In this document: positions 1 to 64,000 of the stretch, piece after piece
Layout: every line of letters starts with the position of its first letter
How positions within the stretch are numbered: the first letter of the stretch is position 1
DNA from: Candidatus Aegiribacteria sp.
GTDB lineage: Bacteria; Fermentibacterota; Fermentibacteria; Fermentibacterales; JCC-6
Assembly (NCBI GenBank): GCA_023138735.1
Contig: JAGLOY010000105.1
Coordinates: 393 to 64,392, forward strand
Length of the DNA stretch: 64,000 nucleotides
Reading direction: 5' to 3'
The notes under the pieces: generated by a model
What the model was told of the DNA's origin: nothing
The model's database searches: none
The model's input: only the letters and a program-made list of their open reading frames with translations
Translations under genes and position numbers: made by a program

Positions 1-254
1 TTGCTGCAATTGTTACATTCAACGATCTTTCTCCCTTCGGAGCACCACTGATGACCATTTCGGAGTTCTATCCCCTGAACGCGGTAACGGGAACTGGGGC
101 TATAAATGTAGTGTCCTCAATAATTCTTGATTATCGTGCCTATGATACCCTTGGAGAGGCTACTGTTCTTTTCACCGCTGTAATAGGTGTTCTGGCAGTG
201 ATGCGAAGCCCAGGGAAGAAAAATGAGGAAGATTTGCAGGAAAACCATGAGTAA
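1..254 (+). CDS. MrpA C-terminal end or MbhE-like antiporter subunit (MnhB domain), 5-prime partial
   Basis: Frame is open from the window edge to TAA 252-254. Carries the MnhB-domain signature NVVSSIILDYRAYDTLGEATVLFTAV. Followed by genes in mrpB-G order. Confidence 0.6.
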   Translation, partial: AAIVTFNDLSPFGAPLMTISEFYPLNAVTGTGAINVVSSIILDYRAYDTLGEATVLFTAVIGVLAVMRSPGKKNEEDLQENHE

Positions 255-702
255 AGAACACGACCCCGGAATGACCGTCATTGTAAAAACGGTCACAAGG
301 CTTACCGTTGGACTGATACTCCTGTACGGAATTTACATCATACTGCACGGCCATCTCACACCAGGCGGCGGGTTCGCCGGCGGGGTTATTATAGCCCTCG
401 CTTTTATCAACCTTGACCTGGCCTTCGGCGGAAGTGTATCTGCGAGGATATTCTCAAAGGCAAGTACCGGTGTTGTCGAGGCACTGGGTGCTGTCATGTT
501 CCTTACTCTGGCTCTCTTAGGAATGAAATACGGAGGATTCTTCGATAACTTCCTCTATAATGATGGGAATCCTGGACAGCTTGTCAGTGCCGGAATAATA
601 CCTCTGGAGAACATCGCCATCAGCCTAAAGGTGGGTGCCGGTCTGTTCGGTATTTTCCTTACTTTGATAATCCTTCAGAAATTTGAATCGGAGAAGAAGT
701 GA
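247..702 (+). CDS. mrpB: Mrp/Mnh cation:proton antiporter subunit B
   Basis: ATG 247 overlaps the upstream stop. HGHLTPGGGFAGGVI motif and multi-TM profile are typical of MnhB. Confidence 0.7.
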   Translation: MSKEHDPGMTVIVKTVTRLTVGLILLYGIYIILHGHLTPGGGFAGGVIIALAFINLDLAFGGSVSARIFSKASTGVVEALGAVMFLTLALLGMKYGGFFDNFLYNDGNPGQLVSAGIIPLENIAISLKVGAGLFGIFLTLIILQKFESEKK

Positions 703-1055
703 TGAATGCGTATATGCCCTATATACTCTGCATGATACTTTTCAGCATCGGTATCTACGCAATTCTTTCAAAACGGAACATCATCAAAATCATACTGGGA
801 GTAGTGATCGCGGAATACGCTGTAAACTTAATGCTCGTTCTTGTGGCCTACAAGGTCGGAGGTAGATCGGCTATATTCTCCGAGACACAGGTCATTCTTC
901 CTGAATCGATGGTTGATCCGCTTCCACACGCTCTTGTACTTACATCAATTGTGATTGGACTGGCCACCACGGCTTTCCTTATCGCGCTGGCAATAAGACT
1001 GTACGGTAAATATGGAACCTTTGACATAACAAGGATGCGGGAGTTAAGAGGATGA
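699..1055 (+). CDS. mrpC: Mrp/Mnh antiporter subunit C (NuoK-like)
   Basis: 118 aa with three hydrophobic helices. Start overlaps the mrpB stop (GTGATG). Position in the operon fits mrpC. Confidence 0.75.
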   Translation: MMNAYMPYILCMILFSIGIYAILSKRNIIKIILGVVIAEYAVNLMLVLVAYKVGGRSAIFSETQVILPESMVDPLPHALVLTSIVIGLATTAFLIALAIRLYGKYGTFDITRMRELRG

Positions 1056-2551
1056 TAACTGAAAGCATTATACCGCTTTTTGTAGCGATACCACTTGCGG
1101 GGGCTTTCTTAATTGCTCTGCTTAAGAGGATAAAGGGAATCCCCGATATTCTCGGGGTTCTGGCTTCCGGAAGCATGTTTATCCTTTCTATTCTGTTCCT
1201 CCTGAAGATGGAGATTGCACAGAGGATAATCTACAACATCGGTAACTGGGGTGGATTCAACGAGGTACTTGGAAGAATAGTCGGTATTCAGCTTGTTGTT
1301 GATGGACTGACCATATTCATGCTGCTGATAATTAATTTTGTCGCATTCATTGTAGCTGTGTACTCGGTTAATTACATGACAAGATACACTCAGAAATGGC
1401 AGTTCTACTGCCTGTTCCTGCTCATGCTTGCCGGTATGAATGGCGTTCTGATCACCGGTGATCTGTTCAACCTCTTTGTTTTTCTTGAGATAGCTTCCCT
1501 TGCAAGTTACGCGCTTGTGGCGTTCGGAACCGAGAAACGTGAACTTGAAGCCTCATTCAAGTATGCTGTTATGGGTGGCGTGGCTTCACTTCTGATACTG
1601 ATGGGAGTTATCTTCCTGTACAGCAATACAGGTACGCTGAATATGGCTGATATGGCAGAAATCCTGACTGGATCGGAACAGCCTGCATTAATGTATCTGG
1701 TATTTGGTCTCTTCCTGGCGGGATTCGGGTTGAAAGCCGCAATGGTTCCGTTCCATGCCTGGCTTCCCGATGCTCATCCCTCGGCTCCGGCTCCAATATC
1801 AGCGATGCTGTCCGGTGTTCTGATAAAAGCTCTTGGAGTGTATGCAATAGCCAGGGTCTTCTTCACTGTCTTCGGATTTCCCCATCAGATCTCGATAATC
1901 CTGATGACACTGGGCGCCATATCCATGGGTGTGGGTGCTCTTGTGGCACTGAGGCAGTGGGATATGAAAAGGCTGCTCGCCTACAGCTCCATAAGCCAGA
2001 TAGGCTACATAATGGTGGGACTTGGTATTGGTACACCTCTGGGAATACTTGGGGCGCTGTTTCACCTGTTCAACCATTCCATGTTCAAATCCCTTCTATT
2101 CCTTGATTCCGGAGCAGTTGAATACGCTGCCGGGACCAGGGATATGAAAGAAATGGGCGGGCTTTCCAAAAAGCTTCCGGTAACAAGCGGGTCCACACTT
2201 GCCGGGGCCATGTCACTTGCCGGTATTCCTCCCTTTGCGGGTTTCTGGAGCAAACTGATCATTATAATAGCCCTCGTTGAAGCGAGTCACATGAAACTTG
2301 CCGCCTGGGCTGTCCTCATGAGCATTGTAACGATTGCCTACATTCTCAAGGTAACAAGATTCGCATTTCTTGGTGCCCTCAAAGATAAATACCTTAATAT
2401 CAAAGAGGTACCCTTACTCATGCGGATATCACTGATAATACTTGCACTGGTCTGCATATTTGGCGGGCTGCTCCTGATTCCCGAAGTGAGAGATACTTTC
2501 CTTTCACCCGCAGTCAGGGTGCTGATTTCCGGAATGGGCGGGGGGGTGTAG
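1052..2551 (+). CDS. mrpD: Mrp/Mnh antiporter subunit D (NuoM/N-like proton-pumping subunit)
   Basis: 499 aa polytopic protein. Motif AMVPFHAWLPDAHPSAPAPISAMLSG is characteristic of the NuoL/M/N-MrpD family. Start overlaps the mrpC stop. Confidence 0.85.
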   Translation: MITESIIPLFVAIPLAGAFLIALLKRIKGIPDILGVLASGSMFILSILFLLKMEIAQRIIYNIGNWGGFNEVLGRIVGIQLVVDGLTIFMLLIINFVAFIVAVYSVNYMTRYTQKWQFYCLFLLMLAGMNGVLITGDLFNLFVFLEIASLASYALVAFGTEKRELEASFKYAVMGGVASLLILMGVIFLYSNTGTLNMADMAEILTGSEQPALMYLVFGLFLAGFGLKAAMVPFHAWLPDAHPSAPAPISAMLSGVLIKALGVYAIARVFFTVFGFPHQISIILMTLGAISMGVGALVALRQWDMKRLLAYSSISQIGYIMVGLGIGTPLGILGALFHLFNHSMFKSLLFLDSGAVEYAAGTRDMKEMGGLSKKLPVTSGSTLAGAMSLAGIPPFAGFWSKLIIIIALVEASHMKLAAWAVLMSIVTIAYILKVTRFAFLGALKDKYLNIKEVPLLMRISLIILALVCIFGGLLLIPEVRDTFLSPAVRVLISGMGGGV

Positions 2552-2554
2552 ATA

Positions 2555-3067
2555 ATGAAAAGTAGAATCCTGATGTTCGTATTCGCTTACGTAGTATGGT
2601 GCATTCTCTGCTGGGTGCCGGACACGCAGCATCTGATAGCGGGAGCCGTGGTAGCATTGATAGTTGCTGCAATTATGGGTTCGATGTTCGTCACAAGGCC
2701 GCATATGCTTTTCAATCCTATCAGGATTTTCTATTTCCTGTTCTGGTACATTCCAATATTCATCTGGGAGCTCATAAGGGCTAATTTTGATGTTGCATAC
2801 CGTGTGATTCATCCATCTATGCCCATCAAGCCCGGTATTGTAAGGCTGAAAACTGAACTTAAATCCGACACGGGACTCACTTTTCTGGCAAACTCCATAA
2901 CACTGACCCCCGGTACACTTACGGTTGATATAAATAAGGACGACGGTATTCTGTACATACACTGGATCAATGTTGTGGGGTCAGACCCCGAGACAACATA
3001 CCGGGAGATCGGCAGCAGATTCGAACCGATGTTGAAGAAGATTTTCGAAGAAGATGTGGTAAAATAA
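2555..3067 (+). CDS. mrpE: Mrp/Mnh antiporter subunit E
   Basis: 170 aa with N-terminal TM helices and a soluble C-terminus. Sits between the D-like and F-like genes. Confidence 0.65.
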   Translation: MKSRILMFVFAYVVWCILCWVPDTQHLIAGAVVALIVAAIMGSMFVTRPHMLFNPIRIFYFLFWYIPIFIWELIRANFDVAYRVIHPSMPIKPGIVRLKTELKSDTGLTFLANSITLTPGTLTVDINKDDGILYIHWINVVGSDPETTYREIGSRFEPMLKKIFEEDVVK

Positions 3068-3438
3068 TGAAGTTAGTGAGATGGATTTCCGGCACAATAG
3101 TCCTGCTGGCTATTATTATACTTGTTATCGTGCTTCCATTCAGAAGTATGTTTTTCTCGCAGGACGCATCGCATATCGGCTTTGTCGGCAGGGTTGTATA
3201 TATACTGATACTCTCTTCGGTACTGATCCTGTTCAGGGTTCTCAAGGGTCCGACAGCCGCAGACAGGATAGTTGCCATTGATATTTTCGGCATACTGATC
3301 GTTGGTCTCTGTGCAGTGCTCGGCATCGCAACAGGCCGTTCATGGTACATCGATATCGGCATCGCCTGGGGGCTTCAGAGCTTCATCGGCACACTGGCTC
3401 TTGCCAAGTATCTGGAGGGAAGAAGCTTCGATGATTGA
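3067..3438 (+). CDS. mrpF: Mrp/Mnh antiporter subunit F
   Basis: 123 aa with three TM helices. LKGPTAADRIVAIDIFG resembles the MnhF signature. Start abuts the mrpE stop. Confidence 0.7.
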   Translation: MKLVRWISGTIVLLAIIILVIVLPFRSMFFSQDASHIGFVGRVVYILILSSVLILFRVLKGPTAADRIVAIDIFGILIVGLCAVLGIATGRSWYIDIGIAWGLQSFIGTLALAKYLEGRSFDD

Positions 3439-3769
3439 TATAATCGGAATGGTATTCATTGGAACAGGGCTGGCATTTGATGTTCTCGGCTGTCTGGGTC
3501 TTGTAAGACTTCCGGATGTCTACAACAGGCTGCAGGCAGCAACGAAATGTGTAACGCTGGGAACGTGCAGCATTCTTTTTGGAACGTTCCTTATGACCGG
3601 GGGATTCACACCGACAGGTTTTAAGGCTCTGATAGCAATTGTATTCCTTGTTCTCGCATCACCTGTAGCGGCGCACGCCATTTCGCGCGGGGCGCACAGA
3701 GCTGGAATCAAGCTCTGGGACAAAAGCGTAGTGGACAGTTATGCGGAAGACAATGAAGGAGAAAAATAG
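3431..3769 (+). CDS. mrpG: Mrp/Mnh antiporter subunit G
   Basis: Internal ATG 3431 overlaps the mrpF stop. LGLVRLPDVYNRLQAATK matches the MnhG signature. Confidence 0.75.
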   Translation: MIDIIGMVFIGTGLAFDVLGCLGLVRLPDVYNRLQAATKCVTLGTCSILFGTFLMTGGFTPTGFKALIAIVFLVLASPVAAHAISRGAHRAGIKLWDKSVVDSYAEDNEGEK

Positions 3770-3808
3770 ATTAACGGACCGCGAAAGCGATTCGTTACGG
3801 ATGGGAAT

Positions 3809-4423
3809 ATGAAATATCCAAAGATCAGAGAAATCGTAGAAGCAGTCAAAGCGGTCGTAAAGGGTCCCTATACATCGAAATTCCCTGCAGAACCGCATAT
3901 AGCCCACCCCAATTTCAGGGGACAGCCGGTTTTCGACCAGGACAGGTGCCTCGGATGCCTTGCCTGTGAGGAATGCTGCCCTTCGGAAGCCATCGTGCAC
4001 GAAGACATCCTTGAAGGCGAAGGTTCTCCGAAAAGAGTGATGATCCATCATACGGATGACTGCATTTTCTGCGGTGTCTGTGTTGATTCATGTATAAGGG
4101 AAACCGGTGATACAGGCATAGTACAGACGAACGAATGGGAGCTCTCATACTTCGACCGCACCAAGGCTTTCGAGACCATAGAGAAGGATCTGCAGCTCTG
4201 CGAGGTATGCGGTGTTATTATCGGTACGAAAGACCATCTGATCTGGATAGCTGAAAAACTGGGCGAGCTCTCCTTTTCAAATCCTACTCTTTACCTGTCC
4301 AGACTCCGAAAACTCGGTCTTGCGGACGACAACATTCAGGCTGTACTCGAGGACAACGGCCGCAGCGACAGAGTGAAGATCCTCTGCGCCGAATGCAGGC
4401 GTAAAACCACCCTGTACGAGTAA
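3809..4423 (+). CDS. NuoI/HycF-like 2[4Fe-4S] ferredoxin-type protein with a C-terminal 4-Cys extension
   Basis: Two cluster motifs, CLGCLACEECCP and CIFCGVCVDSC. C-terminal CEVCG...CAECRRK pair. Confidence 0.75.
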   Translation: MKYPKIREIVEAVKAVVKGPYTSKFPAEPHIAHPNFRGQPVFDQDRCLGCLACEECCPSEAIVHEDILEGEGSPKRVMIHHTDDCIFCGVCVDSCIRETGDTGIVQTNEWELSYFDRTKAFETIEKDLQLCEVCGVIIGTKDHLIWIAEKLGELSFSNPTLYLSRLRKLGLADDNIQAVLEDNGRSDRVKILCAECRRKTTLYE

Positions 4424-4437
4424 ATTGGGGCCGGGCC

Positions 4438-4494
4438 TAACATCTAAACATTTTGACTGTTTATATTTAATATGTTGCAGATGTTTAGATGTTA
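4438..4494. repeat. 14-bp perfect inverted repeat TAACATCTAAACAT / ATGTTTAGATGTTA with a 29-nt AT-rich spacer
   Basis: Read directly at 4438-4451 and 4481-4494. Lies in the 128-nt gap between the ferredoxin gene and the endopeptidase gene. Confidence 0.8.
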
Positions 4495-4551
4495 AACCCG
4501 GATCCTAATTCATTTTGCCAAAATTCAAGATACGATCCCAATGAGACCCCA

Positions 4552-5028
4552 ATGACGAATAAGCAATTACAGATACTCAAAGGTAAGCTGCTCTTATACT
4601 TAAGGGGCAAAGTAGTTTACATGGGTATCGGCAATATCCTGAGGGGTGATGACGGCATCGGCCCCGAGCTGGTGGCCAGATTATCCGGGAAGGGTCTGCT
4701 CACGGTTGATGCTGGAACGGTTCCGGAGAATTACATACGCCCTGTTGCCAGGTTTGATCCTGACACGGTAGTTATCGTTGATGCTGTTAGTCTTGACAGG
4801 GAGCCCGGTGCTGTTGAATTGCTTGACAGAAGTGAGATAATGGGAAATACAGGCTTCACGACTCATACTCTTTCACCGGTAATGGTCATGGAAAGGCTGG
4901 AGGAAGAGACGGGAGCAAAGGTAGTCATGCTCGCCATTCAGCCCGGGACTCTTGAATTTGGTGCTCCACTGTCTCCTGAAGTAGCCAGTATGCTTGAGGT
5001 GCTGCCGGATCTACTGACCCGGGAGTAA
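4552..5028 (+). CDS. [NiFe]-hydrogenase maturation endopeptidase (HycI/HyaD family)
   Basis: GIGNILRGDDGIGPELV N-terminal signature. Start is uncertain: ATG at 4552 or 4621. Confidence 0.75.
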   Translation: MTNKQLQILKGKLLLYLRGKVVYMGIGNILRGDDGIGPELVARLSGKGLLTVDAGTVPENYIRPVARFDPDTVVIVDAVSLDREPGAVELLDRSEIMGNTGFTTHTLSPVMVMERLEEETGAKVVMLAIQPGTLEFGAPLSPEVASMLEVLPDLLTRE

Positions 5029-5029
5029 A

Positions 5030-6631
5030 GTGAGCACAGACATGAGCCATAAACCGGAAAGATCCTCAAGTGGAGAGACAGTAGTCGGTATTTTATTAAT
5101 TGCCGTTGTTGTTTCAGTATTTCTTCTTATCAGCACTTTCGGGGTTCAGCTTGTTGATGACGGCTATTACTATCTGGAAATCGCTCGGAATATCGCAAAC
5201 GGCAACGGTATTACCTTTGACGGATTGAATTCAACAAACGGTTTTCATCCATTATGGCAAATCATGCTTGTCCCGATTTTCCTGATGACTAAGAGTCGAA
5301 CCCTTGCTGCCATGGCTGTAACCATGCTGCAGACCCTGCTTTTTGCGGCAAGCGGTTATATGCTTTACAGGATCCTGCTTGAGAATACGAAGAAGATCTA
5401 CCTTTCCATAACCGGATCTGCTTTATGGCTTTTTAATTTCTGGTTCTGGAGCAAAGGAGCCCTTTCCGGGATGGAGACTGGACTTCTGATCTTATGTTTC
5501 GGGACAAGTATTCTTCTATTTTCCCGTTCACTTCGCGGATCATGCAGTTCATGGCTCCTCTCAATTTCTCTTATCGCGACCTGCACGGCAAGGCTTGATT
5601 CAGTTGCTCTGGTAATCGGGATCTGTGCTATCTTCCTGATTATCAGAAGGTATCGTGATGCCCTTCAAACAGGCCTTCCGGTTATGATCTATCTGATATT
5701 TTACATGGTAGCAAACAGGCTCATATTCGGAGGATTATTTCCCGTTTCGGGATACATTAAATCCGCTGCTGGCAGCGAACTTCTAAGACAGTTGTTTGAA
5801 AATGGGAATTTAAGGTTCTTCCAGCATGGAGCAGCGAATTTTGTCAGTTTTGCTACACTTGGAGGACGTCTTCCTCTTTTAGCAGCCCTTGTAGCTATCG
5901 CTGGAATTGTCTGGGCAGTGCTGCGGGTGATCAGAACTGCAGGCACTCCGATCAGAGAAGTAGTGGCGGTTTCCTGTATTTATACGGCAGCTCTTTTGCT
6001 CTACTACTCCTTCATGTACGATTCGCTTCTTGATATCTATACCTATTACTGGTTTCCGGTGATATTTTGTGCAATTATCTCATTTGTTCTAATACTATCA
6101 CGAATGAGGCTGAGGCTGCTCAGATCGGGTATTACGCTGATACTATTCGCCGGACTTATCGCTTTTAATATTGTTTATGCACATGATCGATTGCAGAGTT
6201 ACTCATTTGTGATACCTGATTCGGCCAGACCTGAGCGTAATGCTGTGAATTTTCTGAACACACTTGATGATGGGACTGTGATCGGATCCTGGGATGCAGG
6301 ATATGTAGGTTATTACTGCAGACATCGGGTCGTAAATCTGGATGGTCTTGTTAATAATTATGAGTATCAGGCTATCCTGCATGAACAGGGATTGGAAAAA
6401 TACCTTGTTATGCAGAACATTACATGTATCGCAAACATCGATCATTTTGCGGGCAAGAGAGACCTGATGGAACATATGAGTGGATGGTATATGGCTTTTG
6501 AGGATTCGAGCGCATTCCCCAATCCAGTTTCACTATTTTCAGTATCGGTGGATGAGAGTCGGTACGCGTCCGAACAATCCAGAATATTTTTCGTCTACTG
6601 CAGGTCAGATTCTCTTCATCCCGAAAACTGA
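5030..6631 (+). CDS. Polytopic membrane protein, possible GT-C-fold glycosyltransferase; paralog of 13783-15153
   Basis: About 12 hydrophobic segments. N-terminal loop VDDGYYYLEIARNIANGNG and C-terminal VVNLDGLVN are shared with the 13783-15153 protein. Function not established. Confidence 0.55.
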   Translation: MSTDMSHKPERSSSGETVVGILLIAVVVSVFLLISTFGVQLVDDGYYYLEIARNIANGNGITFDGLNSTNGFHPLWQIMLVPIFLMTKSRTLAAMAVTMLQTLLFAASGYMLYRILLENTKKIYLSITGSALWLFNFWFWSKGALSGMETGLLILCFGTSILLFSRSLRGSCSSWLLSISLIATCTARLDSVALVIGICAIFLIIRRYRDALQTGLPVMIYLIFYMVANRLIFGGLFPVSGYIKSAAGSELLRQLFENGNLRFFQHGAANFVSFATLGGRLPLLAALVAIAGIVWAVLRVIRTAGTPIREVVAVSCIYTAALLLYYSFMYDSLLDIYTYYWFPVIFCAIISFVLILSRMRLRLLRSGITLILFAGLIAFNIVYAHDRLQSYSFVIPDSARPERNAVNFLNTLDDGTVIGSWDAGYVGYYCRHRVVNLDGLVNNYEYQAILHEQGLEKYLVMQNITCIANIDHFAGKRDLMEHMSGWYMAFEDSSAFPNPVSLFSVSVDESRYASEQSRIFFVYCRSDSLHPEN

Positions 6632-7284
6632 TTTTCCACGAAGCCGCAGAATTCCTCCATGCCTTCGCCGGTTTTCGCTGAGACTGTGAATACGAGGACA
6701 TCAGGATTGAGACTTCTGCATTCATCGATTGCCCTGTCCACATCAAAATCAAGATGAGAAATAAGATCCATCTTGTTGATCACCAATACGTTGATACTGC
6801 TGAAAAGACTGGGGTACTTGAGTATTTTGTCATCGCCTTCGGGAACCGATAGAAGACCTATCCTCATATCCTCACCAAGATCGTAGCCGCTTGGGCAGAT
6901 AAGGTTTCCAACGTTCTCGATCGCCATCAGTTGTAATGAATCAGGATCAAGATTCATGTGACTCAGTGCATGATTAACAGCATGGGCATCTAGATGGCAG
7001 GCGCCTCCGGTTTCTATCTGCCAGGCCTGGCATCCAGCCTTTTCTATTCGCTCAGCATCCCTTCGCGTCTGGATATCACCTTCTATTACAGCCATCCTGG
7101 GGCCGAAGAAACGAGCCATGGACTCCAGTACCGCGGTTTTGCCGGCACCGGGTGAGCTGATGAGATTCAATGTATAGATACCTTTTCCGCCGAGAAGTTC
7201 TCTGTTATCCGCCGCGAAACGGTCGTTCTTGCTCATGACGGATGTTGTAATGTCCACTTTCTGCTCGGTTACTTCATCACACAT
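6616..7284 (-). CDS. hypB: Hydrogenase nickel-incorporation GTPase HypB
   Basis: P-loop SSPGAGKT and an NKMD G4 motif. ATG at 7284 lies just after the hypA stop. Confidence 0.9.
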   Translation of the reverse strand: MCDEVTEQKVDITTSVMSKNDRFAADNRELLGGKGIYTLNLISSPGAGKTAVLESMARFFGPRMAVIEGDIQTRRDAERIEKAGCQAWQIETGGACHLDAHAVNHALSHMNLDPDSLQLMAIENVGNLICPSGYDLGEDMRIGLLSVPEGDDKILKYPSLFSSINVLVINKMDLISHLDFDVDRAIDECRSLNPDVLVFTVSAKTGEGMEEFCGFVENQFSG

Positions 7285-7285
7285 T

Positions 7286-7633
7286 TCAATCGTTTCCTTC
7301 CTCGAGTTCAACACTGTCCACGGTGAATTCCCTGCCAGAGAGAATTCTCCTGCTTATGGAGCCGCAGCCGGGACAGCCCTGATAGAAATCTTTTGCTTCG
7401 TATTCGGTATCGCAATCGAGACAGATCAGCTTTGCCCTGGTAAGATTTATCACGAGTTCCGGTTCTCCGAACCCTTCGATCTTCGCAACTTCGGTGAAGC
7501 AGAATCTCAGGGATTCAGGACTGATACCCGAAAGGGGACCTATAGTAATATTGACGCGGTCAAGGTGAACTTTTCTTCCCAGAGCGTTGCCTATTATCCT
7601 GGTCATGTCGTGGGCAAGAGAGAGTTCATGCAT
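7286..7633 (-). CDS. hypA: Hydrogenase nickel-insertion protein HypA
   Basis: Starts MHELSLA. Zinc site CLDC...CPGC. About 116 aa when started at ATG 7633. Confidence 0.85.
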   Translation of the reverse strand: MHELSLAHDMTRIIGNALGRKVHLDRVNITIGPLSGISPESLRFCFTEVAKIEGFGEPELVINLTRAKLICLDCDTEYEAKDFYQGCPGCGSISRRILSGREFTVDSVELEEGND

Positions 7634-7750
7634 TGTAGCGCCGCCATTCATATCGGGAGAAAGCACTGTGGTTAAAACCTTTTCAGAATAGTAGAATATA
7701 ACCTGTATTAAAGATGTCAAAAAGGATCATTCTTAGACGGAAGATCAGAT

Positions 7751-10018
7751 ATGCAGCGACTGAGACTTGAGATAAGTGGAGCGGTTCAGGGCGTAGGTTT
7801 CAGACCCTTCGTATACCGTCTGGCTCATCGCTATGGTCTGGCCGGCTGGGTATCCAACACTTCGAAGGGTGTGGTTGTTGAAGTGGACGGGGATGCCGCA
7901 ATACTTGCGAAATTCGCAGACGCTCTTCTTAAGGAAAAACCGGCTATATCAATCGTGCAGAATATTCGCAGCAAGTACCTTCTTGCAGCGGGATACACGA
8001 GCTTCAAAATTCTCAAGAGTACCGGGGGAAAGAAGATGGTCTTCGTGCTTCCGGATCTGGCCACCTGCCCTGAATGCTCGCTTGAGATACTTGACCCGGA
8101 GAACAGGAGGTTTCGATATCCGTTTACGAACTGCACCAATTGCGGTCCGAGATATTCAATAATCAATACAATTCCCTACGACAGGCCTGGCACGACAATG
8201 TCCCGGTTCAGAATGTGCAGTAAATGCAGAAATGAGTACGATGATCCATACGACAGAAGATTCCATGCCCAGCCCAACGCCTGTCCCGAATGCGGTCCTC
8301 ATCTGGAACTCTGGGATTCCGGAGGCGTTACCCTGGCAAGGAGGGATGATGCACTAGGAAAAGCTGCGGCGGAGATACTTGAAGGAAAAATACTTGCGGT
8401 TAAAGGGCTGGGCGGTTTCCATCTGATTGCTCTTGCCAGCTCTGATGAAGCCGTGCGAACACTCCGTTCCCGCAAAGGAAGGAAGATGAAGCCGTTTGCG
8501 CTTATGTTTACATCGATTTCTCAGATCTCCGAATTATGTGTGGTATCATCCGAGGAAAGAAAATCTCTTCAGTCACCACGGTCGCCCATCGTTCTTCTTA
8601 AGAAACGCGATGATCAGAATTCACCCATGCACATCTCTGAACTGGTTTCCCCCTCCAACCCTGAATACGGAGTAATGCTTCCGTATACCCCGCTTCATAT
8701 TCTTCTTATGAATGAGATTGGAGTGCCTGTAATTGCCACAAGCGGCAATCTCAGCGATGAACCCATCTGTACAGATGAAATTGAAGCCCTCGAAAGACTG
8801 AGAGGCATAGCGGATTATTTTCTTGTTCACAATCGTCCTATTACCCGGCATGTTGATGATTCCATTCTCAGGATTTTCAATGGAAGGGAAATGATTCTGC
8901 GGAGGGCAAGGGGCTATGCACCGCTGCCTTTGAGCATGGATGAGGAAGCTGAATCCGTTTTCGCGACGGGAGCGCATCTGAAGAATACCCTGGCTCTCTC
9001 TATAGGGAAGAATGTCTTCACCAGCCAGCATATCGGAGACCTTGAAACTGTGCAGGCGCTGGAGGCTTTCGACGAGGTCTGGAACAGCATAGGAGCCCTT
9101 TACAATGCACATCCCGATATTATCGCCTTCGATATGCATCCGGACTATATCTCATCCGTGAAGGCGAGAGAATCTCATATCAGAGGCATTCCGGTTCAGC
9201 ATCACATTGCCCATATTTATTCCTGTATGCTGGACAGCGGAGCCAGGCCGCCTCTACTCGGTGTTTCCTGGGATGGAACTGGTTATGGTACAGATGGTAC
9301 GGTCTGGGGAGGTGAATTCTTCCGTATCGAAGGTGGAACCGTGAGTCGAATTGCTCATCTGAGGCGATTCCGTCTGCCTGGCGGGGATAAGGCTGCCCGG
9401 GAACCAAGAAGGTCGGCTTTCGGTCTTCTCTTGAAGCTGTATGATGATCCACTTGAGCACCTTCCTCCAGGCACCTTTTCCCAGGGTGAATCGGATATCA
9501 TGAAAAAGATGATATCCTCGAAGCTTAACTCCCCTCTCACATCAAGTGCCGGAAGACTGTTTGACGCGGTTGCATCGATCCTTGATCTTCATCAGATCAT
9601 AGAATTTGAGGGGCAGGCGGCAATGTCCCTTGAGCACATGATCGGGGATAAGAAAACTGAAGAATCCTATCCAGTTGAGATTCAGAGGCCTGAAGGAGAG
9701 CCCATGATCATCGACTGGGCGCCTTTAATCGAAGGCATTATCATCGATGCTTCAGAAGGAATGGATACAGGTATCATCTCTGCGAAGTTCCATAATGCAC
9801 TTGCGGAAAGTATTGCAGCAGTTGCAGAAACAGCTGGAGAGAAAAAGGTTGTCCTCAGCGGCGGCTGTTTTCAGAATGTCTATCTTCTGCAAAAAGTCCA
9901 GGATAGACTAGAGAACATGGGTTACGAACTTTTCATCCACAGAAATCTTCCTCCGAACGATGGGGGGATTGCTCCGGGACAGGTTATGGCAGCACTAATG
10001 ATGAATTCAGAAAAATGA
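7751..10018 (+). CDS. hypF: Carbamoyltransferase HypF
   Basis: Acylphosphatase domain VQGVGFRPFVYRLA. Two zinc fingers: CPEC...CTNCGPR and CSKC...CPECGP. YrdC-like and Kae1-like regions. 755 aa. Confidence 0.95.
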   Translation: MQRLRLEISGAVQGVGFRPFVYRLAHRYGLAGWVSNTSKGVVVEVDGDAAILAKFADALLKEKPAISIVQNIRSKYLLAAGYTSFKILKSTGGKKMVFVLPDLATCPECSLEILDPENRRFRYPFTNCTNCGPRYSIINTIPYDRPGTTMSRFRMCSKCRNEYDDPYDRRFHAQPNACPECGPHLELWDSGGVTLARRDDALGKAAAEILEGKILAVKGLGGFHLIALASSDEAVRTLRSRKGRKMKPFALMFTSISQISELCVVSSEERKSLQSPRSPIVLLKKRDDQNSPMHISELVSPSNPEYGVMLPYTPLHILLMNEIGVPVIATSGNLSDEPICTDEIEALERLRGIADYFLVHNRPITRHVDDSILRIFNGREMILRRARGYAPLPLSMDEEAESVFATGAHLKNTLALSIGKNVFTSQHIGDLETVQALEAFDEVWNSIGALYNAHPDIIAFDMHPDYISSVKARESHIRGIPVQHHIAHIYSCMLDSGARPPLLGVSWDGTGYGTDGTVWGGEFFRIEGGTVSRIAHLRRFRLPGGDKAAREPRRSAFGLLLKLYDDPLEHLPPGTFSQGESDIMKKMISSKLNSPLTSSAGRLFDAVASILDLHQIIEFEGQAAMSLEHMIGDKKTEESYPVEIQRPEGEPMIIDWAPLIEGIIIDASEGMDTGIISAKFHNALAESIAAVAETAGEKKVVLSGGCFQNVYLLQKVQDRLENMGYELFIHRNLPPNDGGIAPGQVMAALMMNSEK

Positions 10019-10031
10019 CAGGAGTATACAG

Positions 10032-10328
10032 ATGTGTCTTGGAGTTCCCGGAAGGATCGAGGAAATATCTGGAAATGATGATCCTCTCTTCATCACAGGC
10101 AAGGTCAATTTCGGTGGTGTACTGAGGGAAGTCATCCTTGCCGGTATTAAGGATGCAAAGATCGGTGACTGGGTTATTGTTCATGCCGGTTTTGCCCTGA
10201 ATAAACTGAACGAGGAAGAGGCTTCGGAAGTATTCGAATATCTGAGACAGATATCCAAATTTGCTCAGAACGAGCTTGAGGATACGGAGGATAGCTCAGA
10301 CCGGACAGAAGAGGCGGGAATAGATTGA
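10032..10328 (+). CDS. hypC: Hydrogenase assembly chaperone HypC, with an acidic C-terminal tail
   Basis: N-terminal MCLGVPGRI signature. Confidence 0.9.
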
Positions 10329-11419
10329 AGTACGTTTCTGAATATCGGGACAAAGAATCGGCGCTTGCGTATACCGAACTGATCCGAGAGCTGGTCACCA
10401 GGGAATGGAGCATTATGGAGGTCTGCGGCGGGCAGACCCATTCAATTGTCAAATACGGTATTGATCAACTGCTTCCAGATTCCGTAACCCTTATTCACGG
10501 ACCTGGATGTCCTGTATGTGTAACTCCCATCGAGCTCATTGATCAGGCTGCCGAGATCGCCGGGCTTGCAAATGTTATTTTCTGTTCATTCGGGGATATG
10601 CTGCGTGTTCCCGGGAGCCGCAGTGACCTTCTGGGAGTGAAGGCATCAGGTGGAGATATCAGGATGGTCTATTCTCCGATAGATGCGATCCGGATTGCTG
10701 CTGCTAATCCGGACAAGGAGATTGTCTTCTTTGCGGTAGGTTTCGAAACTACTGCCCCTGTTACTGCAGCTGCTGTGCTTCAGGCTGAACATCTTGGTCT
10801 GGATAATTTCTCAATGCTTGTTTCTCATGTTCTGGTTCCGCCTGCAATCGAGGCTGTGCTGTCGGGTGAGAACTGTGCTATCCAGGGATTTCTTGCTGCG
10901 GGTCATGTATGTACTGTGATGGGGTATACGGAATACGAACCAATTGCGGAGAAGTATGGTGTACCGATAGTTGTGACTGGTTTTGAACCACTTGATATCC
11001 TCGAGGGCATTCACATGTGCCTGACACAGCTTGAAGAGGGCAGAACCAATGTAGAGAACCAGTACCTGCGGGCCGTCTCCAGGGATGGAAACAGGGCTGC
11101 TGTTGAAATAATGCGAAGCGTATTCGAGATAACGGACCGGAAGTGGCGTGGAATCGGCAGAATTCCCTCCAGTGGATTCATGCTCAGGGAAAGGTTCACC
11201 AGATTCGATGCAGGAAGGAAATTCGATGTTGGAAGTATTGAAGTTGATGAACCTGCGATCTGCATTTCCGGTGAGGTTCTAAGGGGGAATAAGAAGCCTC
11301 CCGAATGTGCTGCTTTTGGTAATGATTGTACTCCCGAACACCCTCTTGGAGCGCCGATGGTCTCATCTGAAGGTGCCTGCGCAGCTTATTACCGTTTCAG
11401 ACTGGCCAGGGGAAAATAA
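10325..11419 (+). CDS. hypD: Hydrogenase maturation factor HypD
   Basis: Motifs [14 protein letters not shown] and GFETTAP. Overlaps the hypC stop. Confidence 0.95.
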
Positions 11420-12474
11420 TGAACAACAGCAGAATAACTGAAATGATATGCCCGATTCCTCTTTCCGATTACCCCGAAATTACTATGGCTCATGGCGGCG
11501 GCGGAAGGCTTATGAACGATCTCATCGGGAGGGTCATCTTGAAGGCCTTCTCCAATCCCATACTGGATTCGAGACACGACGGTGCTGTTATTACTGCAGG
11601 GGAGGGAAGGCTGGCCTTCGCAACGGATTCGCATGTCATTACTCCGCTGTTCTTTCCCGGTGGTGACATCGGTGCTCTTTCCGTATATGGAACCGTAAAT
11701 GATCTTGCCATGTGCGGAGCGGATGCAAGGTGGCTCAGTGCCGGTTTCATCATAGAAGAAGGCTTCTCTATGGAGACCCTCTGGAGGATCGTAGTTTCGA
11801 TGGCCGAAGCATCCAGGAAAACGGGTGTATTGATAGTTACTGGAGATACAAAGGTGGTGGACAGAGGTAAGGGAGACGGCATTTATATTAATACTGCTGG
11901 AATAGGCATCATTCCGGAGGGAATCGATGTATCTCCGTCAAGAATATGTGAAGGTGATGTGGTAGTCCTGAGCGGTGACATCGGCAGACACGGTATAGCT
12001 ATAATGGCTGTTCGTGAAGGTATTAAGCTGGAAGGAGCGATCCGCAGCGATCTGGCCCCCCTCGATTCCATGGCCCGGGATCTCATTCGGGAAGGGCTGG
12101 ATATACACTGCATGAGGGATTTGACGCGGGGAGGTCTTGCCAGCGGATTGAATGAGATAGCTTCTATGACCGATTGCTCCATCAGGATAGAGGAGAATTC
12201 AATCCCTGTTCACGATGAGGTTCTGGGTGCATGTGAGATCCTTGGTTTTGATCCTCTTTACGTAGCTAATGAGGGCAGGTTCGTAGTCATCCTTCCAAGG
12301 GAAAACGGGGATAAGGCTGTGGAGATTCTCAGGCGGCACGAAAACGGTCATCAGGCTGAGATAATCGGTTCTGTGGAGAAATCTTCCTACGCTGACCTGT
12401 TGATGATCAGCAGTATAGGTTCGGAGAGGATTGTTGATATGATGAGCGGCGAACAGCTGCCCCGGATCTGCTGA
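11419..12474 (+). CDS. hypE: Hydrogenase maturation factor HypE
   Basis: PurM-like fold. Terminal PRIC motif ends the protein. Confidence 0.95.
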
Positions 12475-12499
12475 CGAATAAGCCGACTGCTGTCTTTTT

Positions 12500-13708
12500 T
12501 TATTTTGGAAAGTATCCTCTTGCCTGAATTTCGTCATCTGGAATTCTGAGAACGGGTCTAATCAGAGGACCTTCATCTTTCGGACAGATGTTTATATCAA
12601 AACCGAAGATACTGCCTTTCCCAGGTTCACTGATAACGTAAACCCTTCCACCGTGCATGTCGATTATCCGTTTGGCTATTGAAAGCCCAAGACCAATTCC
12701 GCTGACTTTCTGTCCAGAAACATCGTTGTTCTTGATCCTTACGAATTCCCTGAAGAGCTTCTTCTGATCATCCTCTGAAACACCGATACCGTTATCCTCT
12801 ACTTCCAGAGATATCACGGATCTTCCCAGGGTTCTGCTGCGGACAACAATACTGCCGTTCTCCGGAGTGTATTTAATAGCGTTTGTGACGAGATTCGTAA
12901 TCACCTCACGAATGAGGCGTTCAACGCCTCCTACTGGAGGAAGATCAGCTTCAAGATCGGATGTCAGCTTGTGTTTCTTATGATGCGCCAGATCCTGATT
13001 TGCCCTGACAACGTCACTGATAAGTTCGTTAAGGTCAAGCTTCGTTGCCTGCTTCTTTATCTGAGATGGATCCTCCAATTGAGCGAAAAGCTGGAAATCA
13101 CGCAGAAATGACGCTGCTTCGTCCAGTCTTGCATGCATTCTGTCAATCAGATGCTCCTGCTTGGCTGTAAGAGAATCTCCCAGGAGTGTCTGAAGGCTGT
13201 GAAGCAGCATAGTTGTTGCCGAAACCGGGGACTTCATGTCATGTATGGCGATGTGAAGGAATGCCTTCCTGAGTTTTGCGAATTCTCTGAGTGAGGAATT
13301 TGTTTTTCTGAGTCTTTCGCTCCGTTCCCGCAGAGCCTTGTGCGTCTTCTTCAGCTCAATACTGAGCTCTCCGATAACCAGAGCTACAATAATGAAAGAA
13401 AGAATACGAAGTGTGTTTGCCCAGAGAGGACACCCGCAATCGGCAAAAATACTGAAAGCGAGCACATTCACTCCAAGTATAAGAGCCACAAACAGGGCTT
13501 TCCTGCCCCACCAGAAACCGGCGAAAATTATTGGTATGTAAGCAAAATGAGTGTATCCGATTCCCTCACCGCGATCAAGATGAAAGTAAGCGGTGACTGC
13601 TATAAACCCGACCATAAGGACAGATATGATAACGAACCTGTTAGCGGCACTTGGAACACTATCCTGCAGAATTCCAGAATGCGGTAATCTTTTCTTATCT
13701 TCGGTCAT
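12500..13708 (-). CDS. Membrane-bound sensor histidine kinase; no cognate response regulator nearby
   Basis: N-terminal TM helices, H-box HDMKSPVS, and G-box GIGLGLSIAKRIIDMHGG. Confidence 0.85.
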   Translation of the reverse strand: MTEDKKRLPHSGILQDSVPSAANRFVIISVLMVGFIAVTAYFHLDRGEGIGYTHFAYIPIIFAGFWWGRKALFVALILGVNVLAFSIFADCGCPLWANTLRILSFIIVALVIGELSIELKKTHKALRERSERLRKTNSSLREFAKLRKAFLHIAIHDMKSPVSATTMLLHSLQTLLGDSLTAKQEHLIDRMHARLDEAASFLRDFQLFAQLEDPSQIKKQATKLDLNELISDVVRANQDLAHHKKHKLTSDLEADLPPVGGVERLIREVITNLVTNAIKYTPENGSIVVRSRTLGRSVISLEVEDNGIGVSEDDQKKLFREFVRIKNNDVSGQKVSGIGLGLSIAKRIIDMHGGRVYVISEPGKGSIFGFDINICPKDEGPLIRPVLRIPDDEIQARGYFPK

Positions 13709-13782
13709 ATGCTGTCACTTTCCGAGTATACACTTCAGGTTTGAGTTGGATAAGATAGTCTGAAACAGGTACACGTGTCCAG

Positions 13783-15153
13783 TTAGTTAATTATCCATAG
13801 AGCGACGGAGTCGGAGCCGCAAATAACGTTTCTGTCGCTTCGGAAACCTGTGAGGAATTCCAGTGAACTACCGGCTTCCGATATCAGATCAGAGTACTGC
13901 TCCGGGAATGCCAGCAGGTAATCCGACCTGCCCTTTATCCAGAGCCAGCCTTCTCTGCCGGATCCCGGCAGTCTTTGGACGGTGACAAGACCATCAAGAT
14001 CCAGTATCTCCATGTCAGTTATCCATTTTACAGCTCCGATATCGGCTGCCGTAACAGTTTGCTCAGGTGAGGCGACAGAGGCTATGAACTGAGCCGGTCT
14101 TACATCTATAGAGTAAACATCGTACGAAGCGTCTGCTCTTCTTCCTGCAAAGATAATCAGACCCGGCAGCATGGAAACGGCAAGGATGAATACATTCAAT
14201 TTCCTCCTCTGGAGCCCTCCTAACCAGTGTCCGGTTGCGAGTACCAGTGCTGTAAGGGCTGGTACGTAATACCGCATCTGAAAGAAACTGTTGGGCTGAA
14301 GGTAGAGGGATAGAGCGAAAAGCAGCAGTGGAATAAGCGCCAGCGAAACTTCAGACCGTTTTTTCCCCTTGTTCCTGAGCAATCCTGTAATCGAGATAGC
14401 TGCCGCGATAAATAGAAGTGGGGATGTTATCAATAAACCCTTTAAAAGGCCGGGCAGACCAGCATTAGCTGAAGTGAGCCATGACACCGGCTGCTTGGCG
14501 TAGAATGTGGAAGGCAGCGGGAGACCCATAGAATGGATGTTCCAGAACATCCAAAGAAGACCAGCGATTAATGATGGAGCAGCAAGGCGAAGTATGTTTG
14601 AGGGAGTTCTCTCTTTCAGAGAGAGGACAAGAGGTATGGTAAGTATTGCAAGCTCGGGTCTGACAAGGAATGCTCCCATAAGGATATAGGATGAAACTTT
14701 TATCCCGGTTCCGTCCCGTGCGCATCTCCATACCGCGATCACAGCCAGACATGAGAGGGCTGTTTCCATCCCGCTGGAAGCATGGAAGAAGAATGGCCCG
14801 GTCATCAGGAGGAGTATCCCGGCAAAAGGAGGAAGCATGAAAAGAGCTGCGCCTGCAGCCAGCAGAGAAAACACCATCAGTACAGCTGGAGCCCAAGCGG
14901 TTCCAAAAAGAGAAGCCACAGCTGAGGGAAGCAGCCAAAAAGGACTTGTGAATCCAGAAGAGGGTTCTGTATGGTTGAAACTCAGCGGTGCAGCTGTGAA
15001 GAGGCTTCTTCCGTAGACCAGGTGAATGTAGGTATCATCCATTGGAGGGACACTTAGATCGCCCCCGAGTATTAAAAGTAGAATTACTCCCGCGAGGAGA
15101 ATCAGCGGAATGCTGTAGTGAGTGGTTTTTTTTCGTCTCCTGGGCTTCTTCAT
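13783..15153 (-). CDS. Polytopic membrane protein, possible GT-C-fold glycosyltransferase; paralog of 5030-6631
   Basis: MDDTYIHLVYGRSLF loop, many TM segments, and C-terminal ILDLDGLVT shared with the 5030-6631 product. Confidence 0.55.
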   Translation of the reverse strand: MKKPRRRKKTTHYSIPLILLAGVILLLILGGDLSVPPMDDTYIHLVYGRSLFTAAPLSFNHTEPSSGFTSPFWLLPSAVASLFGTAWAPAVLMVFSLLAAGAALFMLPPFAGILLLMTGPFFFHASSGMETALSCLAVIAVWRCARDGTGIKVSSYILMGAFLVRPELAILTIPLVLSLKERTPSNILRLAAPSLIAGLLWMFWNIHSMGLPLPSTFYAKQPVSWLTSANAGLPGLLKGLLITSPLLFIAAAISITGLLRNKGKKRSEVSLALIPLLLFALSLYLQPNSFFQMRYYVPALTALVLATGHWLGGLQRRKLNVFILAVSMLPGLIIFAGRRADASYDVYSIDVRPAQFIASVASPEQTVTAADIGAVKWITDMEILDLDGLVTVQRLPGSGREGWLWIKGRSDYLLAFPEQYSDLISEAGSSLEFLTGFRSDRNVICGSDSVALWIIN

Positions 15154-15449
15154 ACCGATTTTATCACCTCTGCCGGCCTTCCCGTCAAGGGCGGCAGAAA
15201 ACTTTTTGCAGTGGACACGGACTCCGTGTCATATTAAAATTACGGTGTGTTTTGACTTGGAGCTTATCCTTCAATGTGTACCGAGCAGAGAGCCTCGCAG
15301 CTTAGATGGAATGCTTGCAGATTTGAGGAGAATACTAGAAGTATTTGACGATAATAAGCGGGTATTATAGCCAGCTGTGTGGGTTCTATACCGATGCTTC
15401 ATTGTTGGATATGTTCCGAGATTACTGAGCCACCCGGGAGACTGCTTAC

Positions 15450-15821
15450 TTGAGAATAATTGGAGTTGGAATAGATATTGTTGACATCGGTATTTTCAAA
15501 AGCCGTCTAGATGATGGCATGGTAGGTGAATTGTTCCTTCCCGGGGAAATTGAATACTGTTCAACCAGAGCTCGCCCATGGGAAAGCTATGCGGCAAGAT
15601 TCGCTGCGAAGGAAGCATCTTTCAAAGCGCTGGGTATCGGATTGTCACATGGATTGCGCTGGAAAAATATTGAAGTGATAAAAGATGAATCCGGTGCAGT
15701 ATCCGTTCAGCTCAGCGGGAAAGCACTGGAACAAGCAAGAAATATACAGGTAAAGCAGATACGTCTTTCCATCAGTCATTCAGGAGAGAATGCCATTGCA
15801 GTTGTCACGATGGAAGGTTGA
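15450..15821 (+). CDS. acpS: Holo-[acyl-carrier-protein] synthase (4-phosphopantetheinyl transferase)
   Basis: TTG start. GVGIDIVDI and ISISHSGENA motifs. 123 aa. Confidence 0.85.
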   Translation: MRIIGVGIDIVDIGIFKSRLDDGMVGELFLPGEIEYCSTRARPWESYAARFAAKEASFKALGIGLSHGLRWKNIEVIKDESGAVSVQLSGKALEQARNIQVKQIRLSISHSGENAIAVVTMEG

Positions 15822-17599
15822 TTACGTGTCGCAGGATTGGAGGAATCCACTTGAGTAATATCGGATCCTATGTGGAGAGAATACAGAATTTCAACTGGGA
15901 GATTGCAAAGGATGTTCTTGACTGGAAGGAAGGAGAACTTCTTAACATTGGAGCCATCTGTTCGGACAGAATCTGCACCAGAGGTGATGGGAAGAAGACA
16001 GCCCTCATATGGGAAGGTTTCGGTGATAAGAGCGCCAGGTATACTTTCGACGATCTCAGGGTCTATTCGAACGGTTTTGCTGAATTCCTCAGTGAGTTGG
16101 GAATCGAACCCGGAGACAGGGTATGTCTCTTCATGGACAAGATCCCGAGCCTCTATTTTTCATTTCTTGGTGTCCTCAAGCTTGGTGCAATTGCACAGCC
16201 GCTTTTCTCGGCATTTGGTGATGAGTCGCTTGAAGTGAGACTCGCCAGTGCGGGAACCAGGGCAATCATCACAACTCGCAAGCATGTCAGGAAAGTCCGT
16301 AAAATCAAGGACAGACTGCCGAATCTGGAGAAGATCATTGTTGTAGAGGGAAATCCTGACAAACTCAAGGAAGGGGAAATATTCTTCGATGTGGAGAACA
16401 GTGCCAGAATTGAAGAATTCGATGTCTATAAATCATCACCTGAAACTCCTTCTGTTCTTCATTACACATCTGGTACAACAGGTCAGCCTAAGGGAGCACT
16501 TCATGTTCATAATTCCGTTTGGGGCCAGGCGCTGACAGCCAGCTGGGTGCTTGATCTGCAGGATGATGATGTTTACTGGTGTACCGCGGATCCAGGATGG
16601 GTTACCGGAACAAGCTACGGTATCATCGGACCCTGGGCGCTGGGCGTTACGCAATGTGTTCTGGATTCAGGATTTACTTCTTCGAGATGGTACAAATTCA
16701 TTCAGGATAACAGGATAACTGTATGGTATTCAGCCCCTACCGCCATAAGGGCGCTTATGAAAGATGGTGATGAACTGGTCGGTGATTTCGATCTCTCTTC
16801 GCTTCGCCATCTCGCTTCAGTTGGTGAACCACTGAACGCTGAGGCGGTCATATGGAGCGGGGAAGTATTCGACGGGCTTAAATTCCATGACACATTCTGG
16901 CAGACGGAAACCGGTTCCATAATGATTACGAACTATCCCGGAATGGAAATACGCCCCGGATCAATGGGAATGCCTTTTCCCGGCATCAATGCCGCAGTTC
17001 TTGACCTGACCACACACTTGCCGTTAAACGAGGCCGGTAAGGTTGGACTGATAGCTTTCAGTCCCGGCTGGCCATCAATGTTCAGGCAGTACTGGAAGAA
17101 GCCGGACATCTACCGAAGCAAATTTGTAGGAGCTTCTCCCAATGCAATGCCGGATGAACTCAGAACCAATCCAGATCTCTGGTACGTCTCGGGAGACAGG
17201 GCAAGCATAGATAAGGATGGATACTACTGGTTCGTTGGCAGGGACGATGATGTTATAAATACAGGAGGTCATCTCGTGGGTCCCTTCGAGATTGAATCAG
17301 CCCTTGTTGAGCATGAAGCTATCGCCGAGGCTGCTGCGATTGGTAAACCTGATAAAGTCAACATGGAAGTCGTTAAGGCATTTGTCACATTGAAACCAGG
17401 TTTCGAGCCTTCGGATGACCTTGAACTGGACATCATGAATTTCATCAGAAAAAGACTATCTCCTCTGGCGATGCCCCAGGAGATCGAGTATCGTGATAAA
17501 CTTCCTAAAACACGTTCGGGCAAGATAGTAAGAAGGTATCTCAGAGCAATTGAATGGGGAGAAGAGGTTGGTGATATCTCATCCCTTTCCGATGAATAG
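15818..17599 (+). CDS. ACS/MACS-family AMP-forming acyl ligase (short or medium-chain type)
   Basis: Motifs YTSGTTGQPKG, FWQTETGS and PKTRSGKIVRRYL. Start is uncertain: TTG 15818 overlaps the acpS stop. Confidence 0.85.
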   Translation: MITCRRIGGIHLSNIGSYVERIQNFNWEIAKDVLDWKEGELLNIGAICSDRICTRGDGKKTALIWEGFGDKSARYTFDDLRVYSNGFAEFLSELGIEPGDRVCLFMDKIPSLYFSFLGVLKLGAIAQPLFSAFGDESLEVRLASAGTRAIITTRKHVRKVRKIKDRLPNLEKIIVVEGNPDKLKEGEIFFDVENSARIEEFDVYKSSPETPSVLHYTSGTTGQPKGALHVHNSVWGQALTASWVLDLQDDDVYWCTADPGWVTGTSYGIIGPWALGVTQCVLDSGFTSSRWYKFIQDNRITVWYSAPTAIRALMKDGDELVGDFDLSSLRHLASVGEPLNAEAVIWSGEVFDGLKFHDTFWQTETGSIMITNYPGMEIRPGSMGMPFPGINAAVLDLTTHLPLNEAGKVGLIAFSPGWPSMFRQYWKKPDIYRSKFVGASPNAMPDELRTNPDLWYVSGDRASIDKDGYYWFVGRDDDVINTGGHLVGPFEIESALVEHEAIAEAAAIGKPDKVNMEVVKAFVTLKPGFEPSDDLELDIMNFIRKRLSPLAMPQEIEYRDKLPKTRSGKIVRRYLRAIEWGEEVGDISSLSDE

Positions 17600-17618
17600 G
17601 TAACAGAAAGGAACTCAA

Positions 17619-17867
17619 ATGGATAAAATGAAGGAAACAGTACTCGAGTATATAGTCGATGAGTACCTTGATGAAGATGATGAGGATGTAGTATCCTATG
17701 ATTCTCCCCTGATCTCTTCAGGTATTGTCGACAGCTTCTCAATGGTCTCACTTAAAAGATTCATTGAGAATAAGTACAGCATCAAGCTTCCAGATGAAGA
17801 AGCTACACCTGAAGCTTTCGATACAGTGAACTCAATCTGCAGACTGGTTAACCAACATCTGGGATAA
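17619..17867 (+). CDS. Stand-alone acyl/peptidyl carrier protein
   Basis: 82 aa and acidic. Phosphopantetheine-site-like GIVDSFSMVSL. Confidence 0.7.
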   Translation: MDKMKETVLEYIVDEYLDEDDEDVVSYDSPLISSGIVDSFSMVSLKRFIENKYSIKLPDEEATPEAFDTVNSICRLVNQHLG

Positions 17868-17883
17868 ACGGAGGTAGGATCGT

Positions 17884-19131
17884 ATGGCATTTTCAGACAG
17901 TACAAGAAGCCTGTTTGCGGACGAAATAAAGCAGATAAAGGAAGATGGCCTCTTCAAGGAAAAAAGATTCATCTGCTCCGAACAGGACGCGGAAATAGAA
18001 GTTGAGTATCCCGAGGGTGCCCCCCACGAGAAAGTCCTCAATTTCTGTGCTAATAATTATCTGGGACTTTCAAGTCATCCGGATGTGATCAAGGCTGCCC
18101 ACGAAGGTCTTGATACCCGAGGCTACGGAATGAGTTCCGTCCGGTTCATATGCGGTACACAGGATATACACAGGGAACTCCAGGATAAGGTGTCCGTCTT
18201 TCTGGGTATGGAAGACACACTTCTATTCCCATCCTGCATGGATGCCAATTCCGGTGTTTTTGAGGCGATACTTGGCCAGGAGGACGTAATAATAGCCGAC
18301 AGGCTCATCCATGCATCCCTCGTAGACGGCATACGCCTCTGTTCTGCAGACTACGATACTTTCAAGCATATGAACATGAAACATCTGGAGAAGAAACTCG
18401 AGCTTCACCAGGACAAGAGAACAAGGCTTGTTGTTACTGACGGTGTGTTCTCTATGGACGGTGATCTTGCGCCTCTGGATGAAATGGTGGACCTTTGCAA
18501 GCGATACGACGCCATGCTGCTTGTGGATGACTCCCATGCCTCAGGTTTCATAGGAAAAACCGGCAGGGGAACCCATGAGCATTTTGGCGTTATCGACGGC
18601 ATTGATCTTATTACAACTACTTTCGGAAAAGGGTTGGGAGGAGCTTCCGGCGGCTGTGTATCCGGCAGGAGTGAACTTGTAGAACTCTGCCGCCAGAAGG
18701 CCAGGCCATACCTCTTCAGTAATTCCCTTGCGCCTCCTATTGTCAACGGTTCCATCAAGGTCATCGATCTCATCTCAAGCTCAACTGAGCGTCGTGACAA
18801 ACTTGAATGGAACACGAAGTACTTTCGTGAGAAGATGGAGGAAGCCGGGCTCGATATGCGTCCCGGTGTGACACCGATCGTTCCGGTAATGCTGTACAAT
18901 GCTAAACTGGCGAACGATATGGCCAGGGATATGTACGCTGAGGGAATTTATGTTATTGGATTCTGTTTCCCGGTTGTTCCTGCTGGAAAGGCCAGAATAC
19001 GTGTACAGCTTTCAGCAGCCCATGAGAAGGAACACCTTGATAAGTGTGCCGGGGCTTTCAGAAAAATAGGCGATAAGTACGGAATACTCGGTCTTGGCAA
19101 GAATGAGATAATCGAGAAGTACGGCAGATAA
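17884..19131 (+). CDS. PLP-dependent alpha-oxoamine synthase of the Kbl (glycine C-acetyltransferase) clade
   Basis: FCANNYLGL, VRFICGTQD, DDSHASGF and PLP-lysine motif TFGKGLGG. Second Kbl-like gene in the window. Confidence 0.9.
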   Translation: MAFSDSTRSLFADEIKQIKEDGLFKEKRFICSEQDAEIEVEYPEGAPHEKVLNFCANNYLGLSSHPDVIKAAHEGLDTRGYGMSSVRFICGTQDIHRELQDKVSVFLGMEDTLLFPSCMDANSGVFEAILGQEDVIIADRLIHASLVDGIRLCSADYDTFKHMNMKHLEKKLELHQDKRTRLVVTDGVFSMDGDLAPLDEMVDLCKRYDAMLLVDDSHASGFIGKTGRGTHEHFGVIDGIDLITTTFGKGLGGASGGCVSGRSELVELCRQKARPYLFSNSLAPPIVNGSIKVIDLISSSTERRDKLEWNTKYFREKMEEAGLDMRPGVTPIVPVMLYNAKLANDMARDMYAEGIYVIGFCFPVVPAGKARIRVQLSAAHEKEHLDKCAGAFRKIGDKYGILGLGKNEIIEKYGR

Positions 19132-19143
19132 TCAAAACCTGAG

Positions 19144-19176
19144 GGGGACACGTGTACGCTGCGTGTCCCCATTTAA
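19144..19176. terminator. Putative intrinsic terminator between convergent genes
   Basis: 9-bp perfect GC-rich stem GGGGACACG / CGTGTCCCC (19144-19152 / 19162-19170), followed by ATTTAAT. Confidence 0.5.
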
Positions 19177-19279
19177 TACATAACTTACCACGCCTAATAA
19201 TCGTTGATATAGCGCATCCAAAGTATCTCCCATGCATTGTGAATACTTCAACTATTCACCGGATAATCCCGAATGAGGT

Positions 19280-20170
19280 TCAATAGATAGATGCCGGATG
19301 GTTCCTGAGGTAGTAATCGATGCATGCATATACCAGCAAATCGATGATAAGTCCCCACAGTGCTGTAAGCTGTGACTGGTAGAAAAGGAATACCTGCGTT
19401 ACGAATATATTCACCAGAACAGCCAGTTTGAACCAGTGAACAGCTTTTCTTCTGGAGGATTTCAGCATCAGAAGCCCGATAAAAACAAGAATACTGCTTA
19501 CGCCTGCTCCTGTCAGCGAAATGCCTGATACATTCTCCATGGGAATCCAGCCTGGATTTATCCACCCCAATATTGCGGCAAACTGAGCGAGGCTGGTGAA
19601 AACAAAGAAGATCATCATGCCGGGAATGACCCATCGCATAGTTAGAATGCGGTTTAAGAAGGCTCGGTATTTGCTTCTCAGGTAATCGTAACCTTTCAGC
19701 AGGCGGGATTCGCTGCTGCTTTCCAGCTCATTCCGGATTCCCTGGTTCACTTTGATCTCATGCTGAGTCAACGGATGCAGTCCCAGCATTCTTCGGAAAA
19801 CGAGATACATGGCTATGAAAATAATATAGATGATGGCTATTGTCGGTTTGAAGAAGTAATCGTTGTCCTGGGTTATGAACTTGCCCAGTTCATCTATGAA
19901 CAGACCGAAACCGATCCCGCTGATGAGGGCGGCAAGGCGCCGTATCGAAGGATTCCAGTAATAGAATACCATTATAAGTGAAATCAGCATCAGAAGGCCT
20001 CCCCAGAGCATATGAGCGATGTGGAATGAGCCGAATGCGATCTGTGGATAGCCTGTGAGGGCCAGAAAAGCCCGATTGATGAGAATGGTTGCAACCGATA
20101 TTACAAGTAGAAGCTCAAGCATGTCACCAGCGTCTGAATCCCTTACAAGACCTTTTCTGTCTGATCTCAT
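19280..20170 (-). CDS. Hypothetical integral membrane protein
   Basis: 296 aa with about 8 hydrophobic segments. No motif recognised. Confidence 0.55.
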   Translation of the reverse strand: MRSDRKGLVRDSDAGDMLELLLVISVATILINRAFLALTGYPQIAFGSFHIAHMLWGGLLMLISLIMVFYYWNPSIRRLAALISGIGFGLFIDELGKFITQDNDYFFKPTIAIIYIIFIAMYLVFRRMLGLHPLTQHEIKVNQGIRNELESSSESRLLKGYDYLRSKYRAFLNRILTMRWVIPGMMIFFVFTSLAQFAAILGWINPGWIPMENVSGISLTGAGVSSILVFIGLLMLKSSRRKAVHWFKLAVLVNIFVTQVFLFYQSQLTALWGLIIDLLVYACIDYYLRNHPASIY

Positions 20171-20197
20171 GGTAACTGCTCCGGATCTCCGGTTGAG

Positions 20198-20626
20198 CTA
20201 GAAGACGTACCTTATCCCAATTCCACCGTTCAAATCGAAATCCAAATCGGGGATGATATCCAGTATGCCTGCAAGTTCAATGAACAGGTCCAGCGGTGCC
20301 CCGTCCGGCAGCCACGATATACCAATCGGTACACGGGCTCCCAGGTGCGCATCATCGTCCAGAATAACTCTTCCGCCAATACCGTAATAAACGGGCAGCA
20401 CGGCACTGGAATGAATAAGGCCATAATCGTGCCAGAGAAAATCGGCATGTATGTGGAGTTTATCGTTACTCCCTAGAGACCAGGATAAGGCTCCATCAAG
20501 TGCTGTATCTCCATTGAACCACATCTTCGCACTGATTCCGGAGGGTTCTCCCAGTATAATGCCAAGTTCGAAGGTTCCAGGGCCCGTAGACGAGAATAGA
20601 AGCGAAGTGATCAGGAAAAGAATCAT
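20198..20626 (-). CDS. Small secreted protein, possible outer-membrane beta-barrel
   Basis: Signal-peptide-like N-terminus, alternating hydrophobic pattern, C-terminal aromatic residue (RYVF). Confidence 0.45.
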   Translation of the reverse strand: MILFLITSLLFSSTGPGTFELGIILGEPSGISAKMWFNGDTALDGALSWSLGSNDKLHIHADFLWHDYGLIHSSAVLPVYYGIGGRVILDDDAHLGARVPIGISWLPDGAPLDLFIELAGILDIIPDLDFDLNGGIGIRYVF

Positions 20627-20932
20627 GTCAGTCTCCTTTTCTGCAATAGCAAAAACGCGGTTTTATCAGAGCTTTACATTCCGATAATAGAATTTATACA
20701 AGTGCATTACCTGCATGCAAGAGCACCGATTTCGTATAATGAATTAAATATATATATAACAACTATATAGTCACCAATTTCAACACTACTTGTTAACGTT
20801 CAGTTTCTCTCTGTGGACTGGAATCGGTCAGTCATCTCTTGGCGGTTAACCGTATCAGGAATCCAATCAGGCATCTCTATATTGATGATAACCCGTACAG
20901 ACGATGAATGGCTACTGGACAATTGTCTACGG

Positions 20933-20938
20933 TATAAT
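20933..20938 (+). promoter_or_regulatory. Candidate -10 element (TATAAT) for the 21027-32504 array
   Basis: Perfect TATAAT 89 nt upstream of ATG 21027, in a 400-bp AT-rich gap. No convincing -35 element. Confidence 0.25.
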
Positions 20939-21026
20939 TAAGAATATATAGTTGTGTAGCTAAAAACATAAACAACTGAACAGTGGTTTATCGAGAAAGC
21001 TGCTATTCAAACCGAAAGGAAACAAA

Positions 21027-21380
21027 ATGGAAAAACTTCACAAAATACTGGAAGGACTTGTAGAAGTCAGCGGTATTGATGTTGCAGTCGTCGTTGGACG
21101 AGACGGATTCGTTATCGATGCTGCATCAACCGGCACATCTGATACAGAAGCCATAGGAGCGATGGTTTCCACCGGTCTGGGTTCAGCTGAAAGTGTCGGT
21201 CGTGAGCTGGGACTTGAGGAAATGGATCAGGCGATGATGGAGTACAAGAACGGTATAGTTATGATGACTGCACTGGGCAGCGACGCTCTTCTCGTTGTTG
21301 TTGCATCCAAGGATGCAAATCTAGGAGGAATCCGTCTTCAGGTAAGAAGAAGCGCTCCCAAACTTGTGGAAGCACTTTAA
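21027..21380 (+). CDS. Roadblock/LC7 (MglB-like) domain protein
   Basis: 117 aa. VSGIDVAVVVGRDGFVIDA ... ALLVVVASKDANLGGIRL pattern is typical of Roadblock/LC7. Confidence 0.8.
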   Translation: MEKLHKILEGLVEVSGIDVAVVVGRDGFVIDAASTGTSDTEAIGAMVSTGLGSAESVGRELGLEEMDQAMMEYKNGIVMMTALGSDALLVVVASKDANLGGIRLQVRRSAPKLVEAL

Positions 21381-21413
21381 TTAATCTAATTACCGGAAGC
21401 AGGTTCTCTTCGG

Positions 21414-21917
21414 ATGCAATTACCAAAAAATGAAGATACCAAGACTATCGAGGATCTTCTCTCTGGACTTGTTCGGCGTTCCGAAGCCATTACCGCTCTG
21501 CTGATAAGCAGGGAGGGTATCTGCATAAGTAAAGTCGGTAACGTGGAATCATTGAATTCTACAGCCCTTGCCGCACTTGTAGCGGGAATGTTCGCAGCTA
21601 CAAAGGAAGTGGCGAATATAGTCGGGGAAGAACAGTTTTCAATTCTGCTGCAGCAGGGAGAGAAGCGTCATATTCACATTTCTCTGATAGGCCAGAGAAG
21701 TATGATGATAGTCGTTTTTGAAGATTACAGAAGGATTGGACGTGTACGGCATGAGGCCCGGACAATCAGTCCCGATCTTGTCAGGTTACTCGAGAGCAGA
21801 GAAAAATCCAGGAAAGAGGATGCAGATGATCTTTCTGTTCCTGAGTTCAGGGAATATGCTCTGAATCTCATCGACAGGATATTTGTGGTTGGTGAAGAGG
21901 AAGATGCCTCATCTTGA
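21414..21917 (+). CDS. Roadblock/LC7 domain protein with a charged C-terminal extension
   Basis: ITALLISREGICISKVG ... MMIVVFEDYRRIGRV Roadblock-like core. Confidence 0.65.
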   Translation: MQLPKNEDTKTIEDLLSGLVRRSEAITALLISREGICISKVGNVESLNSTALAALVAGMFAATKEVANIVGEEQFSILLQQGEKRHIHISLIGQRSMMIVVFEDYRRIGRVRHEARTISPDLVRLLESREKSRKEDADDLSVPEFREYALNLIDRIFVVGEEEDASS

Positions 21918-22488
21918 TCCGATAGAGAAGCAGATTGTTTTCAAGATCGTGTACTTTGGTCCTGGTATGAGTGGTAAAACAACGAATCTGCTCTACATTC
22001 ATAAGGCCTTGATTGACAAGTATAAGGGAGAGATGTTGGTTCTAGATACGGAAAAGGAGAGAACCCTGTTTTTTGATTTCTTTCCAGTTTCGCTTGGAAC
22101 CGTTCAAGGTTATTCCCTTAAGTTTCACCTGTATACCATTCCCGGACAGATATTCTACGAAGCGAGTCGAAGGATCATACTCCTCGGTGCCGATGGTGTG
22201 GTGTTTGTTGCTGACTCATCAGCTGACAGACTGGACGATAATACTGAAATGTTCAGGTTGATGAATGAGAATCTCAGAAGTCATGATATCGACCCATCGT
22301 GTTTCCCTGTTGTATTGCAGTACAATAAGCGCGATCGTAATCCCAGGCTTGAGATTGGCTCAATAGAGCAAGAGCTTGGATTGGACAACATTCCCGTTAC
22401 CGAATCGATAGCTATCGAGGGTAAAGGAGTCATGAAAACACTGCAGGTTGTCAGTAAGGAGATTATAAAGCGTTTTCAGATAAGCTGA
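21904..22488 (+). CDS. mglA: MglA-family Ras-like small GTPase
   Basis: KIVYFGPGMSGKTTNL P-loop, MglA-specific PGQ G3 motif (HLYTIPGQIFY), and QYNKRD G4. Collinear similarity to Myxococcus MglA as I recall it. Confidence 0.9.
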   Translation: MPHLDPIEKQIVFKIVYFGPGMSGKTTNLLYIHKALIDKYKGEMLVLDTEKERTLFFDFFPVSLGTVQGYSLKFHLYTIPGQIFYEASRRIILLGADGVVFVADSSADRLDDNTEMFRLMNENLRSHDIDPSCFPVVLQYNKRDRNPRLEIGSIEQELGLDNIPVTESIAIEGKGVMKTLQVVSKEIIKRFQIS

Positions 22489-22512
22489 TGCGGAAAGGAT
22501 TACACATCTTTT

Positions 22513-23205
22513 ATGGCCATTAACGGTACACTGAGCGATATAGGTTTCGTTTCACTGCTCCAGTTTCCCAATTCCAGCAGAAAGACAGGTTTGCTTACAG
22601 TGATAACCATGGATGGCAAGGCCGAGTTCTACTACAGAAAAGGTGAACTTGTACATGCCAGGTACGGTAAGATGACTGGTATTGAAGTTCTTGTTGATAT
22701 TGTGGATTGGAATGAAGGCCAGTTCACTTTTGAACCCGATCTGGAACCGGATGAGACGACAATCAAGGATGATCTTCACCATGTTCTCATGTGGGCACTC
22801 AAGGAACGGGATGAGAGAAAGAAGGATCAGAATGAGAATGGCGGCACTCCTGAAGTAGAACTCGATGCCGAGCTTTCAGAAAAACTGGATGAACTTATGA
22901 AAGCTGCCTCAGGTATCGAGTACATCTGCATATTTACCACTCTTGGACAGCTTGTTGCCAGATCGATGTCTGATAGCAGTTTTCTTCAGGAAATTGAACC
23001 ATTCATGGAATCCATAACCTGTTTTATCTCTGAATACCCGGGTGGGGTAACAGGAAAAGTGTTTATCGAGGATATCAATATTTCAATCGCAATCTCGGGT
23101 CTTGATGAACAGCAGACGGTTGTCATTGCGACCGGTCCTTCTCTGAAACTTGGAAGGCTGGCCATGGCTCTGGGCAGAATTATAAGAGAATTAACCGGAG
23201 TATAG
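22513..23205 (+). CDS. DUF4388 (PATAN-like) domain protein with a C-terminal Roadblock-like domain
   Basis: N-terminal GTLSDIGFVSLLQF...GELVHARYG...EGQFTFEP pattern. C-terminal half has the Roadblock-like alternation. Confidence 0.65.
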   Translation: MAINGTLSDIGFVSLLQFPNSSRKTGLLTVITMDGKAEFYYRKGELVHARYGKMTGIEVLVDIVDWNEGQFTFEPDLEPDETTIKDDLHHVLMWALKERDERKKDQNENGGTPEVELDAELSEKLDELMKAASGIEYICIFTTLGQLVARSMSDSSFLQEIEPFMESITCFISEYPGGVTGKVFIEDINISIAISGLDEQQTVVIATGPSLKLGRLAMALGRIIRELTGV

Positions 23206-23217
23206 CGGATGTAAAGA

Positions 23218-24570
23218 ATGAATGATAGAAAGACCCACAACAGCTTGCATTTTGAAGAATTTCTTGAGATATGCTCCGATTCAGGTCTTATTGAGGAAGG
23301 AACAGCAAGAGAGATTATCAACTTTGCCAAGTCTATCGGCGGAGTAGGAGCCGTTCCAAGACTTACCGGTGAACAGCTGAGCAGTACGGGTGATTTTGCC
23401 GCATCCCTCGTCAGTATCTATCCTGACGACATGACTTTCAATAATTATGTAACCACGGAAGAGAATTATTACGCCACTGAAATAACCAGGACCATTGCCC
23501 TTATCCCCAGGGTCTGGAAGAGTATTACTCCCATCATGCTATATGCTCACACAGGTCAGGGTAAGACTCACCTGCTTGCCTCCATTGCCAGAGCAACCCA
23601 CAAGAGCACCCTTATCCTTAACACCGTTGATCTGCACATAGAGTATCAGCACTGTCTTAACGCCGGGATTGATAGAGAACTGCGGGATTGGATCACATCC
23701 TATGATCTCCTTATGCTGGATGATATTCAGTTTTCCCAGGGTGATCTTCAATTTCAGAAATTTCTGATTTCCGTGATCAATCGCATGCCCAGAGGCAAGC
23801 ACGGTATCATCACTTCATCAGATGTTCATCCTGCAAGACTGCTTGATATAGATTCCTCATTCTATTCCAGACTGACCTCAGGACTCGTTATCAAGCTTGA
23901 GACTGTCAATCTGGATGGCAGAAAGGAAATTCTTCGTAATCTTTTTAACGAGACGGGCATAAAACCGGATGAGGATATTCTCGAATTCATTGCTACACAT
24001 GTGATAATGAATGTAAGGCAGTTGAAGGCGGCCGGGCGGATGGTTCTTGCTCAGATGCTTGGTCCCAACCATGATGTAACGATTGATACGGTCAAGGATA
24101 TACTCAGCTTCATGCAGATATACAAGGGTGCTGAAGATCGGCCGAAGGCATCGGAACACAATGTAAAAGAAGAGAAAGAGGTTGAAACCACCTTGGATCC
24201 AACACCATATATTGTGGTTGATATCGATGAGGAAATTAAGATTCAGACAACTCCTTCTAAAACGAAAGCTGATGCAGAACCTGAGGTAACTGTCGATTTG
24301 AACCAGGATGATCACGTTTTCAGGGAGGAAATGGCGCTTCCTCCCATAATCGACAGCCCTCCAGATACTACCAGATACAAAGATATGGTGGAATCGGCTC
24401 AGACGGTTGATCGCCAGGTTGATGCATTGAAACAGGCAGTCGCAGAAAGAATTGAACAGCTTGAGGAGAAGAACGCCGATTCTAAAGAGATAGATAAACT
24501 GAGATCTGCATTAGCATATCTCAGAAAAGGTGAACTCGAATCAGCAATGATCGCTTTGAAACCTGAATAG
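23218..24570 (+). CDS. DnaA-domain-III-like AAA+ ATPase lacking the DnaA DNA-binding domain IV; acidic coiled-coil tail
   Basis: TFNNYV, Walker A HTGQGKTHLL, Walker B LLMLDDIQF, IITSS sensor, SRLTSGLVIKLE, NVRQLKAA. No HTH-like C-terminus. Confidence 0.8.
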   Translation: MNDRKTHNSLHFEEFLEICSDSGLIEEGTAREIINFAKSIGGVGAVPRLTGEQLSSTGDFAASLVSIYPDDMTFNNYVTTEENYYATEITRTIALIPRVWKSITPIMLYAHTGQGKTHLLASIARATHKSTLILNTVDLHIEYQHCLNAGIDRELRDWITSYDLLMLDDIQFSQGDLQFQKFLISVINRMPRGKHGIITSSDVHPARLLDIDSSFYSRLTSGLVIKLETVNLDGRKEILRNLFNETGIKPDEDILEFIATHVIMNVRQLKAAGRMVLAQMLGPNHDVTIDTVKDILSFMQIYKGAEDRPKASEHNVKEEKEVETTLDPTPYIVVDIDEEIKIQTTPSKTKADAEPEVTVDLNQDDHVFREEMALPPIIDSPPDTTRYKDMVESAQTVDRQVDALKQAVAERIEQLEEKNADSKEIDKLRSALAYLRKGELESAMIALKPE

Positions 24571-24605
24571 GAGAACTTTTCGAAGTATTCACACAGGAGG
24601 ATATC

Positions 24606-25091
24606 ATGGTTGAACAATTGGGTCGTTTTCATGGTGTAGCGTACCTGCTGGGTGCTCTTGCCCATGCATCCGAGAAGAACCTGGGCCAGAGCAGTCATTC
24701 GATTTGCATGCTGGCGGGTAAGAAATTCGGCAGGGAAGCCGTTGAAGATGTGGAACAGACCGATGATCCTGAGAAAGCTGTACAACTTCTTAAAGCAGCG
24801 CTTGAAAAACGGGGGATAGTCTGGGATTTCGAACCCTTCATGGGCGAGCGTGATGAGCTTATGGAGAAACGTGATGGTTCTGAGGTCATGAGGATCGTAT
24901 TCCGAACCTGCATGGTCAGAAACGCCCTTTTCCGATATGCGCACGAGCAGAAGGAATCCATGTGCTATATGGCTCACGGAGTTTTCTCTGGAGCCATGGA
25001 GAAGGTCATGCCCGGTAAGAAGGTAGAACTTGAGATTCTTCATGCAGGCCCAAATGCCTGTCTGAAGGAAATGATACTGGAGGATGCATGA
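24606..25091 (+). CDS. V4R (4-vinyl reductase-like) small-molecule-binding domain protein
   Basis: C-terminal pattern C-x17-C...G..SGA...E..H.G...C resembles V4R. Stop overlaps the hydrogenase small-subunit start. Confidence 0.55.
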   Translation: MVEQLGRFHGVAYLLGALAHASEKNLGQSSHSICMLAGKKFGREAVEDVEQTDDPEKAVQLLKAALEKRGIVWDFEPFMGERDELMEKRDGSEVMRIVFRTCMVRNALFRYAHEQKESMCYMAHGVFSGAMEKVMPGKKVELEILHAGPNACLKEMILEDA

Positions 25092-26002
25092 TGAAAACCA
25101 GAATTTCAACCGAGTGGCTTTCAGGATGTTCAGGATGTCATGTTGCCGTAGTAGATCTCCATGAAAAACTCCTGAATCTTCTTGATGATGTGGAGTTCGT
25201 CCGTATTCCTGTACTCATGGATGAGAAAGGATATCCTGAAGCCGAAGTAGGAATAGTAGAGGGAGCGATTAGAAGCGAACATGACAGGAAGGCTCTTCTT
25301 AAAATGAGGGAGACCTGCAAAACGCTGATCGCATTCGGCACCTGTGCTGCATATGGCGGGCCATCAGGTATCGGATGGCTCTATGATAAAGACTCCATTC
25401 TGAACAAGATATACAAGGAAACTGTTACAGCGGCAGATGATGGGAAACTTCCAGAGGGAGCACCGGAACTGGAGCAGAGTGTTACCCCTCTGAACGAAGT
25501 CGTAGATATCGATTTCTTTATACCGGGTTGCCCTCCTCATCCGTATTATATCGCCCTTGCCATCAAGACTCTGCTGGGTGCTTCGGTGCCTGCCATATCC
25601 ATGAAGACCGTATGCTCTGTATGCAATCGTCAAATGGAAAAGCGTGAAGGAGTGAAATTTCAGCGGGGGATGAGCACCGCTCCGGAGGAGGATATTTGTC
25701 TCCTGAGTCAGGGAGTCATCTGCCTTGGGTCAGTAACGCTTGACCGTTGTCAAGCTCAGTGTCCGAATAAAGGGATCACTTGTGCCGGATGCGCAGGACC
25801 TTCAATGGATATCATTACCGAACCACATCTGGACATTCGAACCATGATAGCCAGGAGAATGAGTTTGCTCACAGGAATTGATCAGAAAGAGATACAGGAA
25901 TATATTGAAAAGGAAGCTAAAACATTTTACTCCTACGCGATCTCATCACCGATTATCTATAAGAAACCTATGGTTGAGATAAGGGAGTGGGCAGGAAATT
26001 GA
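25088..26002 (+). CDS. [NiFe]-hydrogenase small subunit, MvhG-like (group 3 type)
   Basis: GCSGCH, GTCAAYGG and GCPP proximal-cluster motifs. C-terminal Cys-rich region for two further clusters. No Tat signal. Confidence 0.9.
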   Translation: MMKTRISTEWLSGCSGCHVAVVDLHEKLLNLLDDVEFVRIPVLMDEKGYPEAEVGIVEGAIRSEHDRKALLKMRETCKTLIAFGTCAAYGGPSGIGWLYDKDSILNKIYKETVTAADDGKLPEGAPELEQSVTPLNEVVDIDFFIPGCPPHPYYIALAIKTLLGASVPAISMKTVCSVCNRQMEKREGVKFQRGMSTAPEEDICLLSQGVICLGSVTLDRCQAQCPNKGITCAGCAGPSMDIITEPHLDIRTMIARRMSLLTGIDQKEIQEYIEKEAKTFYSYAISSPIIYKKPMVEIREWAGN

Positions 26003-26040
26003 ACCACCGTAACTCAAGGGGTAGGATTAAGAGGTAAACC

Positions 26041-27447
26041 ATGGCAACGAAAGTAATAGTAGATCCGGTAACGCGAATAGAGGGTCACGCCAGGATAATA
26101 CTGGAAGTAAACGATTCGGGTAATATATCCAGCGGTCATTTGCAGGTTCTTGAAATAAGGGGATTCGAGAAATTGCTTGAGGGAATGGAACTTTTCAAGC
26201 TTCCTCTTATAACCGGCAGGATATGCGGAGTTTGTCCCGCTGCGCACCATCTGGCATCTGTAACCGCCATTGAGAATGGTCTGAAAGTTAAGATTCCAGC
26301 CGATGCAAAATTACTCAGGGAGTTGATGTATCTCGGTCATATTCTCCATTCACATTCTCTCAGTACATTCGTCCTTACAGGCCCCGATGTTCTTGTTGGG
26401 ATTGGAGCTAAGCCTGAGGATCGTAATGTTCTATCCCTGCTGAGCATGGCACCGGAGATAGTTAAGAAAGTACTCAGATTGAGAAGCATCGGTCAGAAGA
26501 TCGTTGAGATAGTAGGAGGAAGGGGCGTTCACCCTGTAACATCCGTTCCCGGAGGACAGGCTTACCGCCCGAGTGCAGATGAAATCACAAAAATAGGTCT
26601 CTGGAGTGTAGAAGCTGCTTCACTTGTTAAGGAACTCTCAGATGTCCTTATGAAAAAGCTCGAGAATATCTCTGATCTCAGAGAAATAGCGGAGCTTCCC
26701 TTCCATTCGGTAGCCCTTTCCGATAACAACAATGTTACATTCATGCAGAATATCTGTAAAGTTCTTACCCCTTCAGGAGAAGAAGAAAGAACCTTTACCG
26801 CGGATGATTATGCGGACAACCTGGTGGAACATCAGATGCAGGGATCTTACATGAGATCTGTAAGGCTCAAATCCGGAGGAGAAGAGAAGAAGTACTTCGT
26901 TGGTCCCCTTGCAAGGCTCAACGTTAACAGCAGTTTCTCAACTCCTGAAGCAAATAGTCTCCTTGCAGGTTTCAAAGCTATAGGCAGCCCCAGGCTGTCA
27001 GCACTTGATTATCTTGAAGCCAGGCTCATAGAAATGGTTTTCTGCACCGAGAGAATCACTGAGATCTGCGGAGGTGAATTGGGGGATGGGCCGATCATTA
27101 CCGAGGCTTCTCCTGCAGGAGGCCGTTTCAGAGGCATAATCGAAGCTCCCAGAGGCATACTGATCCATGATTACGAAGCTGATGATGATGGTAAGATTAC
27201 CAGTGCAAACCTCATAGTCGCGACGCAGAACAACTACGATGCAATAGATCATGCGATTACCTCTCTTGCCAGGCACTTCAAACAATCGGGGGATGAAAAT
27301 ATTCTGATGAACGGCGCTGAATTCGCCCTCAGATGTTTCGACCCATGCCTCGCCTGTGCCACCCATGCGGCAGGCAGCATGCCCATGAAAATTGAACTCA
27401 GAAGAAATGGCAGAACCTTCAGAGTACTCAGAAGGGAGGGCAAATGA
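26041..27447 (+). CDS. [NiFe]-hydrogenase large subunit, MvhA-like (group 3 type)
   Basis: VTRIEGH, RICGVCPAAHH and DPCLACATH active-site motifs. 26-aa C-terminal extension after the His. Confidence 0.95.
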   Translation: MATKVIVDPVTRIEGHARIILEVNDSGNISSGHLQVLEIRGFEKLLEGMELFKLPLITGRICGVCPAAHHLASVTAIENGLKVKIPADAKLLRELMYLGHILHSHSLSTFVLTGPDVLVGIGAKPEDRNVLSLLSMAPEIVKKVLRLRSIGQKIVEIVGGRGVHPVTSVPGGQAYRPSADEITKIGLWSVEAASLVKELSDVLMKKLENISDLREIAELPFHSVALSDNNNVTFMQNICKVLTPSGEEERTFTADDYADNLVEHQMQGSYMRSVRLKSGGEEKKYFVGPLARLNVNSSFSTPEANSLLAGFKAIGSPRLSALDYLEARLIEMVFCTERITEICGGELGDGPIITEASPAGGRFRGIIEAPRGILIHDYEADDDGKITSANLIVATQNNYDAIDHAITSLARHFKQSGDENILMNGAEFALRCFDPCLACATHAAGSMPMKIELRRNGRTFRVLRREGK

Positions 27448-28172
27448 TGATAAAGATAATAATAGATGAAGATGCATGCGTAGGATGCGAACTTTGTGTT
27501 GATGAATGTCCTACGGATGTATTCGAATTCAACGAGGAGAAGAAAATACCGGAGGTTGTCCGGGAAAAGGAGTGTTTCGGTTGCCTCAGCTGCAGTGAAA
27601 TATGCCCTGCTTCCGCGATTACTCACGAGGATATCATACAATCGGAAGACTACTACCATGATGAGGAGAATGTATTACTCGTTTCCAGGCTCGCGGTCGA
27701 TGTACCACTCCCCAATACTCCATCCGATGAAGAACATAGAAAAGCGGCACTTGAGGATCTGGGTATTAGATTGCTTTCGGTGGCTGCGATATTCCGCCAG
27801 ACACTGGGAGGAAGTCTTCCCGCCGTTGGCACTATGGCAGGGAGAACGCTTGCCACACAGCTTCCCCGGTACAGGATTCCTCAATCCTTCGAGGAAGCGC
27901 TTGATATTGCAGTTGCGCAGTTCTCTCCCGCATGGGATCTGAAACCAGACTACGATGGAGGTTCGAAACTTGAAATAAAAGTTAAGAACTGCTTCATCCG
28001 TGAGCTGTGCAAAGAAGAAGGGATAGAGCTTGGAGAAGACCTGTGCATACTTTTTTATAATTATCTGGCAGGATATGCCGGAAAGCTTGGAAATGCCCGT
28101 CTGAAGCTTATCGAATCTTGTCCAGGCAGTAAAGAATGCAAGTACGATATCGAGGTATTCATTAAAAAATGA
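27444..28172 (+). CDS. 2[4Fe-4S] ferredoxin domain fused to a V4R domain
   Basis: CVGCELCVDECP and CFGCLSCSEICP. C-terminal CFIRELC...AGYAG...ESCPGSKECKYDIEV is V4R-like. Overlaps both neighbouring genes. Confidence 0.7.
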   Translation: MMIKIIIDEDACVGCELCVDECPTDVFEFNEEKKIPEVVREKECFGCLSCSEICPASAITHEDIIQSEDYYHDEENVLLVSRLAVDVPLPNTPSDEEHRKAALEDLGIRLLSVAAIFRQTLGGSLPAVGTMAGRTLATQLPRYRIPQSFEEALDIAVAQFSPAWDLKPDYDGGSKLEIKVKNCFIRELCKEEGIELGEDLCILFYNYLAGYAGKLGNARLKLIESCPGSKECKYDIEVFIKK

Positions 28173-28693
28173 TAGCCGATCAACGCTTTGTTCACCTGCT
28201 TGGCATAATAGGTGTAGGCAACACACTTGCAGGAGATGATGGTGCAGGAAATGCCGTTGTAAGCAGGCTTAAGGAGAAATATCCTGACAGTACCGATGTC
28301 TTTCTTCACAACCTGGAGACTGATCCTCTGGAATTATGGGATGTGCTTCCATCTGCGAAGAAGTTCATATTCGTGGATGCCGTTGCCGGGAAACCTGCCG
28401 GCAGGCTTGTCGCGGTTTCGAAAAGAGGAATGAGAAGAGCCTGGGCACCGTCTCTTCACAACATGGATTTGCCCACAGTAATAAGGCAGCTGTACCTCCT
28501 CCGGGGGGAAGATGAACCGGAATGGAATATCTGGGGAGTTACCATCGATATTCCGGATCATTTACAGGAAGGTCTGTCCTCGGCAGTATCCGAAGCCGTG
28601 GAGAGCCTTGTTGAAATACTATCAGAAAGGATTGAATCGGAAGACTACAGTGTAGAGGTACCGATTATCTTTGAACAATTTGAGAATACCTGA
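28169..28693 (+). CDS. [NiFe]-hydrogenase maturation endopeptidase (second copy in the window)
   Basis: GVGNTLAGDDGAGNAVV signature. Confidence 0.8.
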   Translation: MIADQRFVHLLGIIGVGNTLAGDDGAGNAVVSRLKEKYPDSTDVFLHNLETDPLELWDVLPSAKKFIFVDAVAGKPAGRLVAVSKRGMRRAWAPSLHNMDLPTVIRQLYLLRGEDEPEWNIWGVTIDIPDHLQEGLSSAVSEAVESLVEILSERIESEDYSVEVPIIFEQFENT

Positions 28694-28709
28694 TAAGAAA
28701 GGACCCTCT

Positions 28710-29234
28710 ATGGATCGTGAAAATAGTTTTTTTGCTCCTGTGAATTTTCTGGAAGAGAAAGATTTTGTTGACGCCTGTGGTTTACGTAGCACGGAGGAAC
28801 AGGAAGTAGTAATCGATCAGGGGTCTTTCAGCAATGATCTGTTCATAATCAAGAGTGGTCGTTTCGTTGTGAGTGATTCAAAGGGTGAGGAATTCGTTCT
28901 TGCCGCACTTTCCGAAGGTGACGTGTTCGGTGAAATGGCCTTCTTCAGAAGCGGAATAAGATCGGCCACCGTAACCTGTGTTACCCCTGGTGAGATTCTC
29001 TTTATCAGCAGGGATTCTTTTAAAGAATTACACGCGAAGCACCCCGATCTCTCGATAAGGATTGTATGTACACTGGCTGGGATGCTTTCTGACAGGCTAA
29101 AACATGCTGACGCGACCCTCAGCCTTCTATCGGATGACAGCGAGCTGAGACAGCGTTACGAAATACGCAGGCTCATAAGAGAATTGAAGATGTCGGTTCA
29201 TAAGCATCGCAGCAACGAAGCAACGGGTGAATGA
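28710..29234 (+). CDS. Stand-alone cyclic-nucleotide-binding (CAP_ED) domain protein without an HTH
   Basis: GDVFGEMAFF...RSATV phosphate-binding cassette. ATG 28710 is preferred over the TTG at 28671. Confidence 0.8.
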   Translation: MDRENSFFAPVNFLEEKDFVDACGLRSTEEQEVVIDQGSFSNDLFIIKSGRFVVSDSKGEEFVLAALSEGDVFGEMAFFRSGIRSATVTCVTPGEILFISRDSFKELHAKHPDLSIRIVCTLAGMLSDRLKHADATLSLLSDDSELRQRYEIRRLIRELKMSVHKHRSNEATGE

Positions 29235-29267
29235 CCCCTGTATTCAAATTCCACTACAGGAGTCTGA

Positions 29268-32200
29268 ATGGATAGCAAGACATCCAGCCGTTTTAACAGT
29301 ATTGGCATAGATTCTCTTACAGGTTTGAAAGACAGATCGTTTCTTGAAAGCATAAACGAGAAGTATTTCACCAAGGATAGTCCCTTGTCACTTCTCATGC
29401 TTGATGTTGATCACTTTAAATTGATAAATGATATCTATGGACACCTGACAGGAGACAAGGTTCTCAGACAGACTGCCCTTACGATACAGGTTAATCTCAA
29501 GGAATCTGATATCGCAGTAAGATTCGGCGGAGATGAATTCATCGTAATCCTTCCAGATACCTCGGAAGAGGGAGCGCTTGACCTGACCCAGAGGCTGATC
29601 TACGAGATAAAGCGGGTTGCGTTCACACCGGGGCTCCACGTAAGCCTTTCTATTGGAGTAAGTCAGAGCAGAAATTCCGATGTATCTATCATGGACCTTG
29701 TCTCACGTGCAGACAGGGCTCTGTACAAGGCCAAGGAGGCCGGCAGAGGAAGATTTTTCTTCTTCACTGAGGACCTTGCAGATTCTAAAGCTCCCGATAT
29801 CAATTTTTCTCATCTTGTAGGACGGAGATCTGAGCTACATAAACTTAGACAGCTCCTTGAAGAATCCGTGACAGATTCCGCCAGATTTGCAATCATTTCA
29901 GGGGAAGCTGGTGTAGGTAAGACTAGGCTCGTGAAAGAATTGCTGAATTACTGTGATTTCATTAAATCAGTTGTCTTGAGAAATTCGGTCATGGAGTATG
30001 CGCAGACGCAACCATTTGCCCTTCTGATAGAACCCGTCAGAGAAGTACTGTCCAGCCTCACTGACAGCGAACTTAGTTTGGTACGTACCGTTGTAGAGCC
30101 TGTTCATCCTGCCACGCTCGATCTATTTCCTGACCTGAAGGCGTCCGTTATGGATGAAACTATCTACTTTCGTGAAGAGAGACTCAGATTCAGGATATTC
30201 AGGGACATTTCAGTTCTTCTTGCTGCTGTTTCCGCGATTCATCCAATAACCTTAATACTGGATAACCTTCAATGGATTACTGAGCCTGATCTTGCCATAT
30301 TATCATTCGTTGCAAGGAATACACCTGAAGCGAACATCCTTTACCTGTGTATACTGAGGGTGAGTGAATTGTCGGATGAGACTTTCAAGAAACTCTCTGC
30401 TATCAGTACATCACTGCCTCTTCTCAGACTTGAGATCGACAAGATGACCGTTGAAGAAACGCGGAATATGATACTGTTTGCCCTTAAGGACCCGAATATA
30501 CCTTCCGAGGTTCAGGATTTCCTGATTTCCCAGTCTGGTGGGAATCCGCTGTTTTTAAGGGAACTCCTTACATCATGTGTGGATTCCGGATATATAACGT
30601 GTGATAAATCCGGAGAAAGCATCTATAACCTGCCGAACGATATTGAAGTGCCTGAGACAATTGGACAGATAATTACGCTGAAGCTTGCCGCCATAAGCAC
30701 TGAAGCCGGTGAACTGCTAAAAATAGTTTCCCTTTCACCGGATCAGTTCACACTTTCGCTGCTCGAAGGTATGACTGGTCACGATAAGGTTGAACTTGCT
30801 CGAAAACTGGATGAATGTACAAAAGCCGGACTGATTGAAGAGTTCAGCGATGGCAGAAGGGGCGTCTGTTTCAGGTTTACACACGGTGCTGCGCGGGATT
30901 ACCTGTCCGCTTACCTTCCAGATTCGCTGAAGCTAACCTACCATCAGAGGATGGCAGCATATTTTGAAGAGCTATTCGTAAAGGACAGGAAGGAACTTCT
31001 AACAGCTGTTGCATACCACTACTCCCGCAGCCAGGATGATGATAATGCCGCGCGATACGCCCTGCTTGCAGCGACTCAGGCCTTCAACAGGGGAGCCAAC
31101 AGAGATGCAATACACTGGTATACAATCTTCCTGGAGAGAATCCACCCGGATTCGGAGTCTGCCAGGAAATTCTCTGTCCATATCAATCTGGGTTCACTTT
31201 ATTCCATTACCGGTGAAGTGGAAATGGCGGACAATTACCTTGAACTGGCACTGGAACTGGCATCAAGTCCCAGAGAATTCGCTGCAGCTCATTTAAGGCT
31301 TGGAAGGAACAACCTGAACAGGAGTCTCTATCCGGAAACCCTTGAGAGTTACAGCAAGGCAGTTAAGATGTGCATGGAGGATGATTCAGGAGATCCGGTC
31401 GTTTTCAGGCTGCTTCTCGAGACACTGATAGAGACATCCTTTGTACATAGGCTTCAAGGGAACTACGATGAAGCCTTTGCTTGCCTTGACCGGGCCTCCA
31501 AAGCCATGAAAGAAAGTAATACCGGGATATATGATGATATTCAGGCCCAGTATTACACAAGAAGAGCTGATGTCATATCGGAGCTGGATTCCCAGAATGA
31601 TGCTCTTGAACTTTACGAAAGAGCCCTGGAGATATACAGAAGGATCGATGATATGCCCGGACAGGGTACGGTACTGAATAATATGCATTCCATCTATGCC
31701 CACAATGGTGATTACGCCACCAGCCTCAGCACGATGGAGGAATCCATCCGTATTAATCTGAAACTGGATGATAAGCTTGGCCTCGCCATAGGGTACTACA
31801 ATGTTGCTGAATATTACCAGGAGATAAACATGCTGGACCAGGCCAGGGAGTACTATGATAAGTACATGGAACTGAACGATATCATCAAGAATGAACTCGG
31901 CTTCGGATACGGAAGGTTCGGTCTTGGGAATCTTCATTGGCTCGAAGGAGAACTTGAAAAATCAAGGTTTTATTTTGAGGGTGCTCTGGAGGTATTCGAG
32001 AAGTTGCGATTCGACCAGATGAAAACAACCTGTGATCTTATGATAGCCCAGATACATGTTCAGATGGGTGAGTTTGATAAGGCGAAAGAGATACTGGACT
32101 TCATCGATGATGATACAATGAATCCAACAGTTGATCTCAATACACTTTACATGAAAGGTCTTGTACAGCTTCACCATCCGGATTCGGACAGGGAATCCCT

Positions 32201-32504
32201 TGAACGCGCAGAGGAAATATTAAGAAAAGTTATTAACTCCTCAACGGATCATTCGGAAGTAGATATTGCAATGTACTATTCGGCTCTGAATACAGCTCTG
32301 CAAAACCTCGGCAGAGATGAAGACATGATCGCAGCCCTTATAGAAGGGTCTATCAAACTCGCGGAACAACTACAACGCATTCAATCCTATTCCATAAGGA
32401 ACAGCATAATGACCAGACGCGAGATCGCAGAATTCATAGACCTCTGCCTCAGTAACAACCTGCCTTTTCCCCCCGATGGATTTGTTTTCAGAACAGACCG
32501 ATGA
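29268..32504 (+). CDS. GGDEF diguanylate cyclase fused to a STAND (AAA_16) NTPase and TPR repeats
   Basis: RFGGDEFIV active-site motif, Walker A GEAGVGKTRL, and C-terminal TPR-like repeats. 1078 aa. Confidence 0.85.
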   Translation: MDSKTSSRFNSIGIDSLTGLKDRSFLESINEKYFTKDSPLSLLMLDVDHFKLINDIYGHLTGDKVLRQTALTIQVNLKESDIAVRFGGDEFIVILPDTSEEGALDLTQRLIYEIKRVAFTPGLHVSLSIGVSQSRNSDVSIMDLVSRADRALYKAKEAGRGRFFFFTEDLADSKAPDINFSHLVGRRSELHKLRQLLEESVTDSARFAIISGEAGVGKTRLVKELLNYCDFIKSVVLRNSVMEYAQTQPFALLIEPVREVLSSLTDSELSLVRTVVEPVHPATLDLFPDLKASVMDETIYFREERLRFRIFRDISVLLAAVSAIHPITLILDNLQWITEPDLAILSFVARNTPEANILYLCILRVSELSDETFKKLSAISTSLPLLRLEIDKMTVEETRNMILFALKDPNIPSEVQDFLISQSGGNPLFLRELLTSCVDSGYITCDKSGESIYNLPNDIEVPETIGQIITLKLAAISTEAGELLKIVSLSPDQFTLSLLEGMTGHDKVELARKLDECTKAGLIEEFSDGRRGVCFRFTHGAARDYLSAYLPDSLKLTYHQRMAAYFEELFVKDRKELLTAVAYHYSRSQDDDNAARYALLAATQAFNRGANRDAIHWYTIFLERIHPDSESARKFSVHINLGSLYSITGEVEMADNYLELALELASSPREFAAAHLRLGRNNLNRSLYPETLESYSKAVKMCMEDDSGDPVVFRLLLETLIETSFVHRLQGNYDEAFACLDRASKAMKESNTGIYDDIQAQYYTRRADVISELDSQNDALELYERALEIYRRIDDMPGQGTVLNNMHSIYAHNGDYATSLSTMEESIRINLKLDDKLGLAIGYYNVAEYYQEINMLDQAREYYDKYMELNDIIKNELGFGYGRFGLGNLHWLEGELEKSRFYFEGALEVFEKLRFDQMKTTCDLMIAQIHVQMGEFDKAKEILDFIDDDTMNPTVDLNTLYMKGLVQLHHPDSDRESLERAEEILRKVINSSTDHSEVDIAMYYSALNTALQNLGRDEDMIAALIEGSIKLAEQLQRIQSYSIRNSIMTRREIAEFIDLCLSNNLPFPPDGFVFRTDR

Positions 32505-32639
32505 AGCATCCCCGTGGAAGCCGGTCATATCGAAACTTGACTTCGCAGGACAATTAGTCGTATCATCCATTCCTGTTGTTAAGAAACAGGCTGACCTCTG
32601 TTATTCTTAGAGGTAGATCACGAAAATGAGAGATATTTA

Positions 32640-34016
32640 ATGAAAATCGTTTTTATGAAAACTGCAGTTCTGATATTGCTGATCGCAATGTTTCTGCTGT
32701 CATGCTCGGATAACGACAGTGAGGTAGACGGGATACCTGAAGAACTAGCTCAGGATGTATCTGAACACATAAATATAATACTGATAATAATCGATACACT
32801 CCGTGCAGATCATCTCTCATGCTATGGTTACCATCGATTAACCTCACCAACCATAGACAGTCTAGCTGCAGCTGGTACGATCTGGGTTAATGCTCAAGCT
32901 CAAGCTCCATGGACTCTTCCAGCGCATGCCAGCATATGGACCGGTCTGACCGTAAGGTCCCACAGAACTGAAACCAACCGCAATTGGATACGAAGTGATA
33001 GTTCAGGAAAGAATTACGCACTTGATGAAAACCTCCTTTCAATTCCCGTACTTCTCAGTGAAGCCGGTTTCAGCACCTGCGGGATCGCGAATGTGTGCCT
33101 GCTCGGCGATATTTACGGATTTGATAATGGTTTTAATAACTATTCATGTAATAGTGCCGGGCATGGTATGGCTGCAGTATCTGTGGATTCTCTGATAGTC
33201 TGGCTGGAGGAGAATAGTATGGAGCGTTTTTTCTGCATGCTGCACCTTTATGATGTACACGATCCATACGATCCACCCAGCCCGTATAACGCATTATTTG
33301 ACACTGAGAACTCTGGAGAAGCGACCGTATGGGAGGTAGAGGATGGACTACTTCTGAATCCAGAAGACAGAGATCATCTTGTAGGTCAATACGATGGCGA
33401 AATAGCCTGGGTTGATGATAATCTGCGCACACTTTTTGCCTGGCTCCGTTCCAGAAATCTGAACGAAAACACTCTGATCATCGTAACTTCCGATCACGGT
33501 GAGGAATTCCTCGATCATGGCTGGGTGGATCACGGACATACATTATATCAGGAACTTGTTCATATTCCCCTTATAATAGCCGGACCGGGAATAAGCGAGG
33601 GTTTCGTAGATTCTTCCTTTGTAGGGCAATTCGATATACTCCCGACCATGATCTCCTGGGCAGGTGTTGATTGTAACGGGCAGTTCGAGGGAGTTAACAT
33701 CCTTACTGATGACTTAACTGGTGACAGGGTAATACCTGCAAGTGGTGTTGTACCGGTTCCATGGAGTACAGGTGGACATCTGGCATCAGTCGCTTCCAAT
33801 TCCCGAAAAACAATTGGTATGAGTGATCTGGAAACATTTATTACATTCGATCTTAATATGGATCCCGGAGAAGAGCATTCTCTTCCAGCGGATTCATTGG
33901 GAGTGGAGGAGGTTCTGTACTACTGGGCAACTCCGCAGCGCGGATATCCTGTATTTGCAATGCCCGGCCAGGTGGAAGTGAATGCTCTGAGAAACCTGGG
34001 TTATATAAACGATTAG
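32640..34016 (+). CDS. Sulfatase-family (alkaline-phosphatase superfamily) lipoprotein
   Basis: Lipobox FLLSC. IIIDTLRADHL, WTLPAHAS (Thr in place of the C/S-x-P-x-R motif), TSDHGEEFLDHG. Confidence 0.8.
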   Translation: MKIVFMKTAVLILLIAMFLLSCSDNDSEVDGIPEELAQDVSEHINIILIIIDTLRADHLSCYGYHRLTSPTIDSLAAAGTIWVNAQAQAPWTLPAHASIWTGLTVRSHRTETNRNWIRSDSSGKNYALDENLLSIPVLLSEAGFSTCGIANVCLLGDIYGFDNGFNNYSCNSAGHGMAAVSVDSLIVWLEENSMERFFCMLHLYDVHDPYDPPSPYNALFDTENSGEATVWEVEDGLLLNPEDRDHLVGQYDGEIAWVDDNLRTLFAWLRSRNLNENTLIIVTSDHGEEFLDHGWVDHGHTLYQELVHIPLIIAGPGISEGFVDSSFVGQFDILPTMISWAGVDCNGQFEGVNILTDDLTGDRVIPASGVVPVPWSTGGHLASVASNSRKTIGMSDLETFITFDLNMDPGEEHSLPADSLGVEEVLYYWATPQRGYPVFAMPGQVEVNALRNLGYIND

Positions 34017-34074
34017 CCTGTTCTTCTTCATAATCAGTTTACTATTCCTGTACATATGAAAGGAAGATCAATTC

Positions 34075-35451
34075 ATGATAGGAGATTTCCAGAGAATACT
34101 TCTTGTTTTCCCGGAAACGCGGTATCCATCAGGACAGCCTCCCCTGGGACTTGGAATGCTGGTAGCGATCTCAAGGAATCTGAACCGCCAGATCGAGGTG
34201 TTCGACATGTCCTTCCGGAGTCACCCTTTTGAGGATCTGAGGACGGAACTGATCAGATTCCAGCCGGATACGGTGGGGATTTCCATCATGACCCCTCAGC
34301 TTGCGGATGCATGCAGAACTGCCTCCATTTCGCGTGAATTATTGCCGGAGGCACTTATTATTGCAGGGGGGCCTCACGCGACTGTTTTACCTGATGATAC
34401 GATCAGGAGAACCGGAGCGAATCTGGTTTATTCAGGTGAAGCTGAAAGAGCCTGGGCAGCTCTATTAGATGGTGTGGAACCCTCTGCTATCCCGGGAATG
34501 ACAATGATTAAAGAAGGGAAAATTCTCAGCGTTCCCGGTTTGATGCTCACTGAGGACCTGGACACACTTCCACTTCCCGACAGATCAGTATTCGATATGG
34601 AGAAATACTTCGCCTCATGGTACTCCATGGACAGAGTTGATCCCCGCCTCAGGGGAACATCCATAATGGCTACCAGAGGGTGCCCGTTCAAGTGTACCTT
34701 CTGCCAGCCAACGCTTAGTGAGATATTCGGAAAGAGAACCCGTAAACGTTCCCCTGAATCTATAGTCGAAGAACTTGAATCGATTGTAAAGGACTATGGT
34801 ATTAACGCTTTCATGTTCGAGGATTCCACTTTCATAATCGATGCGGAGTGGGTTAGAAGCATATGCGAGCTGATGATAGATAAAAACCTGAGACTCCGAT
34901 GGTGCTGTAATGTCAGAGCTGACCTCCTGACCGAGGATCTTCTCGATATCATGATAAAAGCCGGGTTGTCCAAGATAAATATGGGCGTGGAGTCTGCTTC
35001 CCAGAGGGTTCTTGATGAGATCTATGAAAAAGGAATTACCGTTGCTGGAGTAAGAAGAGCCCTCCGTATGGCAAAGGAGAGAGGTGTTAGAGTTCAGGGT
35101 TACTTCATGCTGGGAGCTCCAGGGGAAACGCATGAGGAGATGAAGAAGACTATCAGTTTTGCCTCGCGGGAACCCTTTGATGATGCCCTGTTCGATATTA
35201 CGACTCCATTTCCCCATACCGAACTCTGGGAAAGAACAAAAGAATTCATAACTAAGGATTACGAGGATTTTGATTGTTTTCACAAATCGGTGTACGAACT
35301 TGAGGGTTTCAATCCGGATAAAATAGAAAGAATGAAGAAGAGGGCTTTTTTCAGGTTCTACCTGCATCCGAGAAGAATACTGCAAACCCTGAAGACTATT
35401 ATGGGTTCCAGTAACCTGAAAAGAACCCTGATAAAGATCAGAAGGATATAG
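34075..35451 (+). CDS. B12-binding-domain radical SAM enzyme (class B)
   Basis: N-terminal Rossmann-like B12 domain and a RGCPFKCTFC CxxxCxxC motif. Confidence 0.85.
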   Translation: MIGDFQRILLVFPETRYPSGQPPLGLGMLVAISRNLNRQIEVFDMSFRSHPFEDLRTELIRFQPDTVGISIMTPQLADACRTASISRELLPEALIIAGGPHATVLPDDTIRRTGANLVYSGEAERAWAALLDGVEPSAIPGMTMIKEGKILSVPGLMLTEDLDTLPLPDRSVFDMEKYFASWYSMDRVDPRLRGTSIMATRGCPFKCTFCQPTLSEIFGKRTRKRSPESIVEELESIVKDYGINAFMFEDSTFIIDAEWVRSICELMIDKNLRLRWCCNVRADLLTEDLLDIMIKAGLSKINMGVESASQRVLDEIYEKGITVAGVRRALRMAKERGVRVQGYFMLGAPGETHEEMKKTISFASREPFDDALFDITTPFPHTELWERTKEFITKDYEDFDCFHKSVYELEGFNPDKIERMKKRAFFRFYLHPRRILQTLKTIMGSSNLKRTLIKIRRI

Positions 35452-35484
35452 TTATTATTTCATTCGAATGACTGGAGAACAGGA

Positions 35485-36885
35485 TTGAGCAGAATACTAC
35501 TTGTCAACCCACCATCGGCAGTGGGTCTTTACAATAAGAGCAAAATAAGAGTAGCAATAACAAGTGCGCCCTTCATCACACTCGCTACACTTGCAGGAGA
35601 GCTTCTAAGGGAGGGCCACGAGGTCAGGATCGCGGATCTGATGGTTGAGGAGGATCCCTTCAATACCTATCAGGGGATCCTTGAGGTATTTCAGCCGGAG
35701 TATATCGGGATAACCTTTACCACTCCTCTTTTTCATGAAGCCTCCTTGCTGGCTGGTATGGCTCATGAGCTCCTGACAGAATCCACAACCATAGCCGGGG
35801 GAATACATGCCTCGACACTTCCGAAGGAATCACTTGAACAGGGTAACTTCGATCTTGTTGTACTTGGCGAAGGTGAGAGAACCCTTGCGGAGATATGCGC
35901 AGGTACTGATCCGCAGTGTATCAGAGGTATTGCCTTTGGAAGAGGTGATAATTTCACGGTAACACCTCCCCGGGAACTCATCGCTGACCTGGACGACCTT
36001 CCATTGCCGGCCTGGGAGCTTCACGATCTTTCGCGATACCACTCACCGCACATTGCCAGCAGGGACAATCCAGTCGGGTACATGGAAACAAATAGAGGTT
36101 GTAATCATCACTGCACTTTCTGCAGCCAGAGAATATTCGGACATAACATCAGATCAAAATCCTCCAGGAGAGTCGTTGATGAAATGTTCAGAATGCTGGA
36201 GCTGGGCTTTAACGATATTCACATTAAAGACGATAATTTCACCGCCGATATTGAACGCGCCAAGGATACCTGCAGATTGCTTATAGAGGAAGAATTCCCC
36301 GCTCCATGGGCTCTTCCTACTGGAGTTAATGTAACGGATGTCGACAGAGAGTTCTTCCAGCTGGCAAGGGAGGCAGGCTGTTATCAGATTTCTTTCGGTA
36401 TAGAGAGCGGTGCGCCCGAAATACTCAGCGGTGTCAACAAGAAGCAATCCCTGGAGAAGATCCGGGAAGCTGTTGAAATGGCTAACGATGCTGGTCTTGA
36501 AACGGTAGGCTTTTTCATGATGGGGCTGCCCGGGGACACTGAAGAGACCATGAAGCAGAGTATCCGTTTTGCGCAAAGCCTTCCCCTTACATACGCAAAG
36601 GCATCCATGACTCTGCCGTTCCCTTCTTCTGCACTTTACAGGCAGATTAAGATGGAGGGAAGAATCCTTTCGGAAGACTGGTGCATGTACAACTTCCACT
36701 CCACAAAGGAGGTATGGATGCACGAGAACCTGGACTGGAAAACCATCCAGCACTACTACTCGCTCTTCCACCGAAAATTCTACTTCAGACCTTCATATGT
36801 CTGGAAAAGGTTTTGGCGGGACATCCGAATGGGGCAGCTCATGGATGATATTAAAGCCGTTCTGACAAACGACTGGTCAGGCTGA
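35485..36885 (+). CDS. B12-binding-domain radical SAM enzyme (class B); paralog of the previous gene
   Basis: TTG start. RGCNHHCTFC motif. Same architecture as 34075-35451. Confidence 0.85.
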   Translation: MSRILLVNPPSAVGLYNKSKIRVAITSAPFITLATLAGELLREGHEVRIADLMVEEDPFNTYQGILEVFQPEYIGITFTTPLFHEASLLAGMAHELLTESTTIAGGIHASTLPKESLEQGNFDLVVLGEGERTLAEICAGTDPQCIRGIAFGRGDNFTVTPPRELIADLDDLPLPAWELHDLSRYHSPHIASRDNPVGYMETNRGCNHHCTFCSQRIFGHNIRSKSSRRVVDEMFRMLELGFNDIHIKDDNFTADIERAKDTCRLLIEEEFPAPWALPTGVNVTDVDREFFQLAREAGCYQISFGIESGAPEILSGVNKKQSLEKIREAVEMANDAGLETVGFFMMGLPGDTEETMKQSIRFAQSLPLTYAKASMTLPFPSSALYRQIKMEGRILSEDWCMYNFHSTKEVWMHENLDWKTIQHYYSLFHRKFYFRPSYVWKRFWRDIRMGQLMDDIKAVLTNDWSG

Positions 36886-36910
36886 TTAAATAGGGACGGA
36901 GGCTTTTTAT
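36885..36910. repeat. Left arm of a 26-bp perfect inverted repeat (partner 38224-38249). Its 19-nt core also pairs with 36975-36993.
   Basis: ATTAAATAGGGACGGAGGCTTTTTAT was read directly. Its reverse complement occurs at 38224-38249. Confidence 0.9.
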
Positions 36911-36967
36911 ATTAAAATAGCAAATAAAACAAACAATTATTCCTTGATAGATGCACATTATTTGTTT

Positions 36968-36993
36968 CTTATGAATAAAAAGCCTCCGTCCCT
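36968..36993. repeat. Copy 1 of a 26-bp direct repeat CTTATGAATAAAAAGCCTCCGTCCCT (copy 2 at 38217-38242)
   Basis: Read directly. Includes the start codon and first 7 codons of the S41-like gene. Confidence 0.9.
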
Positions 36994-38227
36994 GTTTTTG
37001 TTATCGATATTGCTCTTCTTCATTGCATCATGTGGAAGTCCACCTGATGAAGTCACCCTGAGTGAATGCTGGGAGACAGATCTTCAGTGGCTTGCCGATT
37101 CGCTTCCGGGTCTGCATTACAACCTTTTCATGTACGAACCGGAAGACACTCTGCTGAACCGCCTATCCAGACTTGAACAGAATCTGGATAACCTAAGCGA
37201 CATGGAAACGGTTATGGAGATGACACGTGTACTTGCCTCTATGCACTGCAGCCATACAGGTATTGCTTTCTGGACTTACGGTGACTGGACAGCCTATCCC
37301 ATTTCCGTAATGTGGCTGGATGAAGGGTTATATGTTACTGCTATAGATGCTGAATACTCAGAACTTATAGGTTCAAGGCTCATTGAGTACGGGGTGTCTC
37401 CAGCGGTTGGGGCCGCTGCTGCAATGAGCGAAATGTTTCCCGCAACAAACGATGTGGTTCGGAGAACCAGAGCAGAGAATTTCATGATGCTGGCTTACCC
37501 AATGGAAGCTCTCGGTTTCGGAAATGTCGATTCACTGGTCTCTTTCACCTTTCTTGAAGCAGCCGGTGATACTGTTATCGTTCAGTTTGAAGCTGTTGAT
37601 CAGTCCACCGTCAATATGGAGAGTTTTCATGATTGCGAATCAGTTATCCTGCCGCTGTGGCTCGGATCGGACAATTTCTACTGGTTCAGCTACCTTTCCG
37701 AAAGAAGAATGCTCTACTGTGCTTACAATTCATGTGCATTGATGGATGATTATCACATAGATGACTATGTGGAAGACCTAAGGGAGTGTACTGATTCCTC
37801 AAATATTGACGCAGTAGTTGTGGATCTCAGAAGAAATTCCGGTGGCAATTCAATGGTAGCTGCGCCTCTGATAAACTGGCTTCGGGAGCTTTCTGAAAAC
37901 AGTGATATCCAGCTGTACTTGATAATAGGCAGGTGGACTTACTCATCCGGTATACTCAACGCCATTGAGATAAGCGAGATTCCAGGAGTGATGGTTTTCG
38001 GAGAGAATACAGGTGGAGCCCCAAATCACCTTGGTGAAGTCAGAACTGCACAGCTGCCATGGTCAGGACTCTCCGTAAGCTACCCCACGAAATACTTCAA
38101 GAGAGTGGAAGGAGAAGGTTCAACGATGAGACCGGATGTGCGGATACCGCTTGACGCAGGAATGCTGTTTGAAGGTCAAAACCGCATACTGGATGCCATT
38201 GACGAATTATTAACCACTTATGAATAA
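36971..38227 (+). CDS. S41-family (tail-specific protease-like) lipoprotein
   Basis: Lipobox LFFIASC. VVVDLRRNSGGNS motif resembles S41 peptidases. Start placed at ATG 36971 (MNKKPPSLF). Confidence 0.6.
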   Translation: MNKKPPSLFLLSILLFFIASCGSPPDEVTLSECWETDLQWLADSLPGLHYNLFMYEPEDTLLNRLSRLEQNLDNLSDMETVMEMTRVLASMHCSHTGIAFWTYGDWTAYPISVMWLDEGLYVTAIDAEYSELIGSRLIEYGVSPAVGAAAAMSEMFPATNDVVRRTRAENFMMLAYPMEALGFGNVDSLVSFTFLEAAGDTVIVQFEAVDQSTVNMESFHDCESVILPLWLGSDNFYWFSYLSERRMLYCAYNSCALMDDYHIDDYVEDLRECTDSSNIDAVVVDLRRNSGGNSMVAAPLINWLRELSENSDIQLYLIIGRWTYSSGILNAIEISEIPGVMVFGENTGGAPNHLGEVRTAQLPWSGLSVSYPTKYFKRVEGEGSTMRPDVRIPLDAGMLFEGQNRILDAIDELLTTYE

Positions 38228-38249
38228 AAAGCCTCCGTCCCTATTTAAT
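38217..38249. repeat. Copy 2 of the 26-bp direct repeat, also the right arm of the 26-bp inverted repeat
   Basis: Read directly. Overlaps the ogt start codon and the stop codon of the S41-like gene. Confidence 0.9.
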
Positions 38250-38795
38250 TTCTGCTTTGGGACACCGTTCAGGGATGTATCCATAGTATGGTTTGATGCG
38301 GGTACCGGCTGCATTGTAAAAAGAATATTCCTCAGCAGAGAAGACGCATCCGCAATGGCTCTTGCTTCGACTGCATTTCCTGGAATCTCTCCAGGTTTGC
38401 GCGATCACATAAAGTGTCTTGCCGATGAAATCGATACTATGCTTGCAGGAGGAATACCGGAGTTCGATATTCGAATCCTTGATTTCAGCGAATGCTCCGA
38501 TTTCCAGCGCAGAGTGCTCCTGGAGGAGAGGAATATCCCGAGGGGAGAGGTTCGCAGTTACGGCTGGCTTGCCAGCAGGATAGGGAAACCGGGAGCGGCA
38601 AGAGCTGTCGGCAACGCATTGGCAACCAACCCGTTTCCCCTAATTATCCCATGCCATCGAGCTGTCATGTCAGATGGCAGGATCGGCGGCTTCCAGGGAG
38701 GTCCTGCAATGAAGCGTGCCCTCCTTGAAATGGAGGGATTAGTATTCAGCCCCTCAGGAACAACGCAGATTGACATAAAAGAGTTAACTGACTAG
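38220..38795 (+). CDS. ogt: Methylated-DNA-protein-cysteine methyltransferase
   Basis: Active-site IPCHRAV. NPFPLIIPCHR context. First 9 codons are identical to those of the S41-like gene. Confidence 0.85.
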   Translation: MNKKPPSLFNFCFGTPFRDVSIVWFDAGTGCIVKRIFLSREDASAMALASTAFPGISPGLRDHIKCLADEIDTMLAGGIPEFDIRILDFSECSDFQRRVLLEERNIPRGEVRSYGWLASRIGKPGAARAVGNALATNPFPLIIPCHRAVMSDGRIGGFQGGPAMKRALLEMEGLVFSPSGTTQIDIKELTD

Positions 38796-39086
38796 TATTC
38801 TTTACAATAATTATCGGAAATCATTCATTTACGGAGGTGGTACATGTATATGCGTAATCGCATCTGATCTGCAGCCATGAACTCCGTGAGAGTTCGGATA
38901 TACAAACACGCAGCAAGTTGCTGTCTCCTCATATGAACTGACTCCCTGTTAATTCACAGCAGCCATGCTGTGAAACAGTGGAGGAGGTATTATTGTGCTG
39001 CAGCCATCCGCAGCCTTTTCATGAATGCGAACAATTCTCTCTGATAAGTGAAAACGAGATCACAAATTGTATTTCAGGAGGTTGTA

Positions 39087-40100
39087 ATGAAAAGGATAGC
39101 GCAAATTATTATACTCATTGTACTATCAAGTGTCGTGTTTGGTGCAGATAGAGTCGTTCTGCTTGAGGATTTCACGAATTGCGGATGCGGTCCCTGCTGG
39201 AGCTTCGAACCAACTTTGAATGCTTTCATAAGCAGCCACCCCAATGACCTTGCCGTCGTCCGGCCGCACGTTTCATGGCCATCCGGCTCAGATCCCATTT
39301 ATCTGGCGAATCCAGCTGAGCAGAACTTCCGTAAGAGTATTTACGGAGTGAATTCGGTTCCATGGATTCAATTTGGCGGAACCATAAAAGCATCCAACAG
39401 TTCCGGCGGATTGATAAGTGCTTTCAACTCCAGAATGGCCGTTCCGTGCCATCTGGAAATCCAGGTGGAGAATTACGTGATCTATGGGAGCGGTACGATA
39501 CAGATCACACTCATTGCTGAGGAGGACCTGGGTGATACGGATCTGAAAGTTCATGCGATCATAGTAGAAAGCGGAATACCCGGTGTTGGTTACTTTGCAA
39601 GCTCAACTTTCGAGCAGGCATTCAGAGAGGAACTGTTCGGAGCCACCGGGCAGGATGTAAGTTTCGGACCATCGTATCCGGATACCGTTGTTGTAAATGT
39701 GGATTATGACACCGGCGGCTGGGTATTCGAAAATCTTCAGCTGGCAGTGTTCGTACAGAATCATGCTTCTTCAGGTACGGAAGTACATAACGCCTTCTTC
39801 GAATATCTTGGAGCTGTAACAGGTCTGGAAGGGGATGATCCTGAAGAACTGAATACGGTTGAACTGATAGTACAGATCTCTCCTAATCCCTCAAGTGGAA
39901 GTATTTCACTTTCAGCAGGAGATCTTTATGAGGGGACGGGTGTTCTTGCAATTTACGATACAAGCGGAAGGTGTATAGCAAACGGGACCGTCAATGAAGA
40001 TGCCGTATCTCATTTTGAGATCGACGAAACCGGAGTGTACTTTGCAAGGGTAACCTCTGGCGGTAAGACAGCCACCTCAAGAATTGTTGTTGTCAGGTAG
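39087..40100 (+). CDS. Secreted thioredoxin-fold (CGPC) protein with a T9SS-type C-terminal sorting domain
   Basis: AGGAGG RBS before ATG 39087, signal peptide, DFTNCGCGPCW motif, and a C-terminal ISPNPSSGSISL...GVYFARV...RIVVVR tail. Confidence 0.7.
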   Translation: MKRIAQIIILIVLSSVVFGADRVVLLEDFTNCGCGPCWSFEPTLNAFISSHPNDLAVVRPHVSWPSGSDPIYLANPAEQNFRKSIYGVNSVPWIQFGGTIKASNSSGGLISAFNSRMAVPCHLEIQVENYVIYGSGTIQITLIAEEDLGDTDLKVHAIIVESGIPGVGYFASSTFEQAFREELFGATGQDVSFGPSYPDTVVVNVDYDTGGWVFENLQLAVFVQNHASSGTEVHNAFFEYLGAVTGLEGDDPEELNTVELIVQISPNPSSGSISLSAGDLYEGTGVLAIYDTSGRCIANGTVNEDAVSHFEIDETGVYFARVTSGGKTATSRIVVVR

Positions 40101-40148
40101 CCCGGTCACAGATGACTGAAGCCCCGGAACCGGAGGAGGTAATACAAC

Positions 40149-40769
40149 ATGTATAAGCAATTCATACTGTTCTTAATGCTGGCATTGAATGCCGGCGCAG
40201 ACAGTATAGAGATCGGCACCGATGAGTTCTTCTCGAACAATCCCTTCTGCGCAAGTTGTGCAGCCGATATGAGATATCAGACCCTGTACCTTGAAAATGA
40301 GATAGGAAGTCCTATTGAAATCCAATCGATATCACTGATGAGGACACCGGCGGGAGGTACCAGCGTCACACTGGATACACTCGCCATATACATCGGATAC
40401 TCGAAGAACGGTGAGCTGGGGACTGATTTTGATGATAATTACCTGCCCGGAACGCGGCTGCTGGTATTCTGGGAAGAAAACTGCACCATAAACGCACCCG
40501 AGCCTAATCAGTGGTTCCAGATCGATCTTGAAACCCCTTTCAGCTACAGCGGCATTGGTAATCTTATAATAGAGTACTCCTGGCCTGATGGTTATGATGA
40601 GGTCTTCAACTATAACTGGACAGGAACCGTAAACAGGTCCCTGACCGGCGGATGGGGGGCTACCACAGGTTTCACTACACAGGATTGTCCACATATACTG
40701 TTTACAGGTGCACTTAGCCTTAAGAATGCGACATTCGGATATATCAAAACTCTTTTCAGCACAGACTAG
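40149..40769 (+). CDS. Hypothetical secreted protein
   Basis: Signal peptide MYKQFILFLMLALNAGA and a GGAGGAGG RBS. No motif recognised. Confidence 0.5.
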   Translation: MYKQFILFLMLALNAGADSIEIGTDEFFSNNPFCASCAADMRYQTLYLENEIGSPIEIQSISLMRTPAGGTSVTLDTLAIYIGYSKNGELGTDFDDNYLPGTRLLVFWEENCTINAPEPNQWFQIDLETPFSYSGIGNLIIEYSWPDGYDEVFNYNWTGTVNRSLTGGWGATTGFTTQDCPHILFTGALSLKNATFGYIKTLFSTD

Positions 40770-40780
40770 AATCAGGTTAA

Positions 40781-40809
40781 GCGCCAGGGGAGAACAGCTC
40801 CTCTGGCGC
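40781..40809. terminator. 12-bp stem hairpin without a U-tract; possible terminator or RNA stability element
   Basis: GCGCCAGGGGAG-AACAG-CTCCTCTGGCGC with one G-U pair. Sits 12 nt after the stop at 40769. Confidence 0.35.
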
Positions 40810-40888
40810 TGAAAAAACCGGATTTGCTTCATCTTTAGTATGTTTCATGCTTCCGCTGAAAACACTATATCAAAGATGCTGAAAGGTC

Positions 40889-42097
40889 ATGAAAATGTAT
40901 ACTGAAAGGTTTCGGGATATATTGAGATCCAACCTTGAAAAGACCGAGGAGAACGGTACGTTCAAGAGGGAAAGGATCATTACATCAAGGCAGGGAACCT
41001 TCGTCGATGTTGAGCATTCGGGGGAAGTTCTCAATTTCTGCGCGAACAACTACCTGGGGCTTTCAGGTGATCAGAGACTGGTTGACACGGCATGCGAAAT
41101 ACTTGAAGAGCGTGGTTATGGCCTTTCATCTGTTCGCTTCATATGCGGTACACAGGATATTCATAAGGAGCTTGAGAGAAAGATATCGAGTTTCCTCGGT
41201 AAGGAAGACACAATACTCTATTCCAGCTGTTTCGATGCTAATGGAGGCCTTTTTGAGCCTCTCCTGACGGATGCAGATGCCATTATCTCAGATCAGCTGA
41301 ACCATGCTTCCATCATCGACGGGATAAGACTCTGCAAGGCAAAAAGGTATCGTTACAGCCACGCTGACCTTGAGGATCTTGAAGCCGTTCTTATCCATGC
41401 ACGAAGCGCGAGGATCAAAGCCATCGTCACCGACGGTGTGTTTTCCATGGACGGGGAGATAGCGCCGCTTCCCGGCATCTGTGATCTGGCAGAAGAATAT
41501 GGAGCTTTACTTATCGTCGATGACTCCCACGCAACGGGATTCATCGGAGAGTCTGGAAGGGGCAGTATCGAATACCATGGAGTGACCGATAGAGTGGATA
41601 TCGTAACATCAACCTTCGGGAAGGCGCTCGGAGGAGCTTCGGGAGGGTTCACCACAGGGCCGGCGGAAGCGATCGAGATGCTCAGACAGCGATCCAGACC
41701 CTACCTGTTCTCCAATACAGTTGCTCCGGTAATAGTAGGAACGACTCTTGCGGTCATCGATATAATCGAAAGATCCAGTGAAGAGAGGGACAGGCTCAGG
41801 GAGAACCAGAGACGCTTCAGAAGAAGAATGACTGATGCTGGGTTCAGAATTATCAAAGGAGACCATCCAATCGTACCGGTTCTTTTCGGTCATCTTCCGG
41901 GCGATGCAGCACTTGCACAGAGATTCGCTGATGAACTTCTCTGGAAGGGTATTTATGCAATAGGATTCTTCTATCCGGTTGTTCCCCAGGGGGAGTCAAG
42001 GATACGGATCCAGATTTCAGCAGCCCACACGATGAAACAGGTGGATACGTGTGTTGAAGTGTTCATAGATGTCGGTAAAAAACTTGGAGTGCTGTAG
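40889..42097 (+). CDS. kbl: 2-amino-3-ketobutyrate CoA ligase (glycine C-acetyltransferase)
   Basis: FCANNYLGL, VRFICGTQDIHKELE, LCKAKRYRY, DDSHATGF and TFGKALGG motifs. Collinear with E. coli Kbl as I recall it. Confidence 0.9.
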   Translation: MKMYTERFRDILRSNLEKTEENGTFKRERIITSRQGTFVDVEHSGEVLNFCANNYLGLSGDQRLVDTACEILEERGYGLSSVRFICGTQDIHKELERKISSFLGKEDTILYSSCFDANGGLFEPLLTDADAIISDQLNHASIIDGIRLCKAKRYRYSHADLEDLEAVLIHARSARIKAIVTDGVFSMDGEIAPLPGICDLAEEYGALLIVDDSHATGFIGESGRGSIEYHGVTDRVDIVTSTFGKALGGASGGFTTGPAEAIEMLRQRSRPYLFSNTVAPVIVGTTLAVIDIIERSSEERDRLRENQRRFRRRMTDAGFRIIKGDHPIVPVLFGHLPGDAALAQRFADELLWKGIYAIGFFYPVVPQGESRIRIQISAAHTMKQVDTCVEVFIDVGKKLGVL

Positions 42098-42150
42098 CTA
42101 TACTTCTGTCCCACTTGACAAAGGGTATACTGTATTAACAGATACCCTTT

Positions 42151-42795
42151 ATGAGTACAAAATCCATTGATGAATCTCTGTTCGGCAGGATAAGGCGCCA
42201 TCTTCTTTATCTTTTCTTCCTGAATCCAGGAAAATCGTACTTCCTGCTTGAACTGATTGATCTTCTCCGCACAGGCAGGGGAGGGGTTCAGAGGGAGCTT
42301 GCCAACCTTGTTGAGTCAGGGATCATAACAAGGAAGAAATCAGGCATGAAGGTATTCTTCAGCTTATCCTCAGACTGCACCATTACCGATGAGATGCAGA
42401 GTCTTCTGTTAAAACTCGTGGATTATCAGGATATGGTATCTCTCGCGGTAAGGGATTATGGCAAATTCATTCAAACCGCTGTAATCTCTTCAATGGAAGA
42501 AAGGGTGAACTCTGAACCTTTGAAGCTCCTTGTTTCGATCGATGGTGATTCTGACGCATTCCACAGAGAAATCGAGAGGATAGAACTGCTGACCGGTGTT
42601 GAAATATCACTGTTAACAGTTCAGCCCCATCAACTTAAAGAGTTCATAACCAGCAGTTCGAAAGCACATTGGATATCGGGTGGAAATTGGAAAATGCTGG
42701 CTGGAAAAGCTGACGATCTAATCCCTGAGGAACTAGAGGAGGAACCCGGTATTAGTGAACCGGACCTGTTTACAGGCACCGGCTTTACCTGGTGA
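42151..42795 (+). CDS. Winged-helix (ArsR/MarR-like) DNA-binding protein with an uncharacterised C-terminal domain
   Basis: N-terminal FLLELIDLLRTGRGGVQRELANLVESGIITRKK has a wHTH-like pattern. Confidence 0.45.
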   Translation: MSTKSIDESLFGRIRRHLLYLFFLNPGKSYFLLELIDLLRTGRGGVQRELANLVESGIITRKKSGMKVFFSLSSDCTITDEMQSLLLKLVDYQDMVSLAVRDYGKFIQTAVISSMEERVNSEPLKLLVSIDGDSDAFHREIERIELLTGVEISLLTVQPHQLKEFITSSSKAHWISGGNWKMLAGKADDLIPEELEEEPGISEPDLFTGTGFTW

Positions 42796-44060
42796 CGGGA
42801 CGAGTACTGACCTTCGCAAGAGACAGACAGTTCTACAGATTCTCAGCCTACGGGTTTCTGAAAAATCTGCGTTTTTTCGAACCATTCATTATTCTGTATT
42901 TCAGAGAAGCAGGATTTTCCTTTCTTGATATCGGAATACTATTCGCTATAAGAGAGATTTCCACTGTACTCCTTGAAGTCCCCACAGGTTTAGTGGCGGA
43001 TATCGGCGGAAGAAAGATCTCGATGATCTTTTCCATGACCGCTTATATAGTCAGCTTCCTGACTTTCTTTTTCTTTCCCTCCTATGCAGCCGCAGCGGGA
43101 GCCATGGTGCTGTTCGCATGCGGTGAGGCTTTCAGAACCGGTACTCATAAGGCAATGATCCTGGAATACCTCAGGATTAGCGGGCAAGAGGAGTGGAAGC
43201 CCGATTATTACGGTGCCACGAGAGCCGCCTCCAAACTGGGTTCAGCGTTGAACGCGCTGATAGCAGCAGCACTGGTGTTAATAACCGGAAGTTTCAGGTA
43301 CATTTTCCTTGCTGCAGCGTTTCCATGCCTTATCAATATGATGAACCTGGCTTCGTATCCAAATGCACTCAATGGAACCGATGTGAAAAAAAACCATATA
43401 AGACCGGGTATCAGGGATACTTTGAAGCATTTCATCTCAATATTCAGGGATCATGATGCCCGTCTGAGTATTATTAATTCCGCCGTTTTCGATGGCTTTT
43501 TCAAAGTTACAAAGGAATATCTTCAGCCGGTTCTGAAAGCCATGGCCATTGGGCTGCCGATATTAACCGCACTAACCGTTGACAGGCGAACAGCAATCGT
43601 AATCGGTCTTGTCTATTTTGTTCTTTTTCTTGCGGCAAGCACCGCGTCAAGATATTCCGGGAAATTCAGCAGGCGGATAAGGGGCGTTGTTCAGTCGATT
43701 AACATTACATGGATTATCTGCTTTAGTATGCTGATAATCGCGGGTGTATTCCAGGGTCTGTCAATTTATGTTGTTACAATAGGAGCATACCTCGTTCTAT
43801 ATATTCTGCAGAACCTCAGGAGGCCTCTGTGCGTTGCATATATCAGCGATAAGGTTCCGCACAGGGTTATGGCTTCGGGACTTTCCGTAGAATCACTAAT
43901 AAAGACTCTTGCTATGACAGTTCTGGCACCGGCATGCGGCTACCTCGCCGATATTGCAGGTGTCGGAATAACTGTTGCAGCAGCAGGGGCGTTGATGGGA
44001 TTTCTGTATTTGCCTATGAGACTAAGAAAACCTGGACAGGAGCCAGCTTCCGGTCTCTGA
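42792..44060 (+). CDS. MFS-type transporter
   Basis: 422 aa with about 12 hydrophobic segments. GTG start overlaps the upstream stop. Confidence 0.65.
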   Translation: MTGRVLTFARDRQFYRFSAYGFLKNLRFFEPFIILYFREAGFSFLDIGILFAIREISTVLLEVPTGLVADIGGRKISMIFSMTAYIVSFLTFFFFPSYAAAAGAMVLFACGEAFRTGTHKAMILEYLRISGQEEWKPDYYGATRAASKLGSALNALIAAALVLITGSFRYIFLAAAFPCLINMMNLASYPNALNGTDVKKNHIRPGIRDTLKHFISIFRDHDARLSIINSAVFDGFFKVTKEYLQPVLKAMAIGLPILTALTVDRRTAIVIGLVYFVLFLAASTASRYSGKFSRRIRGVVQSINITWIICFSMLIIAGVFQGLSIYVVTIGAYLVLYILQNLRRPLCVAYISDKVPHRVMASGLSVESLIKTLAMTVLAPACGYLADIAGVGITVAAAGALMGFLYLPMRLRKPGQEPASGL

Positions 44061-44063
44061 TCC

Positions 44064-44357
44064 TTATTCATCCGTTCTTCGCTTCATTACAAGAATGGTG
44101 CTGCCGAGGCATGCTCCGAGTGTTGCAACTTTCCATCCATCTTTCTGTTTTTCAGCGATGATGTCGGAGATCTTACCTTTGAGGCTCCAGAATATCTGAA
44201 TAATTTCATGCTCGTATTCGTGACCGTCATTCGCAAGGATCAGCATAGTTCCACCGGAAACCTCTCCAAGTGCGACTACATTCCAGTTCTTTTTTTCACT
44301 GTTCTGGATAGTCTTCTTCATGGCTGCGGCGCTTTTCCATGAAGCAGGAATCATCAT
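44064..44357 (-). CDS. Hypothetical small protein with an internal duplication
   Basis: Two similar halves: NWNVVALGEVSGGTMLIL and GWKVATLGACLGSTILVM. Confidence 0.4.
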   Translation of the reverse strand: MMIPASWKSAAAMKKTIQNSEKKNWNVVALGEVSGGTMLILANDGHEYEHEIIQIFWSLKGKISDIIAEKQKDGWKVATLGACLGSTILVMKRRTDE

Positions 44358-44389
44358 ATGCTTCAGGATTCATCTCCTTTCAACGGTTA

Positions 44390-44695
44390 TCAGCCTGGAA
44401 TCCATATCTTATCAGCCAGGACTGTTTCGGCACCACTGGGAAGAGGCATCTGTTCCTTCGTTTCACAATAGAACACAAAACCTTTCCAGGAAAGAAGGTA
44501 CCTTGTTTTCCTTTTCTTGAAACCGGTAGGGGAGATGACAATCAAAGGATCGGTTGTTCTGAGAAGAATTTTCGCAAATTCATCTGATTCCAGCTTTATA
44601 ATCGCACCTGAAGCTTTCAGAGCCCGCGCTGCCGCGTTTGCAGCCGCGGTTGCTGCTAGACCCATAACTACTGTACTTATAGCGGGATCAACCAA
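44390..44695 (-). CDS. Hypothetical protein
   Basis: 101-aa ORF co-directional with its neighbours. No motif recognised. Confidence 0.35.
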   Translation of the reverse strand: MVDPAISTVVMGLAATAAANAAARALKASGAIIKLESDEFAKILLRTTDPLIVISPTGFKKRKTRYLLSWKGFVFYCETKEQMPLPSGAETVLADKIWIPG

Positions 44696-44779
44696 TATGC
44701 TCTTCTCCTCTCATATAGATAAATAGTTACATCAGGAAGGATAAGCAATGGTATCACCAGTATCTGATAAACAGATATG

Positions 44780-46114
44780 CTACAATGCACTTTCAATGCC
44801 GTGCGCATAAGGAATGTCTGGAGGATTTCCCTTAGGAGGAAGCGACCAGTAGTAGTAAAGCTGGTCAATTGTTTCCCTGCCGGGCACCAGAGGATCCTGT
44901 TCGGCAGGATCATTGGAAAGGTCATATAGTACAGGTGAACCTTCTACAGGATTTCCCATCACTACCATATCATCAAGTCTTATAGCTGCCATATCCGGAG
45001 TTGCAGATACTAGATTGCTTGAAGTTATAAACCTTGACGTTCGGGGTGATTCGGTGCTGAGAATATCTTTTCCGTCGACCCAGATAGGAATATCCAGACC
45101 CGATATACCAAGTATCGTAGGCAGAATATCGAACTGGGCGACAACTTCATCGTTTACACCGATGGGTATGCTGCGGCCGGATATAATCAATGGTACGTCC
45201 AGTATTTCCTGATAGAGAGTGTGCCCATGGCCGAAGCCGCCATGATCCAGAAATTCTTCTCCATGGTCTCCAACGATTACGAAAACGGTGTTATGCAGTG
45301 TACCCCTGGCATCAAGTTCAGATAGCAGCCGACCGATCTGACTGTCCGTGAAAGCGAGTTCGCCATCGTAAAGTCCCACCATGATCTCAAGCTGGGTTGG
45401 ATTCATTTCAACGAGGTTCTGGTTCAGGTCAAGCACATCGTTCCCGCGACCCCAGAAAATATTGAAGAGATCATCGGACTTCGGGTCGGAGTAAAGAGTA
45501 TCCCATGGGGGTGGCGGAGAGTATGGAAGGTGCGGGTCGACGAAATGAATTGCCGAGAAGAGAGGCTTTGTAGAATCCCGATGTGTATCGTACCATACAA
45601 GGAAATCGTTAATCGTGTCTTCGGCATTCCGAAGGCTTGCTTTGCCCCGAGCGCCCTGACAGTCAAAATGGTCAAAACCTTGATTGAAACCGAAATCCTC
45701 GTTAATAAAGACCGAATTGTAGAAGGCAGCTGTCTGGTATCCAGCACCGCGCCTTATCATCAGGGGGATTGTGGGAAGGGCGACATCGATGCCGTACATA
45801 GTATCATTGTAATAGCCTGCTCCGTGAGCCCTCTGGGATAGACCTGTCATGATTGATGCCATTGCGGGAAGAGTCCAGCTGCTCTGCCCCTGAACATTGG
45901 TCCATATTGTTCCGCTTGAAGCAAGGCTGTCCTGCACGGGGGTAGTCTCTCTGTGGTATCCGTTTATTGAGAGATGGTCGGCCCGTGCGGAATCGATAAG
46001 AATAAGGACTATATCAGGATATCTGCTTAAACAAGTATCCCCGTCGCCGCATCCTGACAGGATAAGTACCGGGATAATCAATACGAACAGAAGGGCACCT
46101 GTTAAATTAATCAT
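44780..46114 (-). CDS. Sulfatase-family lipoprotein; paralog of 32640-34016
   Basis: Lipobox ILSGC. LILIDSARADHL, WTLPAMAS, VGDHGEEFLDHG motifs. ATG overlaps the thiC stop (TAATG). Confidence 0.8.
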   Translation of the reverse strand: MINLTGALLFVLIIPVLILSGCGDGDTCLSRYPDIVLILIDSARADHLSINGYHRETTPVQDSLASSGTIWTNVQGQSSWTLPAMASIMTGLSQRAHGAGYYNDTMYGIDVALPTIPLMIRRGAGYQTAAFYNSVFINEDFGFNQGFDHFDCQGARGKASLRNAEDTINDFLVWYDTHRDSTKPLFSAIHFVDPHLPYSPPPPWDTLYSDPKSDDLFNIFWGRGNDVLDLNQNLVEMNPTQLEIMVGLYDGELAFTDSQIGRLLSELDARGTLHNTVFVIVGDHGEEFLDHGGFGHGHTLYQEILDVPLIISGRSIPIGVNDEVVAQFDILPTILGISGLDIPIWVDGKDILSTESPRTSRFITSSNLVSATPDMAAIRLDDMVVMGNPVEGSPVLYDLSNDPAEQDPLVPGRETIDQLYYYWSLPPKGNPPDIPYAHGIESAL

Positions 46115-47418
46115 TATTCCTGCTTCTCCTGTCTCTTCTCAAACGCTCTTTTGCTTGTTTTCAGTGCGCATAGATGACCGCACATGGAACATACATCACT
46201 GTCTGAGGGGAGGGCTTCATCCCTCTCTTTTCTTGCGGTGAGTGGATCCATTGCGAGAGTGTACTGCGCTTCCCAGTCGAAATTGCTTCTGGCTTCCGCC
46301 ATAAGATTATCGGGATCAATTGCTCCTTTGATCCCCCTTGCTATATCAGCGGCATGAGCCGCTATTCTTGCAGAAATAACACCTGTTTTCACATCATCTA
46401 TATCTGGAAGCCTCAAATGCTCCGCAGGGGTTACATAACAGAGGAAATCCGCGCCGTACCATCCTGCAAGTGCGCCGCCGATCGCAGAGGTTATGTGATC
46501 GTATCCGGGAGCAATATCGGTGACGATAGGACCGAGCACGTAGAAGGGAGCATTATTGCAGAGGCTTTTCTGCATTCTGATATTCTCAGCAATTTTATCC
46601 AGTTGAACATGTCCTGGTCCTTCGATCATTACCTGGACTCCAGCATCAAAGGAGCGCTTCTGTAATTCACCAAGGGATATAAGTTCCTCTATCTGAGCCT
46701 GATCAGACGCGTCCGCGAGGCAGCCAGGTCTGAGGCCATCTCCAAGTGAGAAAGTGACATCGTACTCGTGAAGGATCTCGATCAATCGGTCAAAATGCTC
46801 GTAAAGAGGGTTTTCACTGCCTCTCTTTTCCATCCATTCCGCAAGGAGAGATCCGCCTCTGGAGACTATCCCCAGCTTCCTGCCCTGGGCTTTGAGAAGC
46901 GCAAGAGCTCTGGCCGTTACACCGCAGTGAAGCGTCAGGTAGTCTACCCCCATTCTGCAATGATCCTCAACAGCTGCAAATATCTCATCCTCCGAGACAT
47001 CACTTACATCTTTATCATCTCTCATTGCCTTACCGAATACCTGGTAAAGGGGTACTGTACCAATGGGTACAGGGCTTCTTTCCATTATTCTGGCAAGTAT
47101 TGATTTCCATTGTGAACCTGTTGAAAGATCCATTACAGTATGAGCCCCGTACGCCACAGCGACTTTCAGTTTCTCAAGTTCGGTTTCCGTGGATTCCAGA
47201 TCCGCAGAACTTCCGATGTTCGCATTGATCTTGATCGTCATGCCCTTACCTATGGCGATGGGTTTGCGGACATCATGAATGTTGTTAGCCGGGATTACTA
47301 TTGTACCATCTGCAAGACCGTTTATCAGCCTGCTTTCATGAACTCCCTCCAGTTCAGCTGTCCTGGTGACAATTTCAAGGGCTTTCCCGCTTTTTGCCGC
47401 CTCAATTAATGTTATCAT
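46114..47418 (-). CDS. thiC: Phosphomethylpyrimidine synthase ThiC
   Basis: MIEGPGHV, YVLGPIVTDIAPGYDHITSAIGGA and a C-terminal CSMCG..C cluster motif. Confidence 0.95.
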   Translation of the reverse strand: MITLIEAAKSGKALEIVTRTAELEGVHESRLINGLADGTIVIPANNIHDVRKPIAIGKGMTIKINANIGSSADLESTETELEKLKVAVAYGAHTVMDLSTGSQWKSILARIMERSPVPIGTVPLYQVFGKAMRDDKDVSDVSEDEIFAAVEDHCRMGVDYLTLHCGVTARALALLKAQGRKLGIVSRGGSLLAEWMEKRGSENPLYEHFDRLIEILHEYDVTFSLGDGLRPGCLADASDQAQIEELISLGELQKRSFDAGVQVMIEGPGHVQLDKIAENIRMQKSLCNNAPFYVLGPIVTDIAPGYDHITSAIGGALAGWYGADFLCYVTPAEHLRLPDIDDVKTGVISARIAAHAADIARGIKGAIDPDNLMAEARSNFDWEAQYTLAMDPLTARKERDEALPSDSDVCSMCGHLCALKTSKRAFEKRQEKQE

Positions 47419-47431
47419 GTCTGTATTTTCA

Positions 47432-47518
47432 TTCTCCCTCCGCTGGTGCTAACCAGATCAGGTTCATAGGGTATGTTCTCAGCCTTGTTAACCTGGATTG
47501 TCAAGGCACCCCCTGTAT
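47432..47518 (-). promoter_or_regulatory. TPP (THI-box) riboswitch upstream of thiC
   Basis: Minus-strand read: GGGGTGCC...GCTGAGAA...ACCCTATGAACCTGATCTGGTTAGCACCAGCGGAGGGAG. Ends about 15 nt before the thiC ATG. Confidence 0.85.
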
Positions 47519-47608
47519 AGAAACTCCAGTATCTATTCTTAACAGTTTGGATTGAAAGTCAAGTGCGCTTCGAGCAGATTTTCATTATTGTTCTGCTGGA
47601 GGTGAGAG

Positions 47609-47908
47609 ATGACTGAGAACAGTAAGGATGAGGATAAACTTGTATCGGTTCTTGAAGCCAGGGATGAACTTGAAGCTATCACTATACAGGCATTTCTCGA
47701 AAGTCAGGGGATCGATGCTGCAATAAGAAGCAGGCAGATACCCATGTACGATGGAATTGCCAAAGTCTGGAATCCCATCTGGGGTTATGTCCTTGTAATG
47801 GAAGTAAATCACGACAGAGCAGAAAAACTTATCATGGATTACATTGATTCCTGCCGCGGAGAGGGAATTGAAGAAGAGGATTTATCTGAGAGGAATATAG
47901 ATACATGA
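47609..47908 (+). CDS. DUF2007-like small protein (putative signal-transducing fold)
   Basis: LEAITIQAFLESQGIDAAIRS pattern. Overlaps the next gene's start. Confidence 0.5.
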   Translation: MTENSKDEDKLVSVLEARDELEAITIQAFLESQGIDAAIRSRQIPMYDGIAKVWNPIWGYVLVMEVNHDRAEKLIMDYIDSCRGEGIEEEDLSERNIDT

Positions 47909-49584
47909 CGGTCATACTGCTTCTGAACACCCTGTTAGTCAGTGTCAGTTCCTGGTACACTCTCCCGGCACCTCCGGATTCCGCGATGTTTACTGAATCC
48001 CTTGCTGAGGAACCGGTGGAAGTGCTGGTTTTCCTGGCCCGGAGTGGGTGGAACCCGGTGCAGTTTAATAGTGCTGCACTGATCGTAACTCTGCTGGAAC
48101 AATTTCCTTCGGACGCAGCTGTGATTGCATGGACAGCCTCACTCACGGGTGTTCCATTCGAGACAGAGATAACACCTTTGCTGATTGAGTATGGTGATAT
48201 TTACACTGTCCCGGATCTGGAATCTATTCAGGATGACCATCAGCTTCTGGATGCCTTTTTCAGAAGGATTCGGCATACGATATCGGCTGGAGAAGAGCCT
48301 GATGAGCAGGAGATAATTGCAGAAATAATAATCGGTTCCTGGAGCGATCTCCCGCCGGATACTAAAGCGCTCTCACTGGAAGTTCTTGGCAAACTCGGGA
48401 TAGATATATCGGGTGACATTCAGATAGAACAGCTTGCTGAAGCAGACCTCAGGGCGGCTGCCAGGTATTACAGCGAGCTGGGCAGAGAGTATGCGTTCAC
48501 TCTTACCGGCACCGAAACACCTCTCGAGAGGATCTATGCAGCTGCCTGCAGTCCACCTGAAGAAGCTGCTGCTATGTTATCAGATCCGCTGTGGGCAGTG
48601 CGATACAATGCGGTCAGAGCATGTGATCCCGCTTGTCTGGAACCGCTTCTGGGTGATTCCATTGCTTACGTCAGCCTTGCGGCTGCGTTGGCCCGAAGGG
48701 ACGCCGGGTATTCGGACGGAATCGCGACAATAAGGGAGATAGCACTTATTGAAAGTCCTGTGGGTTATATGGCTTCAGAAGAACTGGGTGCTGCCGATAC
48801 ACTTCTGCTGAAAGAATTCATGACCAACCTGGAACCCGGACGTCGAATCGCCGCACAGACGGCATGGCTCAATGATTCACTGCCTGTGGATTCAGTTATG
48901 GAAGAAATCTGGATCTCCGATCCCTACTGGCTTGTTCCTATCTCCTGGGCATGGCATCTTGTGGATATTTCCGATTCGCTTCAGGCGGAAACCGTTCTAC
49001 GGAGCATACATTCCCGCCGTGAAAGCTACACAGCCACTGCTATGATAGATGAGTATGTAGCTGTATTGCACAATCGTCTTGAAGGGATAGAGGAAGAGGA
49101 GAGTTCTGAGGATTCCGGTTGGGCTCAATATCTGCTTCCTTTTAATATCGAGACTGCGGTACCGGATACGGTTATAGTCAGAACGGACGCTGGAGATATT
49201 TGGTTGAATCTATGGGGTGATACAGCTCCGATTGCATGCAGCGGATTTCTCTACCTTGCCGAAAACGGATATTACGATGGAATCAGATTCCACAGAGTAA
49301 TTCCGGGGTTCGTAGCCCAGGCGGGCTGCCCGGAGGGAGTGGGAACCGGCGGTCCGGGTTACAATCTTCCAAACGAAAGAAACGTTATGCATTTCGGCAG
49401 GGGAGTACTGGGCATGGCGGACGCCGGGCTCAATACCGCAGGAAGCCAGTTCTTCATAATGCTTGATGACCATGGAAGGCTGGACGGAAGGTATACAGCC
49501 TTCGGCTGCGTTCAAAATACTGAATTCCTTGATGAGATTACAGTTGGCACAATTATTACAGAAATAGTGTTCAGAGCTGAATAA
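47905..49584 (+). CDS. HEAT-like helical repeat protein fused to a cyclophilin-type peptidyl-prolyl isomerase
   Basis: C-terminal FHRVIPGFVAQAG and GMADAGLNTAGSQFFI cyclophilin motifs. Confidence 0.8.
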   Translation: MTVILLLNTLLVSVSSWYTLPAPPDSAMFTESLAEEPVEVLVFLARSGWNPVQFNSAALIVTLLEQFPSDAAVIAWTASLTGVPFETEITPLLIEYGDIYTVPDLESIQDDHQLLDAFFRRIRHTISAGEEPDEQEIIAEIIIGSWSDLPPDTKALSLEVLGKLGIDISGDIQIEQLAEADLRAAARYYSELGREYAFTLTGTETPLERIYAAACSPPEEAAAMLSDPLWAVRYNAVRACDPACLEPLLGDSIAYVSLAAALARRDAGYSDGIATIREIALIESPVGYMASEELGAADTLLLKEFMTNLEPGRRIAAQTAWLNDSLPVDSVMEEIWISDPYWLVPISWAWHLVDISDSLQAETVLRSIHSRRESYTATAMIDEYVAVLHNRLEGIEEEESSEDSGWAQYLLPFNIETAVPDTVIVRTDAGDIWLNLWGDTAPIACSGFLYLAENGYYDGIRFHRVIPGFVAQAGCPEGVGTGGPGYNLPNERNVMHFGRGVLGMADAGLNTAGSQFFIMLDDHGRLDGRYTAFGCVQNTEFLDEITVGTIITEIVFRAE

Positions 49585-49610
49585 ACCCTTGCAGTTTCGA
49601 AAGGTATGAC

Positions 49611-50570
49611 ATGACCCGAAAGATTAACAGAATTCTCGTTACAGGTGCTCTCGGTCAGATAGGTTCCGAACTTACCGCCGAACTGCGGAAGAGGTACGGC
49701 AGAGAAAATGTTGTAGCGTCTGATATCAGAACTGATGAGAGCAGTGCCGTGGCATTGGGCGGTCCGTGGCTCATACTCGATGTTACAGATGACGAAGCTG
49801 TTGAAAAATCAATTATTGATAACAGGATAGACTCAATCTTCCATATGGCAGCCATACTTTCCGCCACCGGGGAAGCAAACCCCCAGCTATGCTGGAAGGT
49901 CAATATGGATGGAACCCTGAACATCCTTGAGGCAGCGAGGAAAAATGGCCTGATGCGGGTGATAATACCAAGCTCAATAGCCGCTTTCGGCCCTGAGACA
50001 CCAAGGGAAAACACGCCCCAGGAGACCATACTCAAGCCTAGAACCATGTACGGTGTAACAAAAGTATCAGGGGAACTGCTCTGCGATTATTACGTCCGGA
50101 AATTCAATCTTGATGTCAGAGGTCTTCGCTATCCGGGGATAATCTCTTCGGAAACCCTCCCGGGAGGGGGAACCACCGATTATGCGGTAGACATCTATTA
50201 CAAAGCTATTGAAAAAGGCAGATACACATGTTTTGTCAAGAAGGATACGATGCTGCCCATGATGTACATGCCGGACTGTATCAAAGCCACACTTGATCTG
50301 GCTGAGGCAGACTTCAATGCTCTTGTTCATTACAGTGATTTCAACGTAGGGGCACTGTCAGTATCCGCAGGAGATATTGCTGAAAGCATAAGAAAGCATA
50401 TACCGGGTTTTACGGTTGAATATGAACCTGATCACCGCCAGGCAATAGCCGATACATGGCCCATGGGAGTTGATGATTCCGCTGCCAGAGAGGAATGGGG
50501 CTGGGAACCTGAATGGGACCTGGATGCCATGACTGCGGACATGCTGGAGAAGCTCAGGATCAAACTGTAG
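49611..50570 (+). CDS. tdh: SDR/epimerase-type L-threonine 3-dehydrogenase
   Basis: ILVTGALGQIGSEL Rossmann motif, YGRENVVASDIR, and catalytic YGVTK. Confidence 0.8.
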   Translation: MTRKINRILVTGALGQIGSELTAELRKRYGRENVVASDIRTDESSAVALGGPWLILDVTDDEAVEKSIIDNRIDSIFHMAAILSATGEANPQLCWKVNMDGTLNILEAARKNGLMRVIIPSSIAAFGPETPRENTPQETILKPRTMYGVTKVSGELLCDYYVRKFNLDVRGLRYPGIISSETLPGGGTTDYAVDIYYKAIEKGRYTCFVKKDTMLPMMYMPDCIKATLDLAEADFNALVHYSDFNVGALSVSAGDIAESIRKHIPGFTVEYEPDHRQAIADTWPMGVDDSAAREEWGWEPEWDLDAMTADMLEKLRIKL

Positions 50571-50645
50571 TTTCTTCTGTAGGTCCGGATACCTGTCCCA
50601 GCTCATTGTACTGAAAGATTCATGATCCAGAGATTGGAGAGAATG

Positions 50646-52505
50646 TTACTCCCCTGTAAGGGTGAATTGACACTGCAATGTATCATCACCTGCAACCATC
50701 CGCACATAGTATGATCCTGACGGTAAACCTGAGACCTCGACCTCATGAATACCAGAATTCATCTCCGAGTCAACGGGTACCGCTCTCAATCTTCCTGCAA
50801 GGTCGTAAACGGAAATCGTAACAGACCCCATTTCAGCCAGTCTGAATTTGATGACAGATGAACCTGAAGCCGGATTGGGAAACACGGGGAAAAGGCGGGT
50901 CTCACCGCTGCCGTTCTCTTCCTCTATTCCCAGCCATTCCCAGAAGAAAGTCACACTGTCAAGCATGGGAGTAACGAACCTTTGTCCTGAACCCTCCATA
51001 CTAACCATGTACTGAATGTAGCGGTGGGTGCTGTCGATGTACCCCGTGAGGCTCCCCGGCTCCTCGATGTAATCCGACCACTCGCCCATATCGTTCGAGT
51101 CGTTGGAACTCTTAACCTGGAATTTAAGATTGCAGCCCGGAGGCGCGGAATCCTCCCATTGAATCTGCTGCCAGTTGGGGTATTGCAGCACATCGAGGAT
51201 GGAGGATACAAGGTGACCTGAATCAGCGTACTCAAGGCGGTACCAGTCTATGATGGAGCCAACCGATGAAAAGCTTATCACATCCAGAGTATCGTCTCCG
51301 TCGATATCGGCAACATCAACATCCATATACCAACTTCCCGAGTCCAGTGAGTGCCTTATCCAGTTATCCCCCGAGCCGTCAATGCTCTCCCAGAGGAACA
51401 GCTCGTACAGACCTGGGTAACCAGCAGCTCCCAGTATATCAACATCACCGTCACCATCGAAATCCAGTTCATGTACGGCCTGTCCGCCATGGAACTCGTT
51501 CTGAAGAACATGTTCAATCCATGTTCCCTGGATCGAATCCGGATTCTCGAACCAGGATATCCTTCCATCGTCACCATATCCAGTTGCTATTATGTCAATA
51601 TTATTGTCTCCATCGACATCACCGGTGCAGACAGAAGTTGCCTGATCGATAGTATTACGGATCTTATACCTGGTCCAGGAATCTCCCGTTCCATCGACAT
51701 TCTCCCAGAGATTGAGTTCATTGTTTGTCCACCAGTTAGCGCTGATGATATCAATATCTCCATCCTGATCGATATCGGCAGTATGCAGATCGTAGCAGGC
51801 AATAACAGAAGCAACGGTATGAGCAGGCCAGGGTCCAGAAAAGCTCTGGTTCTCGTACCAGATAATCTGAGCATCAGAACCGAAATCACCGGCAACAATA
51901 TCGTTATCACCATCACCGTCCACATCGGCTGCGCAGATGGACCAGGGTGAATTCAGATCATCAGCAATTATCTGTGTATTCCACTCAGTCCCGGTTCCAT
52001 CCGCATTGAACCAGAGATAGATCCTTTTATAGATTGAAGACCTTTCAGAACCAATAACATCTATATCACCGTCACCGTCCATGTCGATTGGATAGCATGC
52101 ACGGGGAGAATATATTTCCCCTGTACTACTCACATCATGTCTGGTCCAGCCCCCGCCGGTGCCGTTGTTTTCGAACCATGCTATCAACGCTCTGTACCCC
52201 GAGTCGCTCAGTATATCCTTATCCCCGTCACCGTCCATATCAACCGCAAAGCCCGTATGGAGGCTGCCCATATATCCTGTAACATCATGAGCTATAGCGG
52301 TAAGCGCGAGAAGAAGACCACCTGGAATACCCATCCATGAAATATTAGACTGAGAAGAAAACGTGTTTGTCCAATTGAATAAGACAGGTCCGGTTACACC
52401 AGGTCCACCGGACCACGTATTCTGACTTGAAGTGTTTTCATTGAGGAGGTTTGGAATCAACAAAATAAGCACCACACAAACGAATTGTTTAATCTCCTTC
52501 TTCAT
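50646..52505 (-). CDS. FG-GAP/VCBS repeat protein with a T9SS-type C-terminal sorting domain
   Basis: Repeated DxDGDGDxDI calcium-binding loops. Tail reads FPNPASGSSVIKF...GSYYVRM. Confidence 0.8.
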   Translation of the reverse strand: MKKEIKQFVCVVLILLIPNLLNENTSSQNTWSGGPGVTGPVLFNWTNTFSSQSNISWMGIPGGLLLALTAIAHDVTGYMGSLHTGFAVDMDGDGDKDILSDSGYRALIAWFENNGTGGGWTRHDVSSTGEIYSPRACYPIDMDGDGDIDVIGSERSSIYKRIYLWFNADGTGTEWNTQIIADDLNSPWSICAADVDGDGDNDIVAGDFGSDAQIIWYENQSFSGPWPAHTVASVIACYDLHTADIDQDGDIDIISANWWTNNELNLWENVDGTGDSWTRYKIRNTIDQATSVCTGDVDGDNNIDIIATGYGDDGRISWFENPDSIQGTWIEHVLQNEFHGGQAVHELDFDGDGDVDILGAAGYPGLYELFLWESIDGSGDNWIRHSLDSGSWYMDVDVADIDGDDTLDVISFSSVGSIIDWYRLEYADSGHLVSSILDVLQYPNWQQIQWEDSAPPGCNLKFQVKSSNDSNDMGEWSDYIEEPGSLTGYIDSTHRYIQYMVSMEGSGQRFVTPMLDSVTFFWEWLGIEEENGSGETRLFPVFPNPASGSSVIKFRLAEMGSVTISVYDLAGRLRAVPVDSEMNSGIHEVEVSGLPSGSYYVRMVAGDDTLQCQFTLTGE

Positions 52506-55468
52506 TGCACGGACTCCTCAAGCCTGATCCAGCCGATCCGAATATCAACAGGCTCCAGTGGTTCAACTGGTGGTCCGCTGCCTTGCATCCTGAGCCATAG
52601 CTCAGAGGCATCTTCAGTACCCCATTCAAGGTCACCTATATTTTTCAGATCTATCGGTCCAATCACGCCCCACTTATCCCACCCGTTGCCTACGTGATAG
52701 TCTGTCTCGCTCAGCAGATTCCTCCATGGTCCTTGCCAGACACCGTCTATTTTCCACCTGATGAACATGGCACAGGCTCCAATATTCGGCTGATTGGTGT
52801 TGTTTCCAACCATACCAAAGCTGAGCATGTGGTACTTGTCCGTATCTATGTAATCTGTGCGATCATTTGGTATGGCAAGGTTTATTTCACCTATGAACTC
52901 GTAGGTTATTGGATCATAGTTAATCAAACCCTCGAACATTCCGCTTACCGAATCAGTCCAACCTGTTGAAGTGTTCCAGTTCTCTGCAACTGCTTCAATA
53001 TCATCGGTGTTCCAGTCGTTGCTGCCGCCCTCGGTCATATCCCATGCATCATCCCTTACATGTGTTGCGTAATCACGGGGCTTCACCAGCACTGTCACCG
53101 TGGCAGTGTTGTCCAGAGGGTCTTCCCCCGAAATCGTAGCAGCAATTATCTCTATACTATGAGCGCCTATGTCACCTGAATCGGTATTCCATGTGATGAC
53201 TGCCGAAGTGCTGTCAGGCTCGTAGTCCCCGGATAGTCCTCCAAGGCTAATTACGTCAGATCCGATTATTACAGGATTAACTCCGGAACGATCGATGAAA
53301 GTAACCATCACATTACCGGTAGCCTCCGTACCCATATTGTAGAATGTAGCCCCCAGATTAAGGTTTGTACCTGCCTTGCAGTGAAGCTCTCTTCTTCTGC
53401 TGAAGAGTCCCTCTGAATAGCAGAAAACATCGGGAGAGGTAATCCTGAGATCAGCCTGGATAGCGGAAGTAAGATCAACGAACTCCAGCAGGCGGCTTTC
53501 TCCAGCTGCCAGAGTATCGTCGAAGAAATACCAGTCCCGGTATCCTTCCTCAATCGGAACAAGACAACGCCTGCTGTGATCAAGAGCGTCTTCGAAAAGA
53601 TATGGATTTCCGGGACTTCCAGGAAGTTGAGTACCCTGAATACTGATATCCACTGGAATTTCGTCGGTATTACCCATGTAATATTTTCCACAGAATCTAT
53701 TCATGTAGAATAAATATGCATGATCGTTACTTTCGTTGTAGAAAACCCTGATTCGGGGAGAAACGAAATCGTCCAGAAGACCCGAGTCAGGGACAGTGAT
53801 CTCCGCCACATCCCAGTAAGCGGTGCCATTCTCCTCCCACCACCAGAGATCGTACATCTCGGGTGCTATCCATGCTATCTGACCGAAAGTATTCCCGAGA
53901 CTGTTGAAGAGGTTGCCGTAGGCTCCGAAGAGCCATTCGAAGAATGCCTCATCCTCCTTAGGATCATCTCCCGGTACAATCGGAGGATCGCCAACCTCGT
54001 AAAGAGGATCGAAGCCATCGCTGAAGGGGGGAAGCTCACGCGGGTCAGCGTATTCGTACTTGTCCTCCCAGTCACCCGTATCAGGCCAACGCCCGGTATA
54101 CACCCAGTCCTCATAGGGGGCATCGAAAGGAATGTGATGCATGTCCAGCAGTGAGCTGGAAATAAAATTGTTATCGCCGTCCGGATTGCTCGGATCCTCG
54201 ATATAACTCGTCAGAGAATAGGGAAATATGGCTTTAGCCTGGTGGAGCAGCGCGAGGTTACAAAGCATCAGGAACTCCTGTGGAGCGGGAGTGCGATGGT
54301 TGTAGGAATTGTAATCAAGGTTGCCTGACTCATCCCGTACACGGGGGCCACCGGCGTCACCAAAGGTCTGGGGATAGAAGAAAACCGGAACATCGTACTC
54401 ACTTGCGGGAATCACCGTTGAATCGATGCCCTCCTCGAAGTGGTCTATAAGGAAGAGCCAGTCATCGTCGCACATGGTTGTCGTTGAAGCATGGATAATG
54501 TCAACATACCGAAATGGGTAGTAGTCGAAACAGATGAAACCAGGATAGTTAGGCAAAGGAAGAGGAATTTGACCATCTTCCGGCGGGCCCTGGTACATGG
54601 CCTCGCAGAACGCCCTGACCGAGATCGCCTGCCTGGCCATTGTACCGTAGTTACAGCCACCATAACCGGTGTATTCACCAGGAAGAATGGTGTGCAGGAG
54701 CGAGAAGTTGATGGTGGTGGGGATGGCGTTGGTGATGTTGGTTTCCGCCAGGTACTTCTGCCATGAGAAGATGCTGGCGGGTTCGACTTCCGAGAGAGCC
54801 GGAACAGCGGGATTCTGAGTGTTATCCCACTGCTGGGTATACATATTGGGAATCCAGTCATTCCATACCTCGTCGTCTAAAAACATGTGTTTCCGCTGCG
54901 TTGAGGGAACCTCATCGTAAACATCGTAGAACCAGAGAGCGGGGTAGTCAATAGTATAGTTAGAAAGCTCATCTATGACCGTGGTGGTTATTGAGTAATC
55001 CTCACCTTCGAGCATCTCCTGTGCGGTGGACGTGTTGTGGGGGTAGTACCATTCTGACTGGTCTTCGTTGCAGCTGGTCTGCCCGAAACAGCTGCCCGAG
55101 GTCAGGGAGAAGTCTGTCCACCTGAACCAGTACGAAGTCGGGGGATTCCATTTGATGAAGTACTGAGAAATCTCCCTCGGTGCCAGCACGAGAAGCATAC
55201 CGGCTTCGCCACAGAGACCCATGAAGGTCTGGTTTACCGGTTCCGCCGCAGGACCTTCCACCTCCACACCGTCGAAATGGAGCCAGGAGAGTTCACACAG
55301 GAAAGGAAGCTTGAGGCCTGAAAAAATACCGTAGATACCGCTTGCACGCATTCCGATTATTGGAATGGAGTTAGCGGAAGGCGTTTCCGCCAGAAGAGAT
55401 GCGGAAAACGCAAGGAGTATGATAGTTACAATTATTATTCGGGGGGGGGGGTATTTTGACATCATCAT
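52502..55468 (-). CDS. Large secreted protein of unknown function (988 aa)
   Basis: Signal peptide. Long uninterrupted ORF. Stop overlaps the downstream start (ATGA). Confidence 0.7.
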   Translation of the reverse strand: MMMSKYPPPRIIIVTIILLAFSASLLAETPSANSIPIIGMRASGIYGIFSGLKLPFLCELSWLHFDGVEVEGPAAEPVNQTFMGLCGEAGMLLVLAPREISQYFIKWNPPTSYWFRWTDFSLTSGSCFGQTSCNEDQSEWYYPHNTSTAQEMLEGEDYSITTTVIDELSNYTIDYPALWFYDVYDEVPSTQRKHMFLDDEVWNDWIPNMYTQQWDNTQNPAVPALSEVEPASIFSWQKYLAETNITNAIPTTINFSLLHTILPGEYTGYGGCNYGTMARQAISVRAFCEAMYQGPPEDGQIPLPLPNYPGFICFDYYPFRYVDIIHASTTTMCDDDWLFLIDHFEEGIDSTVIPASEYDVPVFFYPQTFGDAGGPRVRDESGNLDYNSYNHRTPAPQEFLMLCNLALLHQAKAIFPYSLTSYIEDPSNPDGDNNFISSSLLDMHHIPFDAPYEDWVYTGRWPDTGDWEDKYEYADPRELPPFSDGFDPLYEVGDPPIVPGDDPKEDEAFFEWLFGAYGNLFNSLGNTFGQIAWIAPEMYDLWWWEENGTAYWDVAEITVPDSGLLDDFVSPRIRVFYNESNDHAYLFYMNRFCGKYYMGNTDEIPVDISIQGTQLPGSPGNPYLFEDALDHSRRCLVPIEEGYRDWYFFDDTLAAGESRLLEFVDLTSAIQADLRITSPDVFCYSEGLFSRRRELHCKAGTNLNLGATFYNMGTEATGNVMVTFIDRSGVNPVIIGSDVISLGGLSGDYEPDSTSAVITWNTDSGDIGAHSIEIIAATISGEDPLDNTATVTVLVKPRDYATHVRDDAWDMTEGGSNDWNTDDIEAVAENWNTSTGWTDSVSGMFEGLINYDPITYEFIGEINLAIPNDRTDYIDTDKYHMLSFGMVGNNTNQPNIGACAMFIRWKIDGVWQGPWRNLLSETDYHVGNGWDKWGVIGPIDLKNIGDLEWGTEDASELWLRMQGSGPPVEPLEPVDIRIGWIRLEESVQ
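55441..55451 (-). repeat. Homopolymeric C11 tract (G11 on the + strand) in codons 6-10 of the 988-aa gene
   Basis: Read directly: ATGATGATGTCAAAATA-C11-GA encodes MMMSKYPPPR. Confidence 0.9.
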
Positions 55469-55769
55469 GGGTCCTCTCTATTTCGTGGTGCGTAACTGAG
55501 TTCCGCACAAGTTTTCATTTGCTCTTCAAAGAAATCCAATAAATCTCACTCAGTCGTAATACACTGTCTTCTATGATGATAACAAGAACATTAGTGTACC
55601 GTCAATATCAATTTTCGATAGGAATATCGATACCGGATACACCCTCACATAGTTTCGGACGTGCGATTTTCTACAGCGTATAAACCTGATACCTCCAAAG
55701 AGAGGATCAGTCGTAGTGGCTGGGTTTCAATGGACTAGATACTACAGATTTAAACTCCTGTAAAGCCCG

Positions 55770-58700
55770 TTACAGCGGACGGGCGAGAATCACTACATCG
55801 CAGGTTTCGCGGTACTCACCCGTATCTTCAGCTCTGGAGTTCAGGTATATGATGTACCTTCCAACAGGAAGCCTTCCTCCGTTCTCTCCGGTTCCGTTCC
55901 AGGTGACGATTTTCGATAAACCGCACATCTCCCCGCGGAGCAGCTGCAGAAGAAGCCTGCCCTGAACGTTGTAAATCTCCAGGGTAACTTCATTCTCCGG
56001 ATACTGGAAATTCATCTCTATTGTAAGAATATCGTCTCTGCCGTCTCCGTCCGGGGAGAAGGGGTCGGGGTAGTAATCCAGGAATTTTCCGGAGCCGCCA
56101 CCTTCACTGACCGAGCAGCTGTTTTCTGTGCCGGGTGTACCTCCGGTCGAGCAGCTGGTCCAGCTTGAGGATTCGTACCCGTTGAAATCCGGGTTCATTT
56201 TTTCAAGGCTTTCACCGGAGGAACCTCCCCAGGCGTCATCGTATGGAACGTAATCCATTACGCACAGGACTGAATCCCGTAACATGAGAATATCCGCCCA
56301 TTGCTTGCCCTGTTGAGTATTGTTGTTCAATACAGGCCAGCCCCCCGGCTGCAATATGGGGCATCGAACATCAGGCCAGATCGCCCGGAAAGCGGAAGAA
56401 TCGGAAACAAGAACTGCGAAGCTGTCTGGCTGTATTGTTATGCTATCGCTACAGAAGACGTAACGATCCTTTGAATCTTCGAAAGTCCAGCCGATGAGCT
56501 GAACAGGGCTTGATGATCTGTTCAGGATTTCCACCCATTCAGGATTGCCGGGGGAGGGGCTGTACATGATCTCATTGATAATAACCGGTCCCGGCTCGTT
56601 CCAATAGCAGGATGTGGAATCGTCGAGTGGGAAGGAATCATTCTGGCAGACAGCCAGTGCGATAAGAAGCATATCGCCGCTACAGGAATTCCACTCGCAA
56701 TCAGCCAGAACCGTATCTCCAGGAGCTACCTGACCGCAAACGTAACTTTGTATCAGTTCCCCGCTTGCCGGTGTACTGCTTTCATCGATATCCTCGTAGA
56801 AATAAACAGTCATAGCGTTTGCGGGTATAGTATCCGTTCCAGAATTGGTGAATGCCGCAAGAATATCAATGATCTCACCTCCGGGACCCATAGGCGGCGT
56901 GCATTCCATTCCTGCGGCAGAGGCGTTCACTCCTTCAATGATAAAAGGAGGGGGACTGCCTGGCGACGGACCTTCGGGTGAAGCGAACCAGTTATCCTCG
57001 TGATCCGGTTCTTCCGCCTGCTTCCTCTGAACGCTGTTGTCTTCCCCCGGATCAAATGGAATTCCATCAAGCCCGTCATCATCACGGTTAAGCGGATCAT
57101 CGTGATCCAGAGGTGTTCCATATGTGGACATTACATCGGCTGATGCTGTACCAGATGACGAGTAGAGTGTAATAGGATCATTCTGCGTGAGCCCGTCTCC
57201 CAGAGTGGTGTTTCCGGTAGTGAGAATCACAGTTCCAGAGGGAAAATCGTAGGGCTGACTACAATCTGTATATTCCCGGTCAAGGATTAAGGCGTAGCAG
57301 TCCTGCAGAATATAGGGTGATTTCAGTGCATCGGGATCCTGGAGAATCCCGATCTCATCGTTCCATGATACTATCTCATCAAGAGCGTCTCCGTCAGTGA
57401 AAGTGCACCCTGCGATGTCAAAGACACCTGGTCCCGGGTAGTATATTTCGATGTACTCGTTATGATCCTCCGAGGAGGGATTACAGAGAACTTCTGTCAC
57501 CACAAGTGGAATTCCTTCTCCCGATCGGAAGTTTACAAGAAGGACATCGTTCTCCGGTACAATATCTCCTGGAAGATAAACCCCTGCAGCTGCAAGGTAG
57601 TACCCTGCGCAAGGGGCACTTACCGTTACAGTAATGGTATCGGTGCAGCCGGGGTAGAGGGAGTCGGTTGATACAATGCAGCATATTTCATCGGGTTGAG
57701 CAAGTGAATCTGCGTTGGAATCAATGAAGATGGTCACGCAAAGCCCGCATGCTGCGGATGTACCGCGGTTCGACACTACCGATGCTATCTGCAGGGGCTG
57801 CCCGGGAATGGGCTGGGCAGGTGTTAGAATGAGAGAATCGACTGCTGCGTCTGTCGTATCGGTGAATACTGCCGGGCACCCCGGTGTTCCCCCCTCGGGT
57901 GAAACAGCCCAGCAGTATTCCTCATCCGGAAGGTCTGATGATTTTCTTTCTACACTGCGATACTCCCCCGGATCGAAGGGTATGCCGTCAAGTCCGTCAT
58001 CATCGCATAGAAGAGGATCATCGTATTGCAGTGGAGTGCCGTAGGTTGAAAGAACATTGATCTGAGCGGTTCCGAGCATGCTGTACAGAGTTACGGGGTC
58101 GTTGTCCGTGAGGCCGTTGCCAATGGTTGTGTTCTCAACGGTAAATACGAACGTTGATTCGGCAAGGTCGTACTCCTGCACACCTGAGGTGTACTCCGGA
58201 TCCATGACAAGCCCGTAGTGTCCCGCTGGTATGCAGCTGCCGTACATAGCATCCGGGTCGATGAGAAGTGCCTCGGACCATTCGGTGATGCAGTCAAGGG
58301 CATCACCGTCTGTGAAGAAGCACCCGCAGACAGGGAAGATTCCGGGACCGGGGTAGTAGATCTCTATGAATTCACCCTTGTCCTCATCAAGAGGATTGCA
58401 CAGAACCTCCGTAATCACCGGATTGATTCCGCCGCCAACTGCAAGAACAGATGATGCAAAATCGTCTTCAGGGTATTCATCTTCCTGTACATCTGAGAGA
58501 GCGGAGGGAATGAACCAGCCCTGCTCAAGCGATAGATAAGTGCTTAGAGTTTCGGTATATCCGGGTTGAAGGACGGTTGCTGAGAACTCCGCGAGGATTT
58601 CATCCGGGGATGCAATTGAGTCGCCCTGGCTGTCAAGGAATAGAATAAGTGCACCTGATGATGGAGCGGTGTTTCCGGTGCATGTGAAAGAAGCGTTGAA

Positions 58701-59393
58701 CTGGAACAGTTCGCCCGGTGATGGCTCTGAAGGAACCGTCCATACACTGTCGCAGGAGATGTTCAGGGTATCGGGAGGCGCCTGGGCCTGGGAGCCCGGG
58801 GTTCCGCCTTCAGGACCCGCCAACCAGTTGCCTTCCTGGTCAGGCGAAGCCCAGGGGAAACGTTCTACAGTTCTGCCCTCTCCGGGATCGAAGGGTATGC
58901 CGTCAAGACCGTCATCGTCCCTGTTCTGCCAGATATCAGAAGGTTCAGGTGTTCCGTAGGTGCTTACTGCATTGCTGTCCGCGGTTCCAGCCGGACTGAA
59001 TAGAGTGAGAGGGTCCGATTGCGCTGCAAGACCGTTACATATGGAATGGTCTGCGGTTGTCAGTATTAATGTTCCGGCGGGTATCTCATACACCGGAGCA
59101 TCCGGATAATCCAGTTCAAACACCAGAGCGAAACCAAAAGGAGGGATAGTATCCGTTCCAAGGATCATACCGGTATGGGGGAAAGGCCCGTGAATCCCTT
59201 CATCCCAGGGAAGAAGTTCATCAAGAGCATCGCCGTCTGTGATTGAAAATCCTGCGAGACAGAGGGGGTCTGACGAGGGATTGAATATCTCAACGAATTC
59301 TCCGGAAATCTCAAAGAGCGGGTTAGGTGCGATTTCAGTTATTACGGGATACTGTGCCATCATTGCGATCTGAAGGATTGCGTAAAATACCAT
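55770..59393 (-). CDS. Giant secreted protein with four lamin-tail-domain (LTD)-like modules and a FlgD-Ig/T9SS-like C-terminus
   Basis: VITE(V/I)..NP...EF(I/V)EI...TDGDALD occurs three times. One canonical VIINEIMYSPSPGNPEWVEILN. DDDGLDGIPFDPGE occurs three times. Confidence 0.8.
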   Translation of the reverse strand: MVFYAILQIAMMAQYPVITEIAPNPLFEISGEFVEIFNPSSDPLCLAGFSITDGDALDELLPWDEGIHGPFPHTGMILGTDTIPPFGFALVFELDYPDAPVYEIPAGTLILTTADHSICNGLAAQSDPLTLFSPAGTADSNAVSTYGTPEPSDIWQNRDDDGLDGIPFDPGEGRTVERFPWASPDQEGNWLAGPEGGTPGSQAQAPPDTLNISCDSVWTVPSEPSPGELFQFNASFTCTGNTAPSSGALILFLDSQGDSIASPDEILAEFSATVLQPGYTETLSTYLSLEQGWFIPSALSDVQEDEYPEDDFASSVLAVGGGINPVITEVLCNPLDEDKGEFIEIYYPGPGIFPVCGCFFTDGDALDCITEWSEALLIDPDAMYGSCIPAGHYGLVMDPEYTSGVQEYDLAESTFVFTVENTTIGNGLTDNDPVTLYSMLGTAQINVLSTYGTPLQYDDPLLCDDDGLDGIPFDPGEYRSVERKSSDLPDEEYCWAVSPEGGTPGCPAVFTDTTDAAVDSLILTPAQPIPGQPLQIASVVSNRGTSAACGLCVTIFIDSNADSLAQPDEICCIVSTDSLYPGCTDTITVTVSAPCAGYYLAAAGVYLPGDIVPENDVLLVNFRSGEGIPLVVTEVLCNPSSEDHNEYIEIYYPGPGVFDIAGCTFTDGDALDEIVSWNDEIGILQDPDALKSPYILQDCYALILDREYTDCSQPYDFPSGTVILTTGNTTLGDGLTQNDPITLYSSSGTASADVMSTYGTPLDHDDPLNRDDDGLDGIPFDPGEDNSVQRKQAEEPDHEDNWFASPEGPSPGSPPPFIIEGVNASAAGMECTPPMGPGGEIIDILAAFTNSGTDTIPANAMTVYFYEDIDESSTPASGELIQSYVCGQVAPGDTVLADCEWNSCSGDMLLIALAVCQNDSFPLDDSTSCYWNEPGPVIINEIMYSPSPGNPEWVEILNRSSSPVQLIGWTFEDSKDRYVFCSDSITIQPDSFAVLVSDSSAFRAIWPDVRCPILQPGGWPVLNNNTQQGKQWADILMLRDSVLCVMDYVPYDDAWGGSSGESLEKMNPDFNGYESSSWTSCSTGGTPGTENSCSVSEGGGSGKFLDYYPDPFSPDGDGRDDILTIEMNFQYPENEVTLEIYNVQGRLLLQLLRGEMCGLSKIVTWNGTGENGGRLPVGRYIIYLNSRAEDTGEYRETCDVVILARPL
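56586..59348 (-). repeat. Three tandem modules of about 305 codons inside the LTD protein gene
   Basis: Module starts at about 59348, 58418 and 57503 on the minus strand. Recurrent nucleotide blocks encode GLDGIPFDPGE near 58880-58925, 57965-58010 and 57045-57090. Confidence 0.7.
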
Positions 59394-59675
59394 ATCCCCT
59401 TGAGTTTATGCGAAAAAACAGTGATCTGTCAAGCTCAAATCGGATTCCGAAACTTATATTCAGACGGGAATCGATGGAATTGTCCTCTGAAGTACGATGG
59501 CATGGGGTTCCAGGAGTAACTTGGGGTTCATGGGTTACTGAAATATGGAGAGATAGCAGGGTCAGCAAGTGTCATGCAGAGGAATATGCTGCTACGATGG
59601 CGGTCTATTAGCGGTATGCTGCTTTAAAGGTTAGAGTGTTTTACCCCTCGAGAAGATCGCATGCAAGGGTAACCC

Positions 59676-60578
59676 TCATACAAGCTCCATATATCGATCA
59701 AAGAAAGCATCTGGTCCATCTTCAACTGTGGCAATCAGTAATCTCCGTCCCAGTGCTTTATCGATCCGGTCGGCCATTGAAGCTCCTACTCGGTACCAGA
59801 GCCGGTCTCCTGTAGACATCCTTCCAAGGATTTCCCAATCCTCATTCTCGATTGGACGTTCCCCTTCATCCAAAAGACTTCTGTAAATACTGAAGAACTC
59901 CTTTTCGTAAAAATACATTCGCTCGGAGTTCAGCAGGGCTTCGTAATCGGAGTCCCATTCCAATGCCCCCGTTTCGGTACGCCATCTCCTGGCAGCATGG
60001 ACAGCAAGCCCTTCCAAATGTGTCAAATACTGTACAAGATATGCAAGATCGCTGATTGCCCTTGTATCTGCAAGCGCCGGAAGAGGATAGTACTTCTGAA
60101 AACCCGCATGGTGAATCTCATGAACGATGTAGAACCACAGCTCTTCTGGAGAGTTCTCCTGAAAATGCGGATGAGCAAGGTTGATACTTGCCTGACCTGC
60201 GATGGCAACTCCGATGTCATATCCTACAGTCAGATAGAGGACCGTCCCGGACAGAGCTCCAACTGGCAGTAAAGCTGCCGCCTCATTCCAGCAGCGGTGT
60301 TGAGAAGTGTGATCGAATTCTATCGATGACAGCCTGGTCCTTACCTCCTCAAGGTTGATATCCGATATGGAGGGGGAGGTAAGAAGCCGTTCCACCAGTT
60401 CAAAAGGATCGACCAGGTCACCGGAAAGGGATACTCTCCGGGAATGAGCTGCAAGATGCCGTGCCGCGTCCGTCTCCGCAATGTCATTAAGTAATTCCCT
60501 GTCTTCCGTTTCCAGAAAATCAAGCGCAAGATATGCAAACGTCGAATCTACCATGAGAGGAGTCATCGGGTTTTCCAA
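59676..60578 (-). CDS. Putative zinc metallopeptidase-like protein (HExxH)
   Basis: Contains an IVHEIHHAGF motif. Otherwise unrecognised. Confidence 0.5.
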   Translation of the reverse strand: MENPMTPLMVDSTFAYLALDFLETEDRELLNDIAETDAARHLAAHSRRVSLSGDLVDPFELVERLLTSPSISDINLEEVRTRLSSIEFDHTSQHRCWNEAAALLPVGALSGTVLYLTVGYDIGVAIAGQASINLAHPHFQENSPEELWFYIVHEIHHAGFQKYYPLPALADTRAISDLAYLVQYLTHLEGLAVHAARRWRTETGALEWDSDYEALLNSERMYFYEKEFFSIYRSLLDEGERPIENEDWEILGRMSTGDRLWYRVGASMADRIDKALGRRLLIATVEDGPDAFFDRYMELV

Positions 60579-60582
60579 AAGT

Positions 60583-61488
60583 TCAGCCTGATGTCAGACA
60601 ATTTCTTCCCGATGCTTTGCTTTTATACATAAGAGCGTCTGCTCTTTTTATAAGGCTTTCAATATTGTCATTATCCTTGATGAGTGTGGCTCCTATAGAA
60701 ATTGTGACAAACAGTTTTTCATCTTCATGAATAATGTAGGAGGATTCTATAAGTGATCGAAGTCTGTTTCCGATCAGTTCCAGGTCTTCAATGTTTACAT
60801 TATGAATAATCGCAATGAACTCCTCGCCTCCCCATCGTCCGTAAAGGTCAAATGGCCTGGCATTGGCAACGAATGTGTTCGCGACAAATTTTAGAGTATC
60901 ATCGCCTGTAATATGGCCGTAGAAGTCATTGATATTTTTGAAATTGTCGATATCTATGAATAGGATACCAAATGCTGAATTGTAACGTTTATGCTGTTCC
61001 AGTCTGCTCCCGATTTCTCTTTTGATATAATTTCTGTTTGGCAGCTGAGTGAGGTTATCAAGAAGAGCGAGTTTTTCGAGTTCTTTGACCCTCAGCTCAT
61101 TGGCTGTCTGATCATTGATCTTTGAAAACAATTCTATCCCGCCGATGATACTGCCATCTTTATCGGTTAATGTAGTAACACGGATTGATACAGGTATTCT
61201 GTGGCCGTCCTTGTGGTGAATGTAGAGTTCAATTTCGCGAGGTTTTCCATCAAGAATGGTTGCTTCGAGAGGGCAGCAGGATCCGGTACAAATATTATCC
61301 CCATCAATATCGACATGGGTCAGTATATGATCGGAACAGGATTTGCCAACAACATCCTCGGCAGTGAATCCGGAGATCCGTTCAGCAGCTTTGTTCCAGT
61401 ATGTTATGACCCTGTCACAATTTACAAAATATAAACCATCGTACAGATTATCAATGATACTTTCAAAAGAACCTATTTTCAAATCCAT
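60583..61488 (-). CDS. PAS-domain diguanylate cyclase (GGDEF)
   Basis: PAS-like N-terminus (VITYWNKAAERISGF). RWGGEEFIAI active site. Confidence 0.9.
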   Translation of the reverse strand: MDLKIGSFESIIDNLYDGLYFVNCDRVITYWNKAAERISGFTAEDVVGKSCSDHILTHVDIDGDNICTGSCCPLEATILDGKPREIELYIHHKDGHRIPVSIRVTTLTDKDGSIIGGIELFSKINDQTANELRVKELEKLALLDNLTQLPNRNYIKREIGSRLEQHKRYNSAFGILFIDIDNFKNINDFYGHITGDDTLKFVANTFVANARPFDLYGRWGGEEFIAIIHNVNIEDLELIGNRLRSLIESSYIIHEDEKLFVTISIGATLIKDNDNIESLIKRADALMYKSKASGRNCLTSG

Positions 61489-61530
61489 GCAGCCTTCCTT
61501 ACAACCTGATTGAATCTTGAAATATTAATG

Positions 61531-62025
61531 TCAGATGTCCAGGATAGTCTCCGCAATCGATTCCAGACCCCCAGTTTGCCAGCCCAGGGGGGAGGATGAA
61601 AGCGGTAATTCGAATGTGGTTGGCTGATCGGACGGCATATTGATTGTTACGAAGGCTATGGCTTTGTTCTGGATAATCTGGATGCTGTCTATTGTCATTG
61701 TGCTTCCGTTGATAGTCTGATGGTGTCCGGGTGATGATATGAGCATTTCAAGTACAGCGGTGCTGTTCCAGAATTCGATTTCATTCGGAGCAGCTTCAAG
61801 ACGGAAGGATGCGAAGAGTTCTCCAAGTTCTAACGGGGTCAGCGTTTTCATGGTGTCAAGGTACTCACTGCAGATCCGAAGTATACTTTCAGAGCAGGAC
61901 GGAGTGAGAGTGCTCAGAAGAGTGTGAGGGGAACCATCCTGAATTGCGCTCCAGGTGTCCAGTATTGCCTCTTCAGGTGTGTTTGCGCTGAGAAGCGTCA
62001 ATGTCAGAATGATCCCCTGCAGCAT
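61531..62025 (-). CDS. Hypothetical secreted protein
   Basis: Signal-peptide-like N-terminus. Co-directional and tightly spaced with its neighbours. Confidence 0.45.
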   Translation of the reverse strand: MLQGIILTLTLLSANTPEEAILDTWSAIQDGSPHTLLSTLTPSCSESILRICSEYLDTMKTLTPLELGELFASFRLEAAPNEIEFWNSTAVLEMLISSPGHHQTINGSTMTIDSIQIIQNKAIAFVTINMPSDQPTTFELPLSSSPLGWQTGGLESIAETILDI

Positions 62026-62028
62026 GAT

Positions 62029-62748
62029 CTACTGTATTATCTCGTAAGTGACAGATACTTCTACAGTAATCGAATAGGCTCCCGGTGTAACCGGTGGTGA
62101 TTCCGCGTAGTATCCAAGACCGCCGCCGTAATTATCGTAGGCCATTCCGGATGCCGGGTAATAGTTAGTCCATTCACTGATGCTGGTAATTTCGCCAAGT
62201 GTTACTCCGAAATTATCCGCCAGCTGCTCGGCTTTTTCCCTTGCATGTTCAGATGCCCTGCTTCTTGCTTCTTGGAAGAGGGAAGCTGTGTCTTCAACGT
62301 AAAAGGATATGCCGTTAATGGAGTTGGCCCCTGCATACACCACAGCTGCGAGTACATCACCCACGGAGCTGATATCCCGGATATCCGCTTTTACGTAATG
62401 GTTCACTACATATTCCATTTCACCGGTGTACTCGTAATCGTAATCGTCCCAGACCTCCTGAACCCAGAGGCTGTAGCTGGTGGTCTGCATGTCTGCACCC
62501 GCTACACCTTCGGCACGAGCAGCTGCCATTGCAGCTTCGACCATCTGTGCAGCGTCGTTTACTGCTTCACCAGGGTCTGACCGTGTAATATTTACACCGA
62601 ATACTACAGATGCTACATCAGGTTCTGCACCCGCGGTACCTGATCCTGAAGAACTTATCGTAGCAGGATATTCCCAGTACTCCTGTCCAATTGCCATGCC
62701 GGTCATCGCAAGGACGACCAGAAGCAGAATAATCCCGGTTCTTTTCAT
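62029..62748 (-). CDS. SIMPL/DUF541-family periplasmic protein
   Basis: Signal peptide. ISSSGSGTAGAEPDVASVVFGV start and ITVEVSVTYEI end are typical of SIMPL. Confidence 0.7.
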   Translation of the reverse strand: MKRTGIILLLVVLAMTGMAIGQEYWEYPATISSSGSGTAGAEPDVASVVFGVNITRSDPGEAVNDAAQMVEAAMAAARAEGVAGADMQTTSYSLWVQEVWDDYDYEYTGEMEYVVNHYVKADIRDISSVGDVLAAVVYAGANSINGISFYVEDTASLFQEARSRASEHAREKAEQLADNFGVTLGEITSISEWTNYYPASGMAYDNYGGGLGYYAESPPVTPGAYSITVEVSVTYEIIQ

Positions 62749-62813
62749 GTCTCATTCCCTTCATTTCATGCTGTACACTTGTTCGTGCTTCTAATACAAT
62801 TAATGCGGTGAAG

Positions 62814-63233
62814 TTATTCCCCGATTATCTTCACCATAACACGTTTGCGGCGGCGGCCATCGAACTCACCATAGAAGATCTGTTCCCACGGGCCAAGGTC
62901 CAGCTTTCCATCGGTGACCGCTACAACTACTTCCCTCCCCATTATCTGCCGCTTGTGATGGGCATCTCCATTGTCTTCACCCGTTCTGTTATGTCTGTAT
63001 CGAGAAGTGGGTTCATGCGGTGCAAGCTGTTCGAGCCATTCATCGTAATCCTGAATGAGGCCGGATTCATCGTCATTTATGTAAACACTTGCGGTTATGT
63101 GCATTGCGTTTACAAGGCAGAGGCCTTCCTTGATGCCACTTACCCGCAATTCCTTGTCAACTGCCGATGTAATATTGATATAACCTCTCCGATTCGGAGT
63201 GTTGAACCAGAGGTACTCTCTATGTGATTTCAT
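62814..63233 (-). CDS. yjbQ: YjbQ/UPF0047 family protein (secondary thiamine-phosphate synthase-like)
   Basis: 139 aa with [22 protein letters not shown] and [14 protein letters not shown] motifs. Confidence 0.85.
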
Positions 63234-63304
63234 ATCTGCTCCCGGTAAGGTAAGACCTCATTATCGTCAGGTATATCCATCTCTATCTTTACAAGTTCCC
63301 AGCA
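63230..63304 (-). pseudogene. Relic of a DUF503 C-terminus ([24 protein letters not shown])
   Basis: Roughly three-quarters nucleotide identity by eye over about 60 bp to 63678-63740, the end of the intact DUF503 gene. Its stop overlaps the yjbQ ATG. Confidence 0.55.
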
Positions 63305-63314
63305 TAGATATGGT

Positions 63315-63667
63315 CTAGAAAGTAATAACCTTATCGCATTCAAGTGACCACCGAGCAAATTCCTTCATATTGCTTAAATGAACACCGTCGATAAAGTCCA
63401 GAGTATCAATCCCGCGCGATTCTGAACATCCAATACAGGATCTGATTTCTCCACCTTTGCTAATGACAGATTTTAACATTCTTTCTATGTTATAATATCC
63501 GGCAGGAGTCTCTGCTCAGGTAACCCGCAGAACACGGCATCTGCAAGCAGGAATATCTTGACTTCCGCTTCGGCATTCTCTTTCTGGATCGCCATCGCCA
63601 ATCTCAGAGCATTGAAAGCCTTCTCTGTTCCGTAGGGGGCATCGTTGATTATTATTAGGATCTTCAA
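63315..63667 (-). pseudogene. DsrE/DsrF-like protein interrupted by a 1-nt frameshift
   Basis: N-terminal 60 aa (MKILIIINDAPYGTEKAFNALRLA...) stop at 63485. The family-typical continuation TPAGYYNIERML...CIGCSESRGI runs in another frame over 63318-63515. Total length is 353 nt. Confidence 0.65.
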
Positions 63668-63993
63668 ACTCCTCCTTCTTCCCAGTCAGGTAAAACTTCG
63701 TTGTCACCGAGTATATCCATTTCTAACGCAACAAGTTCCCAGTTAGGGTTATATAAGAGTTTCTCAGCTTTGTCCAGTGATCTTCTGATCCCGGCTTCAG
63801 TGCCTGAGATGAAAACAGCCATAAGCCACCCGCGCTGAATGAGGTTTGAAGGACCAATCTGTGCAACGGAGAATCCCATGTTGGAAAGTCGATCTTTCAG
63901 GGAATGCAGATGTCCCCTTCTGTCTTTGAGGGTTCTGCAGCCCCTGAAAAATAACTCAACCCTGATAATGCCCAGGTAGTAGTCAATCTTCAT
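63664..63993 (-). CDS. DUF503 (YlxP-like) family protein
   Basis: 109 aa. LFFRGCRTLKDRRGHLHSLKDRL pattern is typical of DUF503. Stop overlaps the DsrE-like start. Confidence 0.75.
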   Translation of the reverse strand: MKIDYYLGIIRVELFFRGCRTLKDRRGHLHSLKDRLSNMGFSVAQIGPSNLIQRGWLMAVFISGTEAGIRRSLDKAEKLLYNPNWELVALEMDILGDNEVLPDWEEGGV

Positions 63994-64000
63994 AATAACG

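Follow-up and report, generated by a model that had tools for sequence, protein, structure and literature searches.

A conserved four-gene operon of uncultured bacterial phyla as a candidate carrier-protein-dependent version of the Kbl reaction

Introduction

In the Tdh–Kbl pathway (E. coli kbl-tdh; structures 1fc4, 7bxp and 7v58), the usual reaction linking an acetyl group and glycine to 2-amino-3-ketobutyrate is CoA-dependent, and the coupled Tdh/Kbl pair was reportedly run in reverse in vitro by Marcus and Dekker in 1993. There are acyl-ACP precedents for the synthase fold, namely, E. coli BioF with pimeloyl-ACP (8dle) and the Alistipes SulA cysteate acyl-ACP transferase (7u7h), which use the general fatty-acid ACP and long or functionalized acyl groups and decarboxylate the product. 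In the Caulobacter-type sphingolipid entry module (Spt, ACP and acyl-ACP synthetase), an adenylating enzyme charges a private carrier with a free acid, and that carrier serves an alpha-oxoamine synthase; PigH/SxtA-type modules follow the same ligase–carrier–synthase logic. Free-standing ligases also occur beside free-standing carriers in the DltA/DltC, PltF/PltL, PigI/PigG and Bmp4/Bmp1-CP pairs, where NRPS-type A domains load amino acids. To our knowledge, the only well-known ligation of acetate to a protein thiol for a C–C lyase or condensing reaction is that of citrate lyase and malonate decarboxylase, where acetyl-S-ACP is made from acetate and ATP (CitC ligase).

Here, we analyze an operon that combines elements of these systems. 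From sequence and synteny, we infer, with about even confidence, that its products carry out a carrier-protein-dependent form of the Kbl reaction, with the condensing direction favored.

Results and discussion

Organization and conservation of the cassette

The window, a 64,000-nucleotide stretch of a Candidatus Aegiribacteria sp. contig, contains four plus-strand genes at positions 15450–19131, and the ORF check of the window recovered them with exactly the coordinates and spacing given in the initial annotation. The first gene, acpS (15450–15821; TTG start), encodes an AcpS-type 4'-phosphopantetheinyl transferase of 123 aa and overlaps by 4 nt (TTGA) the gene for an AcsA-type adenylating ligase of 593 aa (15818–17599), which is followed after 19 nt by a gene for a stand-alone carrier protein of 82 aa (17619–17867; pI ~4.1) and, after another 16 nt, by a gene for a Kbl-clade alpha-oxoamine synthase of 415 aa (17884–19131). 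A promoter-like site, TGGACA-17-TAAAAT (15212–15240, plus strand), matching 10 of 12 consensus positions, lies 5' of acpS, and a GTGGACA...TATTAAAAT block in this region is kept in close relatives (loci L005–L012, L014 and L036). The previously noted GC-rich hairpin with a 9-bp stem (19144–19170, plus strand; GGGGACACG-N9-CGTGTCCCC; −19.7 kcal/mol, z = −3.4) begins 13 nt past the synthase stop codon; it did not pass the terminator scan and, because it has no U-tract, is considered only a possible terminator or mRNA-end stabilizer. Metatranscriptome contigs match, at low depth, relatives of all cassette genes, including the AcpS–ligase and carrier–synthase junctions.

The family assignments made initially hold on HMM scores (bits versus cut-off where given): PF01648 61.6, TIGR00516 67.7 versus 59.8 and TIGR00556 87 versus 45 for AcpS; AMP-binding (PF00501) and AMP-binding_C (PF13193) for the ligase, which falls 4 bits short of the acetate–CoA ligase model NF003313 (725 versus 729); PF00550 22.6 versus 20.8 for the carrier; and the Kbl equivalog TIGR01822 566 versus 493 for the synthase. 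Elsewhere in the window, as also annotated initially, are a canonical, CoA-type kbl (40889–42097, plus strand; 402 aa; TIGR01822 608 versus 493), whose product shares 49% identity with the cassette synthase, and a gene for an SDR-type L-threonine 3-dehydrogenase (tdh; 49611–50570, plus strand; 319 aa), scoring 412 bits against 7cgv and 347 against 2yy7.

We compared 83 related loci, which are all in metagenome-assembled genomes (MAGs) and represent at least 14 phylum-level lineages. In these, the carrier gene lies directly 5' of the synthase gene in 75 of 80 testable loci and the ligase gene is linked upstream in 67 of 73, with median intergenic gaps of ~18–42 nt. Of 67 testable loci, at least 53 have acpS beside the cassette and at least 51 have the complete four-gene set. 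Thus, far from being absent from all relatives, the four-gene linkage recurs in dozens of loci in many phyla, far above chance, and the initially described tie of synthase to carrier and ligase stands; AcpS is less tightly attached. The ligase, carrier and synthase show an identical two-subtype split and therefore travel as a unit. Against a carrier-dependent reading, we looked for carrier–synthase and ligase–carrier fusions and found none. The homologs all come from uncultured MAGs, where they are labeled as plain glycine C-acetyltransferase.

One alternative is that ordinary genes are juxtaposed here, that is, the cell's acetyl-CoA synthetase, a second CoA-dependent Kbl, a housekeeping phosphopantetheinyl transferase and a carrier for an unrelated process. 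On curated models, the synthase does score as Kbl and the ligase almost as AcsA; an Acs step leading into a Kbl step would be a coherent route from acetate and glycine via acetyl-CoA; and roughly one locus in five has no acpS in the cassette. Nonetheless, a carrier wedged between ligase and synthase at gaps of ~20–40 nt in at least 14 phyla, and a separate canonical Kbl kept beside the cassette, argue against this reading, as do the carrier itself and the enzyme features described below, and we regard it as improbable.

The carrier contains a predicted phosphopantetheine site, Ser39, in GIVDSFSMVSLK, a motif invariant in 77 orthologs. Its nearest solved proteins are type II peptidyl or aminoacyl carriers, namely, Bmp1-CP (6cxt; E 4e-11), PltL, PigG and DltC. 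HMM models and these relatives rule out an AcpP-type fatty acid synthesis carrier, which also speaks against mere juxtaposition, and the likeness to type II carriers loaded by stand-alone adenylating enzymes counts for a carrier rather than CoA as the acyl acceptor. AcpS, the least constant member of the cassette, may be a housekeeping enzyme.

A Kbl with a remodeled CoA-adenosine region

By HMM score, the cassette synthase is a bona fide Kbl. Lys249, the PLP-binding residue, is retained, as is every catalytic residue of Kbl, and the sequence contains the motifs VRFICGTQD (residues 86–94) and TFGKGLGG (246–253) that were noted initially. Its AF2 model (pLDDT 89) matches the Kbl structures 7bxp, 7v58 and 1fc4 with TM scores of 0.89–0.93, and 8dle and 7u7h are among its structural matches. 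Cassette and canonical Kbl share 81 invariant alignment columns, among them N50, V79, H136, S185, D210, H213, T241, K244, S274, N275 and R368. The cassette synthase is thus akin to the Tdh–Kbl pathway enzyme in equivalog, catalytic residues, fold and Tdh link, whereas that pathway lacks the dedicated carrier, ligase and phosphopantetheinyl transferase.

However, the cassette synthases are not simply canonical Kbl. They form a separate monophyletic clade (50 of 50 NJ bootstraps), so that the initial view of a Kbl-clade paralog distinct from the canonical enzyme of the window is borne out, and this clade evolves more slowly, with mean identity of 74.7% versus 59.5% for canonical Kbl and higher conservation in 78 of 78 same-genome pairs. 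The clade is marked by a 5-aa insert (E41-x-P-x-G45), a C-terminal helix (406–413), M119, the changes S109P, F112M and A128V near the PLP-phosphate loop, and S154/Y157/D158/T159/K161 in place of canonical K/R/Y/R/x. Canonical Kbl carries K147 (15/15), R150 (15/15) and R152 (11/15), all three of which are retained in the canonical Kbl of the window, whereas at these positions the cassette clade has mostly S, Y/H/Q and T, respectively, along with the new invariant D158 and K161. In the secondary structure of the model, R150 is 14 residues past the catalytic His, on the strand after the His helix, which is where ALAS has Lys156, a residue in contact with the CoA ribose (PMC4615937); K147, R150 and R152 lie where ALAS binds CoA adenosine. 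Against a carrier reading, the cassette synthase shows no overall gain in basicity (net charge −6.9 versus −5.1 for canonical Kbl).

Three loci (L021, L023 and L040) provide a natural control, being the only clade members without a nearby carrier, ligase, AcpS or canonical Kbl. Their synthases carry R/K147 and R150, and the combination of I152 with E at the K161 position is theirs alone in the set of 85 loci sequences and occurs in no homolog of 240 from the database. The basic residues have been regained here, which fits carrier dependence elsewhere in the clade. The three loci represent just one or two evolutionary events, and a carrier could be encoded elsewhere in these genomes. The clade-wide loss, undone just in the loci that lack carrier and ligase, is at odds with an ordinary CoA-dependent Kbl and lends support to the ACP dependence suggested initially.

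The acyl group and the product

The best solved relative of the ligase is AcsA (9g79, 530 bits), and the motif FWQTETGS noted initially spans residues 360–367. Its V262, T263, V335 and W361 correspond to V310, T311, V386 and W414 of S. enterica Acs (2p2f); among 69 cassette ligases, the first three are invariant and W414 is present in 68. Trp414 is the chain-length gate; medium-chain enzymes carry Gly there (PMC10455477). Because this pocket, including the gate, is kept, the predicted substrate is C2, at most C3, which does not support the "short or medium" acyl group proposed initially.

The cassette ligase shares with AcsA/Acs the acetate pocket, the adenylation motifs, the catalytic lysine (Lys569, equivalent to K609) and R584, and differs from them in several ways: position 526 is Leu in 69 of 69 cassette ligases (L486 here), every or almost every member has Gly for S523, F or Y occupies position 413 instead of W, and a carrier gene always follows. 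Arg526 in Acs stabilizes the thioester-forming state, and the equivalent AcsMt R528A variant cannot be saturated with CoA; the invariant R526L argues against an ordinary acetyl-CoA synthetase. Two features count against a carrier-only ligase, the first of which, together with K609, also counts in favor of simple juxtaposition: Arg584, the CoA 3'-phosphate contact, is retained in 69 of 69, and a conserved basic stretch lies where Acs has R191/R194, in a region that is not reliably alignable.

The initial annotation envisaged that a short or medium acyl-carrier thioester and an amino acid yield a non-Kbl amino-ketone for use as a lipid head group, a signal or a (secondary) metabolite; in a further variant of that reading, considered here, 2-amino-3-ketobutyrate, which spontaneously decarboxylates to aminoacetone, would be diverted to aminoacetone or pyrazines. 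The logic shared with Caulobacter-type and PigH/SxtA-type modules favors such a product, and S109P, F112M and A128V could alter the acyl pocket. However, the acetate pocket with its Trp414 gate is intact, and none of the Kbl substrate residues varies; among them is V79, which presumably governs amino-acid scope. (A V79A variant of Thermus Kbl has been crystallized, PDB 8s1y.) SPT models score only 241–320 bits against cut-offs of 500–670, and the neighborhoods of related loci show no recurrent ceramide or lipid gene and no recurrent tailoring gene such as a reductase, N-acyltransferase or ceramide synthase, the partners instead being Tdh, Kbl and the acetate transporter AceTr; the very strong cross-phylum conservation also looks like core rather than secondary metabolism. 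We therefore depart from the initial annotation on the product, for which a non-Kbl chemistry seems highly improbable, and its lipid or signal role is not supported. Given the acetate pocket, the invariant Kbl residues and the non-lipid neighbors, the Caulobacter module, with its SPT-clade synthase and long-chain ligase pocket, is an analogy of logic only.

The other precedents differ as well: compared with BioF and SulA, the cassette would use a private, PCP-like carrier for a C2 acyl group and run Kbl chemistry, which is non-decarboxylative; unlike the DltA/DltC-like pairs, its ligase belongs to the Acs family; and citrate lyase and malonate decarboxylase, although similar to the proposed acetate-loading step, use a phosphoribosyl-dephospho-CoA prosthetic group, ligase and lyase folds unrelated to those of the cassette, and no PLP enzyme. 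The most likely chemistry, judged by conserved residues, is the usual acetyl plus glycine/2-amino-3-ketobutyrate reaction on a private thiol carrier.

Genomic neighbors and direction of the pathway

The recurrent neighbors of the cassette are threonine dehydrogenases of two non-homologous types, canonical Kbl and an acetate transporter. Orthologs of the SDR-type Tdh adjoin or share an operon with the cassette in ~20 loci, and 7 further loci have a Zn-ADH-type dehydrogenase nearby, which reaches the Tdh equivalog level in L057 and stays below threshold in L053. Canonical Kbl adjoins the cassette in 14 other loci, and AceTr lies directly 3' of the synthase in 5, in keeping with acetate as the substrate. 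No linkage of thrB, thrC, pta or ackA to the cassette was seen.

In the carrier-dependent Kbl reaction that we favor, AcpS would convert the apo-carrier to the phosphopantetheinyl form, and the ligase, a proposed acetate:[carrier protein] ligase, would adenylate acetate and pass it to the thiol of the carrier, using CoA not at all or far less readily. The synthase would then reversibly condense PLP-bound glycine with acetyl-S-carrier, yielding 2-amino-3-ketobutyrate and free holo-carrier, and threonine dehydrogenase, encoded beside the cassette in many genomes but at a distance of 30 kb here, would couple this product to L-threonine, while the CoA-dependent canonical Kbl would be retained in parallel. 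The net condensing direction would be acetate + glycine + ATP + NADH to threonine. By keeping the private carrier fully acetylated, the AMP-forming ligase could drive the otherwise unfavorable non-decarboxylative Claisen condensation whatever the acetyl-CoA/CoA ratio. Threonine synthesis, although favored, is the weakest step of this account.

The same carrier chemistry could run catabolically: Tdh would oxidize threonine, the synthase would thiolyse 2-amino-3-ketobutyrate with holo-carrier to glycine and acetyl-S-carrier, and the ligase, working backwards, would convert acetyl-S-carrier, AMP and PPi to acetate, leaving through the AceTr channel, and ATP. Tdh–Kbl is classically catabolic, thiolysis is the thermodynamically favored direction, the Acs reaction is near equilibrium without PPi hydrolysis, and reverse Acs is known in Syntrophus. 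Moreover, tdh heads the operon in seven loci (L042, L047, L052, L056, L069, L072 and L080), and tdh, kbl, ligase, carrier and synthase genes lie on one strand in Bacteroidota L057 and L061, an arrangement compatible with either direction. The cassette is carried by anaerobic lineages of sediments and digesters, some of them (Cloacimonadota) predicted to ferment amino acids including threonine. Conversely, a private carrier offers no obvious gain over CoA in catabolism, the neighboring transporter carries the NCBIfam name acetate uptake transporter, and a dedicated carrier, phosphopantetheinyl transferase and adenylating enzyme are typical of biosynthetic logic. Fermentibacter genomes, furthermore, already have Pta-AckA and were reported by their authors to lack amino-acid catabolism genes (PMC5030696). 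We consider the catabolic direction unlikely, if appreciable.

If the carrier-dependent reading is correct, the cassette would be a carrier-bound twin of the ordinary CoA-dependent pathway, conserved in many uncultured bacterial phyla.

Organization and conservation of the cassette

The four genes of the cassette, coding for AcpS, an AcsA-type ligase, a carrier protein and a Kbl-clade synthase, lie on the plus strand at 15450-15821, 15818-17599, 17619-17867 and 17884-19131, exactly where the initial annotation had placed them, and the spacing it described (a 4-nt overlap, then 19 nt, then 16 nt) was confirmed. The motifs that it quoted occupy residues 86-94 and 246-253 of the synthase and 360-367 of the ligase, and the GC-rich hairpin claimed at 19144-19170 is present, with a 9-bp stem and a predicted folding energy of -19.7 kcal/mol (z = -3.4); it lacks a U-tract and did not pass the terminator scan. 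A promoter-like element (TGGACA-17-TAAAAT, 15212-15240) upstream of acpS is kept in close relatives. Between this conserved block and a conserved ribosome-binding-site block, the acpS leader contains a stretch (15256-15432, ~177 nt) that is missing in all close relatives and has no further copy in the window or in the fetched loci, an unexplained insertion. ORFs running antisense within the cassette genes (17269-17751 and 18405-18899 on the minus strand, among others) were unsupported and were taken as shadows. No riboswitch or leader 5' of the cassette was recognized by Rfam, either in nine diverse cassette loci or in the window, where the only match was a distant TPP element (47418-47524, 61 bits) lying directly 5' of thiC (46114-47418) on the minus strand, an ordinary arrangement.

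The host genome was assigned to Candidatus Fermentibacteria/Aegiribacteria and originates from cold-seep or marine sediment. Elsewhere in the window, the proteins encoded at 39048-40100 and 50646-52505 (minus strand) bear C-terminal Por_Secre_tail domains for sorting by type IX secretion, which fits a host of the FCB group. Several small genes in a row at 21027-23205, recognized by eye, encode putative proteins of the roadblock/LC7 type and a putative small GTPase resembling MglA, and the product of the ORF at 11419-12474, which ends in PRIC, resembles by motif the hydrogenase maturation protein HypE.

Synthase orthologues (at least 67% identity, 414-415 aa) were identified in 83 loci labelled as Fermentibacteria, Eisenbacteria, Krumholzibacteria, Fibrobacterota, Gemmatimonadota, Zixibacteria, Calditrichota, Cloacimonadota, Bacteroidota/Ignavibacteriales, Acidobacteriota/Aminicenantes, Verrucomicrobiota, Planctomycetota, Coatesbacteria, Stahlbacteria and Delongbacteria. 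All synthase matches are annotated in the databases as “glycine C-acetyltransferase,” and the protein searches returned only proteins from MAGs or metagenomes, with none from cultured hosts. The carrier gene is located directly 5' of the synthase gene in 75 of the 80 testable loci, the ligase gene is next to it in 67 of 73, and acpS in at least 53 of 67, and the complete four-gene set is found in at least 51 of 67; the median gaps are 19.5 nt (carrier-synthase), 41.5 nt (ligase-carrier) and 17.5 nt (AcpS-ligase). Synthase, ligase and carrier split alike into two subtypes, with ~76-98% and 67-72% identity to the window proteins, each represented in several phyla, and therefore the cassette moves and evolves as a unit. 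No RNA run contained the window's own sequence; in one sediment metatranscriptome, low-depth contigs cover relatives of all the genes and two gene junctions, which is weak evidence.

A distinct clade of Kbl-type synthases

The synthase scored 566.2 bits against TIGR01822 (Kbl, EC 2.3.1.29; equivalog cut-off 493), compared with 608.3 for the canonical, CoA-type Kbl encoded in the window at 40889-42097, with which it shares 49% identity, and its AF2 model (pLDDT 89) superimposes on Kbl structures with TM-scores of 0.89-0.93. Across 85 cassette and 15 canonical sequences, the PLP lysine and the residues equivalent to E. coli N50, H136, S185, D210, H213, T241, K244, S274, N275 and R368 are invariant, and every Kbl catalytic or substrate residue is among the 81 alignment columns that are invariant in both groups. 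In the neighbor-joining tree, the cassette synthases form one clade (50/50 bootstraps), with the canonical set, including E. coli Kbl, being paraphyletic. In every one of 78 same-genome pairs, the cassette synthase is also better conserved than its canonical counterpart (mean identity of 74.7% vs 59.5%).

The clade is marked by a five-residue insert (E41-x-P-x-G45), a 13-residue C-terminal extension with a helix predicted at 406-413 in the AF2 model, and substitutions including S109P, F112M, A128V and L264C. In addition, the segment right after the catalytic His helix, which in the model corresponds to the strand 156-160 following the helix 144-152, is remodelled: K147 (15/15 canonical sequences) is mostly replaced by Ser, R150 (15/15) mostly by Tyr, His or Gln, and R152 (11/15) mostly by Thr, and two new residues, D158 and K161, are near-invariant in the cassette synthases. 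In R. capsulatus ALAS, Lys156 belongs to the lining of the CoA adenosyl pocket and makes a hydrogen bond to the ribose, and K221V, the substitution at the equivalent position, raises the Km for succinyl-CoA 23-fold (PMC4615937). The remodelled segment appears to have the same layout as the region of ALAS Lys156, with a His+14 spacing, when the two are equated via spacing and secondary structure. We also considered a basic docking surface, which was rejected, given that the cassette synthase is overall not more basic than canonical Kbl (net charge of -6.9 vs -5.1) and the shift is only local.

A natural control is provided by three members of the clade (L021:3617-4858, L023:1134-2375 and L040:8001-9242), which are located in Eisenbacteria-like loci without carrier, ligase, AcpS or canonical Kbl genes; these loci adjoin tdh and are syntenic with the related locus L002, which carries the full set. 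All three synthases combine a basic residue (Lys or Arg) at 147 with Arg at 150, and they alone among the 85 loci sequences carry Ile152 and have Glu in place of K161, states that are also absent from 240 further database homologues. They look like carrier-type enzymes re-adapted to CoA after loss of the carrier, although the three loci represent one or two evolutionary events and absence from a locus is no proof of absence from the genome. Because the clade has lost K147, R150 and R152, which occupy the CoA-ribose contact position of ALAS, and only the carrier-less members have reacquired them, the sequences hint against acetyl-CoA as the donor, or CoA as the thiol acceptor, of the cassette synthase.

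Ligase, carrier protein and AcpS

The ligase belongs to the Acs family and is nearest to the B. subtilis-type AcsA (PDB 9g79, 530 bits), narrowly missing the equivalog cut-off of the AcsA-type acetate-CoA ligase model NF003313 (725 vs 729 bits). The acetate pocket residues V310, T311, V386 and W414 (S. enterica Acs numbering) are kept in 68-69 of the 69 cassette ligases, as is the catalytic Lys609. Trp414 is the chain-length gate of Acs, and medium-chain enzymes have Gly in its place (PMC10455477), and therefore the acid activated by the cassette ligase is predicted to be acetate or, at most, propionate. The CoA half-reaction needs three arginines, R191, R526 and R584. Arg526 is replaced by Leu in all 69 cassette ligases, in a cleanly aligned region (GGHLVG vs GHRLG or GERVG), and Ser523 by Gly in 68 of the 69; Arg584 is kept in all 69. 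The R191/R194 region is basic, but it aligns poorly, and the genuine B. subtilis AcsA differs there too. Given the retention of Arg584 and a basic but unreliably aligned R191/R194 region, the ligase sequence is only suggestive of the carrier as the acyl acceptor. Compared with AcsA and Acs, the Fermentibacteria ligases contain a 14-aa insertion, SPNAMPDELRTNPD (residues ~440-453; ~17135-17176 in the window), that is missing from Zixibacteria members such as L047 and so is lineage-specific rather than a mark of the family. One Zixibacteria locus also encodes a second pair of an ANL ligase and a carrier (L072:12304-14165, minus strand), which is 23% identical and unrelated to the cassette.

The carrier protein (82 aa, acidic, pI ~4.1) passed the PF00550 gathering score (22.6 vs 20.8 bits), and D38-S39 forms the Asp-Ser attachment motif within GIVDSFSMVSLK, which is invariant in the orthologue alignment. 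It is closer to type II peptidyl and aminoacyl carriers (Bmp1-CP, PltL, PigG and DltC) than to fatty-acid ACPs, with Bmp1-CP as the top PDB match (6cxt, E = 4e-11). The single-sequence AF2 model, with a pLDDT of 51 too weak to rely on, places helices at 3-17, 42-53 and 64-80, with Ser39 just ahead of the second. The top NCBIfam match, the ornithine-lipid OlsH/OlsI carrier (NF052616), was rejected because the score is far below the cut-off (56.4 vs 130 bits) and the context is unrelated, with no GH3-like OlsH or OlsI gene found near the cassette. An exhaustive carrier search (E ≤ 1e-10) detected no consistent Rosetta-stone fusion with the synthase or ligase among 62 representative clusters, nearly all of which consist of stand-alone proteins of 80-120 aa. 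AcpS is an ordinary AcpS-type phosphopantetheinyl transferase (PF01648, 61.6 bits; TIGR00516, 67.7 bits, above the cut-off of 59.8).

Neighbouring genes and likeness to known systems

Clustering of all neighbouring ORFs over the 83 loci revealed an SDR-type threonine 3-dehydrogenase (Tdh) in ~20 loci, often encoded directly 5' of acpS and in the same orientation (L042, L047, L052, L056, L069, L072 and L080), and a Zn-ADH-type dehydrogenase cluster in seven more; the L057 member passed the Tdh equivalog model (530 vs 380), and for the L053 member Tdh was the top match, far under the cut-off (114 vs 458). The presence in the same place of two non-homologous dehydrogenases, both best matching Tdh, argues for a functional link to 2-amino-3-ketobutyrate itself. 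The SDR-type L-threonine 3-dehydrogenase of the window (49611-50570; 412 bits to 7cgv) is encoded 30 kb from the cassette.

A canonical Kbl is a neighbour in 14 loci. In two Rikenellaceae MAGs (L057:3325-9242 and L061:3385-9242), genes for a Zn-ADH-type Tdh (equivalog-level in L057), canonical Kbl, ligase, carrier and cassette synthase form a same-strand run, and thus both Kbl paralogues are probably co-expressed. Five loci of different lineages encode an AceTr/SatP acetate uptake transporter (NF038013, 247-280 vs a cut-off of 50) immediately 3' of the synthase (L008:4021-4599, L009:5350-5913, L026:9154-9810, L028:9306-9848 and L042:6661-7224). Linkage to hom, thrB or thrC was absent from the loci apart from a single hom match, in the Planctomycetota MAG locus L022. 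In this single case (L022:5136-7300, minus strand, and L022:3342-5120), the carrier and synthase genes, with no ligase gene nearby, are divergent to genes for the homoserine dehydrogenase and a MetX-like alpha/beta-hydrolase, with an SSF-family symporter gene near.

The cassette was initially likened to the entry module of sphingolipid synthesis. It works alike to the Caulobacter module of Spt, ACP and acyl-ACP synthetase and shares with it the dedicated carrier gene beside the synthase, but cannot be assigned to this type because the SPT clade, the long-chain ligase and the ceramide genes are all absent. Specifically, the synthase falls outside the SPT clade (319.8, 279.9 and 241.3 bits against SPT models with cut-offs of 640, 500 and 670) and its best solved matches are Kbl rather than SPT; the ligase has an acetate pocket with the Trp414 gate instead of the features of a long-chain fatty acid ligase; and no lipid, ceramide synthase or ketosphinganine reductase gene recurs over the 83 loci, where the neighbours are Tdh, Kbl, AceTr and otherwise lineage-specific genes. 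The cassette also works like the pairs of adenylating enzymes and type II carriers. Sequence, structure and partner all place the synthase in the Kbl family, from which it may differ in the donor, since the evidence hints at one other than CoA. The cassette is best called a putative carrier-protein-dependent Kbl/Tdh module, of which a full-text literature search found no description.

Proposed reaction scheme and direction

The sequences show directly what the genes encode, that the operon is conserved, that the ligase has an acetate pocket and the synthase a Kbl active site, and that Tdh, Kbl and AceTr are the partners; they also show the remodelling of the CoA-adenosine segment in the synthase clade and its reversion. 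In the proposed scheme, AcpS would prime the carrier, the ligase would form acetyl-S-carrier, and the synthase would interconvert acetyl-S-carrier and glycine with 2-amino-3-ketobutyrate and holo-carrier, with Tdh tying 2-amino-3-ketobutyrate to threonine.

We favour operation in the direction of threonine synthesis. The Kbl condensation has no decarboxylation pull and would thus gain from a thiol pool fully acetylated by an AMP-forming ligase, and the adjacent transporter is of the uptake type. Furthermore, Fermentibacter genomes already have Pta-AckA, and their authors predict in them a small number of amino-acid pathways that include the one for threonine (PMC5030696), which also favours synthesis. 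The opposite, catabolic direction, in which the carrier-dependent module would conserve ATP, is a serious rival, and both the operons led by tdh and the fermentative hosts support it. In its broadest form, the synthetic reading would amount to an unrecognized ATP-driven route from glycine and free acetate via acetyl-S-carrier to 2-amino-3-ketobutyrate, followed by reduction by Tdh, where the private carrier would drive the reverse Kbl reaction uphill. The route would supplement the aspartate pathway, or stand in for it, in numerous uncultured phyla of anaerobes (Fermentibacteria, Cloacimonadota, Zixibacteria, Aminicenantes, Calditrichota and others) that are often classed from their genomes as auxotrophic for amino acids. 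We consider this wider proposal tentative and rather unlikely.

If the carrier-dependent scheme is correct, thousands of automatic annotations as “glycine C-acetyltransferase” or “acetate-CoA ligase” in uncultured phyla would represent a separate pathway, in which a private protein thiol takes the place of CoA in central C2, glycine and threonine chemistry, and acetyl would join the few acyl groups that are brought to alpha-oxoamine synthases by dedicated carriers. Genomes that encode both a CoA-type and a carrier-type Kbl, together with the natural revertants, offer a natural system for studying the choice of thiol partner by this fold, insight that could assist efforts to engineer reverse-Kbl/Tdh routes for glycine and C1 assimilation. 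For abundant bacteria of sediments and digesters, metabolic reconstructions would also change as to whether they are auxotrophic or prototrophic for threonine, how they assimilate acetate and how much energy they gain from threonine.

Follow-up and report, generated by a model that had tools for sequence, protein, structure and literature searches.

Our analysis of the window, the whole 64-kb stretch of DNA considered here, from a metagenome scaffold of Candidatus Aegiribacteria (Fermentibacterota), an uncultured sediment bacterium, found an MglA/Roadblock GTPase module joined to a V4R-flanked [NiFe]-hydrogenase, a linkage that had been predicted from the window and that proves, in the relatives queried, to be real, old and conserved across phyla. 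Our preferred interpretation, put forward tentatively and with slightly less than even confidence, is that the ten-gene core at 21027-28693 encodes a cytoplasmic, hydrogenase-based sensor of H2 or redox state whose signal reaches an MglA/MglB switch by way of Roadblock/PATAN adaptors. From it we infer a possible H2-responsive behavioural function: if true, an H2-producing fermenter would tie its movement on surfaces, or its attachment, to ambient H2, and the linkage suggests that bacteria sense hydrogen by a route so far undescribed. Literature searches turned up no published description of this composition, in keeping with the initial claim of novelty.

The ORF list and domain searches of the window gave twelve tightly packed genes at 21027-32504, all on the + strand and exactly at the coordinates of the original prediction. 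With a promoter-like block upstream, they are:

20916-20952, + strand: promoter-like block, TGGACA-N18-AAGAAT overlapping TTGTCT-N18-TATAGT (consensus scan)
21027-21380, + strand: Robl1, Roadblock/LC7 protein, 117 aa (Pfam Robl_LC7 1.7e-18)
21414-21917, + strand: Robl2, MglB-like Roadblock protein, 167 aa (Pfam Robl_LC7)
21904-22488, + strand: MglA-family small GTPase, 194 aa (T. thermophilus MglA 3t12_A, E 2.8e-55)
22513-23205, + strand: PATAN (DUF4388) protein, 230 aa (Pfam DUF4388 2.1e-19, residues 5-103)
23218-24570, + strand: DnaA/Hda-like AAA+ ATPase, 450 aa (Pfam Bac_DnaA 1.6e-21, residues 71-225)
24606-25091, + strand: X161, V4R/Bet3(TRAPPC3)-fold protein, 161 aa (AF2 model and Foldseek)
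25088-26002, + strand: [NiFe]-hydrogenase small subunit, MvhG-like, 304 aa (Pfam Oxidored_q6; 5odc_E, E 1.4e-74)
26041-27447, + strand: [NiFe]-hydrogenase large subunit, Mvh-like, 468 aa (5odc_F, E 1.6e-86; 7t2r_D, 4.4e-86)
27444-28172, + strand: ferredoxin (2x[4Fe-4S])-V4R-like fusion, 242 aa (Pfam Fer4 families, residues 4-62)
28169-28693, + strand: dedicated HycI/HybD-type maturation endopeptidase, 174 aa (Pfam HycI 1.7e-10; TIGR00072 4.9e-25, above cutoff)
28710-29234, + strand: cNMP-binding-domain-only protein, 174 aa (Pfam cNMP_binding 3.5e-20, no other domain)
29268-32504, + strand: GGDEF-STAND (AAA_16)-TPR protein, 1078 aa (Pfam GGDEF 4.4e-38, AAA_16 6.2e-18, TPR/TPR_MalT)

Recomputed from these coordinates, the junctions measure, in order, +33, -14, +24, +12, +35, -4, +38, -4, -4, +16 and +33 nt, so that the claimed range of -14 to +38 nt and the four overlaps hold; Robl2 overlaps the GTPase gene by 14 nt, and X161 the small-subunit gene by 4 nt. 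The GTPase is read from the ATG at 21904 (the longest ORF would begin at the TTG at 21883), and the longest ORF of the cNMP-binding gene would begin at 28671. The 400-bp gap before the array (20627-21026) is indeed AT-rich, its GC content being 0.365 and that of the flanks about 0.46; inside it, 75-110 nt 5' of Robl1, lies the promoter-like block, which is a candidate only, the consensus scan having given a site count in the region not above chance. When the window was compared with L003 (MLS_C), L009 and L031, the best-conserved intergenic stretch was this block, ACTGGACA...AAGAATAT(A/G)TA. A scan of the window found no terminator-like site on the + strand at any array junction, including any that would split 21027-24570 from 24606-28693.

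The large-subunit phylogeny places the enzyme among the Mvh-like (group 3c-like) [NiFe]-hydrogenases, in a sub-clade recovered as monophyletic in 50/50 neighbour-joining bootstraps against sampled classical group 3c. The large subunit has both CxxC pairs and a C-terminal extension of 26 residues, and the motifs RIEGH, RICGVCPAAH and DPCLACATH are invariant within its clade; the small subunit (NCBIfam VhuG 1.1e-67, below cutoff) contains the proximal-cluster cysteines and eight more in its C-terminal half, as read from its sequence. The MvhAG-like [NiFe] dimer is intact and comes with its own maturation protease. The canonical electron outlet of Mvh is MvhD, followed by HdrABC. No homologue of MvhD, HdrA, HdrB or HdrC occurs in the 64-kb window, as had been claimed for the array, and in 43 related loci a search of about 10 kb around the hydrogenase gave none either; MvhD is present in 38/48 classical group 3c loci but in 0/43 of the clade under study. 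None of the examined loci has a flavin, NAD(P) or Hdr module next to the hydrogenase, and no neighbour encodes a catalytic electron acceptor. At these loci two V4R/Bet3-fold proteins take the place of the MvhD-HdrABC outlet, one of them with a 2x[4Fe-4S] ferredoxin domain.

The domain content originally proposed was borne out overall, with three calls invisible to Pfam at its thresholds. X161 is sub-threshold for Pfam V4R (E 0.16); its AlphaFold model (pLDDT 80) matches TRAPPC3/Bet3 and the V4R sensor domains of PoxR/MopR/DmpR (Foldseek probability 1.0, TM about 0.5). Its gene occupies the slot where mvhD stands in classical Mvh operons, three of its cysteines (C102, C120, C152) are invariant and C34 nearly so, and the family is tiny, with 63 representatives among 1.84 billion. 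A V4R identity for the C-terminal half of the ferredoxin protein (Pfam ATC_hydrolase 1.3e-5, below cutoff) is supported indirectly, by hhalign against the X161 family (E 1.5e-3, 126 colinear columns, cysteines aligned) and by the X161 family profile, which also matches a homologue that has a fused Fer4 domain and a Pfam V4R match at E 1e-4; a single-sequence structure model was too poor for use (pLDDT 42). This protein is predicted to be an electron-accepting or signal-coupling subunit. Thirdly, the C-terminal half of the PATAN protein is Roadblock-like by hhalign of its family against the Robl1 family (E 8.8e-5, 109 columns).

MglA/MglB is a Ras-like switch controlling cell polarity. The GTPase of the window (M. 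xanthus MglA, E 6.5e-52) is a complete MglA-type switch with an MglB-like partner; its P-loop GPGMSGKTT, switch-I Arg53, PGQ and NKRD are invariant across the hydrogenase-linked GTPases. Robl2, whose gene in relatives always lies directly 5' of the GTPase gene, matches M. xanthus MglB 6izw_B (E 1.1e-16, residues 11-161) and NCBIfam MglB (1.9e-17, below cutoff), and is the predicted GAP partner of the GTPase. Sequence comparison puts the GTPase in a paralog clade separate from canonical motility MglA: it shares 53-57% identity with the hydrogenase-linked GTPases of Anaeromyxobacter, Solibacteraceae and Acidobacteriota, which share only 48-52% with M. xanthus MglA, and in the neighbourhoods of generic MglA genes (43-51% identity) a hydrogenase never adjoins. 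The best PDB matches of Robl1 are the plain Roadblock 7f8m and the conservon protein CvnB5 (3leq). The DnaA-like ATPase is without DNA-binding domain IV, has an acidic low-complexity tail, and matches NCBIfam DnaA (3e-42) only at model positions 106-339 of 437, and Hda at 6e-23.

Informative clade loci were those with at least 4 kb of upstream sequence (n=26; 22 tier A, 4 tier B), and 36 classical group 3c loci served as controls. The V4R-fold protein, both hydrogenase subunits and the ferredoxin-V4R-like protein occur in all 26, usually together with the HycI-type endopeptidase (22/23 tier A loci); the ferredoxin-V4R fusion is found in 23/23 tier A loci, while in tier B its ferredoxin and V4R-like parts are encoded by separate ORFs. 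X161 accompanies the clade in 26/26 loci, a Roadblock gene in 24/26, PATAN in 20/26 and the MglA-paralog GTPase in 13/26, each against 0/36 in classical group 3c, with Fisher p from 3e-15 to 1e-6 for loci that are not phylogenetically independent. The DnaA-like ATPase gene is confined to Fermentibacterota (10/22 tier A loci, 0/4 tier B). Clade loci are distributed over Fermentibacterota, Acidobacteriota, Eisenbacteria, Fibrobacterota, Desulfobacterota and Myxococcota. Since the linkage recurs across phyla, it cannot be said to be absent from every relative, and these neighbourhood data place the arrangement far beyond chance. Roadblock and PATAN, rather than the GTPase, are the most constant hydrogenase neighbours, Robl1 above all.

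The operon-like unit originally predicted stands as regards tight packing in the window, but a single operon is not the general rule, because in Sabulitectum the hydrogenase unit has neither Roadblock nor MglA beside it, the MglA module being encoded at another locus, and because layouts elsewhere are either divergent or co-directional with gaps of 33-669 nt, several lineages having the two modules divergent or 166-669 nt apart. The same separations would agree with two independent operons that are neighbours by chance in Aegiribacteria, the array being an artefact of compact packing; we strongly disfavour this and consider it very improbable, since the association recurs in six phyla with rearranged order, against none of the controls, and the hydrogenase is never found at generic MglA loci. 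That the linkage survives changed gene order and orientation counts in favour of the sensor interpretation; the separability of the modules, and the adjacency of the GTPase in half of the informative loci, count against it. Where the modules part, the "bridge" genes Robl1 and PATAN remain with one or the other, which would also suit a signal running in reverse, from the MglA switch to the hydrogenase, for example by bringing it to a pole, or to the membrane beside the Mbh complex, or by switching it on there; Roadblock/PATAN would form the tether, and the V4R proteins the docking site. Myxococcus MglA-GTP does recruit effectors to a pole, and an Mrp/Mbh cluster is located in the same window. 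We nevertheless find the reverse direction improbable: domain searches gave no membrane anchor or polar-targeting domain in the hydrogenase unit, we know of no precedent for hydrogenases positioned by a GTPase, and Thermoanaerobaculales loci combine the hydrogenase with PATAN and Robl1 and have no MglA within 10 kb of it.

The second-messenger output first envisaged as part of the system is not conserved. The cNMP-binding gene occurs in 5/23 informative loci, all close to Aegiribacteria, and the GGDEF-STAND-TPR gene, whose GGDEF motif is intact (RFGGDEF), in 3/23, all close Aegiribacteria relatives, being absent already from the Aegiribacteria MLS_C locus. Because both genes are confined to Aegiribacteria relatives, the proposed twelve-gene unit resolves into the ten-gene core and two lineage-specific additions.

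The main rival to the sensor interpretation is a metabolic hydrogenase loosely associated with the switch, which we regard as rather unlikely. The V4R-S-L-FdV4R unit would then be a ferredoxin-coupled H2-evolving or H2-consuming cytosolic enzyme of fermenters, sending no H2 signal to MglA/Roadblock/PATAN; the V4R proteins would be structural or ligand-binding subunits, and the GTPase module would regulate or position the enzyme or merely share its promoter region. Intact active-site and Fe-S ligands, the ordinary 2x[4Fe-4S] type of the ferredoxin domain, the separation in Sabulitectum and the published Hyd24-12 metabolic reconstructions, which take cytosolic hydrogenases as metabolic, all favour it. 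So do the C-terminal extension, the dedicated protease and the hyp genes that directly flank the unit in L005, L008, L170 and L173, an arrangement as in an ordinary structural operon that counts against the sensor interpretation; to our knowledge, characterised regulatory group 2b hydrogenases lack this extension, whereas the large subunit of the window keeps both extension and endopeptidase. Two further possibilities count against a sensor: Hdr or MvhD may be encoded elsewhere in the genome, and the 2x[4Fe-4S] domain may serve just to dock soluble ferredoxin, in which case the hydrogenase would be a metabolic enzyme. A metabolic role, however, leaves unexplained why Roadblock and PATAN accompany the clade in six phyla and never classical Mvh, why the clade has lost every recognisable catalytic electron-acceptor module, and likewise the ligand-sensor/GTPase-regulator fold of the accessory subunits. 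Moreover, a ferredoxin-dependent hydrogenase of Mrp/Mbh type is already at hand: the tail of such a cluster, with hyp genes, lies in the window 9-20 kb 5' of the array and is served by a second, separate HycI gene at 4489-5028, and its presence indicates that this organism has a separate, predicted H2-producing enzyme.

As a sensor, the core could work as follows, in a mechanism that rests on gene neighbourhood and folds, a point counted against it. Oxidation or evolution of H2 at the Ni-Fe site would determine how reduced the small-subunit clusters and the ferredoxin-V4R subunit are; the two V4R proteins would then bind the Roadblock/PATAN adaptors differently, and these would shift the MglA paralog's balance between GTPase activation and nucleotide exchange, with MglB-like Robl2 as its ordinary GAP. 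MglA-GTP would act on polarity or type IV pilus machinery, possibly through the DnaA/Hda-like ATPase in Fermentibacterota, and in Aegiribacteria the cNMP-binding protein and GGDEF-STAND-TPR cyclase may have been added downstream.

Parts of such a pathway have parallels in known systems. Flagella are absent from Fermentibacteria; genes for type IV pili are present, as is an H2-evolving hydrogenase bound to the membrane (PMC5030696), and regulators of the PATAN family are reported to interact with the motor of type IV pili (bioRxiv 10.1101/2021.06.11.447907). MglA-like GTPase and Roadblock modules downstream of a sensor are represented by the actinobacterial conservon and by MglA-PATAN neighbourhoods (PMC4316618). 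The same kind of evidence is used in HydDB to predict sensory roles for hydrogenases, namely the histidine-kinase-linked group 2b and the diguanylate-cyclase-linked group 2c (PMC5037454).

The twelve open reading frames of the array, all on the plus strand between 21027 and 32504, were recovered at exactly the coordinates first read, and the computed junctions of -14 to +38 nt, four of them overlapping, agree with the tight packing described in the original prediction. Exact protein matches put the window on a metagenome scaffold of 65 kb, and its nearest named homologues belong to Candidatus Aegiribacteria (phylum Fermentibacterota). They encode, in order, a Roadblock protein (Robl1), an MglB-like Roadblock protein (Robl2), an MglA-family GTPase, a PATAN (DUF4388) protein, a DnaA/Hda-like ATPase, the 161-aa protein X161, the hydrogenase small and large subunits, a ferredoxin-V4R protein, an endopeptidase, a cNMP-binding protein and a GGDEF-STAND-TPR protein. 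A scan for terminator-like hairpins on the plus strand returned none in any array junction, including the passage from 21027-24570 to 24606-28693, where a terminator would have separated the GTPase genes from the hydrogenase genes. The 400-bp stretch upstream (20627-21026) has a GC content of 0.365, compared with about 0.46 in its flanks, and its best-conserved section across four Aegiribacteria loci is a promoter-like block at 20916-20952; sigma-70-like sites in the promoter scan were not above chance in number, and this conserved block alone is noteworthy. A sigma-54 reading of the motif TGGACA...TTGT was dropped because its GG-to-TTG spacing is wrong.

Judged by sequence, the array encodes a [NiFe]-hydrogenase heterodimer (Pfam NiFeSe_Hases and Oxidored_q6), whose best PDB matches are MvhA for the large subunit (5odc_F, E 1.6e-86) and MvhG for the small one (5odc_E, E 1.4e-74). 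VhuA and VhuG are the best NCBIfam matches, at scores far under the equivalog cutoffs (295 against 800 and 228 against 450). The large subunit has all Ni-Fe ligands, with the motifs RICGVCPAAH and DPCLACATH invariant across 14 clade members, and continues for 26 residues past its last His, the dedicated endopeptidase gene coming next; the small subunit has its proximal-cluster cysteines. Group 2b regulatory hydrogenases are not known to have such a C-terminal extension. Phylogeny and maturation features place the enzyme outside the group 2b and 2c sensors: not 2b, because its best matches are in group 3, the extension and protease gene are present and Pfam finds no histidine kinase in the array; not 2c, because it is group 3-like and a GGDEF gene occurs in just 3 of the 23 informative loci.

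To place the array among its relatives, contigs with graded homologues of the large subunit were examined, one genome per GTDB species was scanned with a large-subunit alignment, and the six-frame ORFs of all loci were searched with the twelve window proteins. Identity to the large subunit of the window sorts the loci into three tiers, of which A and B together (the clade loci) are monophyletic in 50/50 NJ bootstraps.

Table. Tiers of hydrogenase loci (taxa as titled in the records), and neighbours where 4 kb or more precede the large-subunit gene
Tier A, at least 55% identity: Fermentibacteria, Aegiribacteria, Sabulitectum, Thermoanaerobaculales, Bryobacterales, Solibacteraceae, Eisenbacteria, Fibrobacterota, Geobacter MAGs
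Tier B, 41-45% identity: Desulfobulbales-type, Anaeromyxobacter, Acidobacteriota MAGs
Tier C, at most 38% identity: ordinary archaeal and bacterial Mvh
X161: tier A 22/22, tier B 4/4, tier C 0/36
Roadblock: tier A 21/22, tier B 3/4, tier C 0/36
PATAN: tier A 18/22, tier B 2/4, tier C 0/36
MglA-like GTPase: tier A 11/22, tier B 2/4, tier C 0/36
DnaA-like ATPase: tier A 10/22, tier B 0/4, tier C 0/36

Roadblock, PATAN and MglA genes are conserved neighbours of this clade, and the predicted linkage of MglA-like and hydrogenase genes in relatives holds. The enrichment gives Fisher p values of 5e-18 to 1e-6; with each related locus counted on its own, these overstate independence. Across phyla the same pattern returns, with the gene order rearranged. 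In Fermentibacteria, MglB-MglA-PATAN-DnaA-like-Robl1 (or Robl1 first) precedes the hydrogenase unit, which consists of X161, both subunits, the ferredoxin-V4R protein and usually the endopeptidase; in Thermoanaerobaculales PATAN-Robl1 comes before the unit and a PATAN-ParA-like pair is divergent; Solibacteraceae and Anaeromyxobacter have MglB-MglA-PATAN-Robl1 in divergent orientation to the unit. Module and hydrogenase are 33-669 nt apart when co-directional and 273-833 nt when divergent. The proposal that this adjacency is meaningless has to be set beside such recurrence, and we give it very little credence. At two loci, L006 (4529-6668, minus strand) and L089 (6432-8483, minus strand), the divergent genes form a trio, encoding another PATAN protein, an ATPase resembling ParA/MinD and a conserved protein of 181-183 aa without a Pfam match; the trio accompanies the PATAN-Robl1-hydrogenase unit in six Thermoanaerobaculales-type loci and may be a functional substitute for the MglA, MglB and DnaA-like genes. 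At another locus (L170, 13895-16725, GCA_001875255.1) the small-subunit, large-subunit and ferredoxin-V4R genes are called as fragments in an otherwise complete cluster, which could be decay or an assembly error.

The tier C controls have the textbook layout HdrA-MvhD-MvhG-MvhA-HdrC-HdrB, with MvhD in 38 of 48 classical loci and HdrA, HdrB and HdrC each in 29-34 of the 48. No homologue of MvhD, HdrB or HdrC was found in 43 tier A/B loci or in the 64-kb window, so that the lack of these partners first read from the array is borne out; the sole match of the Hdr search in clade loci was a Fer4 cross-match to the ferredoxin protein, and X161 occupies the MvhD position. The enzyme belongs to a distinct hydrogenase clade that has lost MvhD and Hdr at its loci and has no adjacent catalytic electron-acceptor gene. 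It is related to Mvh and would work like it, but the linkage to MvhD and to HdrABC, both defining for group 3c as HydDB describes it, is absent. Genes of the clade are routinely called 'F420-non-reducing hydrogenase' and taken as Hdr-linked bifurcating enzymes, an annotation that the neighbourhood contradicts.

X161 (24606-25091) matches Pfam V4R (PF02830) below threshold, with 12.5-15.7 bits against a gathering score of 31 (E 0.16), and a PDB sequence search with it returned no match. Its AlphaFold model (pLDDT 80.4) has as top Foldseek matches 6aq3, 2j3w, 1wc8, 5frw and 5kbi (probability 1.0, TM 0.45-0.53), which are TRAPPC3/Bet3 and V4R-type domains that sense phenol in PoxR, MopR and DmpR; as modelled, X161 has the two-layer alpha/beta fold common to Bet3 and the PoxR/MopR sensor domains. 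Four of its cysteines are conserved, C34 nearly invariantly and C102, C120 and C152 invariantly, and a cysteine-based Zn site is found in PoxR and Thor-TRAPPC3 (PMC10933270). The C-terminal half of the ferredoxin-V4R protein aligns colinearly with the X161 family, cysteines in register (hhalign), and the X161 profile finds a Fer4-fused homologue in which Pfam V4R scores 22.8 bits (E 1e-4). For the ferredoxin-V4R protein, AlphaFold on the single sequence gave a poor model (pLDDT 42), in which the order of secondary structure is consistent with X161. This half is probably a diverged, V4R-like X161 paralogue. The clade has gained two V4R-fold partners, one confirmed and one, on a ferredoxin, probable. 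X161-like domains also occur elsewhere: P0398, a 722-aa protein in the representative library, has one at its C-terminus (568-718) and also matches TCAD9 ('ternary complex associated domain') below threshold, and with other X161-domain fusions of 306-352 aa, without a Pfam match, it forms a set of possible Rosetta-stone fusions. Sabulitectum also encodes a genuine XylR_N+V4R protein, by its Pfam match (L173, 2961-3605, minus strand), just upstream of hypF and of the hydrogenase unit.

On the GTPase side, both Roadblock proteins are confirmed by Pfam and NCBIfam. Robl2 is MglB-like (M. xanthus MglB, 6izw_B, E 1.1e-16) and its gene lies directly upstream of the GTPase gene, overlapping it by 14 nt; Robl1 resembles plain Roadblock proteins and the conservon protein CvnB5 (3leq, among its best PDB matches). 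The fourth gene encodes an N-terminal PATAN domain (Pfam) followed by a half whose profile aligns with that of the Roadblock family (hhalign E 8.8e-5), the whole protein having no match in a PDB sequence search, and the fifth a DnaA/Hda-type AAA+ module without DNA-binding domain (Pfam, NCBIfam). The GTPase is an MglA-family member (T. thermophilus MglA, 3t12_A, E 2.8e-55) with the invariant motifs of the P-loop (G19-T27), switch I (R53), PGQ (P80-G81-Q82) and NKRD (N141-D144), and is probably paralogous to motility MglA. In an Anaeromyxobacter MAG, the copy linked to the hydrogenase has 48% identity to M. xanthus MglA and 55-65% to other linked copies, which suggests that the linked GTPases form a paralog clade apart from motility MglA. 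When metagenomes were scanned with the GTPase alignment, genes for generic MglA (43-51% identity) had MglB upstream and never an adjoining hydrogenase among the matches listed; this reverse scan returned mostly generic MglA, with few paralog-clade members among the matches listed and those on short contigs, and is a weak measure of linkage within the paralog clade, for which five contig look-ups partly supplemented it.

Linkage has its limits. The last two genes of the array, for the cNMP-binding-only and GGDEF-STAND-TPR proteins, occur in 5 and 3 of the 23 informative loci, all from close Aegiribacteria relatives, and Aegiribacteria MLS_C is already without the GGDEF gene. The original interpretation of a hydrogen or redox input wired to a small GTPase with a second-messenger output is partly supported: it stands in its linkage and in the absence of MvhD/Hdr, loses its second-messenger output, which is lineage-specific, and keeps H2-responsive behaviour as a candidate function. 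The Sabulitectum hydrogenase unit is flanked by hypFCDE on one side and hypAB on the other, without a Roadblock or MglA gene there, and the five-gene MglA module is alone at a separate locus. These cases, together with generic MglA, indicate two modules that are often, and not always, joined, with Robl1 and PATAN as the genes staying at the seam. A role for the MglA module in hydrogenase maturation was rejected because the module stands alone in Sabulitectum-type loci. A defence-system reading of the STAND, GGDEF and cNMP genes was likewise rejected for the core: PADLOC gave no defence-model match for the Roadblock, GTPase, PATAN, X161 or ferredoxin-V4R proteins, and only generic domain-level matches for the cNMP and TPR parts.

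The rest of the window holds further hydrogenase-related genes and a more ordinary gene content:

223-5028, plus strand: tail of a Mrp/Mbh-type membrane-bound hydrogenase cluster (Oxidored_q2, MnhB, Proton_antipo_M, MNHE, MnhG and a Fer4 protein)
4489-5028, plus strand: second HycI-type endopeptidase, belonging to the Mrp/Mbh cluster
6616-7314, minus strand: hypB
7751-10018: hypF
10325-11419: hypD
11419-12474: hypE
12500-13708, minus strand: between hypE and the array, a 402-aa protein whose HATPase_c domain is of the histidine-kinase type
32640-36885, plus strand: sulfatase, then two paralogous B12-binding radical SAM proteins
39048-40100, 50646-52505 and 55770-59393: large secreted proteins with type IX secretion C-terminal sorting domains (Por_Secre_tail, CHU_C)
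44780-46114, minus strand: second sulfatase
46114-47418, minus strand: thiC
47418-47524, minus strand: TPP riboswitch (61 bits, above gathering score), immediately upstream of thiC in an ordinary arrangement

The type IX sorting domains fit an FCB-group organism. In MLS_C, too, the radical SAM pair comes after the array, there with no GGDEF or sulfatase gene. No Pfam family was found, at the thresholds used, in the ORFs at 5030-6631 (plus, 533 aa), 13783-15153 (minus, 456 aa), 36944-38227 (plus, 427 aa) and 52502-55468 (minus, 988 aa), the first of which sits within the hydrogenase region between the HycI gene and hypB. Since the window carries this Mrp/Mbh cluster tail with its own HycI protease, the organism has a separate [NiFe] enzyme, presumably H2-evolving; a Hyd24-12 genome reconstruction agrees with this and reports type IV pilus genes and no flagella (PMC5030696).

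We tentatively favour, with slightly more doubt than belief, a role of the array hydrogenase as an H2 or redox sensor acting through the V4R pair and the Roadblock/PATAN proteins on the MglA/MglB switch. H2 or redox state would be reported by the enzyme's Fe-S relay to the ferredoxin-V4R subunit, the V4R pair would communicate with the Roadblock/PATAN adaptors, and these would tune the switch. HydDB calls groups 2b and 2c sensory on the same neighbourhood logic (PMC5037454), and the conservon, which combines a sensor with Roadblock and MglA-like GTPase proteins, offers a precedent (PMC4316618). Wuichet and Sogaard-Andersen place PATAN beside some mglA groups and mention no hydrogenase (PMC4316618), and a preprint reports PATAN regulators that contact the type IV pilus motor (bioRxiv 10.1101/2021.06.11.447907). 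The main rival, which we consider rather unlikely, is a metabolic, ferredoxin-coupled enzyme; it would fit the C-terminal extension with its protease, the separability of the two modules and the layouts in which the same hyp genes as in the window directly bracket the V4R-hydrogenase unit, as in other Fermentibacteria (L005, L173), and the lack of an adjacent catalytic electron-acceptor gene at clade loci speaks against it. MglA might also act on the hydrogenase, by positioning it, rather than receive its signal; control in this reverse sense strikes us as quite improbable.

In anaerobic communities, hydrogen serves as a central currency. To our knowledge, the [NiFe] H2-sensing circuits established or proposed are of two kinds only, linked to histidine kinases or to diguanylate cyclases. 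A clade minus Hdr and MvhD, plus V4R-fold subunits and Roadblock/PATAN/MglA neighbours in six phyla, points to a small-GTPase output logic, and would offer non-flagellated fermenters a candidate route for coupling H2 to pilus-based movement, attachment or syntrophic positioning. Consistent with the expectation that the composition had not been described before, our searches found no published description of an MglA/Roadblock/V4R-hydrogenase cluster, and no account of it in the literature on Fermentibacteria hydrogenases and on V4R/Roadblock/TRAPP, subscription journals being thinly covered.

The closest known enzymes, Mvh/Vhu (HydDB group 3c, 'heterodisulfide reductase-linked'), share the cytoplasmic MvhA/MvhG-like subunits, the two CxxC pairs, a small subunit with several clusters, and an endopeptidase to go with a C-terminal extension. 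Unlike them, the present enzymes form a separate monophyletic clade (at most 38% identity to sampled classical members), with a V4R-fold protein in place of MvhD, no HdrABC, a ferredoxin-V4R-like protein after the large subunit and Roadblock, PATAN and MglA neighbours. Group 2b (HupUV/HoxBC-HoxJ) and the putative group 2c (PMC5037454) share a complete [NiFe] dimer with signalling proteins and no catalytic electron acceptor and, for 2c, the GGDEF protein downstream in the window; the enzyme here is instead group 3-like, keeps its extension and protease, and has Roadblock, PATAN and an MglA GTPase as conserved partners rather than a histidine kinase or, at most loci, a GGDEF protein. With the MglA/MglB switch of M. 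xanthus and T. thermophilus the array shares the full set of MglA hallmarks and an MglB-like gene directly preceding the GTPase gene; it differs in a GTPase of a probable paralog clade (44-52% identity to M. xanthus MglA) and in the extra plain Roadblock, PATAN-Roadblock fusion, DnaA/Hda-like ATPase and hydrogenase. The actinobacterial conservon (CvnA kinase, CvnB Roadblock, CvnC, CvnD GTPase) likewise unites a sensor, a Roadblock protein and an MglA-family GTPase in one cassette, but its sensor is a membrane histidine kinase and the presumed sensor here a hydrogenase complex, the phyla differ, and Pfam finds no CvnC (DUF742) in the array.

The TRAPP core consists of Bet3-family and longin-family subunits and is the GEF for Rab1, and in Ragulator-Rag the scaffolds are Roadblock proteins. 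Linked in the array are one confirmed and one probable Bet3/V4R fold, three Roadblock-type domains and a Ras-superfamily GTPase, a likeness at fold level only (TM about 0.5, 11-18% identity), with Roadblock in place of longin, MglA in place of Rab and a hydrogenase inserted between the parts. Tran et al. 2024 (PMC10933270) report that such genes of the Asgard archaeon MK-D1 do not, in general, share operons with GTPases. It is conceivable, and in our judgement unlikely, that the V4R/Bet3-fold and Roadblock-type proteins form a bacterial TRAPP/Ragulator-like platform on which the redox state of the hydrogenase gates GEF/GAP action on the MglA paralog. If so, it would be a third kind of H2 sensor, with output through a Ras-like GTPase, and the first operon-level link of V4R, Roadblock and small GTPase in prokaryotes, bearing on the origin of eukaryotic GTPase regulators. 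We know of no earlier linked set of this kind, and the array supplies one, V4R (Bet3-like) with Roadblock and Ras-like GTPase, for the study of the prokaryotic roots of TRAPP and Ragulator. Taken against all these systems, the cluster reads as a variant among signal-protein-linked hydrogenases or sensor-bearing MglA modules, with a minority chance of being categorically new.

Follow-up and report, generated by a model that had tools for sequence, protein, structure and literature searches.

A conserved group 3 [NiFe]-hydrogenase cassette with V4R-like proteins and a Roadblock/MglA-type signaling neighborhood in Candidatus Aegiribacteria and other phyla

Introduction

In eukaryotes, Bet3-fold subunits together with longin/Roadblock-like subunits regulate a small GTPase, and Streptomyces conservons (CvnA-D) receive their input from a histidine-kinase-like membrane protein. 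To our knowledge, neither conservons nor MglA-MglB-PATAN modules have been reported to include a hydrogenase, a V4R-like protein, or a DnaA-like AAA+ ATPase, and we know of no precedent for a V4R/Bet3 fold joined to a ferredoxin and attached to a hydrogenase. The association of PATAN with MglA/MglB gene neighborhoods is itself known, and the MglA/Roadblock/PATAN pattern was described by Wuichet and Sogaard-Andersen (PMC4316618). Among hydrogenases linked to signal transduction, HydDB lists the histidine-kinase-linked group 2b (HupUV/HoxBC) and a putative, diguanylate-cyclase-linked group 2c (PMC5037454).

Here, we describe a conserved cassette encoding, in order, a Roadblock protein, a V4R-like protein, the small and large subunits of a [NiFe]-hydrogenase, a ferredoxin::V4R-like fusion, and a protease; no publication describing this arrangement was found, and the cassette is previously undescribed. 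Because it almost always adjoins Roadblock/MglA-type GTPase signaling genes, its hydrogenase may sense hydrogen instead of harvesting it.

Hydrogenase Genes and Their Organization

Five open reading frames noted in a preliminary description of the 64-kb window (the whole stretch of Candidatus Aegiribacteria DNA that was analyzed) were all present on the plus strand, at 24606-25091, 25088-26002, 26041-27447, 27444-28172, and 28169-28693. In order, they encode a V4R-like protein (161 aa), an MvhG-like small subunit (304 aa), an MvhA-like large subunit (468 aa), a ferredoxin::V4R-like fusion (242 aa), and a maturation protease (174 aa). The first gene has a strong Shine-Dalgarno sequence, AGGAGG, 7 nt upstream. 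The genes had been described as translationally coupled, and three of the junctions are 4-bp ATGA overlaps, but the small and large subunit genes do not overlap: they lie 38 bp apart, and the gap contains a Shine-Dalgarno sequence.

The small subunit (25088-26002) matched Pfam Oxidored_q6 (93 bits) and NCBIfam VhuG (228 bits) and contains 12 conserved Cys (conservation of 0.99-1.0 in 71 sequences), enough for three Fe-S clusters. The large subunit (26041-27447) matched Pfam NiFeSe_Hases and NCBIfam VhuA (295 bits) and, among solved structures, MvhA (294 bits), A. mobile HydL (293 bits), and HoxH (238 bits). As previously reported, it carries the motifs RICGVCPAAHH and DPCLACATH and a 26-aa C-terminal extension; the motifs are conserved in orthologues from related loci, and the extension, at 23-32 aa, is present in all 58 orthologues in which the L2 motif was located. 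The dedicated maturation endopeptidase (28169-28693; HycI, 41 bits; TIGR00072, 88 bits) was found in 52 of 53 cassette loci. From these features, the Ni-Fe site is normal, the small subunit houses three clusters, and maturation follows the standard proteolytic route; on sequence grounds the enzyme is a cytoplasmic, Mvh-like group 3 [NiFe]-hydrogenase.

The absence of a conventional partner nearby, earlier claimed for adjacent genes, extends to the entire window: no MvhD, Hdr, FrhB, HoxFU/NuoF/HoxF, or cytochrome gene was found among its ORFs of at least 150 aa. Besides the small subunit, the predicted ferredoxin domain is the only evident redox module. The window also carries the tail of a second, energy-converting hydrogenase of the Mrp/Mbh type, which has its own protease; this fits a division of labor between a metabolic and a regulatory enzyme. 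The hypFDE genes lie ∼12 kb from the cassette.

A large-subunit phylogeny, as proposed in the preliminary description, placed the cassette enzymes in a distinct group 3 lineage, forming their own clade (100% NJ bootstrap) apart from the Hdr-linked Mvh, bifurcating HydL, and HoxH. The wider group around this clade (85% support) excluded the MvhA, VhuA, HydL, and HoxH anchors, and the window protein is only 37% identical to MvhA.

Signaling Genes in the Same Gene Run

The five-gene view missed that the hydrogenase cassette is embedded in a signaling operon. Twelve plus-strand genes from 21027 to 32504, spaced ≤38 bp apart and with no terminator-like sites on that strand between them, form a single tightly packed run of signaling and hydrogenase genes. 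The first, Robl1 (21027-21380; 117 aa; Pfam Robl_LC7, 66.5 bits), is the sixth conserved gene of the cassette, and its closest solved structures are the stand-alone Roadblock proteins CvnB5 and MglB. It is followed by Robl2 (21414-21917), a second Roadblock/LC7 protein of MglB-like size (167 aa; Robl_LC7, 39.8 bits) that co-occurs in 22 of 55 loci, and by an MglA-type small GTPase (21883-22488; Pfam Arf) whose scores against Thermus MglA (3t12_A) and Myxococcus MglA were 191 and 179 bits, respectively. A PATAN (DUF4388/PatA_N) protein (22513-23205; Pfam DUF4388, 70 bits) and a DnaA/Hda-like AAA+ ATPase (23218-24570) precede the V4R-like gene. The latter matched only the ATPase domain of Pfam Bac_DnaA, reached 145 bits against TIGR00362 (cutoff, 344), and had no DNA-binding domain detectable by Pfam profile search; it occurs in 19/55 loci.

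At the 3′ end of the run, a cNMP-binding protein (28671-29234; Pfam cNMP_binding, 72 bits) is followed by a diguanylate cyclase that combines a GGDEF domain (Pfam GGDEF, 131 bits) with an AAA_16 ATPase and TPR repeats in a single fusion protein (29268-32504). The former, present in only 8 of 53 loci, is an Aegiribacteria-specific add-on, and the latter (9/53) is a candidate lineage-specific output.

Distribution and Conservation of the Cassette

The cassette was recovered with the same gene order from 71 loci, representing 71 species-level MAGs from at least six phyla, with hosts in Fermentibacterota, Acidobacteriota, Desulfuromonadales, Fibrobacterota, Eisenbacteria, and Methylomirabilota. 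This recurrence is far beyond chance. The two hydrogenase subunits and the ferredoxin fusion were present in all 53 loci with enough sequence, and the accessory proteins are 55-65% identical across phyla.

In 51 of 55 loci, a Roadblock/LC7 gene lay no more than 8 kb from the V4R-like gene; in 20/24 Acidobacteriota and 5/7 Desulfuromonadales loci, it was the immediate upstream neighbor on that strand, 43-264 bp away. PATAN genes flanked the cassette in 41/55 loci, MglA-type GTPase genes in only 23/55. Apart from signaling genes, no gene family was conserved around the cassette across phyla, and MvhD or Hdr adjoined it in 0/53 loci; the cassette is genomically coupled across phyla to Roadblock/LC7, MglA, MglB, and PATAN genes and to no metabolic electron acceptor. 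In a sister lineage (L077), whose large subunit and V4R-like protein are 40% and 35% identical, respectively, the same Roadblock-MglA-PATAN-AAA+ module adjoins a divergently transcribed hydrogenase, and in another locus (L078) the signaling module, including the AAA+ ATPase, is present without a hydrogenase. A Methanoregulaceae MAG carries a Roadblock gene directly followed by one encoding a genuine Pfam V4R protein.

The V4R-like Proteins

The stand-alone protein (V4Ra; 24606-25091) and the C-terminal domain of the fusion (FdV4R; 27444-28172), of which it is a weak paralogue, had been identified as V4R domains, a claim for which an HMM search was the proposed test. Neither flanking protein gave a significant match: V4Ra scored 12.5 bits against Pfam V4R (cutoff, 31; E = 0.16), the C-terminal half of FdV4R had no match, and the best E-value among 35 V4Ra relatives was 0.032. 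The identification does stand at the level of fold, so that V4R-likeness here means structure comparison and a Cys-cluster signature only. In Foldseek searches, the AF2 model of V4Ra (pLDDT 81) matched PoxR, MopR, DmpR, Bet3/TRAPPC3, H-NOX, and BcsD. FdV4R consists of a 2x[4Fe-4S] ferredoxin (residues 1-65; Fer4 families) and a V4R/ATC-hydrolase-like domain (about residues 95-240), and its mediocre model (pLDDT 66) matched H-NOX, DmpR, PoxR, MopR, and TRAPPC. For both domains, E-values were about 1e-4 to 1e-3, with TM-scores of only about 0.4-0.5. The models support placement of both within the H-NOX/V4R/Bet3 fold superfamily.

The Cys-cluster signature of the V4R/Bet3 fold is invariant in both families; the invariant residues are C102, H113, C120, H124, and C152 in V4Ra and C183, C189, C201, and C232 in FdV4R. 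A structural Zn site and a 3-Cys cluster are known for this fold (PMC10933270, PMC5847659), and the simplest reading of the invariant Cys4 and Cys3/His sites is that they form this Zn site; because of this match, the earlier designation of the V4R domains as redox partners is unjustified.

Possible Functions of the Cassette

From genomic association only, we tentatively propose as the reading we favor, stopping short of calling it probable, that the hydrogenase complex senses hydrogen or redox state and feeds this signal into a small-GTPase switch. Oxidation of H2 would deliver electrons through the small subunit to the ferredoxin domain, whose redox state would alter the conformation or ligand occupancy of the V4R-like pair, the two domains probably dimerizing via their N-terminal helices like PoxR and TRAPPC3. 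The Roadblock protein would read this change and set the nucleotide state of the MglA-type GTPase; the output would probably be c-di-GMP in Aegiribacteria, via the cNMP-binding and GGDEF-AAA-TPR proteins, and PATAN or response-regulator proteins in other lineages. That the fusion couples H2-derived electrons to a conformational signal had been suggested before, and the conserved Roadblock/MglA/PATAN neighborhood gives this idea strong, independent support. Against a sensor, the enzyme retains a C-terminal extension and dedicated protease, unlike classic HupUV/HoxBC sensors, and the low frequency of nearby GTPase genes and the signaling module without a hydrogenase (L078) also count against it, and the electrons might instead pass to a soluble ferredoxin or some other acceptor with a gene outside this locus. 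In four Sabulitectum-type loci, moreover, the cassette lacks the Roadblock gene and lies among hyp maturation genes, without signaling genes in that cluster, the setting expected of a working enzyme.

Those four loci, and the conservation of full catalytic and maturation features, agree with a catalytic cytoplasmic hydrogenase, a possible but rather doubtful reading in which the ferredoxin domain would reduce a soluble ferredoxin or a small hydrophobic or sulfur-containing substrate or cofactor in the V4R-like pocket (candidates being a quinone, polysulfide/S8, or a thiazoline-type compound), and Roadblock/MglA would only regulate or localize the enzyme. V4R/H-NOX/Bet3 folds enclose hydrophobic ligands such as phenols, palmitate, and heme (PMC10933270), and by sequence the fusion domain comes closest to ATC_hydrolase (26.7 bits; cutoff, 28.1; matched in 33 of 35 family members), a C-S bond-cleaving enzyme family (PMC5847659). 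An invariant V4Ra loop, NALFRYAHEQK, is modeled at low confidence, as expected of a ligand or partner site. However, V4Ra has no recognizable redox-cofactor motif, in none of the phyla does a substrate-pathway or acceptor gene accompany the cassette as a conserved neighbor, and the sole conserved neighbor is a Roadblock protein, a family for which we know of no catalytic role.

It is improbable that this is simply a group 3c Mvh of the usual kind, paired with MvhD/HdrABC or a comparable bifurcating partner elsewhere in the genome and flanked by incidental proteins. The best HMM matches (VhuA and VhuG) and best solved structure (MvhA) point that way, HydDB-type tools would probably label the enzyme 3c, and a Thermoanaerobaculum enzyme that may belong to the cassette family is listed as 3c (PMC5900883). 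This assignment is countered by the separate clade, its divergence from MvhA, the lack of adjacent MvhD/Hdr in all 53 loci, and the presence of a dedicated ferredoxin module, which always occupies the same translationally coupled place alongside accessory proteins that are conserved across phyla.

Hyp-type chaperones with a V4R/Bet3 fold are not known to us. The invariant Cys/His clusters of the V4R-like proteins and the closeness of hyp genes (in Sabulitectum, and at ∼12 kb in the window) might suggest that these proteins act as chaperones in hydrogenase assembly or maturation, or handle Zn/Ni. This is very unlikely, since the Cys cluster corresponds to the fold's structural Zn site (PMC10933270), and the covalent fusion to an electron-transfer domain and the 4-bp overlap of the fusion gene with the large-subunit gene argue for a stoichiometric subunit.

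Comparison with Known Systems

Group 3c Mvh/Vhu (MvhAGD-HdrABC, e.g., PDB 5ODC) is the best sequence match for both hydrogenase subunits and is likewise cytoplasmic, with a three-cluster small subunit and a C-terminal extension cut by a dedicated protease; in place of an adjacent MvhD/Hdr, the cassette, whose large subunit forms a separate clade at about 37% identity, has the ferredoxin::V4R-like fusion, the stand-alone V4R-like protein, and the Roadblock protein. Like the group 2b/2c regulatory hydrogenases, the enzyme is co-encoded with signal-transduction genes instead of a metabolic acceptor, and in Aegiribacteria the downstream diguanylate cyclase recalls the proposed group 2c, though in only 9/53 loci; unlike them, it belongs to group 3 and keeps its extension and protease, and unlike group 2b it is coupled to a Roadblock/MglA small-GTPase module and not to a histidine kinase.

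With MglA-MglB-PATAN modules and conservons, the locus shares an MglA orthologue (191 bits), MglB/CvnB-like Roadblocks, and PATAN. With the V4R/TRAPPC3(Bet3)/H-NOX superfamily (the PoxR, MopR, and DmpR sensor domains and Thorarchaeota TRAPPC3), the V4R-like domains would share a two-layer alpha/beta fold, a pair of N-terminal helices, and a Cys cluster that ties the sheet to a helix (PMC10933270; PMC5847659), although neither protein passes Pfam V4R and one of the domains is part of a ferredoxin fusion attached to a hydrogenase. As in the eukaryotic Bet3 system, Bet3-fold, Roadblock, and small GTPase proteins come together, here co-encoded at a single locus.

Gene Content of the Hydrogenase Locus

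All five genes assigned to the hydrogenase cassette in the preliminary description were recovered on the + strand with unchanged coordinates: V4Ra, a stand-alone V4R-like protein (24606-25091, 161 aa); an MvhG/VhuG-like small subunit (25088-26002; Oxidored_q6, 93 bits; VhuG, 228 bits); an MvhA/VhuA-like large subunit (26041-27447; VhuA, 295 bits); FdV4R, with an N-terminal 2x[4Fe-4S] ferredoxin domain fused to a V4R-like C-domain (27444-28172); and a HycI/TIGR00072 maturation protease (28169-28693). VhuA and VhuG were the best NCBIfam matches of the two subunits, both far under their equivalog cutoffs (295 versus 800 and 228 versus 450 bits). The RICGVCPAAHH and DPCLACATH motifs and the 26-residue C-terminal extension of the large subunit were likewise found. 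Coupling of the genes held at three junctions with 4-bp overlaps but not between the small and large subunits, where a 38-bp gap contains a ribosome-binding site. Conserved Cys residues predict a chain of five [4Fe-4S]-type sites, three in the small subunit and two in the ferredoxin domain, and the hydrogenase is predicted to be a canonically matured enzyme.

The maturation genes hypF (7751-10018), hypD (10325-11419), and hypE (11419-12474) lie ∼12 kb upstream of the cassette. The window also begins with the 3′ end of a second, membrane-bound hydrogenase locus of the Mrp/Mbh type (group-4-like; 223-5028), encoding MnhB, a Proton_antipo_M subunit, MnhE, MnhG, a 2x[4Fe-4S] protein, and its own HycI-type protease (4489-5028); thus, there are at least two [NiFe]-hydrogenases in the genome, and each has a protease of its own. 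A 533-aa ORF with no Pfam match (5030-6631) separates the Mbh-type protease gene from hypF. Elsewhere in the window are two sulfatases (32640-34016 and 44780-46114), the first followed by two tandem paralogues of B12-binding radical SAM proteins (458 and 466 aa; 34075-36885), and three very large genes on the - strand (50646-59393): one for an FG-GAP repeat protein and one for a 1207-aa LTD/CHU_C protein, both with type IX secretion sorting domains, and a 988-aa ORF with no Pfam match. Additional signalling genes encode a PAS-GGDEF diguanylate cyclase and a histidine kinase, at 60583-61488 (-) and 12500-13708 (-).

Distribution and Conservation of the Cassette

Relatives of both accessory proteins with 55-65% identity occur in other phyla, and a scan of one genome per species yielded 71 loci, every one from MAGs; the evidence presented here is comparative and in silico throughout. 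The loci span Fermentibacterota (the source lineage, Candidatus Aegiribacteria), Acidobacteriota (Thermoanaerobaculia, Holophaga, and Bryobacterales), Desulfuromonadales/Geobacter, Fibrobacterota, Eisenbacteria, and Methylomirabilota. In all 53 loci with enough sequence, the V4R-like gene was accompanied by the small subunit, the large subunit, and the Fd fusion, and 52 of the 53 also had the protease gene. The L1 motif R[IL]CGVCP[AG]A[HQ] was present in 60/60 large subunits and the L2 motif DPCL[AS]CATH in 58/60, and every orthologue with the L2 motif retained a C-terminal extension of 23-32 aa (58/58). Twelve Cys residues were invariant in the small subunit, and the eight ferredoxin Cys were likewise conserved. 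Two loci from MFD Acidobacteriota MAGs (L075 and L076) gave several fragmentary matches per hydrogenase gene, which look like frameshifts arising by assembly error or pseudogenisation.

Identity of the Accessory Domains

The flanking proteins had been described as V4R-domain proteins, an assignment that HMM searches did not bear out. Against Pfam V4R (PF02830, gathering threshold 31 bits), V4Ra scored 12.5 bits (E = 0.16), and the C-terminal half of FdV4R gave no match at all. Nor was V4R significant in any of 35 V4Ra relatives (best E = 0.032; E ≤ 1 in just 13 of them), and it was matched by none of the 35 Fd-fusion family members. Pfam ATC_hydrolase (PF14196, threshold 28.1 bits) was instead matched at E ≤ 1 by 33 of these 35 fusion proteins (best 1.5e-6), with the window FdV4R slightly under threshold at 25.8-26.7 bits. 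V4Ra had no significant match in Pfam or NCBIfam, and its only PDB match, by single sequence or family profile, was an EF-hand protein judged spurious.

Structure prediction by AlphaFold gave a V4Ra model with a pLDDT of 81 and a well-modelled FdV4R C-domain. Foldseek searches of both models against the PDB recovered the phenol-sensor domains of PoxR, MopR, and DmpR, as well as Bet3/TRAPPC3 and H-NOX, with probability 1.0, E = 4e-4 to 1e-3, and TM-scores of just 0.4-0.5; BcsD and YslB were further structural matches, E-values across the whole set being 1e-4 to 1e-3. The two domains are thus not V4R by sequence, but their models place them in the H-NOX/V4R/Bet3 fold at the superfamily level. 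They are distant paralogues of each other.

Several positions in both domains were 97-100% conserved (V4Ra C102, C120, and C152 plus H113 and H124; FdV4R C183, C189, C201, and C232), and the two Cys clusters aligned to each other in profile-profile comparison. HNOB, V4R, and ATC hydrolase are related domains, of which V4R and ATC hydrolase share a conserved three-Cys cluster (Galperin et al., PMC5847659), and in Asgard TRAPPC3 a four-Cys Zn site with variable ligand positions tethers the sheet to a helix (PMC10933270). The invariant Cys/His positions are consistent with this three/four-Cys Zn site of the fold (PMC5847659, PMC10933270) and, by analogy, are read as default structural Zn sites, not additional redox centres. 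An extra Fe-S cluster on the four invariant Cys of FdV4R, which might still bind one, was set aside as the default because the fold uses three to four Cys for structural Zn at the equivalent position (PMC10933270, PMC5847659).

Classification of the Hydrogenase

The best structural relatives of the hydrogenase belong to group 3: among solved structures, the large subunit scored 294 bits against MvhA, 293 against the large subunit of the Acetomicrobium mobile bifurcating NiFe-HydABCSL, 238 against HoxH, and much lower against FrhA and the sulfhydrogenase alpha subunit. When 1.8 billion cluster representatives were searched exhaustively, scores fell sharply just past the family's own representative, from 645 bits and 62% identity to 397 bits and 45%. 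In an approximate neighbour-joining (NJ) tree of representatives and five structural anchors, the anchor sequences being hand-transcribed from printed alignments, the large-subunit family was monophyletic in 100/100 bootstraps. A wider group at 85% support added a few relatives with 40-45% identity, among them the enzyme of locus L077, and left all MvhA, VhuA, HydL, and HoxH anchors outside; deeper nodes were not resolved. The family did not fall inside the MvhA/VhuA clade of group 3c in this tree (100 bootstraps), and it is a distinct group-3 lineage. HydDB group 2c, suggested by the downstream GGDEF gene, was rejected because every comparison gave group 3 and the GGDEF gene is limited to Aegiribacteria (9/53 loci).

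Automated tools would probably label the hydrogenase 3c. Sequence-binned "group 3c" includes a lineage with no Hdr-type partner nearby, so MAG metabolic models that assume heterodisulfide reductase bifurcation may be wrong.

A Roadblock/MglA Signalling Neighbourhood

Overlooked in the preliminary description was a Roadblock/LC7 gene (117-118 aa) directly upstream of the V4R-like gene in three unrelated lineages, each with a PATAN (DUF4388) protein or response regulator close by. Of 55 loci, 51 had a homologue of this gene, Robl1 (window 21027-21380), within 8 kb. PATAN occurred in 41 of the 55, the MglA-type GTPase in 23, a second Roadblock gene in 22, and the DnaA-like AAA+ ATPase in 19. Outside Fermentibacterota, Robl1 lay on the same strand, 43-264 bp upstream, in 20/24 Acidobacteriota and 5/7 Desulfuromonadales loci. 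When flanking ORFs were clustered all against all, no neighbours beyond the core, Roadblock, PATAN, MglA, and AAA+ genes were conserved across phyla; stop-to-stop ORF calling left the clusters messy, and one that was conserved proved to be an antisense artefact.

In the window, the + strand order is Robl1, Robl2 (the second Roadblock), MglA, PATAN, AAA+, V4Ra, small subunit, large subunit, FdV4R, protease, cNMP-binding, and GGDEF-AAA-TPR, the last two being found only in Aegiribacteria. The genes of this run (21027-32504) are all on the + strand with gaps of ≤38 bp and no + strand terminator-like sites between them. Promoter and terminator sites were no commoner in the scan than in shuffled controls, so the operon boundaries are drawn from spacing alone. 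The GTPase scored 191 bits against Thermus MglA and is a clear MglA orthologue; it is co-encoded with two Robl_LC7 proteins, as in an MglA/MglB-type module. No DnaA DNA-binding domain was detected in the DnaA/Hda-like AAA+ ATPases (window 23218-24570; L077 6728-7924; L078 6079-7248), which recur in the Roadblock-MglA-PATAN module of Fermentibacterota and two other lineages, whether the hydrogenase is present or absent. In two Fermentibacteraceae loci (L018 and L021), Robl1 occurs twice, around the PATAN and AAA+ genes, as does Robl2 in L021; this indicates that part of the signalling module has been duplicated locally.

Reciprocal tests started from Robl1 homologues. One locus, L077, has the complete signalling module next to a sister hydrogenase (58-2990, -) that is transcribed divergently from it and shares 40% (large subunit), 47% (small subunit), and 35% (V4R-like) identity with the window proteins and has a separate, plain 82-aa ferredoxin in place of the Fd::V4R fusion. 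The link of the module to V4R-bearing hydrogenases thus recurs in two hydrogenase lineages. Another locus, L078, has the module and no hydrogenase; therefore, the module can stand alone. In a methanogen MAG of the Methanoregulaceae (L079, 8001-9751), the gene immediately after a Roadblock/LC7 gene encodes a 375-aa protein with a genuine Pfam V4R domain, with no hydrogenase nearby, so the Roadblock-V4R pairing reaches archaea, which suggests a wider prokaryotic theme.

Roadblock was absent from four Sabulitectum-type loci, where the cassette has hypFDE on one side and hypAB on the other and follows one to three genes for a true XylR_N + V4R protein. This 214-aa stand-alone protein, above the Pfam V4R threshold, adjoins the cassette in many Sabulitectum-type Fermentibacterota loci, notably those without Roadblock, in up to three tandem copies. 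Examples are L026 (4374-5018, -) and L036 (5196-5840, 6094-6777, and 7381-8031, -); it also occurs in L018, L021, L030, L031, L033, L034, L038, and L059, and no copy is present in the window.

Proposed Function and Alternatives

The most economical explanation, advanced tentatively, is that the cassette is a hydrogen/redox-sensing device, because the electron path lacks a recognisable acceptor and the sole conserved neighbours regulate a small GTPase. Electrons would pass from the Ni-Fe site through the three small-subunit clusters to the two ferredoxin clusters, where the path would end at a domain of the ligand-binding type, no acceptor being recognisable. The V4R-like pair would be modulated by the redox state of the ferredoxin domain, Roadblock would read the state of that pair, and MglA would be switched; in Aegiribacteria, the output would be c-di-GMP.

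A catalytic enzyme, in which the V4R pocket holds some substrate or cofactor or soluble ferredoxin is simply reduced, is a serious possibility that carries a minority of our confidence; in its favour are the complete set of maturation features, the resemblance of the fusion domain to ATC hydrolase, and the hyp context of the Sabulitectum-type loci. It is improbable that this is an ordinary Mvh with Hdr encoded elsewhere in the genome. Pfam scans of ORFs ≥150 aa found no Hdr, MvhD, FrhB, NuoF/HoxFU, or cytochrome genes in the 64-kb window. That the V4R-like proteins are chaperones is very improbable.

The sensing explanation has a more specific form, speculative and rather unlikely, in which the hydrogenase-V4R complex plus Roadblock is a hydrogen-gated GEF- or GAP-like platform on an MglA-type GTPase, controlling polarity, motility (hydrogenotaxis), or c-di-GMP in fermenters and syntrophs. 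If true, it would be a third, mechanistically new H2-sensor class and the first known case of a redox enzyme connected directly to a small GTPase of prokaryotes.

Hydrogen partial pressure decides the thermodynamic feasibility of fermentation and syntrophy, and the only well-characterised H2 sensors, to our knowledge, are the aerobic HupUV/HoxBC; group 2c [NiFe] and group C [FeFe] sensors are still putative. The cassette is a concrete candidate for H2 perception by uncultured anaerobes (Fermentibacterota, Thermoanaerobaculia and other Acidobacteriota, Geobacter relatives, and Fibrobacterota).

Comparison with Known Systems

Sensory hydrogenases of groups 2b and 2c have been catalogued (PMC5037454), and MglA-MglB-PATAN neighbourhoods are already known (PMC4316618). 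No literature was found linking a hydrogenase with Roadblock, MglA, PATAN, or V4R-fold proteins, or describing sensory group-3 hydrogenases of this kind; the nearest mention was a bare "group 3c" label on a Thermoanaerobaculum enzyme whose membership in the present family is uncertain. What we rate as new here is the set of subunits of this group-3 [NiFe]-hydrogenase and the signalling context in which it occurs.

The group 3c Mvh enzymes have the Ni-Fe ligand motifs and the three-cluster small subunit in common with this hydrogenase, whereas their MvhD and HdrABC (or a bifurcating equivalent) are absent from the 64-kb window and the flanks of all related loci. The group 2b sensors HupUV/HoxBC have neither extension nor protease and work with a histidine-kinase partner, whereas both extension and protease are kept here. 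TRAPP-like GTPase regulators combine Bet3-fold and Roadblock/longin proteins in a complex with nucleotide exchange; here, co-encoding alone is seen. V4R is said, in the account of Podar and colleagues from 2008, to be the ancestor of Bet3. That bacteria co-encode V4R/Bet3-fold proteins with Roadblock and a small GTPase is relevant to the prokaryotic origins of TRAPP/Ragulator-type regulation, and the hydrogen-gated platform would be a bacterial counterpart to the logic of eukaryotic Bet3/longin (TRAPP) or Ragulator, its input being H2 oxidation.
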